Below, piece after piece: positions 1-64,000 of a DNA stretch of 64,000 nt. Source of the DNA: Methanomassiliicoccales archaeon (GTDB lineage: Archaea; Thermoplasmatota; Thermoplasmata; Methanomassiliicoccales; JACIVX01). The DNA is taken from contig JBEKKT010000002.1 in assembly GCA_050010535.1 (NCBI GenBank), forward strand, positions 11,247-75,246, read 5' to 3'. The notes under the pieces are model-generated. The model was not told where the DNA came from. It saw only the letters and a program-made list of their open reading frames with translations, and made no database searches. Position 1 is the stretch's first letter; every line of letters begins with the position of its first letter. The translations under genes were made by a program, and so were the position numbers.

Positions 1-681
1 GGAGCCGTGGCCAGGGTCATGGGGAACTTCGGATTCGACGAGCTCTTCCTCGTCGGCCCCTGCGAAATCACCGATGAGGCGTTCAAGCGAGCGAAGCATG
101 CAGGCGACGTCCTGAGGAACACGACGTTGACTGATTCGCTCGAGAGCTCCTTGGAATCATGCTCGCTCGTCGTCGGCACGACCGGGATCATAACCGACAG
201 TGAGAAGCACTTCATCCGGATACCTTTGACCCCGAGAGAATTCGCCGAGAAGGTAAGGGAGAGCGAGGGGCTGATAGCCCTCGTGTTCGGAAGGGAAGAC
301 ATGGGCCTCTCGCAGGAAGAACTTGCGAGATGCGATGCTTTGCTCCACATCCCCGCGAGCGACGACTACCCAGTCCTCAATCTGTCCCACGCCGTGGCGG
401 TCGTCCTGTACGAACTGCACCTGCTTCCGGCGAGGAGGTTCTCTCCTTCGGAGGCGACGGACGTCGAGAAGGAGAAGCTCTTCGAGTTCTTCTCGGACTT
501 GCTAGATGCGATCAGATATCCGGAGTTCCGAAAGGAGAAAACCGAGATCATGTTCCGAAGGATGATGGGCAGGGCGGTCCCGACGAAATGGGAGTTCCAC
601 ACGATCATGGGCGTGATCGGAGATGCGGTCAAGAAGATAGAGAAATCGGAGAAGCAGAAGAACCAAGAAGACAAGGATTGA
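1..681 (+). CDS. trmJ: tRNA/rRNA 2'-O-methyltransferase, TrmJ/SPOUT family (5' end outside window)
   Basis: GAVARVMGNFG, LVFGREDMGL and YPVLNLSHAVAV are SPOUT motifs; frame open from base 1. Confidence 0.85.
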   Translation, partial: GAVARVMGNFGFDELFLVGPCEITDEAFKRAKHAGDVLRNTTLTDSLESSLESCSLVVGTTGIITDSEKHFIRIPLTPREFAEKVRESEGLIALVFGREDMGLSQEELARCDALLHIPASDDYPVLNLSHAVAVVLYELHLLPARRFSPSEATDVEKEKLFEFFSDLLDAIRYPEFRKEKTEIMFRRMMGRAVPTKWEFHTIMGVIGDAVKKIEKSEKQKNQEDKD

Positions 682-695
682 ACCGCTCGACGACC

Positions 696-1751
696 TCATC
701 GGGTGTACGTTACGACTACTTCCTCAAGCTGGTCCGGCATGTCATCGACAACGTCGATTTCCTCAACGTCATCATTGATCGGACTTATTCCAGTGAGTAC
801 CGCCATGACCCTAATCAAGCCCTCACAATGGTCGTCGATCCTTGCTCCGAATATGACGTTCGCGTCCGGATCGAGGGATTCTGTCATGCCTTCGACCACC
901 TTCGTGGCTTTCTTCAGAGTGAGATTCCTGCCACCGGTCACGTGTATCAATGCGCCAGTGGCGCCCTTGTAGTCGACGTAAAGCAACGGGTTGTCCAGAG
1001 TGTCCCGGACGACGCTCTCCGGATCCGAGTTCTCTCCGTAGAGCACGGTGGATATCCCGCCGTGGCTCATGATCGTCTTCAGATCCGCGAAATCGAGATT
1101 GATGAGCGAAGGCTCGGTTATGGCTTCGATCAGTCCCTTGACGACCTCGGAGATCAACTGGTCCATAACTCCGAAGGCCTGTTCTATTGGCAGGTTCGGA
1201 ACCATGTCTAGCAGGCGGTTGTTGTCGAGCAGCAGAAGAGTGTCCGAGACCGACCCCAATCTTCGGACACCTCTCGCGGCGTATTCCTTTCTGGATTTCT
1301 CAAAATCGAACGGGGTAGTGGCGATGGAGATGACGACGGAGCCGTACCGTCTAGCCGTCTCGGCGACTACCGGCGCCGTGCCGGTGCCGGTCCCTCCACC
1401 CATCCCGACCAAAACGAAGGTTAAGTCTGAATCATGGATTATCGCGTTCAGCGGCTCCCAGGCGTTCTCAGCACACACTCTGCCGATGTCCGGGTCCCCT
1501 CCGGCCCCGAAACCCCTCGTGACGCCAGCCCCTATCAGAAGCCTCTTATCAGCCCTTATGTTGGTCAGGTGCCTTCGGTCAGTGTTGATCGCGACGGTCT
1601 CGGCCCCTCTAAGGCCGAGACCGCTCAGTCGATTGATACTGTTGCAGCCGCCTCCGCCACATCCTATCACACGGATCTTCAGCTGCTGGGCTTCCTGTTC
1701 GAGGTCGTAATCCTCGATGTACTCCGATCCCACCTTCACACCCCGGCCCAT
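696..1751 (-). CDS. ftsZ: Cell division protein FtsZ (CdrS-linked, FtsZ2-like context)
   Basis: [18 protein letters not shown] tubulin signature, T7 loop NLDFADL; exact start uncertain. Confidence 0.9.
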   Translation of the reverse strand: MGRGVKVGSEYIEDYDLEQEAQQLKIRVIGCGGGGCNSINRLSGLGLRGAETVAINTDRRHLTNIRADKRLLIGAGVTRGFGAGGDPDIGRVCAENAWEPLNAIIHDSDLTFVLVGMGGGTGTGTAPVVAETARRYGSVVISIATTPFDFEKSRKEYAARGVRRLGSVSDTLLLLDNNRLLDMVPNLPIEQAFGVMDQLISEVVKGLIEAITEPSLINLDFADLKTIMSHGGISTVLYGENSDPESVVRDTLDNPLLYVDYKGATGALIHVTGGRNLTLKKATKVVEGMTESLDPDANVIFGARIDDHCEGLIRVMAVLTGISPINDDVEEIDVVDDMPDQLEEVVVTYTR

Positions 1752-1766
1752 CCCAACCGGATTAGG

Positions 1767-2078
1767 TCACTGCATCTCGTTCATTGCCTTCGAGATCCTT
1801 TTCCGAACGTATTCCCGAACCGCGTTCCTGATCGCATCGTCGATCGACACCGAATCTCCGTCCTTGACAAGCGCTTCCAGCTCCACGACGTTCCCCTTCG
1901 GCAGCTCGACCGTTACCCTTTCTATATACTCAGGAGTGAAATGCTTCTCGACGAAGGTGTCTATAGCAGTTCGTATCGCATCCGATATCGTCGGGAAAGT
2001 CCCGCTTTCCACCAACGCCTGCAGGGCCTTGACTTTCTCAGCAGGAATCCTTACCGTAATCCGCTCGGTACCGTTCAT
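1767..2078 (-). CDS. Tandem ribbon-helix-helix regulator, CdrS-like
   Basis: Two RHH units (ERITVRIP...SDAIRTAI; ERVTVELP...DDAIRNAV); directly upstream of ftsZ; start placed at ATG 2078 (MNGTERIT). Confidence 0.8.
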   Translation of the reverse strand: MNGTERITVRIPAEKVKALQALVESGTFPTISDAIRTAIDTFVEKHFTPEYIERVTVELPKGNVVELEALVKDGDSVSIDDAIRNAVREYVRKRISKAMNEMQ

Positions 2079-2099
2079 GGCACAGACCCTTTTGCCCTT

Positions 2100-2136
2100 A
2101 TTTGTCCGACAATTTGGGCAATATCGTCGGACAAAT
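2100..2136. promoter_or_regulatory. 11-bp perfect inverted repeat, candidate operator
   Basis: ATTTGTCCGAC-N15-GTCGGACAAAT between a minus-strand TTAAATA box (~2156-2162) and the RHH start. Confidence 0.55.
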
Positions 2137-2479
2137 GTCATTATGTTGATTGCAGTATTTAAGGTTGGCGGGGCTGATGAACTGTTAACTTAGTGTTGGT
2201 TTTTGAATACTGGCTGACTAACGATTCGCTGACAGAAAGGCGGATTCTGCCGAATTTGGGATTCTCCTCTGAACTTCCTCCAATAATCTGTCCAATCACA
2301 AACCCGTCCAACATGTTCATCGCCCCCCTTGAAGCTGCCGTACTCCGAGGGACATTTCGTATTCGTCAGGAAATGTGCCAGGAGTGTTGGTCTTTGCTAG
2401 TCCGATTCTCATTCTGCAACAACGCGAGTATAAGAACCTATATAAAGAAGCATTTAAATAACCGGGCTCAGGTGACCCA

Positions 2480-3028
2480 ATGGCCAAGATAAAGATCGAG
2501 AATGTTGTGGCTTCTACATCACTGGGCGAAGAGCTGGATCTGCAATCCATCGCGCTCGCACTCGATGGTGCTGAATATGAGCCCGAGCAGTTTCCAGGCC
2601 TGATCTACAGACTGAAAGATCCTAAGACCGCGACATTGCTTTTCAGAAGCGGGAAGGTCGTTTGCACAGGCGCGAAGAGCCTGGAGCATGTCAAGGTTGC
2701 GATCAACAAGGTCGCGAAGCAGATCGAGCGCGCAGGCATCAAGGTCAAGATGGAGCCGAAGATCGAGGTCCAGAACATCGTTGCTTCCTCGGATCTCGGC
2801 ACCGAGATCAACTTGAACGCCATCGCAATCTCGCTTGGCCTGGAGAAGGTCGAGTACGAGCCCGAGCAGTTCCCCGGTCTTGTGTACAGGATCGACGAGC
2901 CCAAGGTCGTCGTTCTCCTGTTCGGTTCCGGCAAGCTCGTTTGCACAGGCGCAAGAAAGCCCCAGGACGTCGAGGCCGCGGTGAACAAGATCACTGAGGA
3001 GCTAAAGGCGGCCGGACTATTGCACTGA
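2480..3028 (+). CDS. tbp: TATA-box binding protein
   Basis: Two repeats of NVVAS...YEPEQFPGL.YR...LLF.SGK.VCTGA. Confidence 0.97.
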   Translation: MAKIKIENVVASTSLGEELDLQSIALALDGAEYEPEQFPGLIYRLKDPKTATLLFRSGKVVCTGAKSLEHVKVAINKVAKQIERAGIKVKMEPKIEVQNIVASSDLGTEINLNAIAISLGLEKVEYEPEQFPGLVYRIDEPKVVVLLFGSGKLVCTGARKPQDVEAAVNKITEELKAAGLLH

Positions 3029-3031
3029 GCC

Positions 3032-3871
3032 ATGAGCCTCCCGATACTGGACAACCACATTCATCTTCAACCTTCAGGCAAGAATGTCGAGGCTTTGAAA
3101 GAGTTCTCCAGAGCAGGAGGGACGCACGTCGTCCTCTCACAGCTTCCGTACGAAGAGGTCCAGATCAGAGAAGAGAAAGACTTCAGAGCGTCATATCAGA
3201 TTACTATAGATATCGCGGAGAGGGCGAGGAAGGAAACAGACGTTGGAGTCTTCGTGTCCGTCGGACCATATCCAGTTCTCCTCCTTGGCCTGGCAGAAGG
3301 ATACGGACTCGGAAGGGCGATCGAGATCATGAAAGGAGGGATGGACATCGCCGGCGAGCTCGTGCAGGAGGGAAAGGCCATCGCGATAGGCGAGATCGGC
3401 AGACCCCATTTCCCCGTGTCGCCGGAGATGCTCCAGGCCTCAAACGAGATCATGCGTTATGGCATGGAGGTCGCTTCGGACTTCGGATGCGCGGTGGTAC
3501 TCCATACGGAGAGCGCGACGCCCGAATCCATGAGGGAGATAGCTGGCATGGCCGATTCTGCTGGGCTGGATAGGGGAAAGGTCGTGAAGCACTACTGTCC
3601 TCCAATGGTCCTTGAAGAGGAAAACCATGGCCTCTTTCCCTCCGTGCTCGCAGGCAGGACCTCGATTGCAGAGGCTCTTCGAAAGGGTACAAGGTTCATG
3701 ATGGAGACGGACTACCTCGACGACCTCTCCAGGCCCGGAGCGGTCATGTCGATTACGACGGTGCCGAAAAGGACGAAGGCGCTCATGAGCTCTGGGTCGA
3801 TCTCAGAGGAAGTCACATCGAGAATTCACAAAGACAATCCTGAGAAGGTATACGAGGTCGAAATTGACTGA
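3032..3871 (+). CDS. TatD-like metal-dependent hydrolase
   Basis: DNHIH, IGEIGRPHF, VVLHTE, ETDY amidohydrolase-type motifs. Confidence 0.8.
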   Translation: MSLPILDNHIHLQPSGKNVEALKEFSRAGGTHVVLSQLPYEEVQIREEKDFRASYQITIDIAERARKETDVGVFVSVGPYPVLLLGLAEGYGLGRAIEIMKGGMDIAGELVQEGKAIAIGEIGRPHFPVSPEMLQASNEIMRYGMEVASDFGCAVVLHTESATPESMREIAGMADSAGLDRGKVVKHYCPPMVLEEENHGLFPSVLAGRTSIAEALRKGTRFMMETDYLDDLSRPGAVMSITTVPKRTKALMSSGSISEEVTSRIHKDNPEKVYEVEID

Positions 3872-3889
3872 ATTCCAGATCTCCGCCCT

Positions 3890-4171
3890 CTAGTCACAAT
3901 ATCGAATCTCGAAGCCGTCGAATTCGCCAATGCACTCGACCCAATCAATCTCGACGCTGTCGATCCTCGCAGCGGGGTGCTCGGTCCTCAACTTTCTTAC
4001 GATTCTCTCGATGTCCTCTCTCTCCCCTTCGAATACTGCCCGGACCGAGCCGTCGGGCATGTTCATCACCCAACCGACGATTCCGATCTCAGTGGCGAAG
4101 CGTCTCGTGTAGTCCCTGAAATACACACCCTGAACATTGCCAGTGAACTTCGCTTCCGCCCTGATCCTCAT
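3890..4171 (-). CDS. acyP: Acylphosphatase
   Basis: GNVQGVYFR and GWVMNMPDGSV motifs; start placed at ATG 4171. Confidence 0.9.
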   Translation of the reverse strand: MRIRAEAKFTGNVQGVYFRDYTRRFATEIGIVGWVMNMPDGSVRAVFEGEREDIERIVRKLRTEHPAARIDSVEIDWVECIGEFDGFEIRYCD

Positions 4172-4372
4172 CGAATGGTGCATCGTTTCTCTGCAGAAAA
4201 GGACTTCGCATTGTCGAGAGGGACGGAAACCCCCTTCCCGGGCAGCCATAGCATGTCCCTCCCAGCCGCGTGGAATCGGTAAACCTTATATGCTTGATTG
4301 CGACATAATAACTCTCCGGGATGCACGTTTCTGGGATGGGAGCGGGCATTGGGTCAAGGATGGTGAAGGAGG

Positions 4373-5488
4373 ATGAAATCTTCATTGGCAGAGTCCCTCA
4401 CTAAAGGAATCGGTGGAGGGACTGGGGTACCGGCGACAGATGCTCCGGGCGAGACCGCATCGGACGCCGAATTGATCGATATCCTACAGAAACTGAGGAC
4501 GAACATCACGATCGTCGGAATCGGCGGCGGGGGGTGCAACACGATTGCAAGGATATGCGAGGAGGGCATCGCAGGCGTCAATCTCTACGCCGCGAACACC
4601 GACGCTCAGCACCTTCTCACACTCAAGTCGCCGAACAAGATACTGCTGGGCCGGAGGAGCACACGTGGACTCGGAGCCGGGGCACTCCCGCAGGTGGGGG
4701 AGGAGGCCGCGCGCGAAGCCGAAGAGGAGCTCAGGAAGGCGCTCACTGGTGCTAACATGGTGTTCGTCACCGCGGGCATGGGTGGAGGGACCGGCACCGG
4801 AGGAGCTGCCGTTGTCGCCGAAATCGCAAAGGAGATCGGAGCGTTGACAGTCGCAATCACGACGATTCCGTTCAGAGGCGAGGGGCGCCTCAGAATGGAG
4901 AACGCAGAGTGGGGTTTGGAGCGGCTGAGAAACGTCGCTGACACGGTCATCGTGATCCCGAACGACCGGCTACTTCAACTCGTGCCAAGGCTTTCGCTGA
5001 ACTCCGCATTCAAAGTGGCTGACGAAGTGCTCATGAGAGCGATCAAGGGAATAACCGAGCTGATCACGAAACCTGGCCTCGTTAACCTGGACTTCAACGA
5101 TGTGAAGACGATCATGAAAGGGGCAGGAGTGGCGATGATAGGCCTCGGGGAATCCTCTGGTCACATCGACGAGCGTGCCGAGGAGGCATTGGAGCAGGCG
5201 CTGAGCTCGCCGCTGCTCGAGGTCGACATCAGCAACGCAACGGGCGTGCTGATAAACGTCGTCGGCGGACCTGACATGACGATCTCAGAGGCGGAGAAAG
5301 TCGCCGAGGAGGTCCAGAAGAAGGTCAGCGCCAGCGCAAGAATCCTGTGGGGAGCCGCGATAGACCCGACGCTTGAGCACAAGATGAGGGTACTCCTCGT
5401 GATGACTGGCGTCCAGTCGAAGCAAATACTTGGAAGAGCAGAGGACTACACGCGCGTGAAGGGCGTGGACATCGATCTGATAAAGTAG
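4373..5488 (+). CDS. ftsZ: Cell division protein FtsZ (FtsZ1-like, copy A)
   Basis: [25 protein letters not shown]-terminal VDIDLIK. Confidence 0.95.
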
Positions 5489-5723
5489 AGAAGCAACGTT
5501 GCGAGCACGTTCGAAAGGACGGACTAGCCTTCCCATTGACCCGCCCCCGGGAATCCCGTTCCGATGCACCCGACGTCCAACGCGAAGTGACGAGGACGTC
5601 GAGCACGTCGATGTTTCGCCATCCCAGACGTGATTCACCGATGCTGATTCACCGAAACATATTAGAACACAAATGCACGTAAGGCTGTAAACAGAGTGAA
5701 TCGATTCAGTATTGACTTGCTGA

Positions 5724-6866
5724 ATGACGCTCCAGGGAGGTCTTGTCGTGAAATCGTTCATCAGTGACGCATTGTCTCGTGCCGAAACAAATGCCGCAGA
5801 AATGGCGCCTCTGGCGATGACGCCACCGTTTGAGGGATACTCTGCAGAGGACGAAGAACTCGAGAAGATACTTGCCAGCCTGAAGACCAACATCAAGATC
5901 ATAGGTTGCGGCGGCGGAGGATCGAACACGATAGACCGCCTCGTCGAGTCCGGCATCATCGGTGCGGACCTGTACGCCGCGAATACCGACGCTCAGCACC
6001 TTTTGGTTGTAAGGGCGCCGCACAAGGTCCTACTCGGAAGAAGGAGCACAAGGGGGCTTGGGGCTGGATCGTTGCCACAGGTCGGAGAGGAAGCTGCACG
6101 CGAAGCCGAAGAGGATATCAGGAAGATACTGACAGGAGCGGACATCGTTTTCATAACAGCCGGGCTCGGAGGCGGAACCGGGACGGGCTCTGCGCCGTTC
6201 ATCGCCCAGATAGCCAAGGATGCTGGGGCGTTGACCGTCGCTATCTGCACTTCGCCGTTCAAGGCGGAAGGCGCGATCAGAATGGAGAACGCCGAGTGGG
6301 GTCTGGAGCGGCTGAGAAACGTTGCTGATACCGTCATAGTTATCCCGAACGACAAGCTGCTGGAGCTTGTTCCGAGGCTGTCCCTGAACGCCGCGTTCAA
6401 GGTCGCGGATGAGGTCCTCATGCGGGCGATAAAGGGCATCACAGAACTGATCACGAAGCCAGGACTGGTCAACCTGGACTTCAACGACCTCAGAACGATC
6501 ATGAAGGGCGGAGGCGTCGCGATGATCGGACTTGGTGAGGGCGAGGACGACGACCGCATTGACCAAGCCGTGGATCAAGCGATCAATTCACCGTTGATAG
6601 ACGTTGACATAAGCGGAGCGTCCGGGGCGTTGGTCAACGTGACCGGCGGAGAGAACATGACCGTCACGGAGGCGGAGAAGGTCGCGGAGATCATCCAGTC
6701 GAGGGTCAGCCCGAACGCGAGGATCATCTGGGGCGCTGTAATAGACCCGACCCTCAACGACAAGGTCAGGGTGATGGTTGTCATCACTGGTGTGAAGTCG
6801 AAGTACATCCTTGGCCCCAAAGAGACTCAGACCGCGAAGACCATGGACGTCGATTTTATAAGGTAG
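5724..6866 (+). CDS. ftsZ: Cell division protein FtsZ (FtsZ1-like, copy B)
   Basis: GCGGGGSN, GLGGGTGTG, NLDFNDL; precedes secE-spt5 as is typical of ftsZ1; start may be GTG 5748. Confidence 0.95.
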   Translation: MTLQGGLVVKSFISDALSRAETNAAEMAPLAMTPPFEGYSAEDEELEKILASLKTNIKIIGCGGGGSNTIDRLVESGIIGADLYAANTDAQHLLVVRAPHKVLLGRRSTRGLGAGSLPQVGEEAAREAEEDIRKILTGADIVFITAGLGGGTGTGSAPFIAQIAKDAGALTVAICTSPFKAEGAIRMENAEWGLERLRNVADTVIVIPNDKLLELVPRLSLNAAFKVADEVLMRAIKGITELITKPGLVNLDFNDLRTIMKGGGVAMIGLGEGEDDDRIDQAVDQAINSPLIDVDISGASGALVNVTGGENMTVTEAEKVAEIIQSRVSPNARIIWGAVIDPTLNDKVRVMVVITGVKSKYILGPKETQTAKTMDVDFIR

Positions 6867-6912
6867 AGGTGCTTCACCCCCTCACGCTAAGCTGAAACAA
6901 GAGTGCATCAAA

Positions 6913-7137
6913 ATGGACGTAGTCGGGAAATCCTGGGAAGTCCAGAAGGACATAGAGGACCGAGTCAAACACGTCGGCAAGGGCAAGTATGGCAGAGTGT
7001 TGAAGATGGCCCGGAAGCCGAACAACGAGGAGTACGTCCGGACGGTCGAAATCACAGGCCTCGGTCTTATTCTCATCGGGGGCCTCGGCTTCCTGATCTA
7101 CTGGCTCATGGTTTATCTGCCGGGTTTCTTCAGCTAA
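6913..7137 (+). CDS. secE: Protein translocase SecE/Sec61-gamma
   Basis: [14 protein letters not shown] followed by one TM helix; ftsZ-secE-spt5 order. Confidence 0.92.
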
Positions 7138-7151
7138 AGGAGAGGTTGCAT

Positions 7152-8045
7152 TTGGAACTATCTGGAATTAGTGAAGGTAGTAAAGGGCCCGCCCAGCCTC
7201 AGACGACTGTGAGTGGCAGGCTCGCATTCCAAGGTGAGAGTACAGAGAGGAAGCTCCCGGCCGGCGGACGGACGAGCTGGAAAATCCAGCTGATGCCGAG
7301 CGAGAACAGGAAGAAAAAGGTCAAGATCAAAATCGAGGTTGCCCTGCAAGGCGAGGTTGAAGAAGCCCCGGAGTGGGGTGTGACGTTAAGCGATGCTCGG
7401 TCGGTGCTCTGGGAGAGCGCGGCCCAGCTCCCGCCCGAGGTTGAGATCACACTCGAGGGCGGGAAGGCGAAGGAGTTGACGCTCGACCTCGAGGCACCAA
7501 AGGGAGGGCGCTTCGGGGACCAGGTCAAGGTCGCTCTGCAAGCATCCGACACTGATTCTCCGACCGAGGTTGCCTGGATCGAGTTCTCGGCCGCGGCGAG
7601 GCAGTCTATCCTTGCGTTGAAGACATCCATAGGCCACGAGAGGAACGTCGCCGACAGCGTCGCGAGCAAGGCTAAGTCCGGCAAGACAGGGATATTCGCA
7701 ATCCTTGCGCCGACGTCGTTGCGCGGTTACGTTCTGATCGAGGGTATGAACACAGACTTATTGCGTGAGAACGTCAGAGGGATAAGGAGGACGAGGGGGC
7801 TCGTCGACGGCGAGACAAGCTTTGATGAGATAGACCACTTCCTGACGCCAAAGCCCTTGGTCTCGGGAATCATGGAAGGTGACGTCATCGAGCTTATCGC
7901 CGGCCCGTTCAAGGGAGAGAAGGCCAGGGTACAGAAGATCGACGAGAGCAAGGAAGAGATCACTGTCGAGCTGTTCGAGGCCATGGTCCCGATCCCCGTT
8001 ACAGTCAGGGGGGACCACGTTAGAGTCCTCGAGAAAGATAGGTGA
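7152..8045 (+). CDS. spt5: Transcription elongation factor Spt5/NusG with N-terminal extension
   Basis: NGN domain ([12 protein letters not shown]...GYVLIEG) and KOW ([10 protein letters not shown]); TTG 7152 preceded by AAGGAGAGG. Confidence 0.9.
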
Positions 8046-8049
8046 TTGA

Positions 8050-8529
8050 ATGGCGGAGACTATTGAAGTTCTTGTTGATGGAGGAAAGGCCACGCCAGGC
8101 CCTCCCCTGGGTCCGGCATTGGGTCCATTGGGAGTGAACGTCGTCCAAATAGTGAGCGCGATAAACGAGAAGACGAAGAACTTCGAGGGGATGAAGGTCC
8201 CGGTGAAGGTCACGGTCGACCCCAAGACGAAGGGGTTCGACATCAAGGTGGGCACGCCTCCGACATCCGCGCTCGTTCTGAAGGAGATCGGCGCTGAGAA
8301 GGGGTCGGGTGCGGCGAAGATCACCAAAGCGGGCAACATCACTATCGACCAGGCGATCAAGATAGCGAAGATGAAGGAAGAGTCCCTTCTCGGCAAGACC
8401 CTGAAGAAGAGGGTGCTAGAGGTCACAGGAGCCTGCGTCTCGATCGGAGTGACCGTCGAGGGCCACGAACCGAAGGACATCCAGAAGGACATAATCGCCG
8501 GGAAGTTCGACGACAAGCTAGTCAAGTGA
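8050..8529 (+). CDS. rpl11: 50S ribosomal protein L11
   Basis: GGKATPGPPLGPALGPLG. Confidence 0.97.
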   Translation: MAETIEVLVDGGKATPGPPLGPALGPLGVNVVQIVSAINEKTKNFEGMKVPVKVTVDPKTKGFDIKVGTPPTSALVLKEIGAEKGSGAAKITKAGNITIDQAIKIAKMKEESLLGKTLKKRVLEVTGACVSIGVTVEGHEPKDIQKDIIAGKFDDKLVK

Positions 8530-8576
8530 GTCCCACAAAGCTTATAAATGGAAGGGGTGTTTAAGGGACTCCACCG

Positions 8577-8608
8577 CTGTAGGAGAGCATAGCTCGTTAG
8601 CACTACAG
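8577..8608 (+). promoter_or_regulatory. Putative L1-binding leader hairpin
   Basis: CUGUAG-GA-GAGC-AUA-GCUC-GUUAGCA-CUACAG: two helices around an asymmetric internal loop, 3' arm runs into the AGGAGG SD of rpl1. Confidence 0.55.
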
Positions 8609-8619
8609 GAGGAATTGAA

Positions 8620-9258
8620 TTGGCAGAGAAGGCAACGATGCAAGCCGTCAAAAAGGCGCTCGAGAAAGCGAAGAAGCGCAACTTTAAGGAGACGGTCGAC
8701 TTATCAATCAATTTGAAGGATATCGATCTTTCCGTCCCTAAGAACAGGATCCAGGACGATATCATTTTGCCGTACGGACGCGGGAGGAGCGTCAGGATAT
8801 GCGTGATTGGTAGCAGCGAGCTCGCTCAGAAATCGAGGGCTGTTGCCGACAGGGTCGTGACTCCGGACGAGCTTGCGACCATCGCAGACGACAAGAAGGA
8901 GGCGAAGAAGGTAGCGGCACAATTCGACTACTTCATCGCCGAGGCGCCACTGATGCCCACGATCGGTAAGAGGTTGGGCGTTGTGCTCGCACCGCGCGGA
9001 AAGATGCCGAAACCCATACCGCCAGGAGCGGATCCTAAGTCAATGATCGAAAACATGCGCAAGACGATCACGGTCAGGAGCCGGGACAAGAGAACGTTCC
9101 ATGCAACGGTCGGTTCTGCCGACATGCCTGTCGAGCAGATAGCGGAGAACGTGGATTCCATCATCAAGAGGGTGGCGTCCAAGATGGAAAGGGGAATGAT
9201 GAACATTGCCTCAGTCTACGTGAAGACGACGATGGGCCCCTCCGAGAGGGTGAAGTAG
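8620..9258 (+). CDS. rpl1: 50S ribosomal protein L1
   Basis: KRNFKETVDLSINLK, LAPRGKMP, KTTMGP; TTG start. Confidence 0.97.
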   Translation: MAEKATMQAVKKALEKAKKRNFKETVDLSINLKDIDLSVPKNRIQDDIILPYGRGRSVRICVIGSSELAQKSRAVADRVVTPDELATIADDKKEAKKVAAQFDYFIAEAPLMPTIGKRLGVVLAPRGKMPKPIPPGADPKSMIENMRKTITVRSRDKRTFHATVGSADMPVEQIAENVDSIIKRVASKMERGMMNIASVYVKTTMGPSERVK

Positions 9259-9268
9259 GAGGGTAGAT

Positions 9269-10282
9269 ATGGCACACGTCGCGCAGTGGAAGAAGGAAAA
9301 GGTCGTTGAGCTGGCCGAGATGATGAAGAAGAGCCCCGTCGTGGCGGTCGTCGACATACGCGGCATTCCCGCCCCCCAAATGCAGCAGATGAGGCTGAGG
9401 CTGAGGGGGAAGGCCACGATGATGATGACAAGGAACACCCTCATGAGCATCGCGATTGACGAGGCGGCAAAGGATAAGCCTGGCCTCGATTCACTCAAGG
9501 ACATCGTCGCCGGTCAGTGCGCGGTCATCGCCACCACGATGAACCCGTTCAAGCTCTTCAACGAAATGGAGAAGACGAAAACGAAGGCCCCGGCGAAAGC
9601 TGGGGACATCGCCCCAGAAGACATCGATGTCAAAGAGGGCGAGACACCTTTCAAGCCTGGACCGATTGTCGGCGAGCTTCAGAAGGCTGGCATCCCAGCG
9701 GGCATCGAGAGCGGCAAGGTCGTGTTCAAGAAGGACAAGGTCCTCGTGAAGAAAGGCGACAAGATCCCTGACGAGATAGCCAAGATTCTGCCGCGACTCG
9801 AAATATTCCCGATGACCGTCGGTCTGGACCTAAAGGCAGTGTACGAAGACGGCATCATATTCAATCGGGAACTGCTCCAGATCCCACCAGAGTACTATCC
9901 ATCGATGTTGGCAACGGCGGCAAGGAATGCGATGAGCCTCGGCGTCTCGATAGTATACGCGACGCCGCAGACGATTGCACCGCTCCTTGGAAAGGCATAT
10001 CGCGAAGCGTCTGCGCTGAGCGTTGCGGCAGCATTCCCGACGAAGGACAACATCAAAGCGCTCTTGGTGAAGGCGGATGCCGACATGCTCGCCGTCGCCT
10101 CCCGCATGCCGGGCTTCGAAGACGACAGGCTGAAGAGGATGATGACCTCAGCGCCGGCACCACAGCAAGCTGTGGCGCAGAAGACAGGGGACGGCAAAGA
10201 GAAAAAAGAAGAGAAGAAAGAGAAAGAGAAAGAGGTCAGCGAGGAAGAAGCCGCCGCCGGCCTCAGTGCTCTATTCGGATGA
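9269..10282 (+). CDS. rpl10: 50S ribosomal protein L10/P0
   Basis: [20 protein letters not shown], acidic C-terminal [13 protein letters not shown]. Confidence 0.97.
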
Positions 10283-10298
10283 AAAAGGAGGTAGAAGA

Positions 10299-10610
10299 AT
10301 GGAATACATATACAGCGCATTGGTTCTTCATGCCGCTGGAAAGCAGGTAACGGAGGATTCTATTGCCGGGATCCTTAAGAGCGCGGGCGTCGAGCCCGAC
10401 GTCGCGAGGATAAAGGCGCTGACCGCCTCCCTCGATGGAGTCAACATCGACGAGGCGATCAAGAGCGCGGCAGTAGCAGTCTCCGCCCCAGCCGCAGCAG
10501 CTGCGCCAGCCGGAGAGCCGAAGAAGGAAGAGAAGAAAGAAGAGAAGAAGAAGGAAGAGGCAGTCTCTGAGGAAGAGGCCGCTGCAGGCCTTAGCGCTTT
10601 ATTCGGCTGA
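10299..10610 (+). CDS. rpl12: 50S ribosomal stalk protein L12/P1
   Basis: [11 protein letters not shown], Ala-rich hinge, GLSALFG; SD GGAGGT. Confidence 0.97.
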
Positions 10611-10629
10611 AGCCGGAGCTGAGCGCGAT

Positions 10630-10664
10630 CCCTATTGGTCGTCTCTGGAAACAGAGGCGAAGGG
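10630..10664 (+). other. GAAA-tetraloop hairpin downstream of rpl12
   Basis: TCGTCTCTG-GAAA-CAGAGGCGA 9-bp stem (one G-U) plus outer CCCT/AGGG pairing. Confidence 0.4.
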
Positions 10665-10682
10665 GCGGTAGCAGGTGGCGTA

Positions 10683-11054
10683 CTACATCTTATCAATGAC
10701 CTGCGAAACCTCTTTCTCGAGCAGTGAGGCGATATCCTTCCCGAGCTTTTCTCTCATGTCGTTCGGAATCATGGTCAGACCGAGTTCCGCCCCGCACTTC
10801 GTCAGCTTCAGTAATGCGTAGGTCTCGTTCATCTTCGCGGAGACTAACTCACCCACGGCGGCCTTCATCTCCCTTTTGAGCTCTAGATTCTCATCCAGTC
10901 TCTGGCGGACGTACTTCTTTATTTCATCCTTGATCATGTCCCTGAGGGCTTCCACCAACAGGTCCTCGGTGTGAAATGCTCCGAGTTGGCTTCTAACCAT
11001 CGATGCGATGTTCTCTTCAGGCATACTAAACAAAGAAAGCATGTTGTCACGCAT
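10683..11054 (-). CDS. Hypothetical helical protein
   Basis: 123-aa ORF filling the intergenic space with host-like composition; start uncertain. Confidence 0.6.
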   Translation of the reverse strand: MRDNMLSLFSMPEENIASMVRSQLGAFHTEDLLVEALRDMIKDEIKKYVRQRLDENLELKREMKAAVGELVSAKMNETYALLKLTKCGAELGLTMIPNDMREKLGKDIASLLEKEVSQVIDKM

Positions 11055-11205
11055 ATAACTATTTTCTAGAGCTCATTCCTCCTAAGTGTCTTGGCGTTCA
11101 CCCAGCACCGACTCCACGGCACCTTCCTAACATGTCGCTGGATGTGTTCGATCCCTCATGCAAAGAAACATTAAATAATCACACTGACTACTTTGCCCGG
11201 TTACC

Positions 11206-12159
11206 ATGAAACTGAAGGACCTCTACCGGATGGCTGTCGAGACTGGTATCAAGGCAGACCCTAGGACTGCGGAAGAAATCGAGGCCGAACTCAAGCGCGC
11301 CGAGGAGAAGATGAACAAACTCGAGGAAAGAGAGAAGAAGTGGTTCGACCCCGACACGTTGTGGAACCCTTACGCCGACACAAGAGTCCTTTGTGGAGAC
11401 CTAGACACTGAGATAAGGAGCGTGATCTGGGGCATCGACGTCACGCCCGCCGAGGCCCTCCTCGCGGATAGGCTCAAAGAAAAGGGCGCGACGATCGACG
11501 CGATCATAAGCCACCACCCGAGGGGGAAGGCGGCGGCGAACTTCTACGACGTCATGCACGTCCAAGAGTACATGCTGCAGAGGTTCGGCGTCCCGATAAC
11601 CGTAGCCGAGGACATCCTTTCCCCGAGGATCAAGGAAGTGCAGCGGGGTGTGCACTCTCAGAACTTCAATCAACCGGTCGATGCGTGCAGAATGCTCAAC
11701 ATACCTCTGATGTGTATCCACTCGCCGACCGACAACCTAGTCCAGAAGTACCTGCAGGACCTCATGGACTCGAAGAAACCAGACAGAGTAAAGGATGCAA
11801 TGGACATCCTTTCGGACATACCGGAATACGAATTCGCGCTAAGGCACAACGCAGGACCGGAGCTTTTCGTCGGCGACAAGAACAGGAGGGCCGGCAAGAT
11901 TGCCGTGAAGATGACAGGGGGCACGGCCGGACCGAAGGAGATGTACGAGCAATTGGTGCGGGCCGGCGTCGGAACGGTGATTTGCATGCACGTCCCGGAG
12001 AACCACATCGAAGAGGCGAAGAAGTACCACATCAATGTCGTCATATCAGGTCATATGGCGTCCGACTCTCTCGGCATTAACATCTTGGCAGACAGGGTCG
12101 AGAAAGAGGGGATAGCAATCACCCCGTTCTCAGGATACATAAGGGTGAAGAGAAGTTGA
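11206..12159 (+). CDS. NIF3 / NGG1p-interacting factor family protein
   Basis: WGIDV, AIISHHP, MCIHSPTDN, GHMASDSLGIN. Confidence 0.8.
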   Translation: MKLKDLYRMAVETGIKADPRTAEEIEAELKRAEEKMNKLEEREKKWFDPDTLWNPYADTRVLCGDLDTEIRSVIWGIDVTPAEALLADRLKEKGATIDAIISHHPRGKAAANFYDVMHVQEYMLQRFGVPITVAEDILSPRIKEVQRGVHSQNFNQPVDACRMLNIPLMCIHSPTDNLVQKYLQDLMDSKKPDRVKDAMDILSDIPEYEFALRHNAGPELFVGDKNRRAGKIAVKMTGGTAGPKEMYEQLVRAGVGTVICMHVPENHIEEAKKYHINVVISGHMASDSLGINILADRVEKEGIAITPFSGYIRVKRS

Positions 12160-12161
12160 GA

Positions 12162-13334
12162 ATGATACCTCAGCCCGGCGTCCAGTCGAAGATATTCAAG
12201 GACATCTCCAAGCTGTCTTTCGACTACGTCCCCGAGAAGCTCGTCCACAGAGAAATACAAATGGAGAAGTTGTGGATGCTCTTCCGGCCGGTGCTCGAAA
12301 GCGGCGCGTCCCAGACCGCGTTCCTCATCGGAGGCGTCGGCACCGGCAAAACGGCGTTATCAAAACGTTTCTGCCTCGACCTGGTGAGGGCGGCGCAGGA
12401 CAGGAAGCGGGCAATCGATTTCATCGTCGTAAACTGCCGTCAGAGGAACACCGAGACAAGTGTTCTGCTGAGGCTGGTGTCGCATTTCGACGAAGGCTAC
12501 CCGGACAGAGGATTCTCCTCGGCCGAGATGCTCAGCTCTCTCCGGAAGCACCTGGAGAAGAGGAAGCTGCACCTCGTGATCATCCTCGACGAGGCGGACG
12601 TCCTTCTGAAGAAAGGCGCGGGCGATCTCATCTACCACCTATCGAGGTTCGACGAGGAAAAAGTGGGAGGACGCGCTTCGATCTCCCTCATTCTCGTCTC
12701 CCAGAAGTACGTGCTCGACATGCTGGACCCCGCCTCCCTGTCGACCTTCAAGAGAGCGAACGCGATCACCTTCGACAGGTACGCATGCGAGGAGCTGAGA
12801 GATATCATCAACAGCAGGATCGGGCTCGCATTCTACCCGAACATCGTGAGGAGCGACGCGGTGGAGCTCATGGCCGACATATCTGCCGACTGGGGCGACG
12901 CCAGATTCGCCATTGAGCTCCTCGAGAGGTCCGGCATGCTAGCTGAAGAGGAGAGCATGGACAACGTGACGCCGGAGCACGTCAGGGCGGCGAAGGCGCT
13001 CACGTACAGCGTCGTGACTGAATCAAGGATCGAAGGGCTCGACGCCCAGCGGCGACTTGTACTCCTAGCCATAACGAAGGCGATGAAGGACCGGGCGTAC
13101 GTAACGACTGGTGACGTGGAGAGATCGTACGCTGTTGCGGCAGAGGAGTATGGAGAAAGACCGAGAGGACACACGCAGTTCTGGGCCTACATACAGGACA
13201 TCTCGAATGAGGGACTCATCGAGACGAAGGTCTCGAGCGATGCTGCAGGTGGAAGGACCACATACATCTCCTTACCAGACATACCGGCAAAGGTCCTCAG
13301 ACAGAAGCTGGAAGAGATACTTGAAGGGCGCTGA
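12162..13334 (+). CDS. cdc6: Orc1/Cdc6 family replication initiator
   Basis: YVPEKLVHRE, Walker A GGVGTGKT, Walker B IILDEAD, GDARFAI sensor, C-terminal wHTH. Confidence 0.93.
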   Translation: MIPQPGVQSKIFKDISKLSFDYVPEKLVHREIQMEKLWMLFRPVLESGASQTAFLIGGVGTGKTALSKRFCLDLVRAAQDRKRAIDFIVVNCRQRNTETSVLLRLVSHFDEGYPDRGFSSAEMLSSLRKHLEKRKLHLVIILDEADVLLKKGAGDLIYHLSRFDEEKVGGRASISLILVSQKYVLDMLDPASLSTFKRANAITFDRYACEELRDIINSRIGLAFYPNIVRSDAVELMADISADWGDARFAIELLERSGMLAEEESMDNVTPEHVRAAKALTYSVVTESRIEGLDAQRRLVLLAITKAMKDRAYVTTGDVERSYAVAAEEYGERPRGHTQFWAYIQDISNEGLIETKVSSDAAGGRTTYISLPDIPAKVLRQKLEEILEGR

Positions 13335-13444
13335 GATATCTAGTCATGCTTCGGTCAGCAGCCAGCATGTGGGAGCCCTCCTTGCCTTCCATCACAAAGG
13401 TAAATTAGTCCGACGCATGGTTGCAAAGCGGAGGAATCGAGCAA

Positions 13445-14641
13445 ATGAAAGTGACCCCCTTGCACGACTTCCATGTCAAAATGGGCGCGAGAATGATCGA
13501 ATTCGCAGGGTGGGAGATGCCGGTCCAGTACACGAACGTAACGGAAGAGCATCTCGCGGTCAGGAATGCCGCAGGGATGTTCGATGTCTCTCATATGGGG
13601 GATATCATCATCCGGGGAGTGGGGGCGGAGGACCTGCTCAGGAGGCTCCTAACCAACGATGTGAAAGGGATGTCCGTCAGTCAGGCTATGTACGCCCATA
13701 TCCTTGACGAGAAGGGCAGGATCATGGACGACACGATTGTGACCCGCATCCGGAACGGAGAATATCTCATGGTCCCGAATGCCGCCACGACCCCCAGGAT
13801 CATCTCGTGGGTACTCGAGCATACCGACAAGCAGGAGATCGTCGACGCAGCGACCGCCTCTCATGCATCGCACTCAGGGGCCAAAGGCGCAGGAGATACT
13901 TCAGAAGATGACTACCTACAACCTCTCAGCGATGAAGAGGTTCACGGGGATTTCGTCGACGTGTCCATTGAAGGCAACCCGATCCCGGTCATACCTCAAG
14001 ACTTCAGACCGCAGGGCTTCCTAACGGAGGTCTTCTCTTTCGAGATGAAGCAGCGACCGATCAAGCCCGCGAAGAGCCACGTCGAATTCTCCGAGAAGTG
14101 TTACATCTCCCGAATCGGATACACCGGCGAGGACGGTTTCGAGATACTGTTAGAGAATGAGTCTGCAAAGGTCCTCTGGAACATACTCCTGCATATAGGA
14201 AAGGAGTACGGCCTCCTCCCCGCAGGAACTCGGGGCTAGGGACACTCTCCGCTTAGAGATGGGCTACCTCCTGTCAGGAACTGATTTCGACGGTACGCAA
14301 ACAACCCTGCAGACCGGCCCAGGCTGGGCGACGAAGTGGGGAACCACGACTTCATCGGGCGTTCGGCCCTCCTCGATCAGAAGAAGGCGCATGACTACCA
14401 GAGGCTGGTGGGAATCGAGGTCCTCGACAGGGGAATACCGCGCCATAGTTATGCGATCACGAAGAACGGGGGTGCAGTTGGCAGAATCACTAGCGGAACG
14501 ATGTCCCCCTCGCTGAAGAAGGGCATAGGCCTGGGATATGTCAGCCCTCCATACGACGCGATTGGGACGGATGTTAGGATACAGATACGGGATATGAGCG
14601 TGGCAGCGAGAATAGTCAAACCTCCGTTCCTCAAGAAGTGA
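13445..14641 (+). pseudogene. gcvT: Glycine cleavage T protein, frameshifted (probably sequencing indels)
   Basis: TPLH..FAGWEMPVQY, FDVSHMG, SRIGYTGEDGFE, LGARDTLRLEMG and GTMSPSLKKGIGLGY are distributed over different frames. Confidence 0.85.
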
Positions 14642-15735
14642 GGATGATAATCATACGACAATCGTCTCAGGACCGAGTGATCGACAAGACGACCAGGATC
14701 CTCCCGGAACTCTTACAGATCGACAGTACCAACAAGGCGGACAAATCCGATATCGTCAGATATGCCACCGAGAAATTGCGCGAATTCGGAATGAAGGTCA
14801 AGATCGTTGGGAATACGGAGGCGCCCGCGATTTTCGCGACGAATGACGCAGAGGGTGTCGTATTCTCAGGTCATCTGGACACGATCCCGATCGGGAATGG
14901 GTGGAAGAAAAAGCAAGGGGAGATCGCGAAAGGGAGAATATATAGTCGAGGCACGGCGGACATGAAGGGCGCCGTCGCTTCGATTCTTCACGCAGCGGAG
15001 ACCCTGATCGAAGATGGCGTCCCGTGTTCAGTCATGCTCACGACGGACGAAGAGGAGAGGATGCTAGGCGCTCTCGAACTGAGCAACATACGAACACTGA
15101 GAAAAGCACCCGCAATCATCATCTGCGAGCCGACGGGATTAGGCATCGCTTGCAAGGAGAAAGGAGTCTATCGAGTCAGATTGGTCACGCATGGGAAGGC
15201 CGCGCACTCGAGCCAGAGCTGGCTCGGAGAGAATGCGATTCTGAAGATGCACTCCCTGATCGGGAGACTGTCGAACCTGACCAGGACACTGCGGGGCCCT
15301 ACCGACGGCCTGACGATGTGCTTTGCCACGATAAAGGGTGGATCAAAAAACAATGTTGTTCCGGACAGATGCGAATTCGAAATCGATGTGAGGTTCCCCG
15401 CGCCTCAGACCCCCGATGACATCGCTGAACTTCTGGACAAGAGACTCGGAAGAAATGGATATAATATCGAAGTCATCTACGGACTGGATGCGTTCGACAC
15501 AGACCCGGAATCCTGGGTCGTCGCCGAGATCAAGCGCTTTCTGGGTACCAAAATCATAAACGTTCCCTACGCTACCGAGGCCCCGAGATACGCGAGGGCA
15601 AACAACTTGATCTACATCTGCGGCCCCGGGGAGCCGACCATGGCTCACGTCGCGGATGAGTGCGTGGAGATCTGTAAGCTGGAAAAGACATACGAAATGC
15701 TCGTCCGTCTGGTCAAGAAGGCAGCTCAGGGATAG
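14638..15735 (+). CDS. M20 family peptidase/deacylase (ArgE/DapE-like)
   Basis: SGHLDT, RGTADMKG, DEEE, GKAAHSS, AHVADE. Confidence 0.88.
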   Translation: MRMIIIRQSSQDRVIDKTTRILPELLQIDSTNKADKSDIVRYATEKLREFGMKVKIVGNTEAPAIFATNDAEGVVFSGHLDTIPIGNGWKKKQGEIAKGRIYSRGTADMKGAVASILHAAETLIEDGVPCSVMLTTDEEERMLGALELSNIRTLRKAPAIIICEPTGLGIACKEKGVYRVRLVTHGKAAHSSQSWLGENAILKMHSLIGRLSNLTRTLRGPTDGLTMCFATIKGGSKNNVVPDRCEFEIDVRFPAPQTPDDIAELLDKRLGRNGYNIEVIYGLDAFDTDPESWVVAEIKRFLGTKIINVPYATEAPRYARANNLIYICGPGEPTMAHVADECVEICKLEKTYEMLVRLVKKAAQG

Positions 15736-17024
15736 GTCCTCGCGACGGTTCTCGGGAACGGAATGACATCCCTTATGTGCTCGAACCCGCAGATCCACCT
15801 GACGACCCTTTCGAGACCGAGACCGAAACCCGAGTGCGGAACTGATCCGTACCTGCGCAGGTCAAGATACCATTGGTATGATTCCATCGGGATGCCCTGC
15901 GCCTCCAGTCTCTCTACGAGCAAGTTCAGGTCCGTCTCTCTCTCGCTCCCACCGATGATCTCGCCGTAGCCTTCCGGGGCAAGAAGATCCGCACACTTGT
16001 ACGTTTTGGAGTCCTCTGGGTCCTCCTTCATGTAGAACGCCTTGCACTCTTTCGAGAAGTTAGTGACGAACACCGGGACGGTCTCGCTCGCGGTAACCGC
16101 CCTCTCCTCCGCTGCGCCGAGATCGGAACCGTACTCGATCTCGAAGCCCTGGGATTTAAGCTGGTCTATCACCTGGGAGTACCTCATCCGCTTGAACGGA
16201 GGGATCACGGACCTCAGGGGATCGATGTCCCTCTTCAGAAGCTCAAGCTCCTCCTTCCTGTCGTCGAGAACCCTCTTTACCATTGCCGTCGTGAGCTGTT
16301 CCTGGATCTCCATGTTGCCCTCGTTCTCCACCCAGGCTTCCTCGAGCTCCAGATGCCAGTACTCCGTCAGATGCCTGGGGGTCCTGGACTTCTCGGCTCT
16401 GAAGGAAGGTGTAAGGGAATAAACCCTCTCCAGGGCGAAGATGAGCGCTTCCAAATACATCTGAGCACTCTGACTTAGATATGCTTCCCTGCCGAAGTAG
16501 TCCAGTTTAAACAACGTCACGCCCCCCTCGCACGCATTGGTTGTGAAGATCGGCGGCGTCACCTCGATGAAGTCGTTCTTCCTCAACCAGTCTCTCGCTC
16601 CTTCCATGGCGGTCGCCTTTATTTTCATCACGGCGTTCTGCTCGCGAGATCTGATCCAGAGATGCCTGTTGTCGAGGAGGAGCTCCTCGCTCTGGTACTC
16701 GGTGATAGGGAATGGCACAGCAGTCCCGACGATCTTGAAGCCGTTTGCCCGTATCTCGAATCCGCCCGGTGCACGCTTATCCTCGTGCACCGTGCCAGTC
16801 ACGATGACAGAGGATTCAATGGATGCAGCGATCGCACTCTCAAAGTCGGCGTCAGGCAGATTCCCCTTCTTGACCGTTACCTGGACTATGCCTGACGCGT
16901 CGCGTATCACGGAGAACACGATTGAACCGCTGCTCCGCGTCCGGTAGACCCAACCCCTCAAGGTCACCTCATCTCCTATCAGAGGATAGTCGAATATCTC
17001 TTTTGTCCGCACTGGAGACCTCAT
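15726..17024 (-). CDS. asnS: Asparagine--tRNA ligase
   Basis: OB-fold RGWV, LSQSAQMYLE, FRAEKSRTPRHLTEYWH, GEIIGGSERE, HSGFGLGLER; start placed at ATG 17024. Confidence 0.92.
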   Translation of the reverse strand: MRSPVRTKEIFDYPLIGDEVTLRGWVYRTRSSGSIVFSVIRDASGIVQVTVKKGNLPDADFESAIAASIESSVIVTGTVHEDKRAPGGFEIRANGFKIVGTAVPFPITEYQSEELLLDNRHLWIRSREQNAVMKIKATAMEGARDWLRKNDFIEVTPPIFTTNACEGGVTLFKLDYFGREAYLSQSAQMYLEALIFALERVYSLTPSFRAEKSRTPRHLTEYWHLELEEAWVENEGNMEIQEQLTTAMVKRVLDDRKEELELLKRDIDPLRSVIPPFKRMRYSQVIDQLKSQGFEIEYGSDLGAAEERAVTASETVPVFVTNFSKECKAFYMKEDPEDSKTYKCADLLAPEGYGEIIGGSERETDLNLLVERLEAQGIPMESYQWYLDLRRYGSVPHSGFGLGLERVVRWICGFEHIRDVIPFPRTVARTYP

Positions 17025-17154
17025 CAAGTGCAACGAACTGCATTCAACTATCTTTTCCTTTCGGTTTGTCAAGGAGGCCGCATCTAGATGTCCATCTCGC
17101 CCAATCGATGCGTACCGCAACAACGATTTATCTCCGCCGATCGATTCGCTACTC

Positions 17155-17613
17155 ATGAAGCTGAGGACAGCGTTTTTCTCGGACCTTGAGAACATCGAGA
17201 TCATCGAGAAGGGATCCTTCGACAGGGAGAGATACGAGAAGGAGGTGCTAACGCTGCTCCTGACGGATAAGGACTTCATGACGATCATCGCCGAGGAGAA
17301 GGATCTGGTCGTCGGATACGCGACGGTCTTCTGCAGGAGTGGGTGCCACTCCGCCAGGATCGTCTCCATAGCCGTTCTTCCAAAGTTCAGAAGGCAAGGC
17401 ATCGCTGAAGATCTCCTTGAAGCGCTCGAGGAGTACGCGATCTCAGCGTCGACGGAGAGACTCGCCCTCGAGGTTGCTAAGGCCAACGTTCCTGCCATCA
17501 ACCTGTACAACAGGCACGGATTCATGGTCGTATGCGAGATGCCGGACTACTATGGACCGGAGAAAGGCGCGTTCTACATGGAGAAGAGACTGGAAGCAAG
17601 GCAACGAAAGTAA
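17155..17613 (+). CDS. GNAT N-acetyltransferase (RimI-like)
   Basis: IAVLPKFRRQGIA, NVPAINLY, YYG motifs. Confidence 0.85.
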   Translation: MKLRTAFFSDLENIEIIEKGSFDRERYEKEVLTLLLTDKDFMTIIAEEKDLVVGYATVFCRSGCHSARIVSIAVLPKFRRQGIAEDLLEALEEYAISASTERLALEVAKANVPAINLYNRHGFMVVCEMPDYYGPEKGAFYMEKRLEARQRK

Positions 17614-17704
17614 CATGATTGGCAATTGATGGTTAGGATCCTTTCAATGGAAGGTATTTTTTATTACATCCCGCAGCGATATACGGCCCAAAGGGGGAGA
17701 GCTA

Positions 17705-18844
17705 ATGGACTTCGGAATCACAGATGAGCAAAGGATTCTGTTGGAGAAAGTGAAGAAGTTCTCAAAGGAGGAAGTCGAGCCTATAGCCGGCGAAATCGAC
17801 ATCAAAGGCATATTCCCAGATGACGTGATCCAGAAGATCGGCAGCATGGGTTTGAACGGCATGATCGTCTCGAAGCAGCTCGGCGGGATGGGGCTCGATA
17901 CAGTGACCTACGTGATGGTCGTGGAGGAGCTTTCCAAGGCTTCCGCCTCGGTGTCTGCGGCAGTGTCAGTAAACAATTCGCTCGTGTGCTACACTCTGGA
18001 CAAGTTCGGAAACGAGGTGCAGAAGAAGACGTTCCTCGTGCCTCTCGCGAACGGCAGCAGGATAGGTAGCTTTGCCGTGACGGAGCCGACCGCAGGGACG
18101 GATGCCGGCTCCATGCAGACGACCGCGAAGAAGGAAGGGGACTTCTATATACTGAATGGGACTAAGATATTCATCACAAACGCTGGGAAGAGCAAGACTG
18201 CCCTCATTTTCGCCATGACGGACAGAGGGAAGGGCGTAAAGGGGATCACCTCGTTCATCGTCGACACATCCTCTGAGGGCTATGTGGTGGGGAAGATCGA
18301 GGACAAGATGGGGATAAGGGGCTCGCAGCAGGCCCAGATATTCTTCGAGAATCTCGCCGTTCCGGCGGAGAACCTGCTCGGGAAGGAGGGGGAAGGGTTC
18401 AAGATCGCGATGTCAGCCATAGACTGCGGCCGCATCGGAATCGCGGCCCAGGCAGTGGGCATAGCTCAGTCCGCATTGGACGACTCGGTGAAATACGCGA
18501 AGGAACGGCAGCAGTTCGGAAAGCCAATCGGCGAATTCCAAGCAATCCAATGGAAGATCGCTGAGATGGCCACCTTGACGAACGCCGCTAGGTTCTTGAC
18601 TTACAGGGCCGCCTGGAAGAAGGACAAAGGAGAGAGGTTTTCGGCGGATGCCTCGATGGCGAAGCTCTATGCTTCGGACGTGGCAATGAGAGTGACCAGA
18701 GAGGCTGTCCAGGTGCACGGCGGGCATGGCTACATGAAAGGGTCGAACGTCGAGAGGCTATTCAGGGACGCCAAAATCACGGAGATATACGAGGGAACGA
18801 GCGAGGTACAGAAGATCGTCATAGCAAAAGAGATGCTGAAGTAG
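17705..18844 (+). CDS. Acyl-CoA dehydrogenase
   Basis: FAVTEPTAGTDA, NGTKIFITN, RQQFGKPI, IYEGTSEVQ. Confidence 0.95.
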   Translation: MDFGITDEQRILLEKVKKFSKEEVEPIAGEIDIKGIFPDDVIQKIGSMGLNGMIVSKQLGGMGLDTVTYVMVVEELSKASASVSAAVSVNNSLVCYTLDKFGNEVQKKTFLVPLANGSRIGSFAVTEPTAGTDAGSMQTTAKKEGDFYILNGTKIFITNAGKSKTALIFAMTDRGKGVKGITSFIVDTSSEGYVVGKIEDKMGIRGSQQAQIFFENLAVPAENLLGKEGEGFKIAMSAIDCGRIGIAAQAVGIAQSALDDSVKYAKERQQFGKPIGEFQAIQWKIAEMATLTNAARFLTYRAAWKKDKGERFSADASMAKLYASDVAMRVTREAVQVHGGHGYMKGSNVERLFRDAKITEIYEGTSEVQKIVIAKEMLK

Positions 18845-19042
18845 GGAACGCGATTCGAAACCGGCAAGGATTTCCGGCGACGCCGCCTGGAACCAGACAG
18901 ACTGAGAATCTGGTGTGGCGTTAATATATAGCCAGTATCTCACGATCTGAGCCGCAGGTATACGAAAATCATTAAATATCAAACCATGTATTCGCCGAGT
19001 GGTGTCAACACTCGCGGGATGTTGGCTCGAGGTGTGTGAAAA

Positions 19043-19210
19043 ATGGAAGAGACCCTGTGCAATGTCGAATTCCTGAAGAGCAACTCGACCTATGTGGCAA
19101 GAGTCCAGAGCGATCTCGGCGGAGTGAGAGAATACAGGAGCTCTAGTCTCGAAGAGGTCCTCGAACAGGTCATCATCGATCTGCAAGAGGAGTTCGAGAC
19201 CGCAGCGTAA
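19043..19210 (+). CDS. Small hypothetical protein (55 aa, below ORF-track cutoff)
   Basis: GAGGTG SD, then MEETLCNVEFLKSNSTYVARVQSDLGGVREYRSSSLEEVLEQVIIDLQEEFETAA*. Confidence 0.7.
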   Translation: MEETLCNVEFLKSNSTYVARVQSDLGGVREYRSSSLEEVLEQVIIDLQEEFETAA

Positions 19211-19304
19211 TCCATTTTCTGAACCTTGATTGACTTTGCTGCCAAAGTTCTGAGGAAGCAGGGCCTCCCGACGATTGGATCCGTTCCGACTTCGATGACA
19301 TGAT

Positions 19305-19673
19305 TTGGGGGGGTTTCGCGTGCAGGAAAAAGATAAGTCAGAATATGAGACCGTGATGGTCCACTACTATGGAGATGACCAGGTCACCGCACTCATCACA
19401 CTCAAGATAGATACGAAGGATGCTGAGTCGGTGGCCGAAAGGATATCGGACTACGACGTAGTCGAGGACGTCTTCCTGGTCACTGGGGACACAGACGTTG
19501 TGGCCAAGGCGAAGTTCCAGAACTACAATCAGTTGAAGAGGTTCCTTGTCGAGAAGGTGGCGAACATTCAAGGAGTTAAGGACATCAAAACATTGATGGT
19601 CGTGATGACCTTCAAGGAGAGAGGCGAGCTCAAGGTGGAGTCGGTCGCTGAGAAGATCAACGAGGAGGACTAA
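19305..19673 (+). CDS. Lrp/AsnC ligand-binding domain regulator
   Basis: VEDVFLVTGDTDVVAK RAM-domain motif; start uncertain (19305/19320/19356). Confidence 0.85.
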   Translation: MGGFRVQEKDKSEYETVMVHYYGDDQVTALITLKIDTKDAESVAERISDYDVVEDVFLVTGDTDVVAKAKFQNYNQLKRFLVEKVANIQGVKDIKTLMVVMTFKERGELKVESVAEKINEED

Positions 19674-19701
19674 GGGGGCACCAAGCACCCGTAGCAATTG
19701 C

Positions 19702-19974
19702 ATGAAGAAAGGTGGTAAGATGAAAGATAGCGTCAAACTCAAACAGATCATCGACGTGCTCGACCAGCTCGCCGAGGATACGTCGGTGCCGAGGAACATA
19801 AGAAGGGGTGCAACCGACGCTAAGGACCGATTGCTCAACCAGAACGAGGACTTGGACGTAAGGGCCGCGAGCGCCATTTTCATTCTAGATGAGCTGGCGA
19901 ACGACCCGAACATCCCGTTGCACGGCAGGACGCTCATCTGGAACATAATCAGCCAGCTGGAAACGGTCGGCTGA
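19702..19974 (+). CDS. UPF0147 family protein
   Basis: DTSVPRNIRRGA...LDELANDPNIPLHGRTLIW. Confidence 0.9.
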   Translation: MKKGGKMKDSVKLKQIIDVLDQLAEDTSVPRNIRRGATDAKDRLLNQNEDLDVRAASAIFILDELANDPNIPLHGRTLIWNIISQLETVG

Positions 19975-20091
19975 TATAACGGCCCGGTAAGTACACAGGC
20001 GAACGATCGGTCTGAAGACCTCCCGATATTCTAGTCTCTGTTTCTTCCAGTCAAAAAAGTTTAAAACGCCGAGTGCGGATTTAGTGCGGAA

Positions 20092-20166
20092 GCGGCTGTA
20101 GTCTAGTGGTTAGGACTGGAGCTTCCCAAGCTTCAAACTCGGGTTCGAATCCCGGCAGCCGCACCA
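20092..20166 (+). tRNA. tRNA-Gly (anticodon CCC), CCA encoded
   Basis: GCGGCTG/CAGCCGC acceptor stem, anticodon loop TTCCCAA, GGTTCGAATCC T-arm, upstream TTTAAA box. Confidence 0.97.
20151..20164 (+). repeat. att core (tRNA 3' end) CCCGGCAGCCGCAC
   Basis: Identical to 39565-39578. Confidence 0.92.
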
Positions 20167-21345
20167 TCAAGCATATCCAGAGAAATATTTGTCTTTTTCA
20201 ATTAAAGGTTTTATTGCACTTGTAGGGATTTCTTCCTTCCATGCCGAGTAAATCTCCCTAAGTGCCGTGTCCTCTCTCTTCCGGCAATAATAGCCCTCTG
20301 TGGTCTTGGTTGAGCTATGCCCTAACGCAATCGAGACAGACTCAATCTGAACCCCTTTATCTACACAGGTCTGGCCGAAAGTCCTTCTGCAGGCCCTGAA
20401 ATCAAGATCCACTCTAGTTTCTCGCTCCACAATGGACTTCAATTTCCTTAGGCCATTGCCAGTGTAGTAGCCATCCCCTTTGTCCTTCATAGCCGGGAAA
20501 AGTGCCTCATTGAGTGGCGCATAGGAAGACACGATCTCAGCTCTAGCCACCAGGTAACGCCGGATTATCGTCTTGGCTGGTGGAAGGATTGGCACTTTCC
20601 TTTCTTCACCGTATGTTCCCTCTCCCTTAGGATGCTTCACAGTCAGGCTCCAAGAGTCCTTGTCGATATCTCCAACCTTCGCCGTTCTCAGCTCCTTGGT
20701 TCTCAGACCTGTGTTCAGAGCAAGAATGACCAAGGCGTATGCCTGCAATCTTCTCCAGTCGCTAACATTGGAGGCGGTTCGGTATATTGTTTCTAAATCC
20801 GGCACCTCCAATGGAGATTGACGTTTGCTCCTCATCTTTGGCAGCATACTGCCGTATTCCATTCTCATCTTGTCCAGAACAGGATTCCCGCAGAATCGCA
20901 GAATAGACCTCAAAGCTGAAATGTTGTGTGCCTGTCCGCTTTCACTCAGTCCTCTCGACCTCTGAAGACGAAGGTAGGCTGAAATCTCTTTTTCAGTCAT
21001 TCTAGTTGGGTCTGTCGTGTCAATCAGACCCCCTTCCTTCAATGACTGGAAATCCTTAGCCATTCTCCGCATTCTCCTTCTTCGCTCTTTCAAGGTCTCT
21101 TCCGCATAGAGGTTTCCGATTCTGTCGAGGTACTTCGTGGCCCAAGTCAGGAAAGGATAGCGTCCCATTGACCTTCCCTCCCTTGGCCTTCCTCTGTTGC
21201 GCTTCTTGACCACAGAGGCCCTATTGCCGATTGTACTCGGTGCATCGGCAAGCCTCGAAGATACATTGTTGACGCATAACGTAAACTTATCGACCGTTTC
21301 CGAAGCCCCGCCTTGGGCATCCGAGGTCGAAACTTCTGGCTTCAT
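20167..21345 (-). CDS. Tyrosine recombinase/integrase
   Basis: GLRTKELR (R), VKHPKG (K), FRACRRTF, LGHSS, YY; start is 21345 (ATGA overlap with resolvase stop) or 21168. Confidence 0.93.
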   Translation of the reverse strand: MKPEVSTSDAQGGASETVDKFTLCVNNVSSRLADAPSTIGNRASVVKKRNRGRPREGRSMGRYPFLTWATKYLDRIGNLYAEETLKERRRRMRRMAKDFQSLKEGGLIDTTDPTRMTEKEISAYLRLQRSRGLSESGQAHNISALRSILRFCGNPVLDKMRMEYGSMLPKMRSKRQSPLEVPDLETIYRTASNVSDWRRLQAYALVILALNTGLRTKELRTAKVGDIDKDSWSLTVKHPKGEGTYGEERKVPILPPAKTIIRRYLVARAEIVSSYAPLNEALFPAMKDKGDGYYTGNGLRKLKSIVERETRVDLDFRACRRTFGQTCVDKGVQIESVSIALGHSSTKTTEGYYCRKREDTALREIYSAWKEEIPTSAIKPLIEKDKYFSGYA

Positions 21346-21950
21346 TCCCGAGATTGCTCCCCATTTTGTACTCTCGCCCTTCGCAAGCGTTGCTTGACAG
21401 CCTGACGACTTAGGCCGACCTTTGCCCCAATATCCCGGAGGCTGAGGCCCTGCGCCCTGAGGCCTAGAATCTCGTCCGTTGTTGCAGGGCTCGGAGGTCT
21501 CCCGAGTTTCTTTCCTTGCGCCCTAGCCCTCGCTAGCCCGTCCTTTGTGCGATCCCTGATTAGCTCGAGCTCAAGTTCCGCAACCGCTCCAAGAACAGTG
21601 AATAGGAGCTTGCCTGCTGGGCTCTTAGTGTCGATTTCCTGGTCCGTGCACACCAAATCCACGCCGTAACGCTGCATCTCTTCTAGTAAGTTGAGGAGGT
21701 TTCTCGTTGACCGGGCAAGACGGTCTATTCGAACGACAAGGATTGCGTCGTAGTGCCGGGCTCTGCCTTCTCCAATCATTTTGTCGAATTGAGGCCTTGA
21801 GGGTGCTGCGCCACTGGCGAAGTCCTTGAATTCGGCGTAGATGTCCCAGCCACGGCGTTTAACAAACTCCCGAAGCTTGATGAGCTGATTCTCTGGGTCC
21901 TGGTCCTTGTCATGACGGGACACTCGGGCGTAAAGCGCAACTTTCGTCAT
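21342..21950 (-). CDS. Serine recombinase (resolvase/invertase family)
   Basis: YARVS, VVRIDRLARS, GKLLFTVLGAVAELE, GRPP and C-terminal HTH. Confidence 0.95.
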   Translation of the reverse strand: MTKVALYARVSRHDKDQDPENQLIKLREFVKRRGWDIYAEFKDFASGAAPSRPQFDKMIGEGRARHYDAILVVRIDRLARSTRNLLNLLEEMQRYGVDLVCTDQEIDTKSPAGKLLFTVLGAVAELELELIRDRTKDGLARARAQGKKLGRPPSPATTDEILGLRAQGLSLRDIGAKVGLSRQAVKQRLRRARVQNGEQSRE

Positions 21951-23518
21951 ACCCCTCCTTCGATAGAAGTCCGGTTGGCTGAACGAATCCTGTCAGACCT
22001 GTGGCCATCTGTCGCATCTTCTCCGGCAGATATTTCTTTCTCGAACCGGAGACAACTGGATAGGGGATTTCCCAATTTGTCTAGGAACTCCTGTCGTACT
22101 GTCGGCGTTCGTATATAGGCCACGATGTCGTCTGCAAGCTTCCTGATGTCCGCATTCCCAAGCACGGTGTCTCCGTATTTGACCTGCGACACATCGACAG
22201 ATGACAGCATTTCGATGATTCTCTCTGTAGCCAGGACCTGCTTTGCGTCTTCCATCAATCTGTCGAAATCAACTCCGACTGATTCCGACAGTCCGACAGA
22301 TGTGGTCGACCATTTGTGGGCTTTTTCAGAATCGTCCTGGTATACGAGACCCGAGTCCCTGAGAGCATAAAGATAATGCTCGCTGAGCACCGTCCTCTTT
22401 ATCGTCTTTCCGAAGTGTGACCTCCACGCCTCCATGATCTCTCTTATCGTCTTCGGCTCCGCACAGAACGGACTGAAGAATTCGTAATATGCGCTTATTA
22501 CATCGCTTCCGAGACCCTTTGCTGTTGGCTCGATTATCAACTGAGCGACCTTGGCGGTGATCCTGAGGTCGTCAACAGAGCCTATGGCATATCTCTCTCC
22601 ATCGGAACACTCAATAACGGGGCGTTGGAGCTGGTGCAGAAGAGTCGACGACTCGAAGATGGAAAGCAACTTCTTGAAGTCCCGCATAGACCGGGGGTTC
22701 GTGGCCTCGAAATGGGCTGCCATTCTTTCACCCCAGAGGTTCACGACCTTAGCCGGCTTCAGATATGTTCTGAGTGCGAACTCCCAGGACCGGAGGGCCT
22801 CGGCGACATCTTTGTCGGGTCGGGACCTCCAAGGGAAGGCGGCTCTTCTCCCCCGGTTCAAGTTGACGGCCTTTCCCTTCTTTTCGCTCCACGCAGGCGT
22901 AAGGGAGAGGTCACGGGTGGAATCCTCATCGCTTCCAGATGGATTGACGCTGACTGCTACGAAGACGGGCCATCCTTCTATGATAACCTTCTTAGTGGAA
23001 TGTTTCCCTTGTCCCTCGGTTATTCGATAAGAAATCTGGTTCTTGTCGTGGGACCTTATCGGCTTCATAAGGTCGAGGAAGTCCCGGTTGCTTTTCGCCT
23101 CCAGGAGGACAATTGTCTTGCCCTTCAAGTCAATGAGATAGGTGTTCTTGTCGATCTCCGTCGCCCATTCCGTGCCATGAATCAAGGAGGTTCGGGAGAG
23201 GTAGCCAGCAACGAGCGTATCCCTTGCGAAGACATCGCTGACCTTGCACACAAGGTGGGACTTGCCTATGCTCGATTCCCCCTGAGGGGCTAGGTTGAGC
23301 GGCTCGGAGCAAAGTCGGCTGTTGAATACAAGTATTATGGAGACTACATTCCCAGGTTCCCCAACGATACCAGACCCCCCCAGGTCATTCACGAGATTCT
23401 CGATAAGGTCCGGATTCGTCAACCTCTCAAAGCTCTCCTTTAAGACATTCTTGTCTTCCTCAACAGATTCTGAGGGTCCGCATGTGGTGTCTGGGTCACT
23501 CTTGTCTGTTGTCACCAC
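21947..23518 (-). CDS. P-loop AAA+/MCM-like putative replication helicase
   Basis: Walker A GESSIGKS, STRDL and PRSMRDF arginine motifs, C-terminal wHTH-like region. Confidence 0.65.
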   Translation of the reverse strand: MVTTDKSDPDTTCGPSESVEEDKNVLKESFERLTNPDLIENLVNDLGGSGIVGEPGNVVSIILVFNSRLCSEPLNLAPQGESSIGKSHLVCKVSDVFARDTLVAGYLSRTSLIHGTEWATEIDKNTYLIDLKGKTIVLLEAKSNRDFLDLMKPIRSHDKNQISYRITEGQGKHSTKKVIIEGWPVFVAVSVNPSGSDEDSTRDLSLTPAWSEKKGKAVNLNRGRRAAFPWRSRPDKDVAEALRSWEFALRTYLKPAKVVNLWGERMAAHFEATNPRSMRDFKKLLSIFESSTLLHQLQRPVIECSDGERYAIGSVDDLRITAKVAQLIIEPTAKGLGSDVISAYYEFFSPFCAEPKTIREIMEAWRSHFGKTIKRTVLSEHYLYALRDSGLVYQDDSEKAHKWSTTSVGLSESVGVDFDRLMEDAKQVLATERIIEMLSSVDVSQVKYGDTVLGNADIRKLADDIVAYIRTPTVRQEFLDKLGNPLSSCLRFEKEISAGEDATDGHRSDRIRSANRTSIEGGV

Positions 23519-23682
23519 GACACCTCCTCCACAATCAATCGCTGAGTGCTGCTTTTCGAGAACACAATATAGAGCCCAACGATTTTCGCCTGCTCAATGA
23601 GCCAAGAGAAGTCATCTGGATACCCTCTCACGACAAGAGCAAATGACTTTCTGCCCCTTCCTTCTTCAGTTAATTCCGGCAT
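23512..23682 (-). CDS. Small hypothetical protein (56 aa, below cutoff)
   Basis: GGAGGGAG SD, then MPELTEEGRGRKSFALVVRGYPDDFSWLIEQAKIVGLYIVFSKSSTQRLIVEEVSW*; stop overlaps the helicase GTG. Confidence 0.6.
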   Translation of the reverse strand: MPELTEEGRGRKSFALVVRGYPDDFSWLIEQAKIVGLYIVFSKSSTQRLIVEEVSW

Positions 23683-23700
23683 CCCACTCCCTCCACAGCT

Positions 23701-24057
23701 TCAGTATCTTCCAGCTTCCGTCAGCCTGTTCTTTACGGTTGCCCCTGACACTCCCCAGAGTTTTCCAATTTGATTGAGAGACCAACCAGCCTTGAGCATC
23801 TTGCATGCCAGTTCTATGTCTATTCGCCTCTTCCTATTGACAGGATAGCCAGCCTTCGCAACGAGTCTCTCATAGACCTCTGGCTTGAACCCATCAATCA
23901 GAGGGCTCTCGTGCTTGTCGGCTCCCGCACTCTTTCTCACGAGCACCAGTTTCTTGGCAGATTTGCCAGGAAGTCTCTCGGGGTTCGGATTCTCACTCAT
24001 CGCTCTCATCCCCAGAGTTCTGATCTTCGTCAGCCTCATCGCCTTCTTCTTCAGCAT
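23701..24057 (-). CDS. HTH DNA-binding protein
   Basis: C-terminal GWSLNQIGKLWGVSGATVKNRL HTH. Confidence 0.7.
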   Translation of the reverse strand: MLKKKAMRLTKIRTLGMRAMSENPNPERLPGKSAKKLVLVRKSAGADKHESPLIDGFKPEVYERLVAKAGYPVNRKRRIDIELACKMLKAGWSLNQIGKLWGVSGATVKNRLTEAGRY

Positions 24058-24268
24058 CTATCCCGGGCTCTTCCTCATCTTCCTGGCCAGATGACCAGCT
24101 CTCTGAATCATCGTACCCATCTACGAAGATGCGAATCGCATAATCAGCCAGCTGGTTGACCTTGGTCTGCTCAGCTCTTGCCACGCTCACGAGCCGCTCG
24201 AAAAGCGGATCCGGAATCGAGATTTTCTTTCCCGTGTGAATCACTCCGCAAAACCCTACTAATAGCAA
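23993..24268 (-). CDS. RHH/CopG-like protein with acidic tail
   Basis: KKISIPDPLFERLVSVARAEQTKVNQLADYAI; start probably GTG ~24244. Confidence 0.55.
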   Translation of the reverse strand: MLLVGFCGVIHTGKKISIPDPLFERLVSVARAEQTKVNQLADYAIRIFVDGYDDSESWSSGQEDEEEPGIDAEEEGDEADEDQNSGDESDE

Positions 24269-24302
24269 ATAATATAATAGTTATTGCGAATATCTCCTGT
24301 TT

Positions 24303-25286
24303 ATGGCAACGAAACGGAATGGCAAACCATCTGGAACGGGCGGGGTAGTGACCGCACACATCAGACATTTGCTGAAATCGCCAACAGAACGGATGATACT
24401 GACATACATGGTTGCGGTATGGCGGATAATTGACTCAGACCCTCGCAAACATATCCCTGTGACCTTGGCAGACCTAGTAGAGCTTGGGATTCCGTCGAGA
24501 AAGGAAGCAGGAAGGACTCTGAAGAAATCGGGATTATCGAGAATAATGCGTGATCTAATTCAAGCTGGTTTAGTCAGGAAAGAGGGACGGGATTTCTTTG
24601 CTCCGACAAATGCCTTGCTGGACTATATTGCGATAGATGGTCTCCTTGAGCGAATGGAAGACACTGATTTTGTTACAATAGATTCCGAGAGACATCTGAT
24701 TATCTGGGGACACTTCAATAGGAGAAAGGATGCCGAGGACAAGATATCCAGGAGTGCGAATAAGCTCAGTACAACGATCAAGGACGAATCACTACGAGAG
24801 GCAGTACTGAGTTACGCAGAGGGCCTCAACAAGAACATAATCGAAAGCGAAGTCTTTAGCCCTGAAGAGAAGGCGTACATGCTAGGGGTGGCGGAAACAC
24901 GCCTGGTGAGTGCATTGGAGCAGTCGAATATCTTCCCTGAAACTGCCAAGAGTCAGGGGAAGGTTGTAGGAATCTCGGGGAGCAAACTAAAGGAATTGGG
25001 GAAGTTCTCAGAACAGAAGCTCACGGAGTTGGAGCTGTATGAACTTGTTGAGAAGCTCACCAAGGATGGCGGGACAGATTTCATAGAGAACGGGCGGTTG
25101 AGAAGGAAGATAAGGACCGCACTCTCACTTGAGAGAAAACACCATCGCCTACGGATTCCACCCAAAAGGATGCAGAGATTGATCAGGACTCTGAATCAAG
25201 TCTGTGCACCGCTCGATTCTCTTAGAATGATAAGGGTCGTTCTCCAATCCGTTCCGGTCTTCTATGAAAAAGGCAGAGATTGGTAA
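24303..25286 (+). CDS. Hypothetical protein with N-terminal wHTH-like domain
   Basis: 327-aa ORF divergent from the mobility operon; LSRIMRDLIQAGLVRKEG resembles a wHTH recognition helix and wing. Confidence 0.6.
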   Translation: MATKRNGKPSGTGGVVTAHIRHLLKSPTERMILTYMVAVWRIIDSDPRKHIPVTLADLVELGIPSRKEAGRTLKKSGLSRIMRDLIQAGLVRKEGRDFFAPTNALLDYIAIDGLLERMEDTDFVTIDSERHLIIWGHFNRRKDAEDKISRSANKLSTTIKDESLREAVLSYAEGLNKNIIESEVFSPEEKAYMLGVAETRLVSALEQSNIFPETAKSQGKVVGISGSKLKELGKFSEQKLTELELYELVEKLTKDGGTDFIENGRLRRKIRTALSLERKHHRLRIPPKRMQRLIRTLNQVCAPLDSLRMIRVVLQSVPVFYEKGRDW

Positions 25287-26100
25287 GCATGTCGAAGATG
25301 CAGTTAGCAGTCAGCAAGTGTCCGATAATGAATCAGAAACGATTCCACGAGATCTAGAAGGAGGTTCGAGAGCCTTGAACGAGGATTGGTTTCTAAAGGC
25401 TTTCTGATCGATTTCAAAGCCCGAAAAAGTAAGTCCCGAGGGAACGCCTTCCTTCAAACGGTGCGAGAAGCACCTCGAGAGGGATCGTCAAGATTTCGAA
25501 AATGTTCCGTCAAAGGCAGCACTCAAGGAAGCTTGCCGTTCTGCAAAAGATTCTGCCTAAGAAATGCAGGGCCTGCATACGGCTCCGATTTTTCCGTGGT
25601 GTAGTCTGACTATGCTCAAAGAAAGCCAAAATGCAACGACGGAATAGCTACAGACCTTAGTTTCTGCGTGGTCAACTAGAGAGTTCAAGATGCCTCGGAC
25701 AATTCCAAGAGGCTTATCCTGATGCGAAGTCACTTATGTCGGGCAATCTCGAAAGTTCTCGGATTTGCGATATCGCCGCTCAGAGCTGTTTATGTTCTCA
25801 CAATTCGTTGCCCACTCGGCAAGGAGCCCTTGGTCATTGACCCTAATGAGTCCATTCACCAGGACATTCTGAACAAGCCCAAAGTGACCTGGGGAAGCAC
25901 GGGCCGAGTAACACTCCCCTTATGGAGGGGTATGGGCCACTCCTCAGACATGAAAGGAAGCTCCATTAAATATCTGAGTCGACGGGGATTAGATAAATTA
26001 GGTTCTGACCCCAACACCACCTAAGCAAAGAAGGACGTTGGGGCGAATCAGAACGACTATCATATGGGAGTCCGAGCACAATCCACTTAGTCGTGAACAA

Positions 26101-27036
26101 TTATTCTACTCTAACCTGGGTGTCTCCCAACCCGCAATGCGCAATCAGCCTCGAGACGAGGCTAACGTTATTGCCTTCACTGGCATGAGTCTCGACCCAC
26201 CACCCGTTGCTGAGTTTCATGGCCGCAAAGAAGTCCTTTCCACTGGGATGTCTTGGCGTCTTGCTAATAAGATAACGTTTCTTACCAGGCCCCCAGGGTA
26301 TCATGCTCTCCTTCAGCCTGCCAGTCCTAATGAGTTCTTCAGCAACTATTACAGGAATCTCCTTGGAGTGGGTGTATCCGACTGTCTTACCCAAGAAGAA
26401 GAGACTCTTCTTTGGCCTGGGGAGTGGAGGAGGGGGCACGACTTCAGTGAAGAGGGGTTCAAACTCGAAGATGGATACGGGTCCAGATACGCCGTCTATA
26501 ATATAGGTTCGGAATACCGATGAGACCGTCTCGAATTTCACCGTCTGCTCCACCTCGTTAAGTTCGGGGGTATACTCGTCTATTATGATGGAGAGGATAG
26601 GTTCATTCTCGACGACACTGGAAATGAAACGGTAGACCTCCTCTTTCACACCATTCTTCTCGAATTTGTCCATGATCTGATGGGATGACTTGTATTCGTC
26701 ATAGAAACTGTCGACGAGGGTCTTCCTCGATGAAATATCTCGCCAAGCCTGGCTGAACCGACTCACCTGTGAAATCACATGGTCATGAATGGAATGTGAC
26801 GAAAGTTCAACCTCCACAATCACCCACTTCTTCCTGGATAGGAGAACGACAAAGCCATCTGGTATGCCTTTTGCGCCCTTCTGGCCACGGGGAACGCCTA
26901 TTCTTCTCCCAGGAAAGAAGACCGCATCATTGCCGAATATTCCCTCGGCATTAATCTCCACAAGATCCTGGAGCTCGCTTTCATCTTTGTACTGGTATGG
27001 GCTGTATCGCACTCCATCCTTCATTAGTACCGTCAA
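26101..27036 (-). CDS. PD-(D/E)XK nuclease with extra C-terminal domain
   Basis: ESELQ...IPDG...IVEVEL...QVSRF restriction-like fold; distinct C-terminal domain after a PPPPLP linker. Confidence 0.65.
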   Translation of the reverse strand: MTVLMKDGVRYSPYQYKDESELQDLVEINAEGIFGNDAVFFPGRRIGVPRGQKGAKGIPDGFVVLLSRKKWVIVEVELSSHSIHDHVISQVSRFSQAWRDISSRKTLVDSFYDEYKSSHQIMDKFEKNGVKEEVYRFISSVVENEPILSIIIDEYTPELNEVEQTVKFETVSSVFRTYIIDGVSGPVSIFEFEPLFTEVVPPPPLPRPKKSLFFLGKTVGYTHSKEIPVIVAEELIRTGRLKESMIPWGPGKKRYLISKTPRHPSGKDFFAAMKLSNGWWVETHASEGNNVSLVSRLIAHCGLGDTQVRVE

Positions 27037-27071
27037 TGAACCCCACCTCTGACCTGCTGAGAATTAGTAGG

Positions 27072-27100
27072 TGCCTTTGCAGGATAATAGTTGTGCTTGA
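27072..27100. repeat. 29-bp duplicated module, copy 1 (candidate minus-strand promoter)
   Basis: TGCCTTTGCAGGATAATAGTTGTGCTTGA, 28/29 identical to 28173-28201. Confidence 0.85.
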
Positions 27101-27110
27101 AGATTGACCC

Positions 27111-27259
27111 AGACTCCACATGGATATGGAACTCTCTAGGATTCTTGAGATTCCTGAATACCAGGATACCGCAAATTACTCGATCTCTATGCGACTCTTG
27201 TCAGGAGTTTGAATCGCTTGGACATCCACAGAGTGAGGAGTGACAAGCTTGAGAGCCAT
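27111..27259 (+). pseudogene. Degenerate copy of the 3' end and downstream flank of the type IIG RM gene
   Basis: Aligns by eye to 35535-35685 with two 1-nt deletions and several substitutions. Confidence 0.9.
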
Positions 27260-27282
27260 TTCCCCTGCCTGAAAAGTGAACC

Positions 27283-28146
27283 CTACGGTAAGTATTTCCC
27301 CGCCATCTCTCCGATGCACATCAGGCACATAATGACTGTGAGAGAGTCCTTTTCAGTAAACTTGCTTGTGTCCCTGCCATGCAGGATAGGATGCCTGAAG
27401 TCCTTGCTATATATTTCGCCGCCATATTTCCGATTGAAAGCCTTGTGGCTCCTGTCGGAGAATCCCCAAATCTCCCCGGCTAGGGCAGCCGACGTCCATT
27501 GGACAGGTTTGCCCTTCTTGCCTAAGACTGGTTTACCACTCACCAATTTGACCCTGCTATTGTATAACGGATCAACGATTCCCTTTGCGACACCTATGTC
27601 CCAGACCAGACCCTCGGCTTGTGGGAGCAACACAGAGACTGATGAGACATAATCCCTGTTCTTATGATGCTCTAGTCCCTTGGTGAGGATATCAAGTCGA
27701 TTCCGTGGAATTCTTGATTGACGGAACAACTTCTCTACGTCATTCAGCATGTCGAGTCTTCTAAATACGGCTTTGAGCTCGTCCCATGCAGCCTCAAGGT
27801 TTTCATCTGGTTTGTACCTGTCATAGCATGCAAAGAGGGCGGCTAGTGATAGCGGACCCATCCAATCAAATTCCTTAATAAACATCTCGAACTCAGGGTC
27901 ATTCATCCTTTCAAATTCCTTAAGGAACCCAGGGCTGGCAATTCCTTTGAGGATGCTCGATGCTAGGGAGAAGTCTGGCGGTTCGATATTAGTAAGTCCG
28001 AACTCTGGCGTTCTCAAATTCTGAGAGATCAATTGAATATGCTTCGTCATTTTCTGTATCTGCTTGACCAACGGATGGATGACCTTGTCAATATCGGACA
28101 TCAGCAAGAATGCCCCGTCGTCTTCCTTCTCATTTGTTCTTTCCAA
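27283..28146 (-). CDS. HEPN-like (Rx4H) protein, candidate RNase/Abi effector
   Basis: LLPQAEG helix motif and C-terminal RHPILHG. Confidence 0.6.
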   Translation of the reverse strand: MERTNEKEDDGAFLLMSDIDKVIHPLVKQIQKMTKHIQLISQNLRTPEFGLTNIEPPDFSLASSILKGIASPGFLKEFERMNDPEFEMFIKEFDWMGPLSLAALFACYDRYKPDENLEAAWDELKAVFRRLDMLNDVEKLFRQSRIPRNRLDILTKGLEHHKNRDYVSSVSVLLPQAEGLVWDIGVAKGIVDPLYNSRVKLVSGKPVLGKKGKPVQWTSAALAGEIWGFSDRSHKAFNRKYGGEIYSKDFRHPILHGRDTSKFTEKDSLTVIMCLMCIGEMAGKYLP

Positions 28147-28172
28147 GCATCATCACCACCACTAGTTGTGGA

Positions 28173-28201
28173 TGCCTTTGCACGATAATAGTTGTGCTTG
28201 A
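28173..28201. repeat. 29-bp duplicated module, copy 2
   Basis: TGCCTTTGCACGATAATAGTTGTGCTTGA upstream of the HEPN-like gene. Confidence 0.85.
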
Positions 28202-28377
28202 GGAGTTTGGCAACTCAAAAGCGAGGCGAGATTCTTTATTTTCAGGGACGTGCAAAGGATGTGACGCCATCATCGGGAGGAGCCGAAGACGTCATCGACC
28301 AAGACTTAGTTCGAATTGAGAGTCTGGGCATCTTTAATACAAGGGAAGCCAATAAAGCATACTTGTGGCCATATAAC

Positions 28378-28701
28378 ATGACGCCCTCGTCTCAGCCACA
28401 AACGCCTCACCAACAGGTGAGGTCATTCTGGATTCTGCGATTCTTCGTGAACCGATATAATGAGGAGCCTAGAGAGAAGCCTGTCTTTGTCCATGATGTA
28501 TGTCAATCGGTTCAGAGAATGATGGACGTCACTCTCCGTGATGATGACATAAAGGTATGTGTTACCTTTCTTGCGGATAAAGAATTACTCGAGACACACC
28601 CAGTTGGATACGGCGTTGCCTATCGTATAAGCGAAAAAGGCTTTGAGGAGTTTCAAAAAAGCAGAGGAATCCTATCTACGATCTTACTCTGGCCTCGCTA
28701 G
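28378..28701 (+). CDS. Small wHTH-like protein
   Basis: VTFLADKELLE...YRISEKGFEEF wing motif; ATG 28378 preferred over 28192. Confidence 0.5.
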   Translation: MTPSSQPQTPHQQVRSFWILRFFVNRYNEEPREKPVFVHDVCQSVQRMMDVTLRDDDIKVCVTFLADKELLETHPVGYGVAYRISEKGFEEFQKSRGILSTILLWPR

Positions 28702-29484
28702 GTGGTGTCTAGCTTGCATCCATTCGATCTGATAACCACTCTGAGTTGTCTTGATGAGTGTCGGAGCAATCCATCCCGACTCAAGACTCACCCAATGCTC
28801 CTCGTCAGCTACGTAGTTGAGTGCATCATCGGCAAAACCGACGTCCGAGATTAGTAGGACCTCAAAGAGGTTAGATCCTGCGTCTTTTACCAGTTTTGAG
28901 AGATTCTCCATGAACGTCCTTACATACTCGGCATTAACCATCTCCGTCTTGTTTCTGACCAGCTCAATCAGTACAAGAGAATCTCGCATGTTGATCACTG
29001 CATCAAACGTGTAAGTACCCTTCTTGCCCTTGATGCTGTGGTCGAAATCAACTATCTCTGGGTTCTTGTTTACGGCTCGATCTATTGATGGAAAAATCCT
29101 CCGCAGTTTCCACACGACATCATCCAATAAGCTATCCTTTGAACGAGGCGAAAACTCAAACACCGTGAGGAAGGCATATGATACATATCTTTCGTTCCAG
29201 TCTTTCAGAGCCTGAGCGGCCCGAATGATTCTTCTCCCAGAAAAAATGGCCAATACTATCATGACAATGAAAGTCAAGATGAAGATCTCGTAGAAGTAAC
29301 TCCAATGCGATCCACCGAATGCGAGAAAAGCTGCATAGATGATTGCCAAACCAACCATTATCATAACCCACCAGAGCGTGAATCTGAAAGTGTCGACCAC
29401 ATCGAACACTTTCTTGGCAAGTTCCAGGGCTTCGGTTTGATCTTGTTCCATTGACTCAGTCGAAGTGGCGTTCTTTGGGTTCAT
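28684..29484 (-). CDS. Two-TM membrane protein with C-terminal Mrr-like nuclease domain
   Basis: Two hydrophobic helices, then IKGKKGTYTFDAVI...LIEL...LLISDVGFADDA. Confidence 0.6.
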   Translation of the reverse strand: MNPKNATSTESMEQDQTEALELAKKVFDVVDTFRFTLWWVMIMVGLAIIYAAFLAFGGSHWSYFYEIFILTFIVMIVLAIFSGRRIIRAAQALKDWNERYVSYAFLTVFEFSPRSKDSLLDDVVWKLRRIFPSIDRAVNKNPEIVDFDHSIKGKKGTYTFDAVINMRDSLVLIELVRNKTEMVNAEYVRTFMENLSKLVKDAGSNLFEVLLISDVGFADDALNYVADEEHWVSLESGWIAPTLIKTTQSGYQIEWMQARHHLARPE

Positions 29485-29685
29485 CCCACATCATCGAATC
29501 TTACGATACAGAATGTGGTATAAGGAGGCTGTTGGAACGCCGTTCAAACGCTTCGGATTATTAGTCGATATCTCTAGAATCGGATTCCAACCTGCATCTT
29601 CTATTACCCCCTCCATTCAAGAAAGGAAGGTGATAGAACGAAACACCAATCCGACGTAACCAACACAAATCGAGGTCAAGAGAAT

Positions 29686-29877
29686 GTGAACGCCATCAAA
29701 GTTCTAGATGAAGGACAGAAGGACTTGCTCTGGACGGTTAGCGACAGAAGACCCGAGTCTTACTTTCTTGATGTGGATGGAGGGGGAAGGCTTGTCCTCA
29801 TACTTGAGCAGGCAAAGTGTCTCGGCATCACCGTCCTGCCGAGGATACGTTGCCATCCAATGAAGGGAAGTGCGTGA
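29686..29877 (+). CDS. Possible small ORF coupled to the Cas4-like gene
   Basis: GAGGT upstream; TGA overlaps GTG 29874. Confidence 0.3.
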   Translation: MNAIKVLDEGQKDLLWTVSDRRPESYFLDVDGGGRLVLILEQAKCLGITVLPRIRCHPMKGSA

Positions 29878-30659
29878 CCTTGTCATCACTAACCCCCAGG
29901 GCTATTGTCCCCGTTAGTGCCCTATGCACATATCTGGAAAACCGGGAAGAAGCATACGATAGGTACGTACTTTGCAAAAGGCCGCTCCCTACATCCGCAA
30001 TGATTCAGGGCGACCTAGAGCACATGTCCCGTTATTTTGCGACAGAAGATCTTCAAAAAACGTACTTCACGGCCAAGAATGAGGACGAGCTGAGGAACAC
30101 CTATGCTATCATAAGCGATTCGGTTCAGCGAGCCATAGTGGAATGCGAGAGGAAATACAGCTACCTCGGCTATGATATTGAGCCTATGAGTGGCGAAATC
30201 CTTAACCGCCTTCGAATCGAGGAAGACATCAGAGTTGTAGCTGCAACGAACCTGATGCGGGATGGGGTCAGGGGATTGAATCTAGTGTGCCAATTGCTAC
30301 CTCAACAGGTCGAGCTACCGCTTCGGTCGGAATCATACGGACTTGAGGGCAGATTGGATGCACTATGCTTCACAGGGAGTGCCTACTTTCCAGTGGAGTA
30401 TAAGACTGGGAGGGTGCCAGACGGAAAACCAAGGCTCTCCCACGAGCTACAATTGACCGCATATTGCATGCTGCTCGAAGAAAACCTTCAGACCGTCTGC
30501 CACTACGGAGAGATCTACTACACAAGATACTTCCGCAGGGTTCCCGTCTTCATATCCGACAAGGCAAAAGACGAGGTCTTGGAGATTAGGGACAAATTCC
30601 TCACGACATGCACAGGTTCGTCTGAATTAGTCATTGGCATGGGGGGTTTCGAGATATGA
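29874..30659 (+). CDS. Cas4-like (RecB-type PD-(D/E)XK) nuclease
   Basis: LEGRLD, VEYKTG, QLTAYCMLLEE, GEIYY; no C-terminal CxxC...C cluster motif. Confidence 0.8.
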   Translation: MTLSSLTPRAIVPVSALCTYLENREEAYDRYVLCKRPLPTSAMIQGDLEHMSRYFATEDLQKTYFTAKNEDELRNTYAIISDSVQRAIVECERKYSYLGYDIEPMSGEILNRLRIEEDIRVVAATNLMRDGVRGLNLVCQLLPQQVELPLRSESYGLEGRLDALCFTGSAYFPVEYKTGRVPDGKPRLSHELQLTAYCMLLEENLQTVCHYGEIYYTRYFRRVPVFISDKAKDEVLEIRDKFLTTCTGSSELVIGMGGFEI

Positions 30660-32143
30660 TGGAGGGAGCAGATATGCCTTCAGCAACCCTCGGAAGAATT
30701 GTCCAAACTGAGCATGAGCCTTTGATTATAACTCCCAACATTAAGCGGCTCACTGCCTATGTTGCAGAGTCGCTGAAAGAAAGGGTCGGGGAGAGCTCGT
30801 TTCTTGTTGCCGAGGGAGAAGATGGCGGCCCCGTGCTACTGTGCCGTGTTAAGAGGATTGAAAGCTTTCCTAAAGCGTCGAGCATAATCTTCAGGGCCCA
30901 GTCCGAGTTCGTCACAAGGCTTGAGTTGGAGCCAATTGGACAGATAACCAGTCTTGGCATCAGCCCAATGCCAAATCATGATTTCCACAATTATAAACTA
31001 AGGTGGGCGAGTCCAGACGAATTAAGAGTCTGCTATGGGGTGCCCACAGAAGGTCTTCTCTGCGGAGACCTCATGGCTGACCAGGACACTCCAGTGATAC
31101 CATACAGGGTCCCGAGTGAGCTGTTGTATCGCAGCCTCTTCATTTGCGGAGCGAAGGGGAGCGGCAAGACCACTTGCCTTCGGTCACTATTACCGAACTT
31201 CGTTTGTAAAGATAGCGGTAACATTTCCAACCCCTCCATCGTGATTTTGGACGTTGAGGGCGAATTTTCGCAACAATCAATCGTAAAGAGGTTTGTAGAT
31301 GCTGGAGCTGAGACGAATCTTCGCATCATCTCAACAGACCCGGGCATGGCAACATCGACTCTCAGTCTTCCTCAAGTGCACTATGAACACTTTGCATATT
31401 TCGCTCCTGACTTGCCATTGCCATCGCTTACCGCTCTCGAATCAATCTACAAACAACTGCTGTTCTCATATCGGGAAAGGGGGATCGTTCGCCGTGCCGA
31501 GGACGTTCTAAAGGATATTCGGGAGGCCGCATGGCGTCAACCAGGCATACACACCTCTCAAAGGGAGGCAATCGTGCGAGTAACTATGTCTGGTCTTTTT
31601 TCAATGTTCGACCAGGAGAACCTGCCACCTCTGCTTCCCGAAGATCTCGTCAAACCTGGGAGAGTGTCGATTATTGACGTGAGCTCTCTGACGGACGACC
31701 AGCAAAGAGTTGTCGCACTGTATCTCTTGTCAACATTTGCGACCTACAAGACCAGGTCTCAAGACTCTACTGGGCTCCTGCTAGTGATGGACGAAGCTCA
31801 GAAGCTGTTCCCGCACAGGGGAGACCTCAAGAAAGACTATGCGCACAGACTCGCCAGATTTGTAAGTGGTATAGTCCACCGTGGGCGAAGAAGGAGATAC
31901 GGTGTTGTCCTGGCAACGCAGTATCCTTCTGACGTTTCCAAAGAGGTTGTTGAGCTATGCGATACCAAAATCGTCTTCAAGATGAGTGGGCCAATAGATT
32001 GGCTCAAAATGACCCTCGGTGGTTCAGGATTCGCTCGTTCTGCATCTGAGTTGAGCGTGGGCGAAGCCTATGTTGTCTCAACAGGTCTGAACATCCAGCA
32101 ACCCGCAAGAGTAAGGTTTCCTGCTGTGGAGACGAGCGAATGA
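30656..32143 (+). CDS. HerA/FtsK-family ATPase (DUF87-like)
   Basis: N-terminal beta-rich HAS-barrel-like region, GAKGSGKT, MDEAQ, GRRRRYG, LATQYPS. Confidence 0.88.
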   Translation: MMEGADMPSATLGRIVQTEHEPLIITPNIKRLTAYVAESLKERVGESSFLVAEGEDGGPVLLCRVKRIESFPKASSIIFRAQSEFVTRLELEPIGQITSLGISPMPNHDFHNYKLRWASPDELRVCYGVPTEGLLCGDLMADQDTPVIPYRVPSELLYRSLFICGAKGSGKTTCLRSLLPNFVCKDSGNISNPSIVILDVEGEFSQQSIVKRFVDAGAETNLRIISTDPGMATSTLSLPQVHYEHFAYFAPDLPLPSLTALESIYKQLLFSYRERGIVRRAEDVLKDIREAAWRQPGIHTSQREAIVRVTMSGLFSMFDQENLPPLLPEDLVKPGRVSIIDVSSLTDDQQRVVALYLLSTFATYKTRSQDSTGLLLVMDEAQKLFPHRGDLKKDYAHRLARFVSGIVHRGRRRRYGVVLATQYPSDVSKEVVELCDTKIVFKMSGPIDWLKMTLGGSGFARSASELSVGEAYVVSTGLNIQQPARVRFPAVETSE

Positions 32144-32255
32144 CTGTTTCTATAGTGATTCCTAACCCGATGATCATATCTAGACAGGTTCAAATCTGCC
32201 ACCCCGTAATGTATTGTGTCGATTGCCTAGTCTATTTGCCAGGAGGGATACGACT

Positions 32256-32681
32256 GTGCCAAGGAGAAAGAAGTACAAGGATCCAAGCAAATTGCGGTGT
32301 GTCAACATAGCCAAAAGCCGCATGTACCATAGTAGTGAGGACTGTCGGGAGTGTCCAGACGAAGGGGAGTGCGCCCTAATTCACAGTCCAGTGAAGCACC
32401 ATGTTTCATACAGGGAAAATCGGACTATTAATCTGACACCATCGCAGCATTTTGACCGACATTTCGGGTGTGACAAATGCTATCTCTGCAAGACTGAAGG
32501 AGTTCATAAGAGATATTTCGCACCAGTTGACCCCAGGACTGGAAAAGGATATGGGGACCTCAACAAACACGGGAATCATTCGTGGCCCCACACCGGACGC
32601 TGGATTTTGGTTTGTGACCAGTGCCATCCATCTGCCATTGGATTGCGAATCTCATCGGAAGGTATGAGGGCGACATCCTGA
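32256..32681 (+). CDS. Cys/His-rich protein, possible HNH-like plus Zn finger
   Basis: CRECPDEGEC, HHVSY...NL....H...H, CDKCYLC, CDQCH; GTG start. Confidence 0.5.
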   Translation: MPRRKKYKDPSKLRCVNIAKSRMYHSSEDCRECPDEGECALIHSPVKHHVSYRENRTINLTPSQHFDRHFGCDKCYLCKTEGVHKRYFAPVDPRTGKGYGDLNKHGNHSWPHTGRWILVCDQCHPSAIGLRISSEGMRATS

Positions 32682-32813
32682 TTAGTCGACACGCTTGCGA
32701 CAATCCACATCCTATTCGCAGACGACCAAATTCAAAAATCGCCTATGCCCCCACCTACCAAAAGATAATGACAAGGAAGGCGCATTTATCCAGCGTATTG
32801 AAGGGAGAAGGAG

Positions 32814-35669
32814 ATGGGGGCAGTCACCGAGAACACGGTAAATGACCTATTAGCACAATTTCTGCGTGAGAAAGGACTCCACATAGTAACTCAGTACACG
32901 GGGAGAACCCTCCAAGGCAGGAGTCAACCCGATTTCGTTGTTCAGGACTCGGGCCTCGTCTTCGGAGAGGGGGAGTGGGAGTCTTCCTTCATGAAAGGCC
33001 TGAAACAAGCGTATGATTTCGGCTCGCTCGGTGGCGCAAGCGGATCATTTGTGATATCATATCCTGACAGTGCAAAAGAAATCATCAACAGGCGACTCAA
33101 GGACTCAGCAACGCCAGCAACGTTACTCAGAGGAGTCAAGTTGCGGGGTCTCCTATTCATGAAGGATGCCAAGGCTGTGCTCTTCAAAGGGGAAATCGAT
33201 GAGGTTTTTGACTGGCTCAGGAATGGCATCATGCACAAGCCCTGGAAAGAAGATGCTGGAGCCTTTGTGTCTTTAATGAGAGACATCGTAGAAAGTCTAT
33301 CAGGATACCTGCCAACCTCTGGCGACTATCCTACCTTTTTCGAGCACATCATTGCCACAATGCCAAAGGATGCTGGAGAATTAGACACGGCTAAACGGGC
33401 AGCGGCGTATCTCCTTCTGAATCAGATTGTCTTCTATCGAATAATGGGCCAGGCGAGATACGAGCAACTCGAACCAGACAGCATAGAAATTCCATCGGAC
33501 TTACACAGAATTTACTTCAAGAGGGTTCTCGAAGACAACTACGCTGCGGTGTTCCAGAGTGATATTTCTTCCTTGTTCCCTGACAAGGCTCTACCGTTCA
33601 TCAAGGACATGATCACCTATGTGAACGCAATTCAACCTGAGTCGTTCACCCGAGACCTTCTAGGAAGCATCTTCCATGAGTTGATACCGCCGATTGTGAG
33701 GAAGTCCGTGGCAGCCTACTACACAAATCCAGAGGCTGCACGCCTTCTGGCGAAACTGACAATTGAGAAAAATGATGCTGAGGTGGCGGACTTCGCTTGT
33801 GGTTCTGGGACACTCCTAATGGCGGCCTATGACAGGAAGGCTGAGCTTTTGAATGGGGAGTTGACAGAGGTCGACCACAAGAGGTTCTTAGAGAATGAGA
33901 TCACGGGTTGCGACATAATGCCCTTTGCCGCCCACTTGGCCGTGGTCCAACTGGCGTTGAGACACCATTCTTTCCTGACCGACAAGGTGAGAATTGCAGT
34001 GCAGGACTCCACCTCCCTGCTGCCAGGTGTCGTTATAGCACCTCTGGAGTCTTCGATGCCCACAGGTCAGACAAGCCTCGTGTTCTTTGACGACGAAGAT
34101 AGACAGAAGTACATGATAAGAAAGGGTGCGATATCGGGTCGTGGCGAAGGGCACGTCTTCAGGATAGACAATCTGGATGCCGTCCTGATGAATCCTCCGT
34201 TCACGAGGAAGCAACTCATTGGTAAGGAGTATCGGAGAATCCTCACAGACCGTTTCCCAGAGTATTCCGAATACGAGAGCAAAGAGCAGTCTCTGTTTGG
34301 TTACTTCGTGTTCTTGGCCGACCGATTTCTGAAAGTTGGTGGGAGGATGGGGTTCGTCCTACCATCATCGTCCATTCGACAGACAAGTTCGGAAGGTATG
34401 AGAGATCTCATTAGGAGAAAATATGACCTGGAGTATCTGATACTGAGTGGCCATCGAATGGCATTTTCCGAGGACGCCTCATTCAGTGAGATTTTGTTGG
34501 TTGCAAGGAAACGCAAGCCTTCCAGTAAGCCTAAGGAGACCTTCATACTCGCCACAATAAAGGAGAAACCGTCTCTGGACAATGTTGGGTCCTTTGTTGG
34601 CAAGTTGAAAGATGCCTACTCGATGGCTGAATCTGGTTTGCCGTTGAAACATGATGTTTTGAAATCTGATGAGCTTGACATCAAGGTTGGTTTGAGAGCG
34701 GACCTAATGAACGCTGACTGGCTGGCGTTGCTGCCTGGTGAGGAGCTAATCGGAGTGGACGTGTCAAGATGTGTTGGATTCACGAGACTCGTAGACATAA
34801 TCCAAGAAGATGGAATAATCCAGGGGATAAGATTTGAAGGATCTAGCGACTACGTCAACGTCAAGAACACCATCATCTCCAGAAAGAGAGAGGAAAGAAC
34901 GAGGATGAACTGGGAAATCATGGAAGAATCCGAGGAAGGCGTGAAAGCGGTCAACACAAGGAGTGGCGCAGGAGTGAAGGTGCCTTGGAATGTCTTGAAA
35001 CCTGCTGCACGTACACCATCAGGAATGTCAGTGATGGAAATCACCACACCACTCGACTATGCTGTCGAAGACCGATTCCTCAATGACGATTTCTTCTGGG
35101 ATGAGCCTAACCCAGATGCTGTTGTTGCCAAGAGGAAGTCGCATCTCAAGAGCAGAGAGGGGAGATTGCTTATTGCGGGAAGAAATCATATCAACATCAC
35201 CAGCGGAGGCACGTATTTCATAGCTTTTTGCTCCGAGAAGGAAATAGTACCGACATGGAGCTTCTGGTCAGTGAAGTTGGATAACGCTAACGATGCAAGA
35301 ATCCTCTGTCTCTGGTTGAATTCAGTCTACTGTCTATCCAACTTGTACGATTGTAAGATAACGGGTACGGGGGTCTATATCGGATGGCTGAAACCTGACC
35401 TGCTAAAGCTGTTCGTACCAGATATCAGGAATCTTCCCTCTGAGAAGAAGGATGAATTGCTTAGCTTGTTTCGGTATGTGAGTGGTCAGGCATTGCCACC
35501 ACTGCTGCGACAACTGAAGGATGTCAATCAGGTGAGACTCCACATGGATATGGAACTCTCTAGAATTCTTGAGATTCCTGAATACCAGGATACCGCAAGA
35601 TTAATCGACATCTATGCGATTCTTGTCAAGAAGTTTGAATCGCTTGGACATCCACAGAGTGAGGAGTGA
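32814..35669 (+). CDS. Fused type IIG restriction-modification enzyme (REase, N6-MTase, TRD)
   Basis: N-terminal PD...GEGE, motif I DFACGSG, motif IV NPPF, C-terminal specificity-like region. Confidence 0.88.
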   Translation: MGAVTENTVNDLLAQFLREKGLHIVTQYTGRTLQGRSQPDFVVQDSGLVFGEGEWESSFMKGLKQAYDFGSLGGASGSFVISYPDSAKEIINRRLKDSATPATLLRGVKLRGLLFMKDAKAVLFKGEIDEVFDWLRNGIMHKPWKEDAGAFVSLMRDIVESLSGYLPTSGDYPTFFEHIIATMPKDAGELDTAKRAAAYLLLNQIVFYRIMGQARYEQLEPDSIEIPSDLHRIYFKRVLEDNYAAVFQSDISSLFPDKALPFIKDMITYVNAIQPESFTRDLLGSIFHELIPPIVRKSVAAYYTNPEAARLLAKLTIEKNDAEVADFACGSGTLLMAAYDRKAELLNGELTEVDHKRFLENEITGCDIMPFAAHLAVVQLALRHHSFLTDKVRIAVQDSTSLLPGVVIAPLESSMPTGQTSLVFFDDEDRQKYMIRKGAISGRGEGHVFRIDNLDAVLMNPPFTRKQLIGKEYRRILTDRFPEYSEYESKEQSLFGYFVFLADRFLKVGGRMGFVLPSSSIRQTSSEGMRDLIRRKYDLEYLILSGHRMAFSEDASFSEILLVARKRKPSSKPKETFILATIKEKPSLDNVGSFVGKLKDAYSMAESGLPLKHDVLKSDELDIKVGLRADLMNADWLALLPGEELIGVDVSRCVGFTRLVDIIQEDGIIQGIRFEGSSDYVNVKNTIISRKREERTRMNWEIMEESEEGVKAVNTRSGAGVKVPWNVLKPAARTPSGMSVMEITTPLDYAVEDRFLNDDFFWDEPNPDAVVAKRKSHLKSREGRLLIAGRNHINITSGGTYFIAFCSEKEIVPTWSFWSVKLDNANDARILCLWLNSVYCLSNLYDCKITGTGVYIGWLKPDLLKLFVPDIRNLPSEKKDELLSLFRYVSGQALPPLLRQLKDVNQVRLHMDMELSRILEIPEYQDTARLIDIYAILVKKFESLGHPQSEE

Positions 35670-35893
35670 CAAGCTGAAGAGCCATGCCTCCTGGTTTGCT
35701 TCTGCTCCGCTCGATTTCATCTCAATACGTGCGAGTGAATCGGAGGCGTATCGCTTGTGTCTCATTGCTGCCTTGACATCAACACAAACTATAAATTATA
35801 TCTAAATGCTTACTATTAGTGCATAGTACATCATTTAAGTGTATTATTTAACACAAAGATGAAAACCTATTGCACTGGGTGGGTAGAGTCTAC

Positions 35894-36115
35894 ATGAAAG
35901 GGTCGGAAAACTCGGAAGAAAGGATAATTGAGACTCTAAGGCAATTGGGGAAAAGAGCGTTCACAAAGGAGATTGCGAAAAAAGCAAAAATGAGCCAACA
36001 AACCGCATCCAAATATCTGATGACGTTGGAAGCAAAGGGGAAGGTCAAGAAAGACGACTCTCAGCCACCCTATATGTACTGGGAGCTCAAGAATGGAAAA
36101 GACTGGGGAAAATGA
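35894..36115 (+). CDS. Small wHTH transcriptional regulator
   Basis: TKEIAKKAKMSQQTASKYLMTLEAKGKV. Confidence 0.85.
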   Translation: MKGSENSEERIIETLRQLGKRAFTKEIAKKAKMSQQTASKYLMTLEAKGKVKKDDSQPPYMYWELKNGKDWGK

Positions 36116-37199
36116 GTATAGACTAGGAGAATTGACATTCGAGATAACGAGAAAATGCCCTCTAGGTTGCCTTATATGTTCCTCGGATGGGGGTGTGCCC
36201 TACCCTACTGAGTTCCATACAGAAAGAATCAAAGCAATCATTGATGAGTCCGTTCGGCTAGGGACACGGAGGATTGTGCTATCGGGAGGAGAACCCCTGG
36301 CGCACATTGGCGTAATTGAGATATGTAATTTCATAAAGGATAGGGGTTTGGAAGTTGATGTATACACATGTGGCAATCAAAGGGATCCGAACGGCCAGAT
36401 AGTCCCGATTGATGATGAGACATTGCTTCGTCTGAAGAGGGCAGCAATCGGAAGACTGATTTTCAGCATCCATGGCGACAGGCCAGAAATCCATGATCAA
36501 ATCACAAACAGGAAGGGAAGCTATGCAAACCTGTTGAGGTCTATTTCTCTCTCAAAGGAAATAGGACTGAACGCAGAGTTGCATTTTGTACCAACGAGAC
36601 TGAACTACCGGACATTATCCAACATAATGAAGTTGAAGGTTGAAATCGGAATAAACAGGTTGAGTGTTCTTAGATTCGTCCCACAGGGGAGAGGATGGCA
36701 AAACAGGGCTATCTTGGAGCTCGATAAGAATGCAATCATTGAATTGAGAGCAATCATGCATAGGATCAGGTCCGACTGTTCGAGTTTCGAGTTTAGAGTC
36801 GGCGCTCCATTCAATTGCTTCAATCTGGACGGTCCGACACCATGCACGGCAGGAATCGACAAAGCGACAATTAGAGCTGACGGATTGGTGTATCCTTGCG
36901 TAAGCATGAAGAACCTGCCCTATGAAAACAATGGAAACGATCTTGGGAACCTCAGTCTACCAGAGGTTTGGGCCAGGTCAGAGATATTTGCGTATGTCAG
37001 AGAGAGATTGAGCACCGCCTTTGTTAATGGCACATGCTCTGGGTGTGAACATTTGTCAGATTGTGGAGGAGGCTGTCTGTCTCAGAAACTAATTTCCGGT
37101 CTAGCAGAAGCAACCGACCCGTACTGCCCAGTAAAACTGCAGGACCATATCGAGTGTTCTGCCTTTCGTCGGAGCTCGCACGCCATCCCAGTGAGATGA
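36093..37199 (+). CDS. Radical SAM / SPASM domain protein
   Basis: CPLGCLIC, SGGEPL, SPASM CTAG...GLVYPC...CSGC...CGGGC...C. Confidence 0.93.
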   Translation: MEKTGENEYRLGELTFEITRKCPLGCLICSSDGGVPYPTEFHTERIKAIIDESVRLGTRRIVLSGGEPLAHIGVIEICNFIKDRGLEVDVYTCGNQRDPNGQIVPIDDETLLRLKRAAIGRLIFSIHGDRPEIHDQITNRKGSYANLLRSISLSKEIGLNAELHFVPTRLNYRTLSNIMKLKVEIGINRLSVLRFVPQGRGWQNRAILELDKNAIIELRAIMHRIRSDCSSFEFRVGAPFNCFNLDGPTPCTAGIDKATIRADGLVYPCVSMKNLPYENNGNDLGNLSLPEVWARSEIFAYVRERLSTAFVNGTCSGCEHLSDCGGGCLSQKLISGLAEATDPYCPVKLQDHIECSAFRRSSHAIPVR

Positions 37200-38762
37200 G
37201 TGGTTATGCTATCCGTACCTCAAGAAATCAATGACAAAATACTCCTAAAGTGGTTCAAGAAGAATAGTCAGAAAATTGATTTCATCGACAGTGGCTTGGA
37301 GTTTCCAACCCAGGTTACCAGACTAGATAACGAGACGGGACAACTCATAAAGGGATTGGATGAAGAGAAATACCTTCACATGCCAGAAAACATGAAGATT
37401 CTGATTGACCTATGGAAGACCCTGATCGGAGATGCTATAATATTCTTGAAGTCCAAAGATGATAGAGAGCTTTTCCATGATGGTGAAATCTTCGGTATGG
37501 ACGTCCTTGCAAGCATAATGACGGAATTCAAGGAATTTGAGAGACTGCTATATGGAGCAAAATACTCATACAGAGATCATATCGCTCATGTGTTCAGGGT
37601 TTTTCTCACTGGTGAATTCCTGATAAGGAATTATGTTCAGTTTGCCGAGATCTCGGTAGGTGACGATCTTCTGCCCGAGAAAGTATCTCCCGAAGAGAAG
37701 GAGGCAATGTGGTGCATCATGTCATTGACCCATGACATAGGATATGCCTTGGAGGACATCGACACCATAAACCAGAAAATCAGAGATATGATAAAGGAAT
37801 ATGGAAAGGCAAGCGTCCAAGAGCTTACTTATATGTTCCCTCCTCAGAGACATGCCATTGACGATTTTGTTTTGAGATTCATATCATCGAATCTAGTTCC
37901 CCGTTCAAATGATGAAGAAATCGAGCCAGGTTCAAATAATGAAAGAATATCATCGAATCTAGTTCCCCGTTCAAATGATGAAGAAATCGAGCCAGGTTCA
38001 AATTACGAAAAAATCCAGTTCCACACCCACATTCAAACAAAATACTTTATGAAATTCTACAGAGCCTACGAGAAATTCGATCACGGCATCATAAGTTGCA
38101 CTGTCTTAATGAGGGAGTTGGTTTTTTTCCTTGAGTCTGATTTCCTGTTGGATCAGTTTGCGACACTCAATCACAAGAACGCAAGGCAGTTCCTGATAAG
38201 GCAGAATATTCTAAGAGCAATCGCATCGCATAACTGTCCGGACATATACCATCTCCGTGTCAATGACTTCCCGTTCATGTTGATGATTTGTGACGAACTC
38301 CAGGAATGGGGAAGGCCTAGAATGGAGGAGATATTCAAAGAGAGGATTCCAGACCAAGAAGACAAAAAGGTCATGATACTAAACCTCATCAATCTTCCGA
38401 ATGGGCAGTCCGAGGTTTCGTATGAAGTGATTTTCACAAGCAAGAATGCGGATACCAGAGAGGCTACGAAAATGATGTTGACGATTGAAGAATACTTTAT
38501 CACGAAGACGAAGAAATACATAAAGGTACTAAGGAGTGCAGTCGGTGGTGACCTAAGAAATATAAATTTCACTTTTTCAGTAAAAAATAGAAGTCCTATG
38601 AAAGGCAAAGAATCTCATTATCGCTTTGTTTTGAAGCAACCATTGAAGGGCGAAAAAAAGTTGGTGCCAGAATTGTGGCTAGGTCATGTAAAACAGAAGA
38701 GCCTCCAGGAAATCATCAGAAAGCATGAGAAGAAAGTCCATAGATCCAAATATCAAAAATGA
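37200..38762 (+). CDS. HD-superfamily metal-dependent phosphohydrolase
   Basis: YRDHIAH, LTHDIGY, DHG, ASHN, CDELQEWGR. Confidence 0.85.
   Translation: MVMLSVPQEINDKILLKWFKKNSQKIDFIDSGLEFPTQVTRLDNETGQLIKGLDEEKYLHMPENMKILIDLWKTLIGDAIIFLKSKDDRELFHDGEIFGMDVLASIMTEFKEFERLLYGAKYSYRDHIAHVFRVFLTGEFLIRNYVQFAEISVGDDLLPEKVSPEEKEAMWCIMSLTHDIGYALEDIDTINQKIRDMIKEYGKASVQELTYMFPPQRHAIDDFVLRFISSNLVPRSNDEEIEPGSNNERISSNLVPRSNDEEIEPGSNYEKIQFHTHIQTKYFMKFYRAYEKFDHGIISCTVLMRELVFFLESDFLLDQFATLNHKNARQFLIRQNILRAIASHNCPDIYHLRVNDFPFMLMICDELQEWGRPRMEEIFKERIPDQEDKKVMILNLINLPNGQSEVSYEVIFTSKNADTREATKMMLTIEEYFITKTKKYIKVLRSAVGGDLRNINFTFSVKNRSPMKGKESHYRFVLKQPLKGEKKLVPELWLGHVKQKSLQEIIRKHEKKVHRSKYQK
37881..38003 (+). repeat. 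In-frame tandem duplication (66-bp period) in HD gene
   Basis: 57 identical bases at 37881 and 37947; ISSNLVPRSNDEEIEPGSN occurs twice. Confidence 0.95.
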
Positions 38763-39378
38763 CGGGATTCTTGCCGTCCTTACAGGATGCAGAAAGTGCC
38801 CACACTTAGTAGATTCAAGAGATAGGGTCGTCCCAGGATATGGTGAGATACCTGCCGATTTCATGTTTGTGGGCTTGGCTCCAGGAAGAAATGGGGCGGA
38901 CATTACTGGTGTTCCATTCACCAAGGATCCTTCTGGTGTTCTGTTTCAGGAGGCACTTATAAGAGTGGGATTTTCACTAGAAGAGAGTCCTAGAGTCATC
39001 CGTCCGAGATTGAGGGGAGCCTTTGTCACAAACATTGTCAAATGCAACCCGAAAGACATTGATGGTAACAATAGGGCGCCTTCTGTCGAAGAAATAGTAG
39101 CATGCTCTGAGTATTTTGAATCTGAAAAACGCCTTGTCAGTCCCAGGGTGATAATAAGCTTTGGCAAGACTGTGACGGAGTCCCTGCTATCGAGGAGAAT
39201 CGCCAACCTTTCTGACCTTCATGGAATACCTATCCTGCAAGATGGAGTAACATTCTTGCCAATGATTCATCCGTCATTCGTAATAAGAGGTGCTTATGAC
39301 AGAAGACAATACCTCAAAGACTTTGACATAATAACAGACCTCGACCAGCAAGCAACCACTAAGGTTCGGACGAAGTGA
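38725..39378 (+). CDS. Uracil-DNA glycosylase superfamily protein (family 5-like, Fe-S)
   Basis: CRKC, VGLAPGRNGA..TGVPFT, TNIVKCNP, NRAP...C, IHPS. Confidence 0.9.
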   Translation: MRRKSIDPNIKNDGILAVLTGCRKCPHLVDSRDRVVPGYGEIPADFMFVGLAPGRNGADITGVPFTKDPSGVLFQEALIRVGFSLEESPRVIRPRLRGAFVTNIVKCNPKDIDGNNRAPSVEEIVACSEYFESEKRLVSPRVIISFGKTVTESLLSRRIANLSDLHGIPILQDGVTFLPMIHPSFVIRGAYDRRQYLKDFDIITDLDQQATTKVRTK

Positions 39379-39564
39379 ATTGGCCGATTATACTCTACCT
39401 AATTTCCTGGGTTATCGAACCCGTGCGAATGGAAGAGGAAAGGAGACTGTTTCATCGCTGAAAACGAGAAATCTCGAACTTTGATTCGGGACACACCTCT
39501 TTGTTTGACTTTCCTATTGTATTGAAATCAGAAAAAGAATGTCTGGATATGCTCGGGTGTGCGG

Positions 39565-39578
39565 CCCGGCAGCCGCAC
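39565..39578 (+). repeat. Distal att core CCCGGCAGCCGCAC
   Basis: Identical to tRNA 3' end 20151-20164. Confidence 0.92.
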
Positions 39579-39600
39579 TCGAATTTGCAATTCAAACCGG

Positions 39601-40380
39601 TCATGAATCGTTGTTCTTTTTTCCTTGTTTGATTTTTCCAACCGGGGCAAGGTAAATAGTGAATTCTTCATTTCCATCCACTCCCAACAAAACATCCATC
39701 TTTCCCTGATCATAAGCTGCAACGGCGCAAGTTCCGGCCCCGATCGATTCGGATGCAAGATAGAGATTCTGACAAACATGACCAGCATCCAATGCAGAGA
39801 CTTTGTGTGCTCGAGTGAGGTAACGCCATTCAGATCTGTACGGGATTACAGTCCAGATGAAGACGACGGCGCCCCCGGCCACGAAGCTTTGCCCCATTGT
39901 TGCTTCTATAAGCCTTTCTTTGAATCCCGGGTCGAACTCAGACAGGAAGCACAACTTGTGATACAAGGGTAAGTGTCGATAGAGTCCTGGCCGAAGCCCG
40001 TACACATGGTTCACAACGATGTACGTCTCCAGGGGATGGCGCGCCCCAGCAGATGGAACCGTTCGCAACGTATGAACATTTTCTTTGGACACGCTCCTCA
40101 CTCCCTGAGTAGCCCAGAGTAAGAATGAAAGTTCCTCCTTCGTCAGGGATTCCTCAGAGTATTGCCTGTGACTCCTCCGTTTCCTGACAACATCTATTAG
40201 AGGCATGTTGCCAACAGACAGTTCATCTGGTGGAACCAGATCGACCAGTTCAAGATTCTCTGGGCACGGTTTCTGAAGAGGCGGCGGCGGGACCCCTCTC
40301 TGCTGGTCCGACCTTAAGCCCTGCACGTCAACCAGAATCAATTGCTTCAGAAATTCGCGATGCTTCTCGACGGCTTTCAA
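39601..40380 (-). CDS. SagB/ThcOx-type nitroreductase family protein
   Basis: RRSHRQY, RTVPSAGARHPLETY, DAGHVCQNLYL, CAVAAYD. Confidence 0.9.
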   Translation of the reverse strand: MKAVEKHREFLKQLILVDVQGLRSDQQRGVPPPPLQKPCPENLELVDLVPPDELSVGNMPLIDVVRKRRSHRQYSEESLTKEELSFLLWATQGVRSVSKENVHTLRTVPSAGARHPLETYIVVNHVYGLRPGLYRHLPLYHKLCFLSEFDPGFKERLIEATMGQSFVAGGAVVFIWTVIPYRSEWRYLTRAHKVSALDAGHVCQNLYLASESIGAGTCAVAAYDQGKMDVLLGVDGNEEFTIYLAPVGKIKQGKKNNDS

Positions 40381-40650
40381 TAGCCTCGCCCCTCTATGAC
40401 TAGACGTTCCATCCTATAATTCTTGACTACATCCTCTCCGGGCAGATGTCGTTATATGCTCATTCCTTCGTCACTTGAACTGAACAAACGTAAATATGTT
40501 CTTATCTGGGTCTACGAACGAAGCTGCCCGACCGCCCCAAGGTTCGTCCTTTCGTCCTGAACGAGCTCTGGAAGGCCTACGGGTTCAGGGGAAACAGGAA
40601 TGAATCTTCAACACCATGATTGATGCGTCCAAGGGAGGAATAGACTTCAC

Positions 40651-41670
40651 TTGATAGAGATCGACGGCTCCGAGGGAGAGGGCGGAGGACAGTTGCTGCG
40701 TTGCGCGGTAGCAATGTCAGCTCTGACAGGAAAGGACGTAAGGGTATTCAACGTACGAGCGGGGCGCCCGAATCCCGGTCTCACGCCTCAGCACCTGACC
40801 GCAGTCAGAGGGGTAGCTTCACTCTGCGACGCGAAGGCGGATGGTGCCGTCGTGGGGAGCACGGAGCTTAGCTTCCACCCCGGACCGGTCTCCGGAGACG
40901 GGAGAAGACTCGATGTCGGCACCGCCGGTAGCATCTCCCTCGTGCTCCAGGCATGCATGCTTCCAGCGCTTAAATCCGGCAAGGTGACGACACTCGAGAT
41001 CTCCGGAGGAACGAACGTCAGATGGTCTCCCCCGATAGACTACTATCTGGATCTGCTGTTTCCGATGCTGAGGAGAATGGGTGTGGAGATCCGCATGCAC
41101 GTGGATGCCAGAGGGTTCTACCCGGAGGGTGGAGGGAAGGTGGTGGTCACGATTGGACCATCGACGGACATCTTCCCGCTCGACTTGAGCGAGAGGGGCG
41201 AATTGAAGGGGCTACGGGGCGTGTGCTTCTCTCAGAATCTGCCCGTTCATGTTTGCAAGCGAATATCGCACTCAGCGAAGAAGGCATTCATAGACGAAGG
41301 CGAATTGGTTGTGAGAGCCGATTTGTCCAGTGGCAGATCCACAGGAGCTGGCATATGTCTGTTCGCGGAATACAAAAGGACCGTTCTCGGCGCTGACGCG
41401 CTCGGTTATAGGGGAATCCCGGCCGAGAAGGTGGGGGCGGATGCCGCCGAGGCGCTGAGGAGGGAGATGAGCGGGATCGGAACGCTCGACGTCCACTCGG
41501 CGGACCAACTCGTTCCCTACATGGCCCTCGCGAAGGGCAGATCGGTGTTCAGGGTCAGGGAGATGACCGAGCACTTGAGGACACAGATGTGGCTGATAGG
41601 CAAGTTTCTCGATGCAACGTTCGATGTAAGGAGCCTCGCCGGCGGATATGAGATTGCCGTCGCTCCCTAG
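40651..41670 (+). CDS. rtcA: RNA 3'-terminal phosphate cyclase
   Basis: IDGSEGEGGGQLLR, RPNPGL..QHL, RGFYPEGGG, DVHSADQL. Confidence 0.95.
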   Translation: MIEIDGSEGEGGGQLLRCAVAMSALTGKDVRVFNVRAGRPNPGLTPQHLTAVRGVASLCDAKADGAVVGSTELSFHPGPVSGDGRRLDVGTAGSISLVLQACMLPALKSGKVTTLEISGGTNVRWSPPIDYYLDLLFPMLRRMGVEIRMHVDARGFYPEGGGKVVVTIGPSTDIFPLDLSERGELKGLRGVCFSQNLPVHVCKRISHSAKKAFIDEGELVVRADLSSGRSTGAGICLFAEYKRTVLGADALGYRGIPAEKVGADAAEALRREMSGIGTLDVHSADQLVPYMALAKGRSVFRVREMTEHLRTQMWLIGKFLDATFDVRSLAGGYEIAVAP

Positions 41671-42431
41671 CCGTAAATTATCGACCACGTCTTCTTAAGT
41701 TCGTCCTTCTTGCCAGCCTTCTTTTAGACTTCTTTGAGCCTCTCCTCGGTGCCTGCTGCCTCGGACAGAAAAGGTTCCGTATCGAGCTTTGCGTGAGTAA
41801 GTATCTTGTTAATCGCGGCTGTCACCGCCGCGGCCGCCCTGCGTCCGGATACTTCCAGTGCGCCTCCGAGACGAGAATCACCACGTCAGAGCTCCTGCTC
41901 ACCTCTTCATTAAGCAAGACACCAGCTAGGCCAACGATGACACCGTTGTCTATCAGCGGTATTTCATTCCTCCTAGGAATGCCCATTGCGTTCGGCGTCG
42001 CGCCGATGCCATTGACCTGATTCTTAGGAGGCGCCTATCAGACCTTTTGAGCCGCCTCCCCTGCCTCAATGACCAACCCCTCGGGCGATATGAGCATCTG
42101 GCACCCGTTATCCTCTCACCAATCAATCCTCGTCTTCGCCAAAGGCTTTGCTAGGCTGTAAGGCGGGGGGGACTCCGAGACGAAGGCTACAACCTTGTAA
42201 TTCCCCTTCTGACCCGCATAAATTCTTGCGTGGCTGTAATGTCTCCCGCCCTTGACCAGAGAAGCCGCTGGGAAACTGACCGAATCCATCACCACGATAT
42301 CTTCCAGCTCGAGGAAGCTAACGACGTCATTCGCCGAGATCGCCCACGAGACCCACGCTCGGGAAACCATCGATCACGTGTGCGCCCTGGATATCCCTCT
42401 TCTTCCTCTCGATTATCTCGATTCCTTCCAT
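41667..42431 (-). pseudogene. PAC2-family proteasome assembly chaperone, degraded
   Basis: VIDGFPSVGLV, DSVSFP...RIYA, LISPEG, GLAGVLLNE, YPDA.AAA and C-terminal IYG, spread over frames with in-frame stops. Confidence 0.75.
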
Positions 42432-42535
42432 CTGGATTCATATCTGCTTTGAGCTAATGGACGGTTGGGAATCGACGGCGTTCGGGTTCAATCTCCGGAA
42501 GTATTATTGTGCTTTCATGAGTATACTTGGCCACG

Positions 42536-43171
42536 ATGAGGCCTTTCGTCATCGTCAACTGCGCAATGACGCCAGACGGCAAGATAGCAGGCAGGAGCCG
42601 GAGGCAGGTCAGGATATCGTCCCGGGAAGATGCGGAAAGGGTTCAATCACTCCGCACGTCCTCGGACGCCATCCTTGTCGGTGTAGGGACGATACTCGCC
42701 GACGACCCGCATCTCACGGTAAAGGGCGCCGCACCTACCAAGACCCTGCTTAGAGTTGTCCTGGATTCCAAGGGTAGGACACCAGAGAATGCCAGGGTGC
42801 TTGACGGCAGCGCGCCGACCCTAATCGTCACCACGGAGGAGTGTTCGAAGACCTGGAAGAGAGTGGAGGTACTTCGCTGCGGAATTGGGCGCGTGGACCT
42901 CCGCATCTTGCTGACTGAGCTCTACAGGCAAGGCGTGAGGCGCCTCCTAGTCGAAGGAGGGGGAGAGGTCATATGGTCATTCTTCGCCGGCGGCTTCGTC
43001 GATCGCTATTGCGTCTTCGTTGGAAAGATGATAATCGGCGGAAGCACTTCCCCCACGCCTGCGGACGGCGAGGGATTCCCTGATGAGGAGACGATTCCCC
43101 TCGAGCTGGTCGAGGTCACCAGGCTCGGTGATGGGGTCCTGCTGAGCTACGAGGTCGTCCGGGATGACTGA
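42536..43171 (+). CDS. 2,5-diamino-6-(ribosylamino)-4(3H)-pyrimidinone 5'-phosphate reductase (RibD C-terminal family)
   Basis: AMTPDGKIA, ILVGVGTILADDPHLTV, LLVEGGGE. Confidence 0.9.
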   Translation: MRPFVIVNCAMTPDGKIAGRSRRQVRISSREDAERVQSLRTSSDAILVGVGTILADDPHLTVKGAAPTKTLLRVVLDSKGRTPENARVLDGSAPTLIVTTEECSKTWKRVEVLRCGIGRVDLRILLTELYRQGVRRLLVEGGGEVIWSFFAGGFVDRYCVFVGKMIIGGSTSPTPADGEGFPDEETIPLELVEVTRLGDGVLLSYEVVRDD

Positions 43172-43637
43172 CGAGAGACCGAAATTCTCCGCTGACGAGA
43201 TGCTCGGATCTCTATCTCGCTGGCTTCGCATAATGGGCTACGACACCACCTATGAGAAGAATATGGAGGATGCGGACATCCTCCGACTGGCGAGTGCAGA
43301 GGACAGGATTCTGCTGACGAGAGACAAGGACCTGGTCCGGAGAGCAAAAGGAAGAGGCCTGTATGTCGAGAGTGACGAACTCTCCGAGCAGTTGAGTCAG
43401 GTCTTCGAGGCGTTCGATCTCAGCACGTATGAGGCGCTAACCCGCTGCACCGTGTGCAACGGAGATCTCGTGATTGTTCAGCCAAACGAGGTCAAGGACG
43501 ATGTCCCGGTCGGAGCGCTTGATAACAACGACGAATTCTACCGCTGCACGAAGTGCGGAAAGATCTACTGGAAGGGCTCTCACTGGGACAACATACTCAA
43601 CAGACTGGGGGCTCTCAATTCCGACAGAAGCAAATGA
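43164..43637 (+). CDS. Mut7-C RNase domain protein
   Basis: DEMLGSLSRWLRIMGYDT, LLTRD, RCTVCNG, CTKCGKIYWKGSH. Confidence 0.9.
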   Translation: MTDERPKFSADEMLGSLSRWLRIMGYDTTYEKNMEDADILRLASAEDRILLTRDKDLVRRAKGRGLYVESDELSEQLSQVFEAFDLSTYEALTRCTVCNGDLVIVQPNEVKDDVPVGALDNNDEFYRCTKCGKIYWKGSHWDNILNRLGALNSDRSK

Positions 43638-43677
43638 GAGTGGAAAAGAGCGGTAACTTCCTGCCGGAGAAATCCGC

Positions 43678-44625
43678 TCACAGTTGGTAGTAGTCCTCGC
43701 TGATGATCTTTCCCGTCCCGGCATTGACGATCATGACGCCGTGTATGCCTTCGACGCACCAAATAGGAGAGTAGAAGATGCCCTGCCCCTCCAGATTGAC
43801 ATCCTCCGCCCGCGGCGAGACCCTCTTCTTTTCTACGACCGTCACCTGTCCACTGTCCTTGATGACCTCCTTCTCATAAGAATACATCCGGACCACTTCA
43901 TCTTTAACAAGTCCTTTCGCCTCTTCTGCGTCCAGCATCGGCTCGAGGCGCCTGTAGCTCTGTTCCAATGAGAAGACGATCTCGACCTTGTCGTTCCACT
44001 TCTCCACCTTCTTCGTCAGGGCGTTCACAGACAGCTGGCCACCCTCACTTCCGATCTTCTTGTCCTCCACGTACAGGTCGCAGGAATACTTGTATACGTA
44101 GAAGGGGACAAGCTCCAGTCCGTACCTGAAACCGCCCACAGTCTGCCTAGCGATTTCCCTGACATCATTGATCGTGATCGTCGGCTTGACTATACGCTCC
44201 CCCAAATCAGCGGTCTGCACCTTCTCGAGTTCCTCTGGTGAGACCATCTTCGGGTAGTCGTCGGCTAAGAGCTCGTCCACAAGACCGTGGTCCCGTTCGC
44301 CAACGATCCTCTCGATCCTAGTCCTGCCAATCTCGCGTTCGATAGCCTCCCTATCCCACACGAAGACTCCTGCATCCAGTGCTTCCTTAGAGGAATCCGG
44401 CAAGTCTTTCAGCGTCGCGATAACCTTCCTGCCCTTAAAGTCCCTGAGCTGGCCAAGAAAAGCCTTGATGGATTTGTCATCCTCCGGCGAGATCAGGCAG
44501 AAGACGACCTCGTTCTCACCCTTCTTCCCGACTAAATAGCCATTACGCTCGGATACCTCAAAATCTCTTGCCTCGAGGATCTCCGTGATAACACTAGTCA
44601 GAGAGGTCAAGAGCGCACCGGACAC
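43678..44625 (-). CDS. Hypothetical protein
   Basis: 315-aa ORF with host-like codon usage. Confidence 0.65.
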   Translation of the reverse strand: MSGALLTSLTSVITEILEARDFEVSERNGYLVGKKGENEVVFCLISPEDDKSIKAFLGQLRDFKGRKVIATLKDLPDSSKEALDAGVFVWDREAIEREIGRTRIERIVGERDHGLVDELLADDYPKMVSPEELEKVQTADLGERIVKPTITINDVREIARQTVGGFRYGLELVPFYVYKYSCDLYVEDKKIGSEGGQLSVNALTKKVEKWNDKVEIVFSLEQSYRRLEPMLDAEEAKGLVKDEVVRMYSYEKEVIKDSGQVTVVEKKRVSPRAEDVNLEGQGIFYSPIWCVEGIHGVMIVNAGTGKIISEDYYQL

Positions 44626-44762
44626 ATCATCAGGTCTTTCTCATAAAAGCATTTGTTCGGTAAACTGAGTCTCCCAGCGAGAAAGAAATTGCTTTATATT
44701 CTACACGCCCGTTAACCCGTCGTAAACAGTGCGCAATCCAGGTCGTTCCAGTTTAGGAGACA

Positions 44763-46043
44763 GTGTCCATGAAAAGCGAGTTGAGAGAGCAACTGAAAAT
44801 CCGCCAGGCCGCCATGGAAGAGGTCAATGATTTTCTTCTTGATCCAAAGAATCCGGTGATCAATGACATCCTTCAGGTAGTGGACAAATATGGTTCCCCT
44901 GACGAGATCAACGCAAAGGCGCGGGAAGCAAGACGGCTTTCGAATCTCACGAAGAGACTGCGCAAGATCCGTTCTCCATACTTGAAGGGCTTGGAATGGC
45001 TCGAAGCTCAGAGAGACAAGGAGGCGTTCATCTCGATTCCGGGGTTTCGCCGCCAGGTCCTGGGAACGAAAGCGGACAAAATGAAATTCGACAAGAAACA
45101 TGCTATCACCTTAGAGATAAGCGCGCTTCAGTACTTTCCATGGCTGATCACAGAGGCAAAACAGGCGATCAAGAACAAAGAGATCATGCCGGGTCGATAC
45201 ATCAGGGTCCGCAAGATGAAGGAGCAGGAGAAGGACCAGGGAGACATCCTGGCCGTCGCTGCGGCCATGCAGATTGTCGGCGCATCATACGTCGAGACAC
45301 TGGACACAAAAGGGACGGACGGATCGAACGTGCACCTCGGAGGTCCGGCGACGATCACAGGCTATTTCGGTGGAGTGGGCCAGCCGAACGATCACGCTCT
45401 GCAGTACATCGACGAGTTCCTCCACTACTACACTGAGTACGGCGTTCAGCAGGTCCTTAACATCAACCCCGGAACGGTCCTGCTCGGGTACATCATCTAC
45501 AAGCTCGGGATCGACATGGAGTTCAAGATATCGGTGTTCATGGGCAATGACAACCCGTATTCGATACTGTGGACACTGATGGCGGCTAGGTTGTTCTCAA
45601 GAAATGATGGCTCAGTGCCGCTAATTGGGTTCAACCTCAGCAACTCGGTGGACGTGAAGACAATCGAGAAGGGCGCCTACATCCGAAAGCAGTTCGGCCT
45701 GGAGGAAAACGTTCGCATCGAGCATCACATCACCGAGACCTGGAAGAGCATCGTGAGGCAGCCGTACAACCGCCGCGACGACCTCGTGAAGTTGTCCAAT
45801 CACGTCAAGAACATCGCCGCGAAGCACGAGGGAGGAGAGGTCGATGTGGAGGAGAAACGCAAGCACCCGTCTGACATCCTGGACTACTTCAGAGACAAAG
45901 AGGAAGTGATCGCAGCGGGAGACATGGAATACCTCGAAGAGAATTATCTGGACAAGCATGAGTCCGTAAACCTCACCGCGAAAGCGCTGACGAAGAAAGG
46001 ATTGTCCTTTGTAGCCGCGTGGAACCTGCACTCCGAGAAGTAG
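44763..46043 (+). CDS. Hypothetical protein (426 aa)
   Basis: Long ORF with own TATA-like box (~44692) and downstream hairpin; start may be ATG 44769. Confidence 0.75.
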   Translation: MSMKSELREQLKIRQAAMEEVNDFLLDPKNPVINDILQVVDKYGSPDEINAKAREARRLSNLTKRLRKIRSPYLKGLEWLEAQRDKEAFISIPGFRRQVLGTKADKMKFDKKHAITLEISALQYFPWLITEAKQAIKNKEIMPGRYIRVRKMKEQEKDQGDILAVAAAMQIVGASYVETLDTKGTDGSNVHLGGPATITGYFGGVGQPNDHALQYIDEFLHYYTEYGVQQVLNINPGTVLLGYIIYKLGIDMEFKISVFMGNDNPYSILWTLMAARLFSRNDGSVPLIGFNLSNSVDVKTIEKGAYIRKQFGLEENVRIEHHITETWKSIVRQPYNRRDDLVKLSNHVKNIAAKHEGGEVDVEEKRKHPSDILDYFRDKEEVIAAGDMEYLEENYLDKHESVNLTAKALTKKGLSFVAAWNLHSEK

Positions 46044-46066
46044 AGCGGTACGAAATCAAGAGAAAA

Positions 46067-46090
46067 GAGCCGGGCCTATTAGGCCCGCTC
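46067..46090. terminator. GC-rich hairpin, candidate terminator
   Basis: CGGGCCT-ATT-AGGCCCG stem plus GAG/CTC, flanked by an A-rich and a T-rich tract. Confidence 0.55.
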
Positions 46091-46197
46091 CTTTCCAATA
46101 TTGTCACCTTCCCTTTTTTCATCGTATTGAAGGTCAGAGCACGCCCGTGTATCGCGATCAAAGGAAAGATTGAATATTCGCGTATTGCTAGGACGAA

Positions 46198-46620
46198 ATG
46201 ATGGCGTCGGCAAGACTCCTGAGACCGGCCTCACTGCTGATGATCATAGTCGGAGTTGTCATCTCAATCGTATCGATAGTTCAGGGCCAGATGCAGGTCA
46301 TATTGTTCCTTATCTTCCCGGTCTTCTACGCGGAAGAGGTGCTCCCTGCTATCGGGACAGCGCTGCTGTTCATCGGCATCGTCGGGCTGTTCCTTTCGTT
46401 CTTCGTATCTATGACCCCTAGCGACGCGAGATCGCGTCCTAACGACGGGCCTCTCGACCTGGCTGAAGCCGAAGAAAGGCGCAAGCCAAAGATGAAATCC
46501 GGGGGCGTCGTTCTTATTGGTCCTGTCCCCATAATCTTCGGGTCGGATTGGAGGATGGCGATCACGGCGATAGTCCTCGCCATCCTGCTTGTCGGCATGA
46601 TGCTCCTATTCCTGCTCTAG
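46198..46620 (+). CDS. DUF131-family membrane protein
   Basis: GGVVLIGPVPIIFGSD motif, several TM helices. Confidence 0.85.
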   Translation: MMASARLLRPASLLMIIVGVVISIVSIVQGQMQVILFLIFPVFYAEEVLPAIGTALLFIGIVGLFLSFFVSMTPSDARSRPNDGPLDLAEAEERRKPKMKSGGVVLIGPVPIIFGSDWRMAITAIVLAILLVGMMLLFLL

Positions 46621-46833
46621 ACCCTTGGCAAGCGACTCCGCAGCCTCCTCGACCGAGGTCTCATGCCTCCTCGCCAGATCCCGTATCTCGCCCATCAGTC
46701 TGATGTAAACGTCGAAGTCCATGCCGCGCTTTCGCATCGTCTTGCCCAAGGTCTGCTCGAATGTCATCGTCTTCCTTGTTTGGGAGAGGGCCTCTTCGAT
46801 GATCTCTTTGTCCTGCTGACTCAGCGGCGCCAT
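46606..46833 (-). CDS. Small hypothetical protein
   Basis: 75-aa ORF overlapping the guaAA stop. Confidence 0.6.
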   Translation of the reverse strand: MAPLSQQDKEIIEEALSQTRKTMTFEQTLGKTMRKRGMDFDVYIRLMGEIRDLARRHETSVEEAAESLAKGLEQE

Positions 46834-47396
46834 TCCTCGACAACCCTCAAGAAGTTCTTGAAGATCTCGTATCCATGCTCCGTGTTCTCGACCTCGGGAT
46901 GGAACTGCAGCCCATAAATCGGCCTGGTCTTCATCTTGACAGCCTCGTGCGGACAGTTCTTGGAGTGGGCGAGCGTTTGGAACGATTCGGGCACGACAGT
47001 TACCTCATCGTTGTGCGATTCCCAGACGGAGAATTGCCTGGGCAGCCCCCGGAACATGTCATCCTCCTCATCCACGAAGAGCTGGGTCTTGCCAAACTCG
47101 GGTAGCTTCGCCGGCTCGGTCTTGCCGCCGAATCTGGTACAGGTGAATTGCATCCCGGCGCATATCCCCAATATCGGGAAGGCCGCCCTTTCGATGTATT
47201 CCCCGTTCCTGCCCATCCTGTCGACGTCAAGAGCCACACGAGGCGCTCCTCCCGACAGAACGAGCGCATCCACTTCGCCAAGTTCGTCGAACGGGGTGGT
47301 GTTTGGAACGACCTTCGTGTCGACCTCAAGGTACCTCAGTACCCTCCATTCCCGATGTGTCCACTGACCCCCGTTGTCGATGACGTAGACCTTCAT
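46821..47396 (-). CDS. guaAA: GMP synthase subunit A (glutamine amidotransferase)
   Basis: IDNGGQWTHR, LGICAGMQ, QFHPEV. Confidence 0.93.
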   Translation of the reverse strand: MKVYVIDNGGQWTHREWRVLRYLEVDTKVVPNTTPFDELGEVDALVLSGGAPRVALDVDRMGRNGEYIERAAFPILGICAGMQFTCTRFGGKTEPAKLPEFGKTQLFVDEEDDMFRGLPRQFSVWESHNDEVTVVPESFQTLAHSKNCPHEAVKMKTRPIYGLQFHPEVENTEHGYEIFKNFLRVVEEWRR

Positions 47397-47536
47397 TGCG
47401 TCGATAAATGGAGGGTGCTTATTTAAAAGATTGCGAGAGATGAGACTATGACTCTGAGACGTCGGCCAGTTCTATCATCGCCCCTCCGGAATCCGACGGC
47501 AAGGCTTAAGTCGTTCGCAGACATCCGAAATCTCAG

Positions 47537-48269
47537 ATGAAGGCAGTACTATTCGACCTGGGTCACACTCTAGTGGATTACTATCACGAGTGGAAAGGTC
47601 CCGAGGCTTGGGCCATTGATCGGGTCTTTCATATCATAACGGACGCCTGCGACCCCGCTCTCGACGAGACGGAATTCACTGCCTGCCTATCCCGCTTTCT
47701 CGAGGAAGCTAGGGAGCGCAAGACCGCAAGAATGGTCGATGTCCCTCTTTCTGAGACGCTCGAAACCTGCTTCCGCAGATTCGGCTGGGGATCCCGGCGA
47801 GAACCTCATGGTCGATTCGCTGAACGCGTTCTACCAGACCCTTCTCGACACGAGGAAGCTGGTCCCGGGAGCGGTCGAGATGCTCGAGAGGATCAGAGAC
47901 CGCGGTCTGCTTGTAGGCCTTGTCTCCGACGTTGCCTGGGGGCTGCCGTCTGAGTATCCGCTCAATGACTTGAGATACTTCCAGCTCGATGGGTATTTCG
48001 ACGATATGGTGTTCTCCAAGTATGTGGGACTGAGGAAGCCGAACCCGAGGATTTTCAAGATCGCTCTTTGGAACCTCGACGTCAAGTCGGCAGATTCGGC
48101 GTTCATCGGGAACTCGCTCCAAGCGGACATCAAAGGCGCTAAGGGCGTCGGGATGTTGGCGGTGCTGAAGGAATCGAAGTATTACCAGCACGATGACAAC
48201 GTCATCCCGGATGGCAGGGTAGCAGACTGGTCGGAGATAGACTTGTTGCTTGACGGCCACAGCGACTGA
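47537..48269 (+). pseudogene. HAD-superfamily hydrolase with one frameshift (~47786-47790), probably a sequencing error
   Basis: FDLGHTL in one frame; LVSD, KPNPRIF and IGNSLQADI in the next. Confidence 0.75.
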
Positions 48270-48275
48270 TCGACT

Positions 48276-49223
48276 CTACTCCCACTCGATCGTCGCCGGC
48301 GGCTTGTTGGTGATGTCGTATACCACCCTGTTCACCTTGTCCTTCATCTCGTTCGTTATCCTGACAGAGATCATCTCCAGGACCTCATGCGGTATCTTCG
48401 AATAGGCGGCGCTCATCCCGTCGATCGAGTCAACCGCCCTGACCGCGATCGTCCGTCCGTAAGCTCTCCTATCACCCTGTACCCCGACAGACTTGACCGG
48501 CAGGAGGACTGCAAAGTATTGCCACGGCCTCTCCATCTTGCCCTGGTCTGACGCCTTCTCCAATTCCTCCTCGACAATGGCACAGGCAGTTCTGACGATC
48601 TCCGCGGACTCTCGGGTGACCTCACCCATTATCCTTATGGCCAGAGCCGGCCCCGGGAACGGTTGACGCTCCGAGACATCGACCCCGAGGTACCTGGCGA
48701 CCGTCCTGACCTCATCTTTGTACAGGTCGCGCATCGGTTCGACGAGCTTCAGCTTCATGTCCCTCGGCAAACCGCCGACGTTATGATGACTCTTGATCGT
48801 GTCCCTTAGCTTGTCCCCGCTCTCGATCCAGTCGGGAGCGATCGTCCCTTGAACGAGGTACTCCGCATTGAACTCCCTTGCGACCCTTTCAAAGATCCTG
48901 ATGAATTTCTCCCCGATGACCTTCCTCTTCCTCTCAGGTTCGACGAAGCCTTCCAGTGCCTCGAAGAACTCGTCCGAGGCATCTATTAAGGTGAAGTTGA
49001 CGCCGAGCGTTCTTAGCGTCTCAGAGACCACTTCGGTCTCGCCCTTCCTCATGAGGCCCGTATCAACATAGACAGCAAGGAGTCTGTTCCCGATCGCCCT
49101 GCTCGCCAAGACGGCTGCGGTCGTGCTGTCCACGCCGCCTGAGCAGGCGATTATGGCCTTTCCCGGTATCGAATTCCTCAGATTCGCCCCCGCCTCCCTC
49201 ACGAACGCTCCAGCGTCGAACAT
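48276..49223 (-). CDS. guaAB: GMP synthase subunit B
   Basis: [40 protein letters not shown]. Confidence 0.95.
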
Positions 49224-49225
49224 TG

Positions 49226-49705
49226 CTAGTGCACCTCCTCAGAATCGCACTCCACCTGCTCCGCCATCTCCTTCCTATACTCCACAAGTTCGTCGCGAAT
49301 CCTTTCGTCCCCTATCGCAAGCATCTCGAGGGCGAGCAAGGCGGCGTTATCACCCATGTCAAGACCCACCGCGGCGACCGGTATGCCAGGAGGCATCTGG
49401 ACGATGGAAAGGATGGAATCGATGTTCACCTTGCCACTCACCGGTACGCCGATCACTGGTTTCGTTGTAATCGAAGCGACAACCCCAGGCAGGGCGGCGG
49501 ACAGTCCAGCGATGGCAACGAAAATCTTCGCTTTGCTCCCCAGGACAAGATTCTTCACGCGGTCAGGTGTCCTGTGCGCGGAAGCGACCAGCATCTCGAC
49601 CGAGACGCCGAACCTGCGCAGCAATTGAACCGCTTTCTCGCCGACGGGGGCATCGCTCCTGCTCCCTAGAATGACAAGGACGTCGGGCATCATGCCACTG
49701 ACCAT
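49226..49705 (-). CDS. purE: N5-CAIR mutase / AIR carboxylase catalytic subunit
   Basis: [20 protein letters not shown]. Confidence 0.95.
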
Positions 49706-49757
49706 GTTGCCAGGATAAAAGAATTTCGCAGAAGAAGAAAATAGAAGGGATTTGTGA

Positions 49758-50051
49758 TCAAGATTTCATTATCGCCAGTAGGAAAGCACCCACGGCGATG
49801 AGAGCTCCAATGACCGCAGCCAGTATGTTTATAAATGCTGTCCAGACCACATCGCCGACCTCCACGTGGACCGTGTTCGTGAATCCGGCTAGGTACACCC
49901 AAAGTATTCCAACCACGAGACCGATGATAAGCAGCACCACGCCTATCGTCCTGCTCTTACCGCTTCCGAAGTACGCAGTAAAGGCCCCCGCCAGAACCAT
50001 GAATAGGCCGAAGGTCAACAAGAGCACCGTCAGGAAACTTTCCAAATCCAT
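49758..50051 (-). CDS. Small membrane protein
   Basis: Three hydrophobic segments; FTAYFGSGKSR. Confidence 0.7.
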   Translation of the reverse strand: MDLESFLTVLLLTFGLFMVLAGAFTAYFGSGKSRTIGVVLLIIGLVVGILWVYLAGFTNTVHVEVGDVVWTAFINILAAVIGALIAVGAFLLAIMKS

Positions 50052-50080
50052 TTTTTATCACCCGTGTCTCATTTTTTTCC

Positions 50081-50314
50081 TCAGAACTTGATACCAGTTA
50101 GTGTTTTCGTATCTATGACTCCGGGGATTGACCGGATCTTGTCCACGACGACCTGCCCCAGAAGATTGAAGTCCTCTGCCTCAATCTTCGCGATGAGATC
50201 ATACTCTCCGAACAGCGGGTGAAGCTCGACGACCTCCTTCACCTTTAGCAGCTCGTTGTAGACCTCGTGCTCCTTGGCGGGTGCAGTGCTAATCAGGACA
50301 AACCCCACAGCCAT
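50081..50314 (-). CDS. Stand-alone Lrp/AsnC ligand-binding domain protein
   Basis: LFGEYDLIAKIEA, IPGVIDTKT. Confidence 0.88.
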   Translation of the reverse strand: MAVGFVLISTAPAKEHEVYNELLKVKEVVELHPLFGEYDLIAKIEAEDFNLLGQVVVDKIRSIPGVIDTKTLTGIKF

Positions 50315-50425
50315 ACATTCACCTTGTGGCCCCATTACGGTTTTTTCGGTCTTAAACCTTTCGTTGGACAGCAATTACTGACGTGCAACATCGTGCATGA
50401 GAGATCGTGCTGGTACGAATGGGAT

Positions 50426-51349
50426 TCAAAGGCGTCGGAAGACCCGCTCCGCCCTCTCCAGGACAGCGTCCCAAGCAGGGATGTTCGTCAGCGATCCCAC
50501 CGACTCGATGACGAACGATGCGGCTGAACTCCCTAGCACCGCGCATTCTCTTACAGAGTAACCCCTGAACCTGCCCGCATAGAAACCCGCCCTGAACGCA
50601 TCCCCGGCCCCCGTCGTGTCGACTATCTTAGCAGGGGCGACTGCCGGGATCTCATAGACTCCGTCAGGACAGTAGACGACGCTGCCCTTCGACCCCCGCG
50701 TATTGATCAACAGACCCACCGTCTTCAACAGTTCTTCCGGCCTCGTCACGCCCATGTATTCCATCGCGATTCGGAGCTCGTTCTCGTTCGCGAAGAAAGT
50801 GTCGCAGAGGGGGAGCGCCTTCCTAAATGTCTCTCGATTCCAGATGTGGTGTATTTCCTGCGAAGGGTCGAATGAAATGTGCTTCTTCAGCTGCCTGCAA
50901 TGACTCATGACCTTGACGTAGTAGCTCGGCCGGCCAGTGCAGATGTGCACCACCTCCGCCTTCTTCGCGCCGTCCATCCTCGGCTCGAATATGTCCATCT
51001 CCCGCATCGGGCCCTGATAGACGTAGGCGATCTGATTGTGCAAATGGTCCGAGACTATCCAGACTGTCGAGGTCTCGTATCCCTCAACGGAAATGAGTTC
51101 CTTCAGGTCGACGCCCTTTCCTTCCATGAACTCACGGAAGTCGACCGGCATGTCCCCACCGACGAAGGAACAGAGCGCTGTTGGGACCCCGAGCCTCGCG
51201 GCGATGGAGGCCATATTCGCCCCAGTCCCACCGAAGAACCGTTTCTTCTCTTTCACGTCGACGGAAGTGTTCGGTTCAGGTAAAAGTTCGAGAGTGATAA
51301 TGTAGTCGAGCGCCGTATGACCGTAGACGCAGAGATACGGACGTGCCAT
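50426..51349 (-). CDS. PfkB-family carbohydrate/nucleoside kinase
   Basis: GGTGANMA, VDTTGAGDAFRAG; ATG overlaps ahcY stop. Confidence 0.9.
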   Translation of the reverse strand: MARPYLCVYGHTALDYIITLELLPEPNTSVDVKEKKRFFGGTGANMASIAARLGVPTALCSFVGGDMPVDFREFMEGKGVDLKELISVEGYETSTVWIVSDHLHNQIAYVYQGPMREMDIFEPRMDGAKKAEVVHICTGRPSYYVKVMSHCRQLKKHISFDPSQEIHHIWNRETFRKALPLCDTFFANENELRIAMEYMGVTRPEELLKTVGLLINTRGSKGSVVYCPDGVYEIPAVAPAKIVDTTGAGDAFRAGFYAGRFRGYSVRECAVLGSSAASFVIESVGSLTNIPAWDAVLERAERVFRRL

Positions 51350-52587
51350 CAGGTCCCCTCGTGCCATCCTGCGAGATACTTCGCTTGCTCCTGCGTCAAA
51401 GTATCGATCTTCGTTCCCATAGTACTCAGCTTCAGGCGAGCAACAAGGTCGTCGATCTCAGCCGGGACGTTATAAACCCCCGGCTTCATCTCCCGGTAGT
51501 GCTTAGCTAGGTACTCGACGGACAGGGCCTGGATCGAGAAGCTCATGTCCATGATCTCGACCGGGTGTCCTTGACCGGCTCCAAGGTTCATCAATCTGCC
51601 CTCGCAGAGCAGGTACGCTTTCCTCCCGTCCGGAAAGCCATACTCGTCTATGAACTCCCTGACCTTCCGGGGCTTCCCTGCATACTCCTCCAACGACCGC
51701 TTCGAGATCTCGGTGTCGAAATGACCGGAGTTGCCGAGAACACATCCGTCCTTCAGAGCCACGAAATGTTCGCGTCTAACAACGTCCTTGCATCCAGTCG
51801 CGGAGATGATGATGTCCGCTTCCTTTACCGCCTCGGTCATCGGCATGATCTCGAACCCGTCCATAGTCGCCTCGATAGCCCTGACGGGATCGACCTCGGT
51901 CACAATCACTAGCGCCCCCAAGCCCCTCGCTCTCATGGCGATGCCGCGCCCACACCATCCGTAGCCTGCCACGACCAGCTTCTTGCCGGCAACGAGTAGG
52001 TTCGTAGCGGTCATCCAGCCGTCGAAGGTCGATTGCCCTGTGCCATATCGATTGTCGAAGAGATACTTCATGTGCGCGTCGTTTACGGAAATGATAGGAA
52101 ACTTGAGCTCACCGTGCTTGGCCATGGACCTAAGCCTCACGACCCCCGTCGTCGTCTCCTCGTTCGCACCCTTGACACTGGAAAGCAGGTTCTTCCTATC
52201 GGTATGGGCCATTGTGATAAGATCGGCGCCATCATCGATCAGGAAATCCGGTCCGAGGTCGAGGACCGAATTCAGATTGCCGTAGTACTCCTCGGTTGTC
52301 TCCCACTTCTTGGCGTGTACCTCCAGACCATAGTGTTCCCGGAGCGCCAAGGAGACCGAGTCGTCGGTCGAGAGAGGATTGCAGCTGGCGAGACGGATCT
52401 TCGCGCCCGCTTCGGCAAGTGCGATCGCCAGCATTCCGGTCTTCGCCTCCACGTGAAGCGCCATTCCAATATTCAGGCCGTCGAGAGGGCGTTCCTTGAC
52501 CATTCGTCGTCTGATCTCGGCCAAGACTTTCATGTGAGTACTGGCCCACTCGAGTCTCCTGATCCCCTTCTCGACCTCATCCTTCAA
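51349..52587 (-). CDS. ahcY: S-adenosylhomocysteine hydrolase
   Basis: LHVEAKT, EETTTGV, FDNRYGTGQS, GYGWCGRG, GHPVEIMDMSF. Confidence 0.96.
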   Translation of the reverse strand: MKDEVEKGIRRLEWASTHMKVLAEIRRRMVKERPLDGLNIGMALHVEAKTGMLAIALAEAGAKIRLASCNPLSTDDSVSLALREHYGLEVHAKKWETTEEYYGNLNSVLDLGPDFLIDDGADLITMAHTDRKNLLSSVKGANEETTTGVVRLRSMAKHGELKFPIISVNDAHMKYLFDNRYGTGQSTFDGWMTATNLLVAGKKLVVAGYGWCGRGIAMRARGLGALVIVTEVDPVRAIEATMDGFEIMPMTEAVKEADIIISATGCKDVVRREHFVALKDGCVLGNSGHFDTEISKRSLEEYAGKPRKVREFIDEYGFPDGRKAYLLCEGRLMNLGAGQGHPVEIMDMSFSIQALSVEYLAKHYREMKPGVYNVPAEIDDLVARLKLSTMGTKIDTLTQEQAKYLAGWHEGT

Positions 52588-52637
52588 AAGACCACCAGCA
52601 CAAAATGCTATCCTGAGAGTTTATTCTTTGCCTTCGT

Positions 52638-53399
52638 TCAATTAATCTGGAGGTGATCGCATATCGCCTGGACAATCCTCTTCAGGTTCATCCCATTGTC
52701 GAACGACGATATCAGTCGTTTCCTTTCCGGTCCGTCCTCCCTGAGGCCTCTGACGGCTCCGATCATGTTCGGCAACGCCCTTGTCACCTCGTCGACGATC
52801 GTGACCGTCGCTGCCCCTGCCGTCCTCGAAAGAGGATTGAGATCCACAGCCAGCACAATCTTGCCAGCGCGCACCAATGCCTCTGCCCTGTCGCCGTCCT
52901 CGAGCGGAACCAGGACGACATCGGCAGAGAAGATGCCTTCCTTCGCGCAAAGGGCGCGGTCGGAGGATATGCCCTTCAGCCTCGCGTCGAGATTTCTTCC
53001 CAGAACCATCTTCGCCCCGGCCGCCTCCATGTGGCTGACGACCTTCTCCATCCTTCCTTCAACGCTATGGAACAGATTAACCTCGATCTTCGCTGGTATT
53101 CCCTCAGAAAGGGCTATGACCTCCTCGGGACAGAGTGCCGCGACATTGCCGTTAACGGAAATGACGGGGTTCTCGGCCTCCAGTAGGTAAGCGACTGCCA
53201 CTTTTTCGGCGAGCAAAGCATCAGGTGTCGTCCTCTCCCCAAGCAGGTAGTTGAACGCCTCCCCCCTCCCGTGAGCGATGAGGCCAGTCGTAGAGACAAT
53301 CCCTGCCCTGTTCAACTCGGCGAGCCTCTCCCTGACGATCAACGAACGGTACCTCGGATGATCCTTCGACAATTCCACGGAATGTGGGATTGCTTGCAC
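52638..53399 (-). CDS. Phosphopantothenate synthetase (4-phosphopantoate--beta-alanine ligase)
   Basis: HPRYRSL, GLIAHGRGEAF, VPLEDGDR, DLNPLSRT. Confidence 0.92.
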   Translation of the reverse strand: MQAIPHSVELSKDHPRYRSLIVRERLAELNRAGIVSTTGLIAHGRGEAFNYLLGERTTPDALLAEKVAVAYLLEAENPVISVNGNVAALCPEEVIALSEGIPAKIEVNLFHSVEGRMEKVVSHMEAAGAKMVLGRNLDARLKGISSDRALCAKEGIFSADVVLVPLEDGDRAEALVRAGKIVLAVDLNPLSRTAGAATVTIVDEVTRALPNMIGAVRGLREDGPERKRLISSFDNGMNLKRIVQAICDHLQIN

Positions 53400-53602
53400 A
53401 ATCTTAAATCATTCTGACTGCTCTGCTCGGTCGGATGACGATCTGCGATGACGCCTCCGCCGATTGCTGGCATTGTCCCAGTTCGAGACGACGTTTGAGT
53501 CGGATTGGCGAACGTCATTAAAACTTTACGAAATGTTTAAATACAACATCTAGAATGTAGTTGGCGAGCGCCGGATTACGTCAGGTGACGCCAGGTGAGC
53601 AA

Positions 53603-53866
53603 ATGAAGGTCCTTGGAACCGTCCAAGAAGTCACTTTTGATGGGAAGCTTGTCATCAAGGCGGCTTTTGCTCCGCAACTTAGGGCGAGGATCGTCGACAA
53701 CAGGAAAAGGACAATGGGAACCGTCAGAAGAGTTTTCGGACCCATCGCCGCCCCATATGTCTCGATCGACCCGTCCGGCGGCCTGAACCTGCTTGCGACC
53801 TTGGGCAAGCAGGTATACGTGGAGGAGGTCGGAAACTATGGCAAGGACAAAAGAAGGGACCGATGA
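53603..53866 (+). CDS. gar1: H/ACA RNP component Gar1/Naf1 family
   Basis: [17 protein letters not shown]; gar1-tfb order. Confidence 0.8.
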
Positions 53867-54770
53867 GATAGAACGATGCCCCGAGTGCAACAGTGGACAC
53901 CTTGTTAGAGACTATGAACGCGGCGAACTGATTTGCGAGGACTGCGGGCTGGTCATAGATGATCAGTTCATTGACCAGGGACCTGAGTGGAGAGCATTCG
54001 ACGTGGAACAGGGTGAGAAGCGCGCAAGGACTGGCGCCCCGATGACATACACTATCCACGACAAGGGCCTATCGACCGAAATATCCTGGAAGAACAAGGA
54101 CAGCTATGGAAAGAGCATACCGACGAGAAACAGGGCGCAGCTCTACAGACTGCGGAAGTGGCAGAGAAGGATAAGGGTCTCGAACGCCACCGAGCGCAAC
54201 CTGGCGTTCGCCCTGAGCGAACTCGACCGCATGGCCTCTGCCATGGGACTGCCGAGGAATGTTAGGGAGACCGCAGCCATGGTCTATAGGAAAGCGGTCA
54301 ACAAGAACCTCATTAGAGGAAGGAGCATCGAAGGTGTCGTGGCGGCGTCGCTGTACGCTGCGTGCAGGCAATGTGGCGTCCCGAGGACCCTGGATGAGGT
54401 CGCGAACTCGAGTAGAGTCGGAAGAAAGGAGATCGGCAGGACCTACCGTTTCATGACCAGGGAGCTTAAGCTGAAGCTCATGCCCACCAGACCTCAGGAC
54501 TACGTGCAGAGGTTCTGCAGCGAACTAAAGCTTAGCGGAGAGGTGCAGTCGAAGGCGGGCGAGATCCTGAAGGATGCCGCGAAGAAGGAGCTGACTTCCG
54601 GGCGCGGTCCGACCGGTGTGGCCGCCGCCGCAATCTACATAGCGTCCATTCTGTGCAATGAGCGCAGAACGCAGAGGGAGGTCGCGGATATCGCTGGCGT
54701 CACGGAAGTGACGATTCGGAACAGGTACAAGGAACTCACTGAGAAACTGGGAATAGAAATCCAACTCTGA
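53838..54770 (+). CDS. tfb: Transcription initiation factor IIB
   Basis: CPEC...CEDC Zn ribbon, GPEWRAF, two cyclin repeats, [10 protein letters not shown]. Confidence 0.97.
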
Positions 54771-54875
54771 AGGGATGCCGACCTAGAGTCCACCTGCGTG
54801 GCGAATCTCCGAAAGGTTATTTACTAGACCTCGCTATTAACCGGCTTGGTCGAGAATTTGTCACGCGGCAAGTTA

Positions 54876-55811
54876 ATGCTCAAGCCTGCCGGGATTTGGC
54901 TTGTCATAGGAGGACTCCTGACATTCGGGGCCTCCGTCTGGATCTTCATCGTGGAGGGTGTGTTCGGAACCACCATCGGCACTCTACTAATCCTGCTCCT
55001 TTTCCTGATCGGAGGTCTGGAGATCTCCTCCGCGAGGCCAGTCTGGCGGGCGGAGGTCGGAGGCTGGAAGGGGATAATGACCTCCCTCGGTCTCTCCATC
55101 CTGTTCCGCGCGATGATGGTCTACTACTCAAGAGACCTCTATCTCTTCTGGATCGGAGCTGTTGTCGGCGTCGGAGAATTCCTCATATTCCTTTCGCTTT
55201 ACATCAACCGGGGGCTCTTCCTTCCATCGGAGGAGGAGCGAGCTGCGGTGATGGGGAAGATAGAGGCTTCTTCTGTCAAGACATTCGCTGAGTGTCCGAA
55301 CTGCCATGCGATTGTGGAACCCGAATGGGAGTCCTGCCCTGACTGCGGCGCTTCCCTTTCGAAGTTCTGCGCGAAATGCGGGGAACCGCTGGGTAAGGGG
55401 GTAGCGAAGTGTCCGTGCTGCGGGGCAGAGGTAGAAAAGTCCGCGGCTCTGCTGAAGATGATAGGGACGCTACGGACATCCGCCGAAGAGGATGTCCCTC
55501 CGGAGACGAAATCGAGCAGATATGCGAAGCTGGCCGAGGGGCTGCTGAAAGGCGGAGAAATCGCACAGGCACTGGACTCATACGACAAGGCGATCGAGAA
55601 CACAGGATTTGACCGGAAGCGCTGCCACTTCATGGTGAAAATGGCGACGATCCTGAAGAACACCGGGAGAACAGACGAAGCGATTACCCTTCTGGACGAA
55701 GCGATCGAAACGGATCCAGCAGACTACGCTGGCGCGGCCAAACTGAAGAATGAGATACTTGGTGGCACCGGCAAGCCGGCCGACGCCTGCAAGGTCCCGC
55801 AGGCGACCTGA
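54876..55811 (+). CDS. Membrane protein with double Zn-ribbon and TPR-like C-terminus
   Basis: Four TM segments, CPNC/CPDC/CAKC/CPCC, TPR-like helices. Confidence 0.75.
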   Translation: MLKPAGIWLVIGGLLTFGASVWIFIVEGVFGTTIGTLLILLLFLIGGLEISSARPVWRAEVGGWKGIMTSLGLSILFRAMMVYYSRDLYLFWIGAVVGVGEFLIFLSLYINRGLFLPSEEERAAVMGKIEASSVKTFAECPNCHAIVEPEWESCPDCGASLSKFCAKCGEPLGKGVAKCPCCGAEVEKSAALLKMIGTLRTSAEEDVPPETKSSRYAKLAEGLLKGGEIAQALDSYDKAIENTGFDRKRCHFMVKMATILKNTGRTDEAITLLDEAIETDPADYAGAAKLKNEILGGTGKPADACKVPQAT

Positions 55812-55818
55812 TGATTCC

Positions 55819-56871
55819 CTACGGTCTGACCCGCCTGAACCTGAGATACTGCACGTCCTTACCCGACACCCTCCCGAAGAGGATGTCCTTCTTCACTCCG
55901 TGAGCGAGTCTTACCGCACGAGAGATTTCCGGCCACATAGCTTTGTAATCCTCGGGAACAGCATGCACCAAGTACTTCGCGTGATGCTTCTCCGGATCCG
56001 CTTCGTACACCCTGAAGTGCGCTCCGTACTTGAACCCGGTCTTTACGATCAAGCCCCGCTTTCGCATGTCGCCATATGCCTTCAGCCTCAATTCGAAATC
56101 TGGCTGGATCTTCATTGCCTTCCTGACCAGTCCGCCAAGGTTGACCTTTCGGTTCGAGCCGGGTCCCCTCACCGTTATCTTGCCTTCAACCATGAGGTAG
56201 GCCGTTTCTATCAACGAGAGCTGAAGCGCCTTCCCCAGCTTCTTCCCGTAGAATCCGTGCCGGTAGAGCCCTTCGGCTTGGTTCTCATCAAGGACGAGCA
56301 CTCTATCCTCAAAAAGGGTCGCCTCGGTCGCCGGGATAACGTCGTCCGCGGGGTGCCCACCAGGGCCCGATCTTGACGCCTTGTAGTATGTGATGTCGCC
56401 CTCCTCGTCGACGATTGCCAATAGAAGCTCCTTCCTAGTCCTCTCGGATTTCACCATCTCCTCTAAGAAACCAGTCATATCGAAGAGAGATCTTTCCGCC
56501 ACCGCCAAGACCCAGTACTTCGTCTGCGATGTCGTCGGCGTCCCGCCCCTCGGGAAAACCCTGAAGTCGAATTCTCCGGAATCTGGCTTCACAACGTATC
56601 CTCTCTGCCTTAGATCTCGATAGACGATGTAGTGGATCTCGAAACCGTCGCACGACGAAGCGCTGAGCTTGATCATGTCGGAGAAGGTCAGAGGTTTCCG
56701 ATCTCGGAGGATCTCCAACCTACACGTCTCCAGAAGATAGCAGGCCTCGAGCACGTCGAGTTCGAGTGCCCCCCCGGAGAGCGGGTAGCCGTAAAACCCC
56801 TTGTTGTAGACCTGGCTCGCCTCCTTCTCGTCTCTGACTATCACGGCGTCATCGACCAGTTCTCCGGGCAT
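55819..56871 (-). CDS. endA: tRNA-intron endonuclease (two-unit, homodimer type)
   Basis: Two repeats: VYRDLRQRGYVVK and KRGLIVKTGFKYGAHFRVY; AVRLAHGVKK. Confidence 0.93.
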   Translation of the reverse strand: MPGELVDDAVIVRDEKEASQVYNKGFYGYPLSGGALELDVLEACYLLETCRLEILRDRKPLTFSDMIKLSASSCDGFEIHYIVYRDLRQRGYVVKPDSGEFDFRVFPRGGTPTTSQTKYWVLAVAERSLFDMTGFLEEMVKSERTRKELLLAIVDEEGDITYYKASRSGPGGHPADDVIPATEATLFEDRVLVLDENQAEGLYRHGFYGKKLGKALQLSLIETAYLMVEGKITVRGPGSNRKVNLGGLVRKAMKIQPDFELRLKAYGDMRKRGLIVKTGFKYGAHFRVYEADPEKHHAKYLVHAVPEDYKAMWPEISRAVRLAHGVKKDILFGRVSGKDVQYLRFRRVRP

Positions 56872-57000
56872 ATCTCTCGGAACTCCGTCTTCGTAGTTAT
56901 AGTTGTTTCCTCGCTCCACCTCGGTCAGACCTCGGTACCGCCACAGTAGATTCCGATGCGTCCCGTTCCGAAAAGTGCAGGGGAAAGGTTAATATCTAAT

Positions 57001-57034
57001 GTTAACAACTTAAGGTTAACTAGTCGGTGTTAAC
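57001..57034. promoter_or_regulatory. Candidate heat-shock regulator operator
   Basis: Three GTTAAC at 14-bp period, including AAC-TTAAG-GTT at 57007-57017, abutting the ATG. Confidence 0.6.
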
Positions 57035-57706
57035 ATGAATGACCTCGACATGCTACTGTCGATAATCGAGAACCCTACCAGGCGCAAGATCCTTGAGGCC
57101 TTGGTCAGGGAACCGAATTACCCTCTCAAGCTCTCGAAGGAACTTCAGATGAGCCAGCAAACGATAATGAAACACCTAAAGGTCTTGGAAGATAGCGAAC
57201 TCGTGAGAAGCCATCCTGAGGAGAGCGATCGCGGAGGTCCGAACAGGAAGCTCTACGTCCCGACGTCGGAATTTACAATCATCGTGGATGTCGGTCCCGG
57301 CCTTTTCAATGCCGAGATTGTCATGCCAGAGGATTCTGACCGGTTGATCGACCAGAATGGAACTCTGAGCGAGCCACAGGGACAGCCGATTGAGAGAGGT
57401 TTCAAAGAGGAGGTGGACAGTCTGAGAGGTTCGATTCTCAACATCGACAAAGAGCTCGAGGACTTGCACGCGAAGAGGGCCTCGCTTATCAGGCTGAAGG
57501 AGCAGACCATTGAAATGGCTAGGAAGTTCGTCGAGAACAGCGTGGACAATTACCAGGTGAGGAGGATCGTCTACGAGTCGATAAAGAAGCCTTCTCTCAG
57601 TTCGCAGCAGATAGGACGAGAGCTCGGCATCCGTGATGAGATGGTGCAGGACGTGATGGACGAACTGGACAGACACAGGGGCAAGCACAATGGAAGAGAG
57701 GAGTAA
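57035..57706 (+). CDS. ArsR-family wHTH regulator (HSR1/Phr-like)
   Basis: NPTRRKILEAL, SQQTIMKHLKVLE, RKLY; heads the hsp20-cdc48-hsp20 cluster. Confidence 0.85.
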   Translation: MNDLDMLLSIIENPTRRKILEALVREPNYPLKLSKELQMSQQTIMKHLKVLEDSELVRSHPEESDRGGPNRKLYVPTSEFTIIVDVGPGLFNAEIVMPEDSDRLIDQNGTLSEPQGQPIERGFKEEVDSLRGSILNIDKELEDLHAKRASLIRLKEQTIEMARKFVENSVDNYQVRRIVYESIKKPSLSSQQIGRELGIRDEMVQDVMDELDRHRGKHNGREE

Positions 57707-57998
57707 GCTGAAGCAGTTTGCAGAGCAATGCGGAATGGAGCTTGAGAAGGCTGCCAGGGAAACGCAACAGAACCTGGCGAAGGCACTCGAGACCGCCGAG
57801 CAGCTCAGCAAGAAGGTATACTACATCGCAGAAAAGGAGACGAGAACCTCCAGAAGGGAGGCACGGAATGTCACGATGGAGGCGCTGAACCAGATAAAGA
57901 AGGAACTTCCTGGCATACGCAAGGACCTTGAGCAGATAGAACAAAGAATCAGGAAGCGGGTAGAGGCACTTGAGAAAGCGCTAGATGATTTGCTCTAA
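57690..57998 (+). CDS. Coiled-coil hypothetical protein
   Basis: 102-aa charged helical ORF overlapping the regulator stop. Confidence 0.7.
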   Translation: MEERSKLKQFAEQCGMELEKAARETQQNLAKALETAEQLSKKVYYIAEKETRTSRREARNVTMEALNQIKKELPGIRKDLEQIEQRIRKRVEALEKALDDLL

Positions 57999-58036
57999 GA
58001 AATATTTATATAGAAGCGCTTTACATTACCGTATTT

Positions 58037-58061
58037 AGCCTTAGGTTGATAACATAAGGTT
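58037..58061. promoter_or_regulatory. Candidate heat-shock operator upstream of hsp20
   Basis: AGC-CTTAG-GTT and AAC-ATAAG-GTT at 14-bp period, downstream of the TATTTATATA box. Confidence 0.6.
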
Positions 58062-58093
58062 GTAATGTTGGGAAACAACAGAGGCTTGATGAT

Positions 58094-58570
58094 ATGGATC
58101 CGAAGAAACAGGACGAAAAGGACGTAGTACCTATGATCTGCCTGAATCCGCAGACCATGCTGGGTGAGATGAACGGGATGTTCGATCGTCTCAGATTTGG
58201 GATCGAAGACTTCTGGTTCCCGTCGATTTCGGTCAGTGGGGCCAGAGTCCCGATGGTCGACGTCAAGGACGAGGACAATCACTACCTGGTCGAAGCAGAA
58301 GTACCGGGCATGACCAAGGAGAATGTCGAGATCGAGCTGGGCGAGGACAGCCTCGAGATCAAGGCGAAGAAGGAAGAAGAGAAGGAAGAGACCGCGGAAG
58401 GTTACATCTGCAAGGAGAGAGGTTCTCTCAGCTTCTACAGGAGACTTCCGCTTCCCGAGGATGCGAACAGAGATCTCATCGAAGCGAAGATGGAGGATGG
58501 CATCCTGAAGATCTCAATCCCGAAAGTAAATAAGCCTGAAGACAAGAAGAGAAAAGTGGATATCAAATGA
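58094..58570 (+). CDS. Small heat-shock protein Hsp20
   Basis: AEVPGMTKE, FYRRLPLP, AKMEDGILKISIPK. Confidence 0.93.
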   Translation: MDPKKQDEKDVVPMICLNPQTMLGEMNGMFDRLRFGIEDFWFPSISVSGARVPMVDVKDEDNHYLVEAEVPGMTKENVEIELGEDSLEIKAKKEEEKEETAEGYICKERGSLSFYRRLPLPEDANRDLIEAKMEDGILKISIPKVNKPEDKKRKVDIK

Positions 58571-58608
58571 GAGCTTCGCGCATGGAAGACAAGGAAGTGA
58601 GTTGAGCG

Positions 58609-60792
58609 ATGGATTCGTCAGAGAAGGTTCTGAAGGTTGTTGAAGCTAAGTCAAAGGATGCGGGCAAAGGCATCGCCCGCGTCGATTCCGAGGTGCTCAG
58701 CGCTCTCGGGCTGACGGCAGGCGACGTCATTCAAATCGAAGGAAAGAAGCGGACGGTGGCCATAGTCTGGCCAGGATACCCTGAGGATGCGAATCGGGGC
58801 ACAATTAGAATAGACGGCACAATCAGGAGGAACGCCCAAACGAGCATAGACGAGAAGGTGGCAATCAAGAAGGTCATCGTGAAGGAGGCTCAGAAGATCA
58901 CTTTTGCTCCGACAGAACCATTAAGGATAATGGGAGGAGAGGAGTACCTGAGCCAGGCCTTGGAAGGCAGAGCCGTCACGAGGGGCGATGTCATAGAGAT
59001 CAATGTCATGGGAAGAAGAATCGACCTTGTTGTCGTTTCCTTCGCTCCGTCGTCGGACGCAGTCATCGTGCAGCGTGACACAGAAGTCAAGATCGGCGAG
59101 AAGCCGGTGAAAGAAGGAACGGCGAACATACCGAAGGTCACCTACGAAGACATCGGCGGCTTGAGCGATGAGGTCAAGAAGGTTAGGGAGATGATCGAGC
59201 TGCCTCTGAGGCATCCCGAGCTCTTCGAACGCCTGGGCGTGGAGGCCCCGAAGGGCGTCCTCTTGCACGGACCTCCGGGAACCGGCAAGACTCTCCTGGC
59301 AAAGGCTGTGGCCGGCGAGACTAGCGCCAACTTCATTTCCATCGGCGGGCCGGAGATTATGAGCAAGTTCTACGGCGAGAGTGAGGAGAGACTCAGGGAG
59401 ATATTCAAGGAGGCGGAAGAGAACGCCCCCAGCATCATATTCATCGATGAGATAGATTCGATCGCCCCGAAGCGGGACGAGGTAACTGGAGAGACCGAGA
59501 GAAGGGTGGTCGCGCAGCTCCTTGCCCTTATGGACGGATTGGAATCAAGAGGGAAGGTCGTTGTAATAGGCGCTACAAACAGACCGAACGCCCTCGACCC
59601 AGCGATAAGGAGACCAGGCAGGTTCGACAGGGAGATAGAGATCAGCATACCGAACCGCAACGGGAGGCTCGAGATACTTCAGATACACACAAGGGGCATG
59701 CCCCTTGACACGGACGTCAATCTGGAGAAGTTGGCTGACCTCACGCACGGCTACGCAGGGGCGGACCTGGCCGCCCTATGTAAAGAGGCCGCGATGCACT
59801 CTCTTCGAAGGATAATTCCGGAGATGGACCTCGAGATGGAAAGCATCCCAGTGGAGATACTGAACAAAATAAATGTCAAGAGGGACGACTTCTTCGCAGC
59901 TCTCAGAGAGATGCAGCCGTCGAGCCTCAGGGAGGTCTTGATCGAGTCCCCCAATCTGAGGTGGGAGGAGATCGGCGGTCTGGAGGATGCGAAGAGGGAA
60001 CTACAGGAGGCCGTCGAATGGCCTCTGAAGTATGGCCAGTTGTTCGACTACATGAATGCAACCCCACCCAAGGGAATACTCCTTTACGGAGCACCCGGAA
60101 CGGGGAAGACCATGCTCGCCAAGGCTGTGGCTACAGAGAGCGAGGCGAACTTCATCAACGTCAAAGGACCTGAGTTTCTAAGCAAGTGGGTCGGAGAGAG
60201 CGAGAAGGCCGTCAGAGAGACTTTCAGGAAGGCGCGGCAGGCTGCCCCGTGCATAGTGTTCATGGACGAGGTCGATTCTATAGCCCCCGTAAGGGGCGGG
60301 AGTTTCGACGGTCACGTGACCGAGAGAGTGATAAGCCAGTTACTGACCGAGATGGACGGACTTGAAAGCCTGCATAACGTCGTCGTCATAGCGGCGACGA
60401 ACAGGCCGGACATGATTGATCCCGCGCTCCTCAGACCCGGAAGGTTCGATCGCTTGGTCCACATCCCAATGCCCGATCTAGAGGGCAGAAAGAGGATATT
60501 GGGGATCCACATGAAGAATAAGCCGCTGGCCGAGGACGTGGACATCGCGGATATCGCCAAGAAGACCGAAGGATACAGCGGTGCCGACCTATCCGCGCTC
60601 GCGAACGAAGCGGTCATGCTCTCGATCCGCAGGATCGTTGCAAAAGGCGGAGATCTATCGCAGGAGTCTCTGCACAAGGAGAAGGTGAACATGAGAGACT
60701 TCCTCGACGGGATGGAGAAGGTAAGGCCTACCTCTCGTACAGATCTGACCAGGTATGACAAGATCATGAAGGACTTCGAGTACGTCAGGTGA
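58609..60792 (+). CDS. cdc48: CDC48/VCP (VAT) AAA+ ATPase
   Basis: N domain and two AAA modules ([12 protein letters not shown]; [12 protein letters not shown]). Confidence 0.97.
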
Positions 60793-61316
60793 TGAACATA
60801 AGGAAGAATGAGGACGACAAGAAGTGCAGACCGTGGGACGACGTCTTCGGCAGCTTTGACGAGGAGTTTGAAGGAATGAGAGAAAGAATGGACAGACTCA
60901 TGGAACAGCTGACGACCGGAGCCGCCTCGCTCGACAGTGAGCCGATGATCTACAGCTTTTCGATGAGGGTCGGCTCAGACGAAAAGCCTCTCATCCAGCA
61001 GTTCCGAAATACGGCGGTGAAAGATGAGGCGTCATCGATCAGGGAGCCCCTCACCGACGTAATCGAGGAAAAGGACAAGATGAGGGTAGTCGTTGAGCTG
61101 CCAGGTGTCGAGAAGGAGGAGATACACCTCCACGCGACGGCAAGGGCCTTAGATATTGAAGTGGATGGCCAAGATCGCAAATTCAGCAAACACCTGGACC
61201 TGCCCTGCGAGATCAAGGGGGACAATGCGAAGGCCACTTACAAGAACGGAGTGCTCCAGATACTACTCGAACGGTCTTCTAGAAGGAAGAAAAAGAAAGA
61301 TATCGGAATCGAGTGA
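60789..61316 (+). CDS. Archaeal small heat-shock protein Hsp20
   Basis: [24 protein letters not shown]. Confidence 0.92.
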
Positions 61317-61488
61317 AAAGACGGCCTTATCACCCCTGCGTAGCTCGTTTCCTCTATCTTGTTTTTAACGTATCGCCGATCTGACGATTCTGGAACATGC
61401 CGAAACCCTCTCGCACCGAAACGCCCCCCCTCTTGATTCACTAGCCATCAGAGATCCAGTGCTGACAAGGATTATATAGAAGCTCAAC

Positions 61489-62457
61489 TTGTTAATAGGC
61501 GTGCACAGGGAACAGCTCATGGAGGAAGCCAGGGACATACTCGCAAGGGCGGGATTCTACGTCTCGAGACCCCTTGTCATGCGCAGCGTGAGTTTCGACA
61601 TTGTCGCAAGGAGGGACCGGGCACTGCTCATATTGAAGGTCCTCAGCAATGTGGATGCCTTCTCGAAGGAAAACGCAGAGGAGCTCAAGGTGCTCGCGGA
61701 GGCGCTGGAAGCTTCGCCCCTGGCCATCGGAGAGAGGTCTGGTTCAGGAGACATCAAGGAGGGAATCGTCTACTCTAGGTTCGGGATCCCGATAATATCG
61801 GTCGATACGCTTTCAGACTATGTCTTGGAGGGCGTTCCTCCGTTCATCTTCGCAGCACCAGGCGGATTGTACGTAAAGCTCGACAGCGAGATGCTCAGGA
61901 AGTTGAGAGAGGAGAAGAGCATCAGTCTAGGCACACTGGCGAAGGTTGCCGGTGTGTCTAGAAGGACCATACAGATGTATGAGTCCGGCATGGGCGCCAT
62001 GATCGATGTGGCGACAAAACTCGAGGAGTTTCTGAAGGAACTGCTGGTCGTTCCTTTGGACCCTTTCGCCTACACACCGGAGACAGAGCGGCGACTGGTG
62101 GAACTGGACAAGCTGGATGTCTTCGGTCAGGAGGTATTCGGGATACTTGACCGCCTTGGTTGCTCGATAGTGCCGACGGTTAAGTGCCCCTTCGAGGCGC
62201 TCACGAGCGACGAACGCGCCATGATCTTGACGGGGTTGGGAAAGGACGAGAGCAAGCTCGCCGAGAAAGCACGCATCGTCGGGGATATCTCAAAGATAAC
62301 GGAGCATAGCTCAGTGATTTTCATAGAGCGCCTGAAGAGCGAGCGCAGCATCGGCGGCACCCCGCTCGTCGGGAAGGACGAGCTCAAGAAGATGGATGAG
62401 TCAGACAAGCTGTTCGATCTTGTGATCTCGAGAAGTAGGTCGGATGAGAAACGTTGA
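61489..62457 (+). CDS. Archaeal XRE/cro-C1-type HTH regulator
   Basis: SFDIVARR, AAPGGLYV, SLGTLAKVAGVSRRTIQMYE; start may be GTG 61501. Confidence 0.85.
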   Translation: MLIGVHREQLMEEARDILARAGFYVSRPLVMRSVSFDIVARRDRALLILKVLSNVDAFSKENAEELKVLAEALEASPLAIGERSGSGDIKEGIVYSRFGIPIISVDTLSDYVLEGVPPFIFAAPGGLYVKLDSEMLRKLREEKSISLGTLAKVAGVSRRTIQMYESGMGAMIDVATKLEEFLKELLVVPLDPFAYTPETERRLVELDKLDVFGQEVFGILDRLGCSIVPTVKCPFEALTSDERAMILTGLGKDESKLAEKARIVGDISKITEHSSVIFIERLKSERSIGGTPLVGKDELKKMDESDKLFDLVISRSRSDEKR

Positions 62458-63076
62458 AGTGAATGGGTCGGTCATCAGCATCCTCCCCGTCGTGAAGGGG
62501 CTGGTCTCGGAGGAGGAGTCCGTTGCGGATGCTTTCGCTCATATCAGTCCGGATGCCGTTGCCGTATCGATCTCCAAGGAGGAGCTGGAAGGGCTTAGAA
62601 GGAAGGAGGACTACGATAAATACGAGCCAAGCTCGCTCGAGATCGCATACGCCGAGACCCTGTCGATCTTCGGCAAGGTCGTGATCCCTCCTCCGTGTTT
62701 CGTCAAGAGTCTGGAGTTGTGCGGCAAGGACAGCGTGCCGATCATTGCGATAGACATGGACGAAGAGCGCTTCTCTGACACGTTCTGCGACAGTGTAGGC
62801 GGTCTTGATCTGCTCAGAGAGTCGCTTTTCGCGAAGAAGGCCTGGAAGAAGAGGTTCGATCTCTCGTCTCCGGAGAGCTTCGTGATCGACTGGGACAGGA
62901 AGGTCAACAAAGCTGGTGGATTCAAGGAACTCGAGCGCGCAAGAGAAAAACACATGGCCGAGGCCTTGACCGATGCCGCGCGATCCTATAAGAGAATCCT
63001 TGCGGTAGTGGAAGTCGAAAGAGTCGAGGGTGTCCTGGAGAACATGCAGGCGCCAACGCAAGCAGATAGAATTTAA
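62444..63076 (+). CDS. Hypothetical protein (TraB/PrgY-like)
   Basis: PDAVAVSIS, REKHMAEAL; weak family assignment. Confidence 0.55.
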   Translation: MRNVEVNGSVISILPVVKGLVSEEESVADAFAHISPDAVAVSISKEELEGLRRKEDYDKYEPSSLEIAYAETLSIFGKVVIPPPCFVKSLELCGKDSVPIIAIDMDEERFSDTFCDSVGGLDLLRESLFAKKAWKKRFDLSSPESFVIDWDRKVNKAGGFKELERAREKHMAEALTDAARSYKRILAVVEVERVEGVLENMQAPTQADRI

Positions 63077-63105
63077 ATAGCCAGTAAACGATGAGAATTA
63101 TATGG

Positions 63106-64000
63106 ATGGGGGCCCCGAGGCAGAGCGGCTGGAGGGACTTCTTTCACGCAAGATCGACGGATTTGTTGCGTTCCTTGAAAAGACTCGTTTGCCCTTGTTG
63201 GGAGTGTTCCTCTATGTCATCTTCGCGGCATTGGTCCGGGATCTCCTGGAATATTTTCTCTTGGACGCGGAATTCGTCAACACCCCCCATCCCTGGGTAT
63301 TCAGCATCGCCCACCACGTCGCCTTCTACGTCATTGTGTTCATGGGCCTAATCTTGCTCCTTTCGGCATTTTCGGGACGAGGGGTGAAGCGTTCCATCAA
63401 CTTCGTATCCAGTTTCTACTGGATCATCATCCTGCCCCCGATCTTGGATCACTATGTCGGCGGGCTGAATCGTAACTACGCCTACTTCTCGGTCAATGAT
63501 TTCCTCAACGCCATATTCCACTTCAGCGGAGAGGGGTTCCACGTAGGCCAAGCGATGGAAGTCGTTGTGATTCTTTTCGCATTGTTTGCCTACACTATAT
63601 GGACGCAGAGGAACGTGCTACGGAGTATCGCTGGCCGTGGGACCACCCTTTTGAGATTCGGGTTTCTGGTCTTGTTCACGTTTGTCTTCATGTTCATCAT
63701 GGCCACACCTGCCGCGTTTCTTCCTGTTGGGACTCTTGGTGGCGTCCCGCAGTTCCCAGCGTTCGATCTTACCCGATACTACCAGTTCCACCTTTTTCTC
63801 TACTCCTACTACCTTTTTGCCGGGATTGTTCTGGCTCTGGTCATAACATACTTCGTCCTGAGGAAAGACTTCGGCAGTGTACTGAGGAGCATGCGACCTG
63901 CACAGACAGTATTCTTCGGAGCAGTCGTTGCTGCAGGCTTGGTCACTGGATGGCGTTTGGATTCTAGTCTAGAATTGACCACAAAAATCCTTGAGACCCC
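63106..64000 (+). CDS. Polytopic membrane protein, 3'-partial, with apparent frameshift at ~63142-63150
   Basis: MGAPRQSGWRDFF continues in another frame as KIDGFVAFLEKTRLPLLGVFLY..., open to the window end with many TM helices. Confidence 0.65.

What the first reader, a model, noticed from the sequence alone, without database searches (positions are those of the whole stretch)
29874..32143. CRISPR-independent Cas4-like nuclease + HerA two-gene module
Seen: a 4-nt ATGA overlap between the genes. The nuclease has RecB/Cas4 motifs but lacks the Fe-S cysteine pattern, and no cas1, array or nurA is nearby. Known: HerA pairs with NurA in repair and with SIR2 or DUF4297 nucleases in anti-phage systems. 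Inference: a HerA defence system with a Cas4-like effector, which I do not recognise as characterised.
Basis: partly seen in the sequence, partly recalled or inferred. Interest (0 to 1): 0.7.

Follow-up and report, generated by a model that had tools for sequence, protein, structure and literature searches.

The report
Mobile Cas4-HerA nuclease-translocase module
A rare gene module carried by an integrated element of an archaeon pairs a Cas4-type DNA nuclease with a HerA-type DNA pump, plus a membrane-anchored partner and a small regulator; it is conserved or fused in every related locus I could read and is most likely an undescribed variant of the HerA-plus-nuclease systems that destroy foreign DNA, but no function has been tested.

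Summary
A Cas4/RecB-type nuclease (29874-30659) and a HerA ATPase (30656-32143) overlap by ATGA. The nuclease keeps all catalytic motifs but lacks the four Fe-S cysteines. There is no CRISPR array in the window, and no Cas1 or NurA in the whole 93%-complete genome.

The pair is a real unit. In all 17 distinct related loci with readable upstream DNA, the nuclease sits directly before HerA or is fused to it, usually with a 4-8 nt overlap. The two proteins co-diverge (Mantel r 0.95).

The unit is larger than reported. In 13 of 17 loci a divergent two-helix membrane protein with a degenerate restriction-endonuclease-like domain and a small winged-helix gene go with it.

The family is rare: about 72 clusters among 1.84 billion representatives, and 1 of 401 genomes of the class. 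It lies on integrative elements beside methylases, HEPN, HNH, Schlafen-like helicases and GHKL ATPases.

It matches no named system. It is closest in logic to HerA-DUF4297, SIR2-HerA, HerA-NurA and the 'HerA/FtsK capture' systems. The defence function is plausible (about 0.5) but not shown. I rate it a new variant of a known kind.

The parts
28378..28701 (+). Small probable winged-helix protein, about 107 aa from ATG 28378 (the ORF opens at 28192). It lies tail-to-tail with the membrane-protein gene.
   Evidence: BLASTP to the positional equivalent in L030 gives 7e-13. HMM hits in loci not used as seeds range from 1e-11 to 3e-33. Homologues hit Pfam winged-helix families only weakly: HTH_34 1.8e-4, Penicillinase_R 3e-3. 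Start candidates are listed.
28684..29484 (-). Membrane-anchored partner, 266 aa: a two-helix transmembrane hairpin followed by a C-terminal domain with a degenerate PD-(D/E)XK (restriction-endonuclease-like) fold. That domain is probably cytoplasmic, judged from the distribution of positive charges. The gene is transcribed divergently from the nuclease operon.
   Evidence: The hydrophobicity scan finds two TM segments. BLASTP to L016 gives 3e-37. The AF2 model has pLDDT 81. Foldseek hits are weak (best E 9e-4, TM-score about 0.27 over the query): AF1548, and the nuclease domains of Cdn1, Can2 and Bax1. No conserved D...(D/E)xK; only F160 is invariant. A search starting from this protein again led only to loci with Cas4-HerA.
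29686..29877 (+). Small ORF of 63 aa. Its stop overlaps the nuclease start as GTGA. It is a shortened version of a 101-119 aa protein that precedes the nuclease in three related loci.
   Evidence: Sequence. BLASTP to L003 gives 9e-7 over 29 residues. Alignment. Present in L003, L004 and L013 only. Function unknown; this is the weakest part of the module.
29874..30659 (+). Cas4/RecB-family PD-(D/E)XK nuclease, 261 aa, with an intact catalytic site and no Fe-S cysteines.
   Evidence: Family hits. Invariant motifs. PDB profile search: Cas4 8d3l 1.5e-14, Cas4/Cas1 7mi4 6.7e-11. AF2 pLDDT 89.5. Foldseek top hits: Dna2 nuclease domain (TM 0.64), Cas4 of types I-C and I-G, MGME1, ACE1, SSO0001, AdnAB and AddAB.
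30656..32143 (+). HerA/FtsK-superfamily ATPase, 495 aa, coupled to the nuclease by an ATGA overlap. A divergent clade.
   Evidence: Pfam DUF87 1.1e-14. Walker A and B. All curated HerA, CedB and CedD equivalogs score far below their cut-offs. Best PADLOC hit is mad8 at 3e-20. PDB sequence hits are weak and confined to the ATPase core. About 72 clusters at E<=1e-30 in 1.84 billion representatives.

Best explanation
The core is a two-enzyme machine. I infer that a HerA-type ring translocase uses ATP to thread DNA, most likely from free ends, into a Cas4/Dna2-type nuclease bound to it. This would give processive degradation of linear or nicked DNA.

The module is cargo of integrative mobile elements. 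In archaea it usually comes with a fast-evolving membrane-anchored protein that has an inactive nuclease fold, and with a small winged-helix protein. I take these to be the targeting or sensing part and the regulator.

The most likely use is to destroy incoming or competing DNA (viruses, plasmids), that is, defence or conflict between elements.

What the sequences show: the gene order, the overlap, co-divergence, fusions, intact catalytic motifs, the folds, the mobile-element location and the sporadic distribution.

What is inferred: complex formation, action on DNA ends, the roles of the membrane and wHTH partners, and the defence function itself.
For: 1. The pair is obligate. The nuclease is directly upstream of HerA, or fused to it, in all 17 distinct loci with readable upstream DNA. 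Start and stop overlap by 4-8 nt in nearly all.
2. The pairwise identity matrices of nuclease and HerA correlate: Mantel r=0.945, p=1e-4.
3. Fusions exist. Cas4-HerA occurs as one polypeptide (P0044, P0060). Cas4-X-HerA also occurs (P0039, P0040), with the nuclease profile matching at 4.5e-34.
4. Catalytic residues are invariant, and the fold is that of DNA-end-processing nucleases that work with motors: Dna2, AddAB, AdnAB, Cas4.
5. Mobile and sporadic. The window copy lies in a low-GC element bounded by tRNA-Gly and an att-like repeat, with an integrase and a resolvase. The family is found in 1 of 401 genomes of the class. Integrases lie next to the module in other loci.
6. Defence-type neighbours: an N6-methylase here; N6_N4 or C5 methylases, HEPN_AbiV, HNH, Schlafen-type helicases and GHKL ATPases elsewhere.
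7. Published precedent. HerA with a nuclease or NADase works as anti-phage systems (PMC11291478, PMC11472057). 'HerA/FtsK capture' systems combining an active REase, an inactive REase, HerA/FtsK and a wHTH have been predicted (PMC10853773).
Against: - No experiment exists, and no member comes from a cultured organism.
- The neighbours are mostly unannotated genes, so defence-island enrichment was not tested statistically.
- Cas4, Dna2 and AddB-type nucleases and HerA are equally typical of repair and recombination.
- The host genome has no HerA-NurA, so a repair role would fill a gap.
- HerA's similarity to anti-phage HerAs is only slightly better than to the repair HerA: 55 against 37 bits in the PDB search.
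- The mad8 profile also picks up P-loops of unrelated ATPases.
- Four of 17 loci lack the membrane and wHTH partners.
Confidence: 0.5

Rival explanations
1. This is a DNA-end resection or recombination module serving the mobile element, or the host: a functional replacement for HerA-NurA or AddAB. It would be used in replication restart, recombination-dependent replication, or processing of element ends.
For: The nuclease fold is closest to Dna2, AddAB, AdnAB and MGME1, which are repair and replication enzymes. HerA-NurA operons have the same two-gene logic. The host genome has no NurA and no other HerA. One locus sits beside Cas1 and a family-B polymerase, which looks like a casposon, and such elements are known to carry helicases and nucleases (PMC4046053).
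Against: A repair function would be expected to be inherited vertically and to be widespread, yet the family is in 1 of 401 class genomes. The conserved membrane anchor, and the fast-evolving partner that correlates only weakly with HerA (r=0.39), are not features of repair machines. The neighbours are often RM-like or defence-like.
Confidence: 0.27
2. This is a membrane-associated DNA translocation device for export or import of element DNA, comparable to FtsK/TraB-type or Ced-type systems. The nuclease would process the strand being transferred.
For: HerA belongs to the FtsK/HerA/VirB4 pumping ATPases. NCBIfam CedD (1.9e-10) and CedB (6.6e-6) score about as well as the HerA models. There is a weak Pfam TrwB_AAD_bind hit. 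A membrane protein is a conserved partner.
Against: The partner has only a two-helix hairpin and nothing resembling a channel. No pilin, VirB6 or CedA-like genes are present in the element. The nuclease-fold domain probably faces the cytoplasm (from the charge distribution). Fused and bacterial members lack the membrane partner. All matches to transfer ATPases fall far below their cut-offs.
Confidence: 0.08
3. This is a stand-alone helper of Cas1-type integrases, trimming DNA ends for CRISPR adaptation or casposon integration and acting in trans.
For: The nuclease is a Cas4-family member. In locus L003 a 401-aa Cas1 follows HerA directly.
Against: No Cas1 is found anywhere in the host genome and no array in the window. 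Cas1 is adjacent in 1 of 17 loci only.
Confidence: 0.05
4. The adjacency is fortuitous or the genes are decaying, so no functional system exists.
For: The small upstream ORF is shortened in the window compared with its homologues.
Against: Both main ORFs are intact with invariant catalytic residues. The pair is conserved down to 22-32% identity, and fusions exist.
Confidence: 0.02

Closest known systems
HerA-DUF4297 (Hailibu) anti-phage system
   Same: A HerA ATPase encoded with a PD-(D/E)XK-superfamily nuclease. The best PDB sequence hits of this HerA are 9c1m (deposited only as 'ATP-binding protein') and 8xau; 8xau is the HerA of this system as far as I recall. The published mechanism is assembly-dependent activation of the nuclease by the HerA ring (PMC11291478, PMC12198126).
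   Different: The nuclease there is Cap4-like DUF4297, not Cas4/RecB-type, and no DUF4297 model matches here. The HerA similarity is only about 50-55 bits over the ATPase core. That system has no membrane or wHTH partners and is bacterial.
SIR2-HerA (Nezha)
   Same: A HerA ring coupled to an effector in a two-gene anti-phage operon (PMC11472057). PDB 8j4u, which I take from memory to be a SIR2-HerA complex (the deposited name is only 'Nucleoside triphosphate hydrolase'), is a weak hit.
   Different: The effector is a SIR2 NADase, and no SIR2 is present here.
Archaeal HerA-NurA end-resection complex
   Same: A HerA gene and a nuclease gene side by side, forming a translocase-fed nuclease that acts on DNA ends (PMC12977600). 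S. solfataricus HerA 4d2i is a weak hit.
   Different: NurA has a different fold. HerA-NurA is linked to Mre11-Rad50, whereas the present module is rare and carried by mobile elements. No NurA in this genome. The HerA equivalog models score 28-33 bits against cut-offs of 800-970.
'HerA/FtsK capture' counter-invader systems (Aravind group, PMC10853773; BRC systems, PMC12839542)
   Same: Mobile neighbourhoods combining HerA/FtsK, an active REase-fold nuclease, an inactive REase-fold domain and a wHTH. The proposed mechanism is interception and pumping of invader DNA into the nuclease.
   Different: Those systems are built around an Orc/Cdc6 AAA+ ATPase that carries the inactive REase. None is present here. 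The inactive fold sits on a membrane protein instead, and the active nuclease is of the Cas4 family, which that paper does not mention (0 occurrences of Cas4 or RecB).
CRISPR-associated Cas4 / Csa1, and solo or mobile-element Cas4
   Same: The same nuclease family by sequence and fold. More distant members of the module keep the four Fe-S cysteines. Solo and mobile-element Cas4 genes are known to be common in archaea (PMC5704561).
   Different: No cas1, cas2 or array. The partner is HerA, which the Cas4 phylogenomics paper does not mention (0 occurrences). Fe-S cysteines are lost in this subclade. The score is below the TIGR00372 cut-off.
MADS (mad1-8), with its MAD7-MAD8 ATPase-nuclease module
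   Same: The best PADLOC hit of HerA is mad8 (3e-20), and the neighbouring methylase hits mad2 (1.7e-17). MADS contains a second ATPase-nuclease pair (PMC13662399).
   Different: The nuclease does not hit mad7, and no other mad genes are present. The methylase is not conserved with the pair in other loci. The mad8 profile also matches unrelated P-loops.
Dna2, AddAB/AdnAB and RecBCD nuclease-motor enzymes
   Same: The same nuclease fold, fed by an ATP-driven motor. Dna2 is the top Foldseek hit, TM 0.64.
   Different: The motor there is an SF1 helicase in the same polypeptide or complex. Here it is a HerA/FtsK-type ATPase, expected to form a ring by analogy with solved HerAs.

Membership tests
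Cas4 family (RecB-like PD-(D/E)XK nuclease) | Catalytic motifs D...(D/E)xK plus QxxxY, and sequence or profile membership | tested here: met
   D162, E175-x-K177 and Q193/Y197 are conserved. Pfam Cas_Cas4 24.4 bits against a cut-off of 22.7, Csa1 28.0 against 27. PDB Cas4 8d3l 1.5e-14. Cas4 and Dna2 folds lead the Foldseek list.
Cas4 family (RecB-like PD-(D/E)XK nuclease) | Four-cysteine Fe-S cluster (N-terminal Cys plus C-terminal CxxCx5C) | tested here: not met
   Absent in the window protein and its six closest homologues. Present in L015, L016, L019, L024, L025, L031, L034, L035 and in the fusions.
CRISPR-associated Cas4 (equivalog TIGR00372 / adaptation module) | Score above the curated cut-off, and linkage to cas1/cas2 or an array | tested here: not met
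   TIGR00372 scores 53.3 bits against a cut-off of 65. No Cas1 in the genome. No array in the window.
HerA/FtsK superfamily ATPase (Pfam DUF87) | DUF87 domain above threshold, Walker A and B, arginine-rich segment and sensor Gln | tested here: met
   DUF87 scores 55.5 bits against a cut-off of 23.2. GAKGSGKT, LLVMDE, RGRRRR and Q422 are invariant.
HerA-NurA repair complex | NurA partner, and HerA equivalog score | tested here: not met
   No NurA in the genome. HerA_Thermprot scores 32.8 bits against 800, helicase_HerA 27.7 against 970.
HerA-DUF4297 (Hailibu) / SIR2-HerA (Nezha) | DUF4297 or SIR2 effector next to HerA, and anti-phage HerA equivalog score | tested here: not met
   No such PADLOC or Pfam hit for any neighbour. 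HerA_antiphage scores 40.2 bits against a cut-off of 800.
MADS | Eight-gene mad1-8 operon | tested here: not met
   Only partial hits to mad8 and mad2. NCBIfam MAD2 scores 28.7 bits against a cut-off of 720. No mad7 hit for the nuclease.
HerA/FtsK capture systems (PMC10853773) | Orc/Cdc6 AAA+ ATPase with an inserted inactive REase, alongside an active REase, HerA/FtsK and a wHTH | tested here: not met
   Active REase-fold nuclease, inactive REase-fold domain, HerA and a probable wHTH are present. No Orc/Cdc6 protein lies in the module or next to it. I conclude the working logic is similar but this is not a member.
Anti-viral defence system (functional class) | Protection against virus or plasmid on expression; enrichment in defence islands | not testable with these tools
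   Only qualitative context is available: methylases, HEPN_AbiV, HNH, SLFN-type helicases and GHKL ATPases near several loci.

The most novel reading that the evidence does not exclude
This is a previously unrecognised immune system found in archaea and in at least one bacterium. A HerA ring feeds DNA ends into a Cas4-type nuclease. In archaea a fast-evolving protein with an inactive nuclease fold holds the machine at the inner face of the membrane, where foreign DNA enters. It would be a functional counterpart of RecBCD/AddAB-type exclusion in organisms that lack those enzymes, and a reservoir of Cas4 nucleases outside CRISPR.
Probability: 0.3. Interest if true: 0.75.

Novelty: new variant of a known kind. 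Interest (0 to 1): 0.55.

Why it matters
Cas4 is known as a CRISPR adaptation nuclease, and 'solo' Cas4 genes are common in archaea without an assigned role. HerA is known with NurA in repair and with SIR2 or DUF4297 in bacterial immunity.

An obligate Cas4-HerA partnership would do three things:
- give one class of solo Cas4 a concrete context;
- add a third nuclease family to the HerA-effector theme;
- supply an archaeal, membrane-linked example of the predicted 'HerA/FtsK capture' logic.

The single-polypeptide bacterial homologues make the idea testable in ordinary laboratory hosts. If the module turns out to be a repair device carried by mobile elements, it would instead show how elements supply end-resection functions to hosts that lack HerA-NurA.

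Tried and rejected
- Is the neighbouring 951-aa methylase part of the system, as a MADS-like reading would suggest from the mad2 and mad8 hits? Rejected. The methylase is not conserved next to the pair in other loci. The nuclease does not hit mad7. The mad8 profile also matches unrelated P-loops.
- Viral packaging ATPase reading. Rejected: no capsid genes in the element, none of 20 candidate stretches in IMG/VR encoded a relative, and the protein is a 495-aa ATPase of HerA size and DUF87 type.
- Scan of GTDB representative genomes by motif pattern. It gave only one extra archaeal locus. The pattern method is insensitive, so absence is weak evidence.
- Terminal inverted repeats around the Cas1/PolB locus L003, looked for to decide whether the module lies inside a casposon. 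Nothing convincing in the 12 kb held.
- Profile of the membrane partner against PDB sequences. Only noise, from de novo designed helical proteins.
- Pfam on the small ORF, the 155-aa ORF, the HerA N-terminal 135 residues and the fused N-domain. No hits.
- Literature searches for a described Cas4-HerA pair. None found. The published MADS paper was not in the library, so the fold of MAD7 could not be checked.
Full report
**Anatomy in the window**

The region lies in a low-GC stretch (0.44-0.50, against about 0.55 in the flanks). The stretch begins at tRNA-Gly(CCC), 20092-20166. It is followed by a tyrosine integrase (20167-21345, minus strand) and a serine resolvase. An imperfect copy of the tRNA 3' end lies at 39552-39578. 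The target genes are therefore cargo of an integrated element of about 19.4 kb.

Genes of the module:
- Nuclease ORF: opens at 29817. Conservation with homologues begins about 10 residues after the GTG at 29874. That GTG overlaps the stop of an upstream small ORF as GTGA. I accept 29874-30659, 261 aa.
- HerA: 30656-32143, overlapping the nuclease stop as ATGA.

**What the two proteins are**

The nuclease:
- It matches Pfam PDDEXK_1, Csa1 and Cas_Cas4 above their thresholds.
- It matches many PADLOC Cas4 models, down to 3e-16.
- It matches solved Cas4 structures by profile: 8d3l 1.5e-14, 7mi4 6.7e-11.
- An AlphaFold2 model from 13 homologues is confident (pLDDT 89.5). It superposes best on the Dna2 nuclease domain (TM 0.64). 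Next come type I-C and I-G Cas4, MGME1, the Argonaute-associated Cas4-family protein ACE1, SSO0001, and the AdnAB and AddAB nuclease domains.
- E49-H50, D162, K177, Q193 and Y197 are invariant. Position 175 is always Glu or Asp.
- The four Fe-S cysteines are missing in the window protein and its closest relatives.

HerA:
- It has the DUF87 domain, Walker A (GAKGSGKT), Walker B (LLVMDE) and an invariant Arg-rich segment.
- It is very divergent. Every curated HerA, CedB or CedD equivalog scores 25-40 bits against cut-offs of 600-970. Solved HerAs match only over the ATPase core, at 22-55 bits.

**Is the pair real?**

HerA has only 14 relatives in the 5.8-billion-protein word index. A full HMMER scan of 1.84 billion representatives finds about 72 clusters at E<=1e-30.

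I collected loci through three routes: HerA, the representative hits, and, independently, the membrane partner. In all 17 distinct loci with readable upstream DNA, a Cas4-family nuclease lies immediately before HerA or is fused to it. The HerA start overlaps the nuclease stop by 4-8 nt in nearly every split case. Pairwise identities of the two proteins across 12 loci are tightly correlated (Mantel r=0.945, p=1e-4).

Three architectures occur:
- Split nuclease without Fe-S cysteines plus a short HerA: the window, L001, L003, L004, L013, L029, L030.
- Nuclease with four cysteines plus a HerA carrying an extra N-terminal Cas4-like domain. That domain has lost the acidic residue of the (D/E)xK motif: L015, L016, L031.
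- True fusions: Cas4-HerA (P0044, P0060) and Cas4-X-HerA (P0039, P0040), with intact nuclease motifs.

One fusion lies in a 5.9-Mb genome that has bacterial ribosomal protein L9 and lacks archaeal S3Ae. The family therefore appears to cross domains, provided that assembly is not a mixture.

**The unit is larger than two genes**

- Membrane partner. In 13 of 17 loci a divergently transcribed gene encodes a protein of 250-320 aa with a two-helix membrane hairpin and a C-terminal alpha/beta domain. Its AF2 model (pLDDT 81) resembles PD-(D/E)XK-fold proteins only weakly (best Foldseek E 9e-4): AF1548, and the nuclease domains of Cdn1, Can2 and Bax1. No catalytic triad is conserved, so it is probably non-catalytic. 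From the charge distribution I infer that the domain faces the cytoplasm.
- wHTH gene. A gene of about 100 aa lies beside the membrane-protein gene, tail-to-tail with it in all but one of these loci. Its products are homologous across loci and probably winged-helix.
- Reciprocity. A search seeded with the membrane protein recovered only eight proteins. The two new loci examined again carry all four genes.
- The membrane partner diverges much faster than HerA and follows it only loosely (r=0.39).
- Small ORF. It directly precedes the nuclease in four loci. The window copy is shortened.
- Four loci, including both fusion loci that I could inspect, lack the membrane and wHTH genes.

**Distribution and context**

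The family is absent from 400 other genomes of the same class. None of the 60 close relatives has a member; the single hit (G013, 2.7e-11) is a distant HerA. The host genome has no Cas1 and no NurA.

Most neighbours are unannotated. The recognisable ones are:
- integrases (3 loci besides the window);
- N6_N4 or C5 methylases;
- HEPN_AbiV;
- a UvrD-type helicase;
- HNH nucleases;
- Schlafen-group helicases (2 loci);
- GHKL ATPases similar to ATPase-containing restriction enzymes (2 loci);
- in one locus, Cas1 plus a family-B DNA polymerase, which looks like a casposon.

In the window the pair is followed by a Cys/His-rich 155-aa ORF and a 951-aa N6-adenine methylase with Eco57I-, PglX- and mad2-type similarity. 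The methylase is not conserved with the pair elsewhere.

**How it most likely works**

By analogy with HerA-NurA, HerA-DUF4297 and the motor-nuclease enzymes whose nuclease domain it shares (Dna2, AddAB), I infer three steps. HerA forms a ring. The nuclease docks on it. ATP-driven translocation feeds DNA into the nuclease.

The fusions, the co-divergence and the translational coupling support a physical complex, but this was not modelled or measured.

I judge defence or conflict between elements the most likely use (about 0.5), for four reasons: the mobile-element location, the extreme patchiness, the defence-type neighbours, and the presence of a fast-evolving non-catalytic partner plus a wHTH. 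This is the component set predicted for 'HerA/FtsK capture' systems (PMC10853773).

The main rival, at about 0.27, is an end-resection or recombination function for the element or for a host that lacks HerA-NurA. Membrane DNA transfer, help for a Cas1-type integrase, and chance adjacency are less likely.

**Comparison with what is known**

The module is not a member of HerA-NurA, Hailibu, Nezha, MADS or the Orc/Cdc6-based capture systems. In each case a defining partner was looked for and not found (see the membership table).

The Cas4 phylogenomics paper does not mention HerA. The two HerA/FtsK capture papers do not mention Cas4 or RecB. I found no paper describing the pair. The search covers only open-access texts, so a description elsewhere cannot be excluded.

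I classify it as a new variant of a known kind (HerA ATPase plus effector nuclease). Interest is moderate. The principle is familiar, but three things are new and testable: the Cas4 partner, the conserved membrane-anchored protein with a degenerate nuclease fold, and the series of fusions.

**Limits**

- All relatives come from metagenomes.
- Neighbour genes were called by a simple ORF heuristic in several loci.
- Defence enrichment is qualitative only.
- The taxonomic names of the hosts are hidden.

Noticed in passing
window 27111-27267 and 35535-35693: A direct repeat of about 160 bp (91-98% identical) brackets an 8.4-kb segment. That segment holds a 287-aa gene, the four-gene module, the 155-aa ORF and the methylase. 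The upstream copy duplicates the methylase 3' end. This suggests that cargo was exchanged by recombination at methylase genes.
   Followed up: partly
window 27067-27103 and 28168-28204: A 37-nt repeat (89% identical) lies just upstream of the starts of two minus-strand genes (26101-27036 and 27283-28146). It may be a shared promoter element.
   Followed up: no
window 32214-32681: A 155-aa Cys/His-rich ORF lies between HerA and the methylase. By eye it contains HH...N...N...H and CxxC patterns reminiscent of an HNH nuclease, but there is no Pfam or PADLOC hit even at E=1. It could be the restriction partner of the methylase.
   Followed up: partly
window 29465-29659: An ORF in another frame resembles the N-terminal half of the 102-119 aa small protein of L003 and L004, while 29686-29877 resembles the C-terminal half. 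The small gene may have been split or truncated in this element.
   Followed up: partly
window 35870-39378: A cassette of wHTH, radical SAM/SPASM, a 520-aa unannotated protein and a family-4 uracil-DNA glycosylase lies downstream. It includes a 66-bp in-frame tandem duplication at 37881-38012. It is the subject of another finding of this scan.
   Followed up: no
L003 4206-10905: A 401-aa Cas1 lies immediately after HerA, and a 910-aa family-B DNA polymerase lies 3 kb further on. This is a casposon-like neighbourhood. No terminal inverted repeats were found in the 12 kb held.
   Followed up: partly
L032 (genome G430) 623-11527: In what is probably a bacterial genome, the Cas4-X-HerA fusion protein (1017 aa) is followed by a GHKL ATPase, a Schlafen-type helicase, two unknown proteins and an SF1-like helicase. 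This looks like a defence island.
   Followed up: partly
whole genome G000: The 93%-complete host assembly has no NurA, no Cas1, and no HerA other than the one on this element.
   Followed up: partly
L015 4102-6474, L016 2857-5139, L031 3603-5969: The HerA proteins of these loci carry an N-terminal Cas4-like domain. It keeps the Fe-S cysteines and the motif II Asp but has V/I-W-K/R in place of (D/E)xK. It is an apparently inactivated second nuclease domain, present besides the separate active nuclease.
   Followed up: partly
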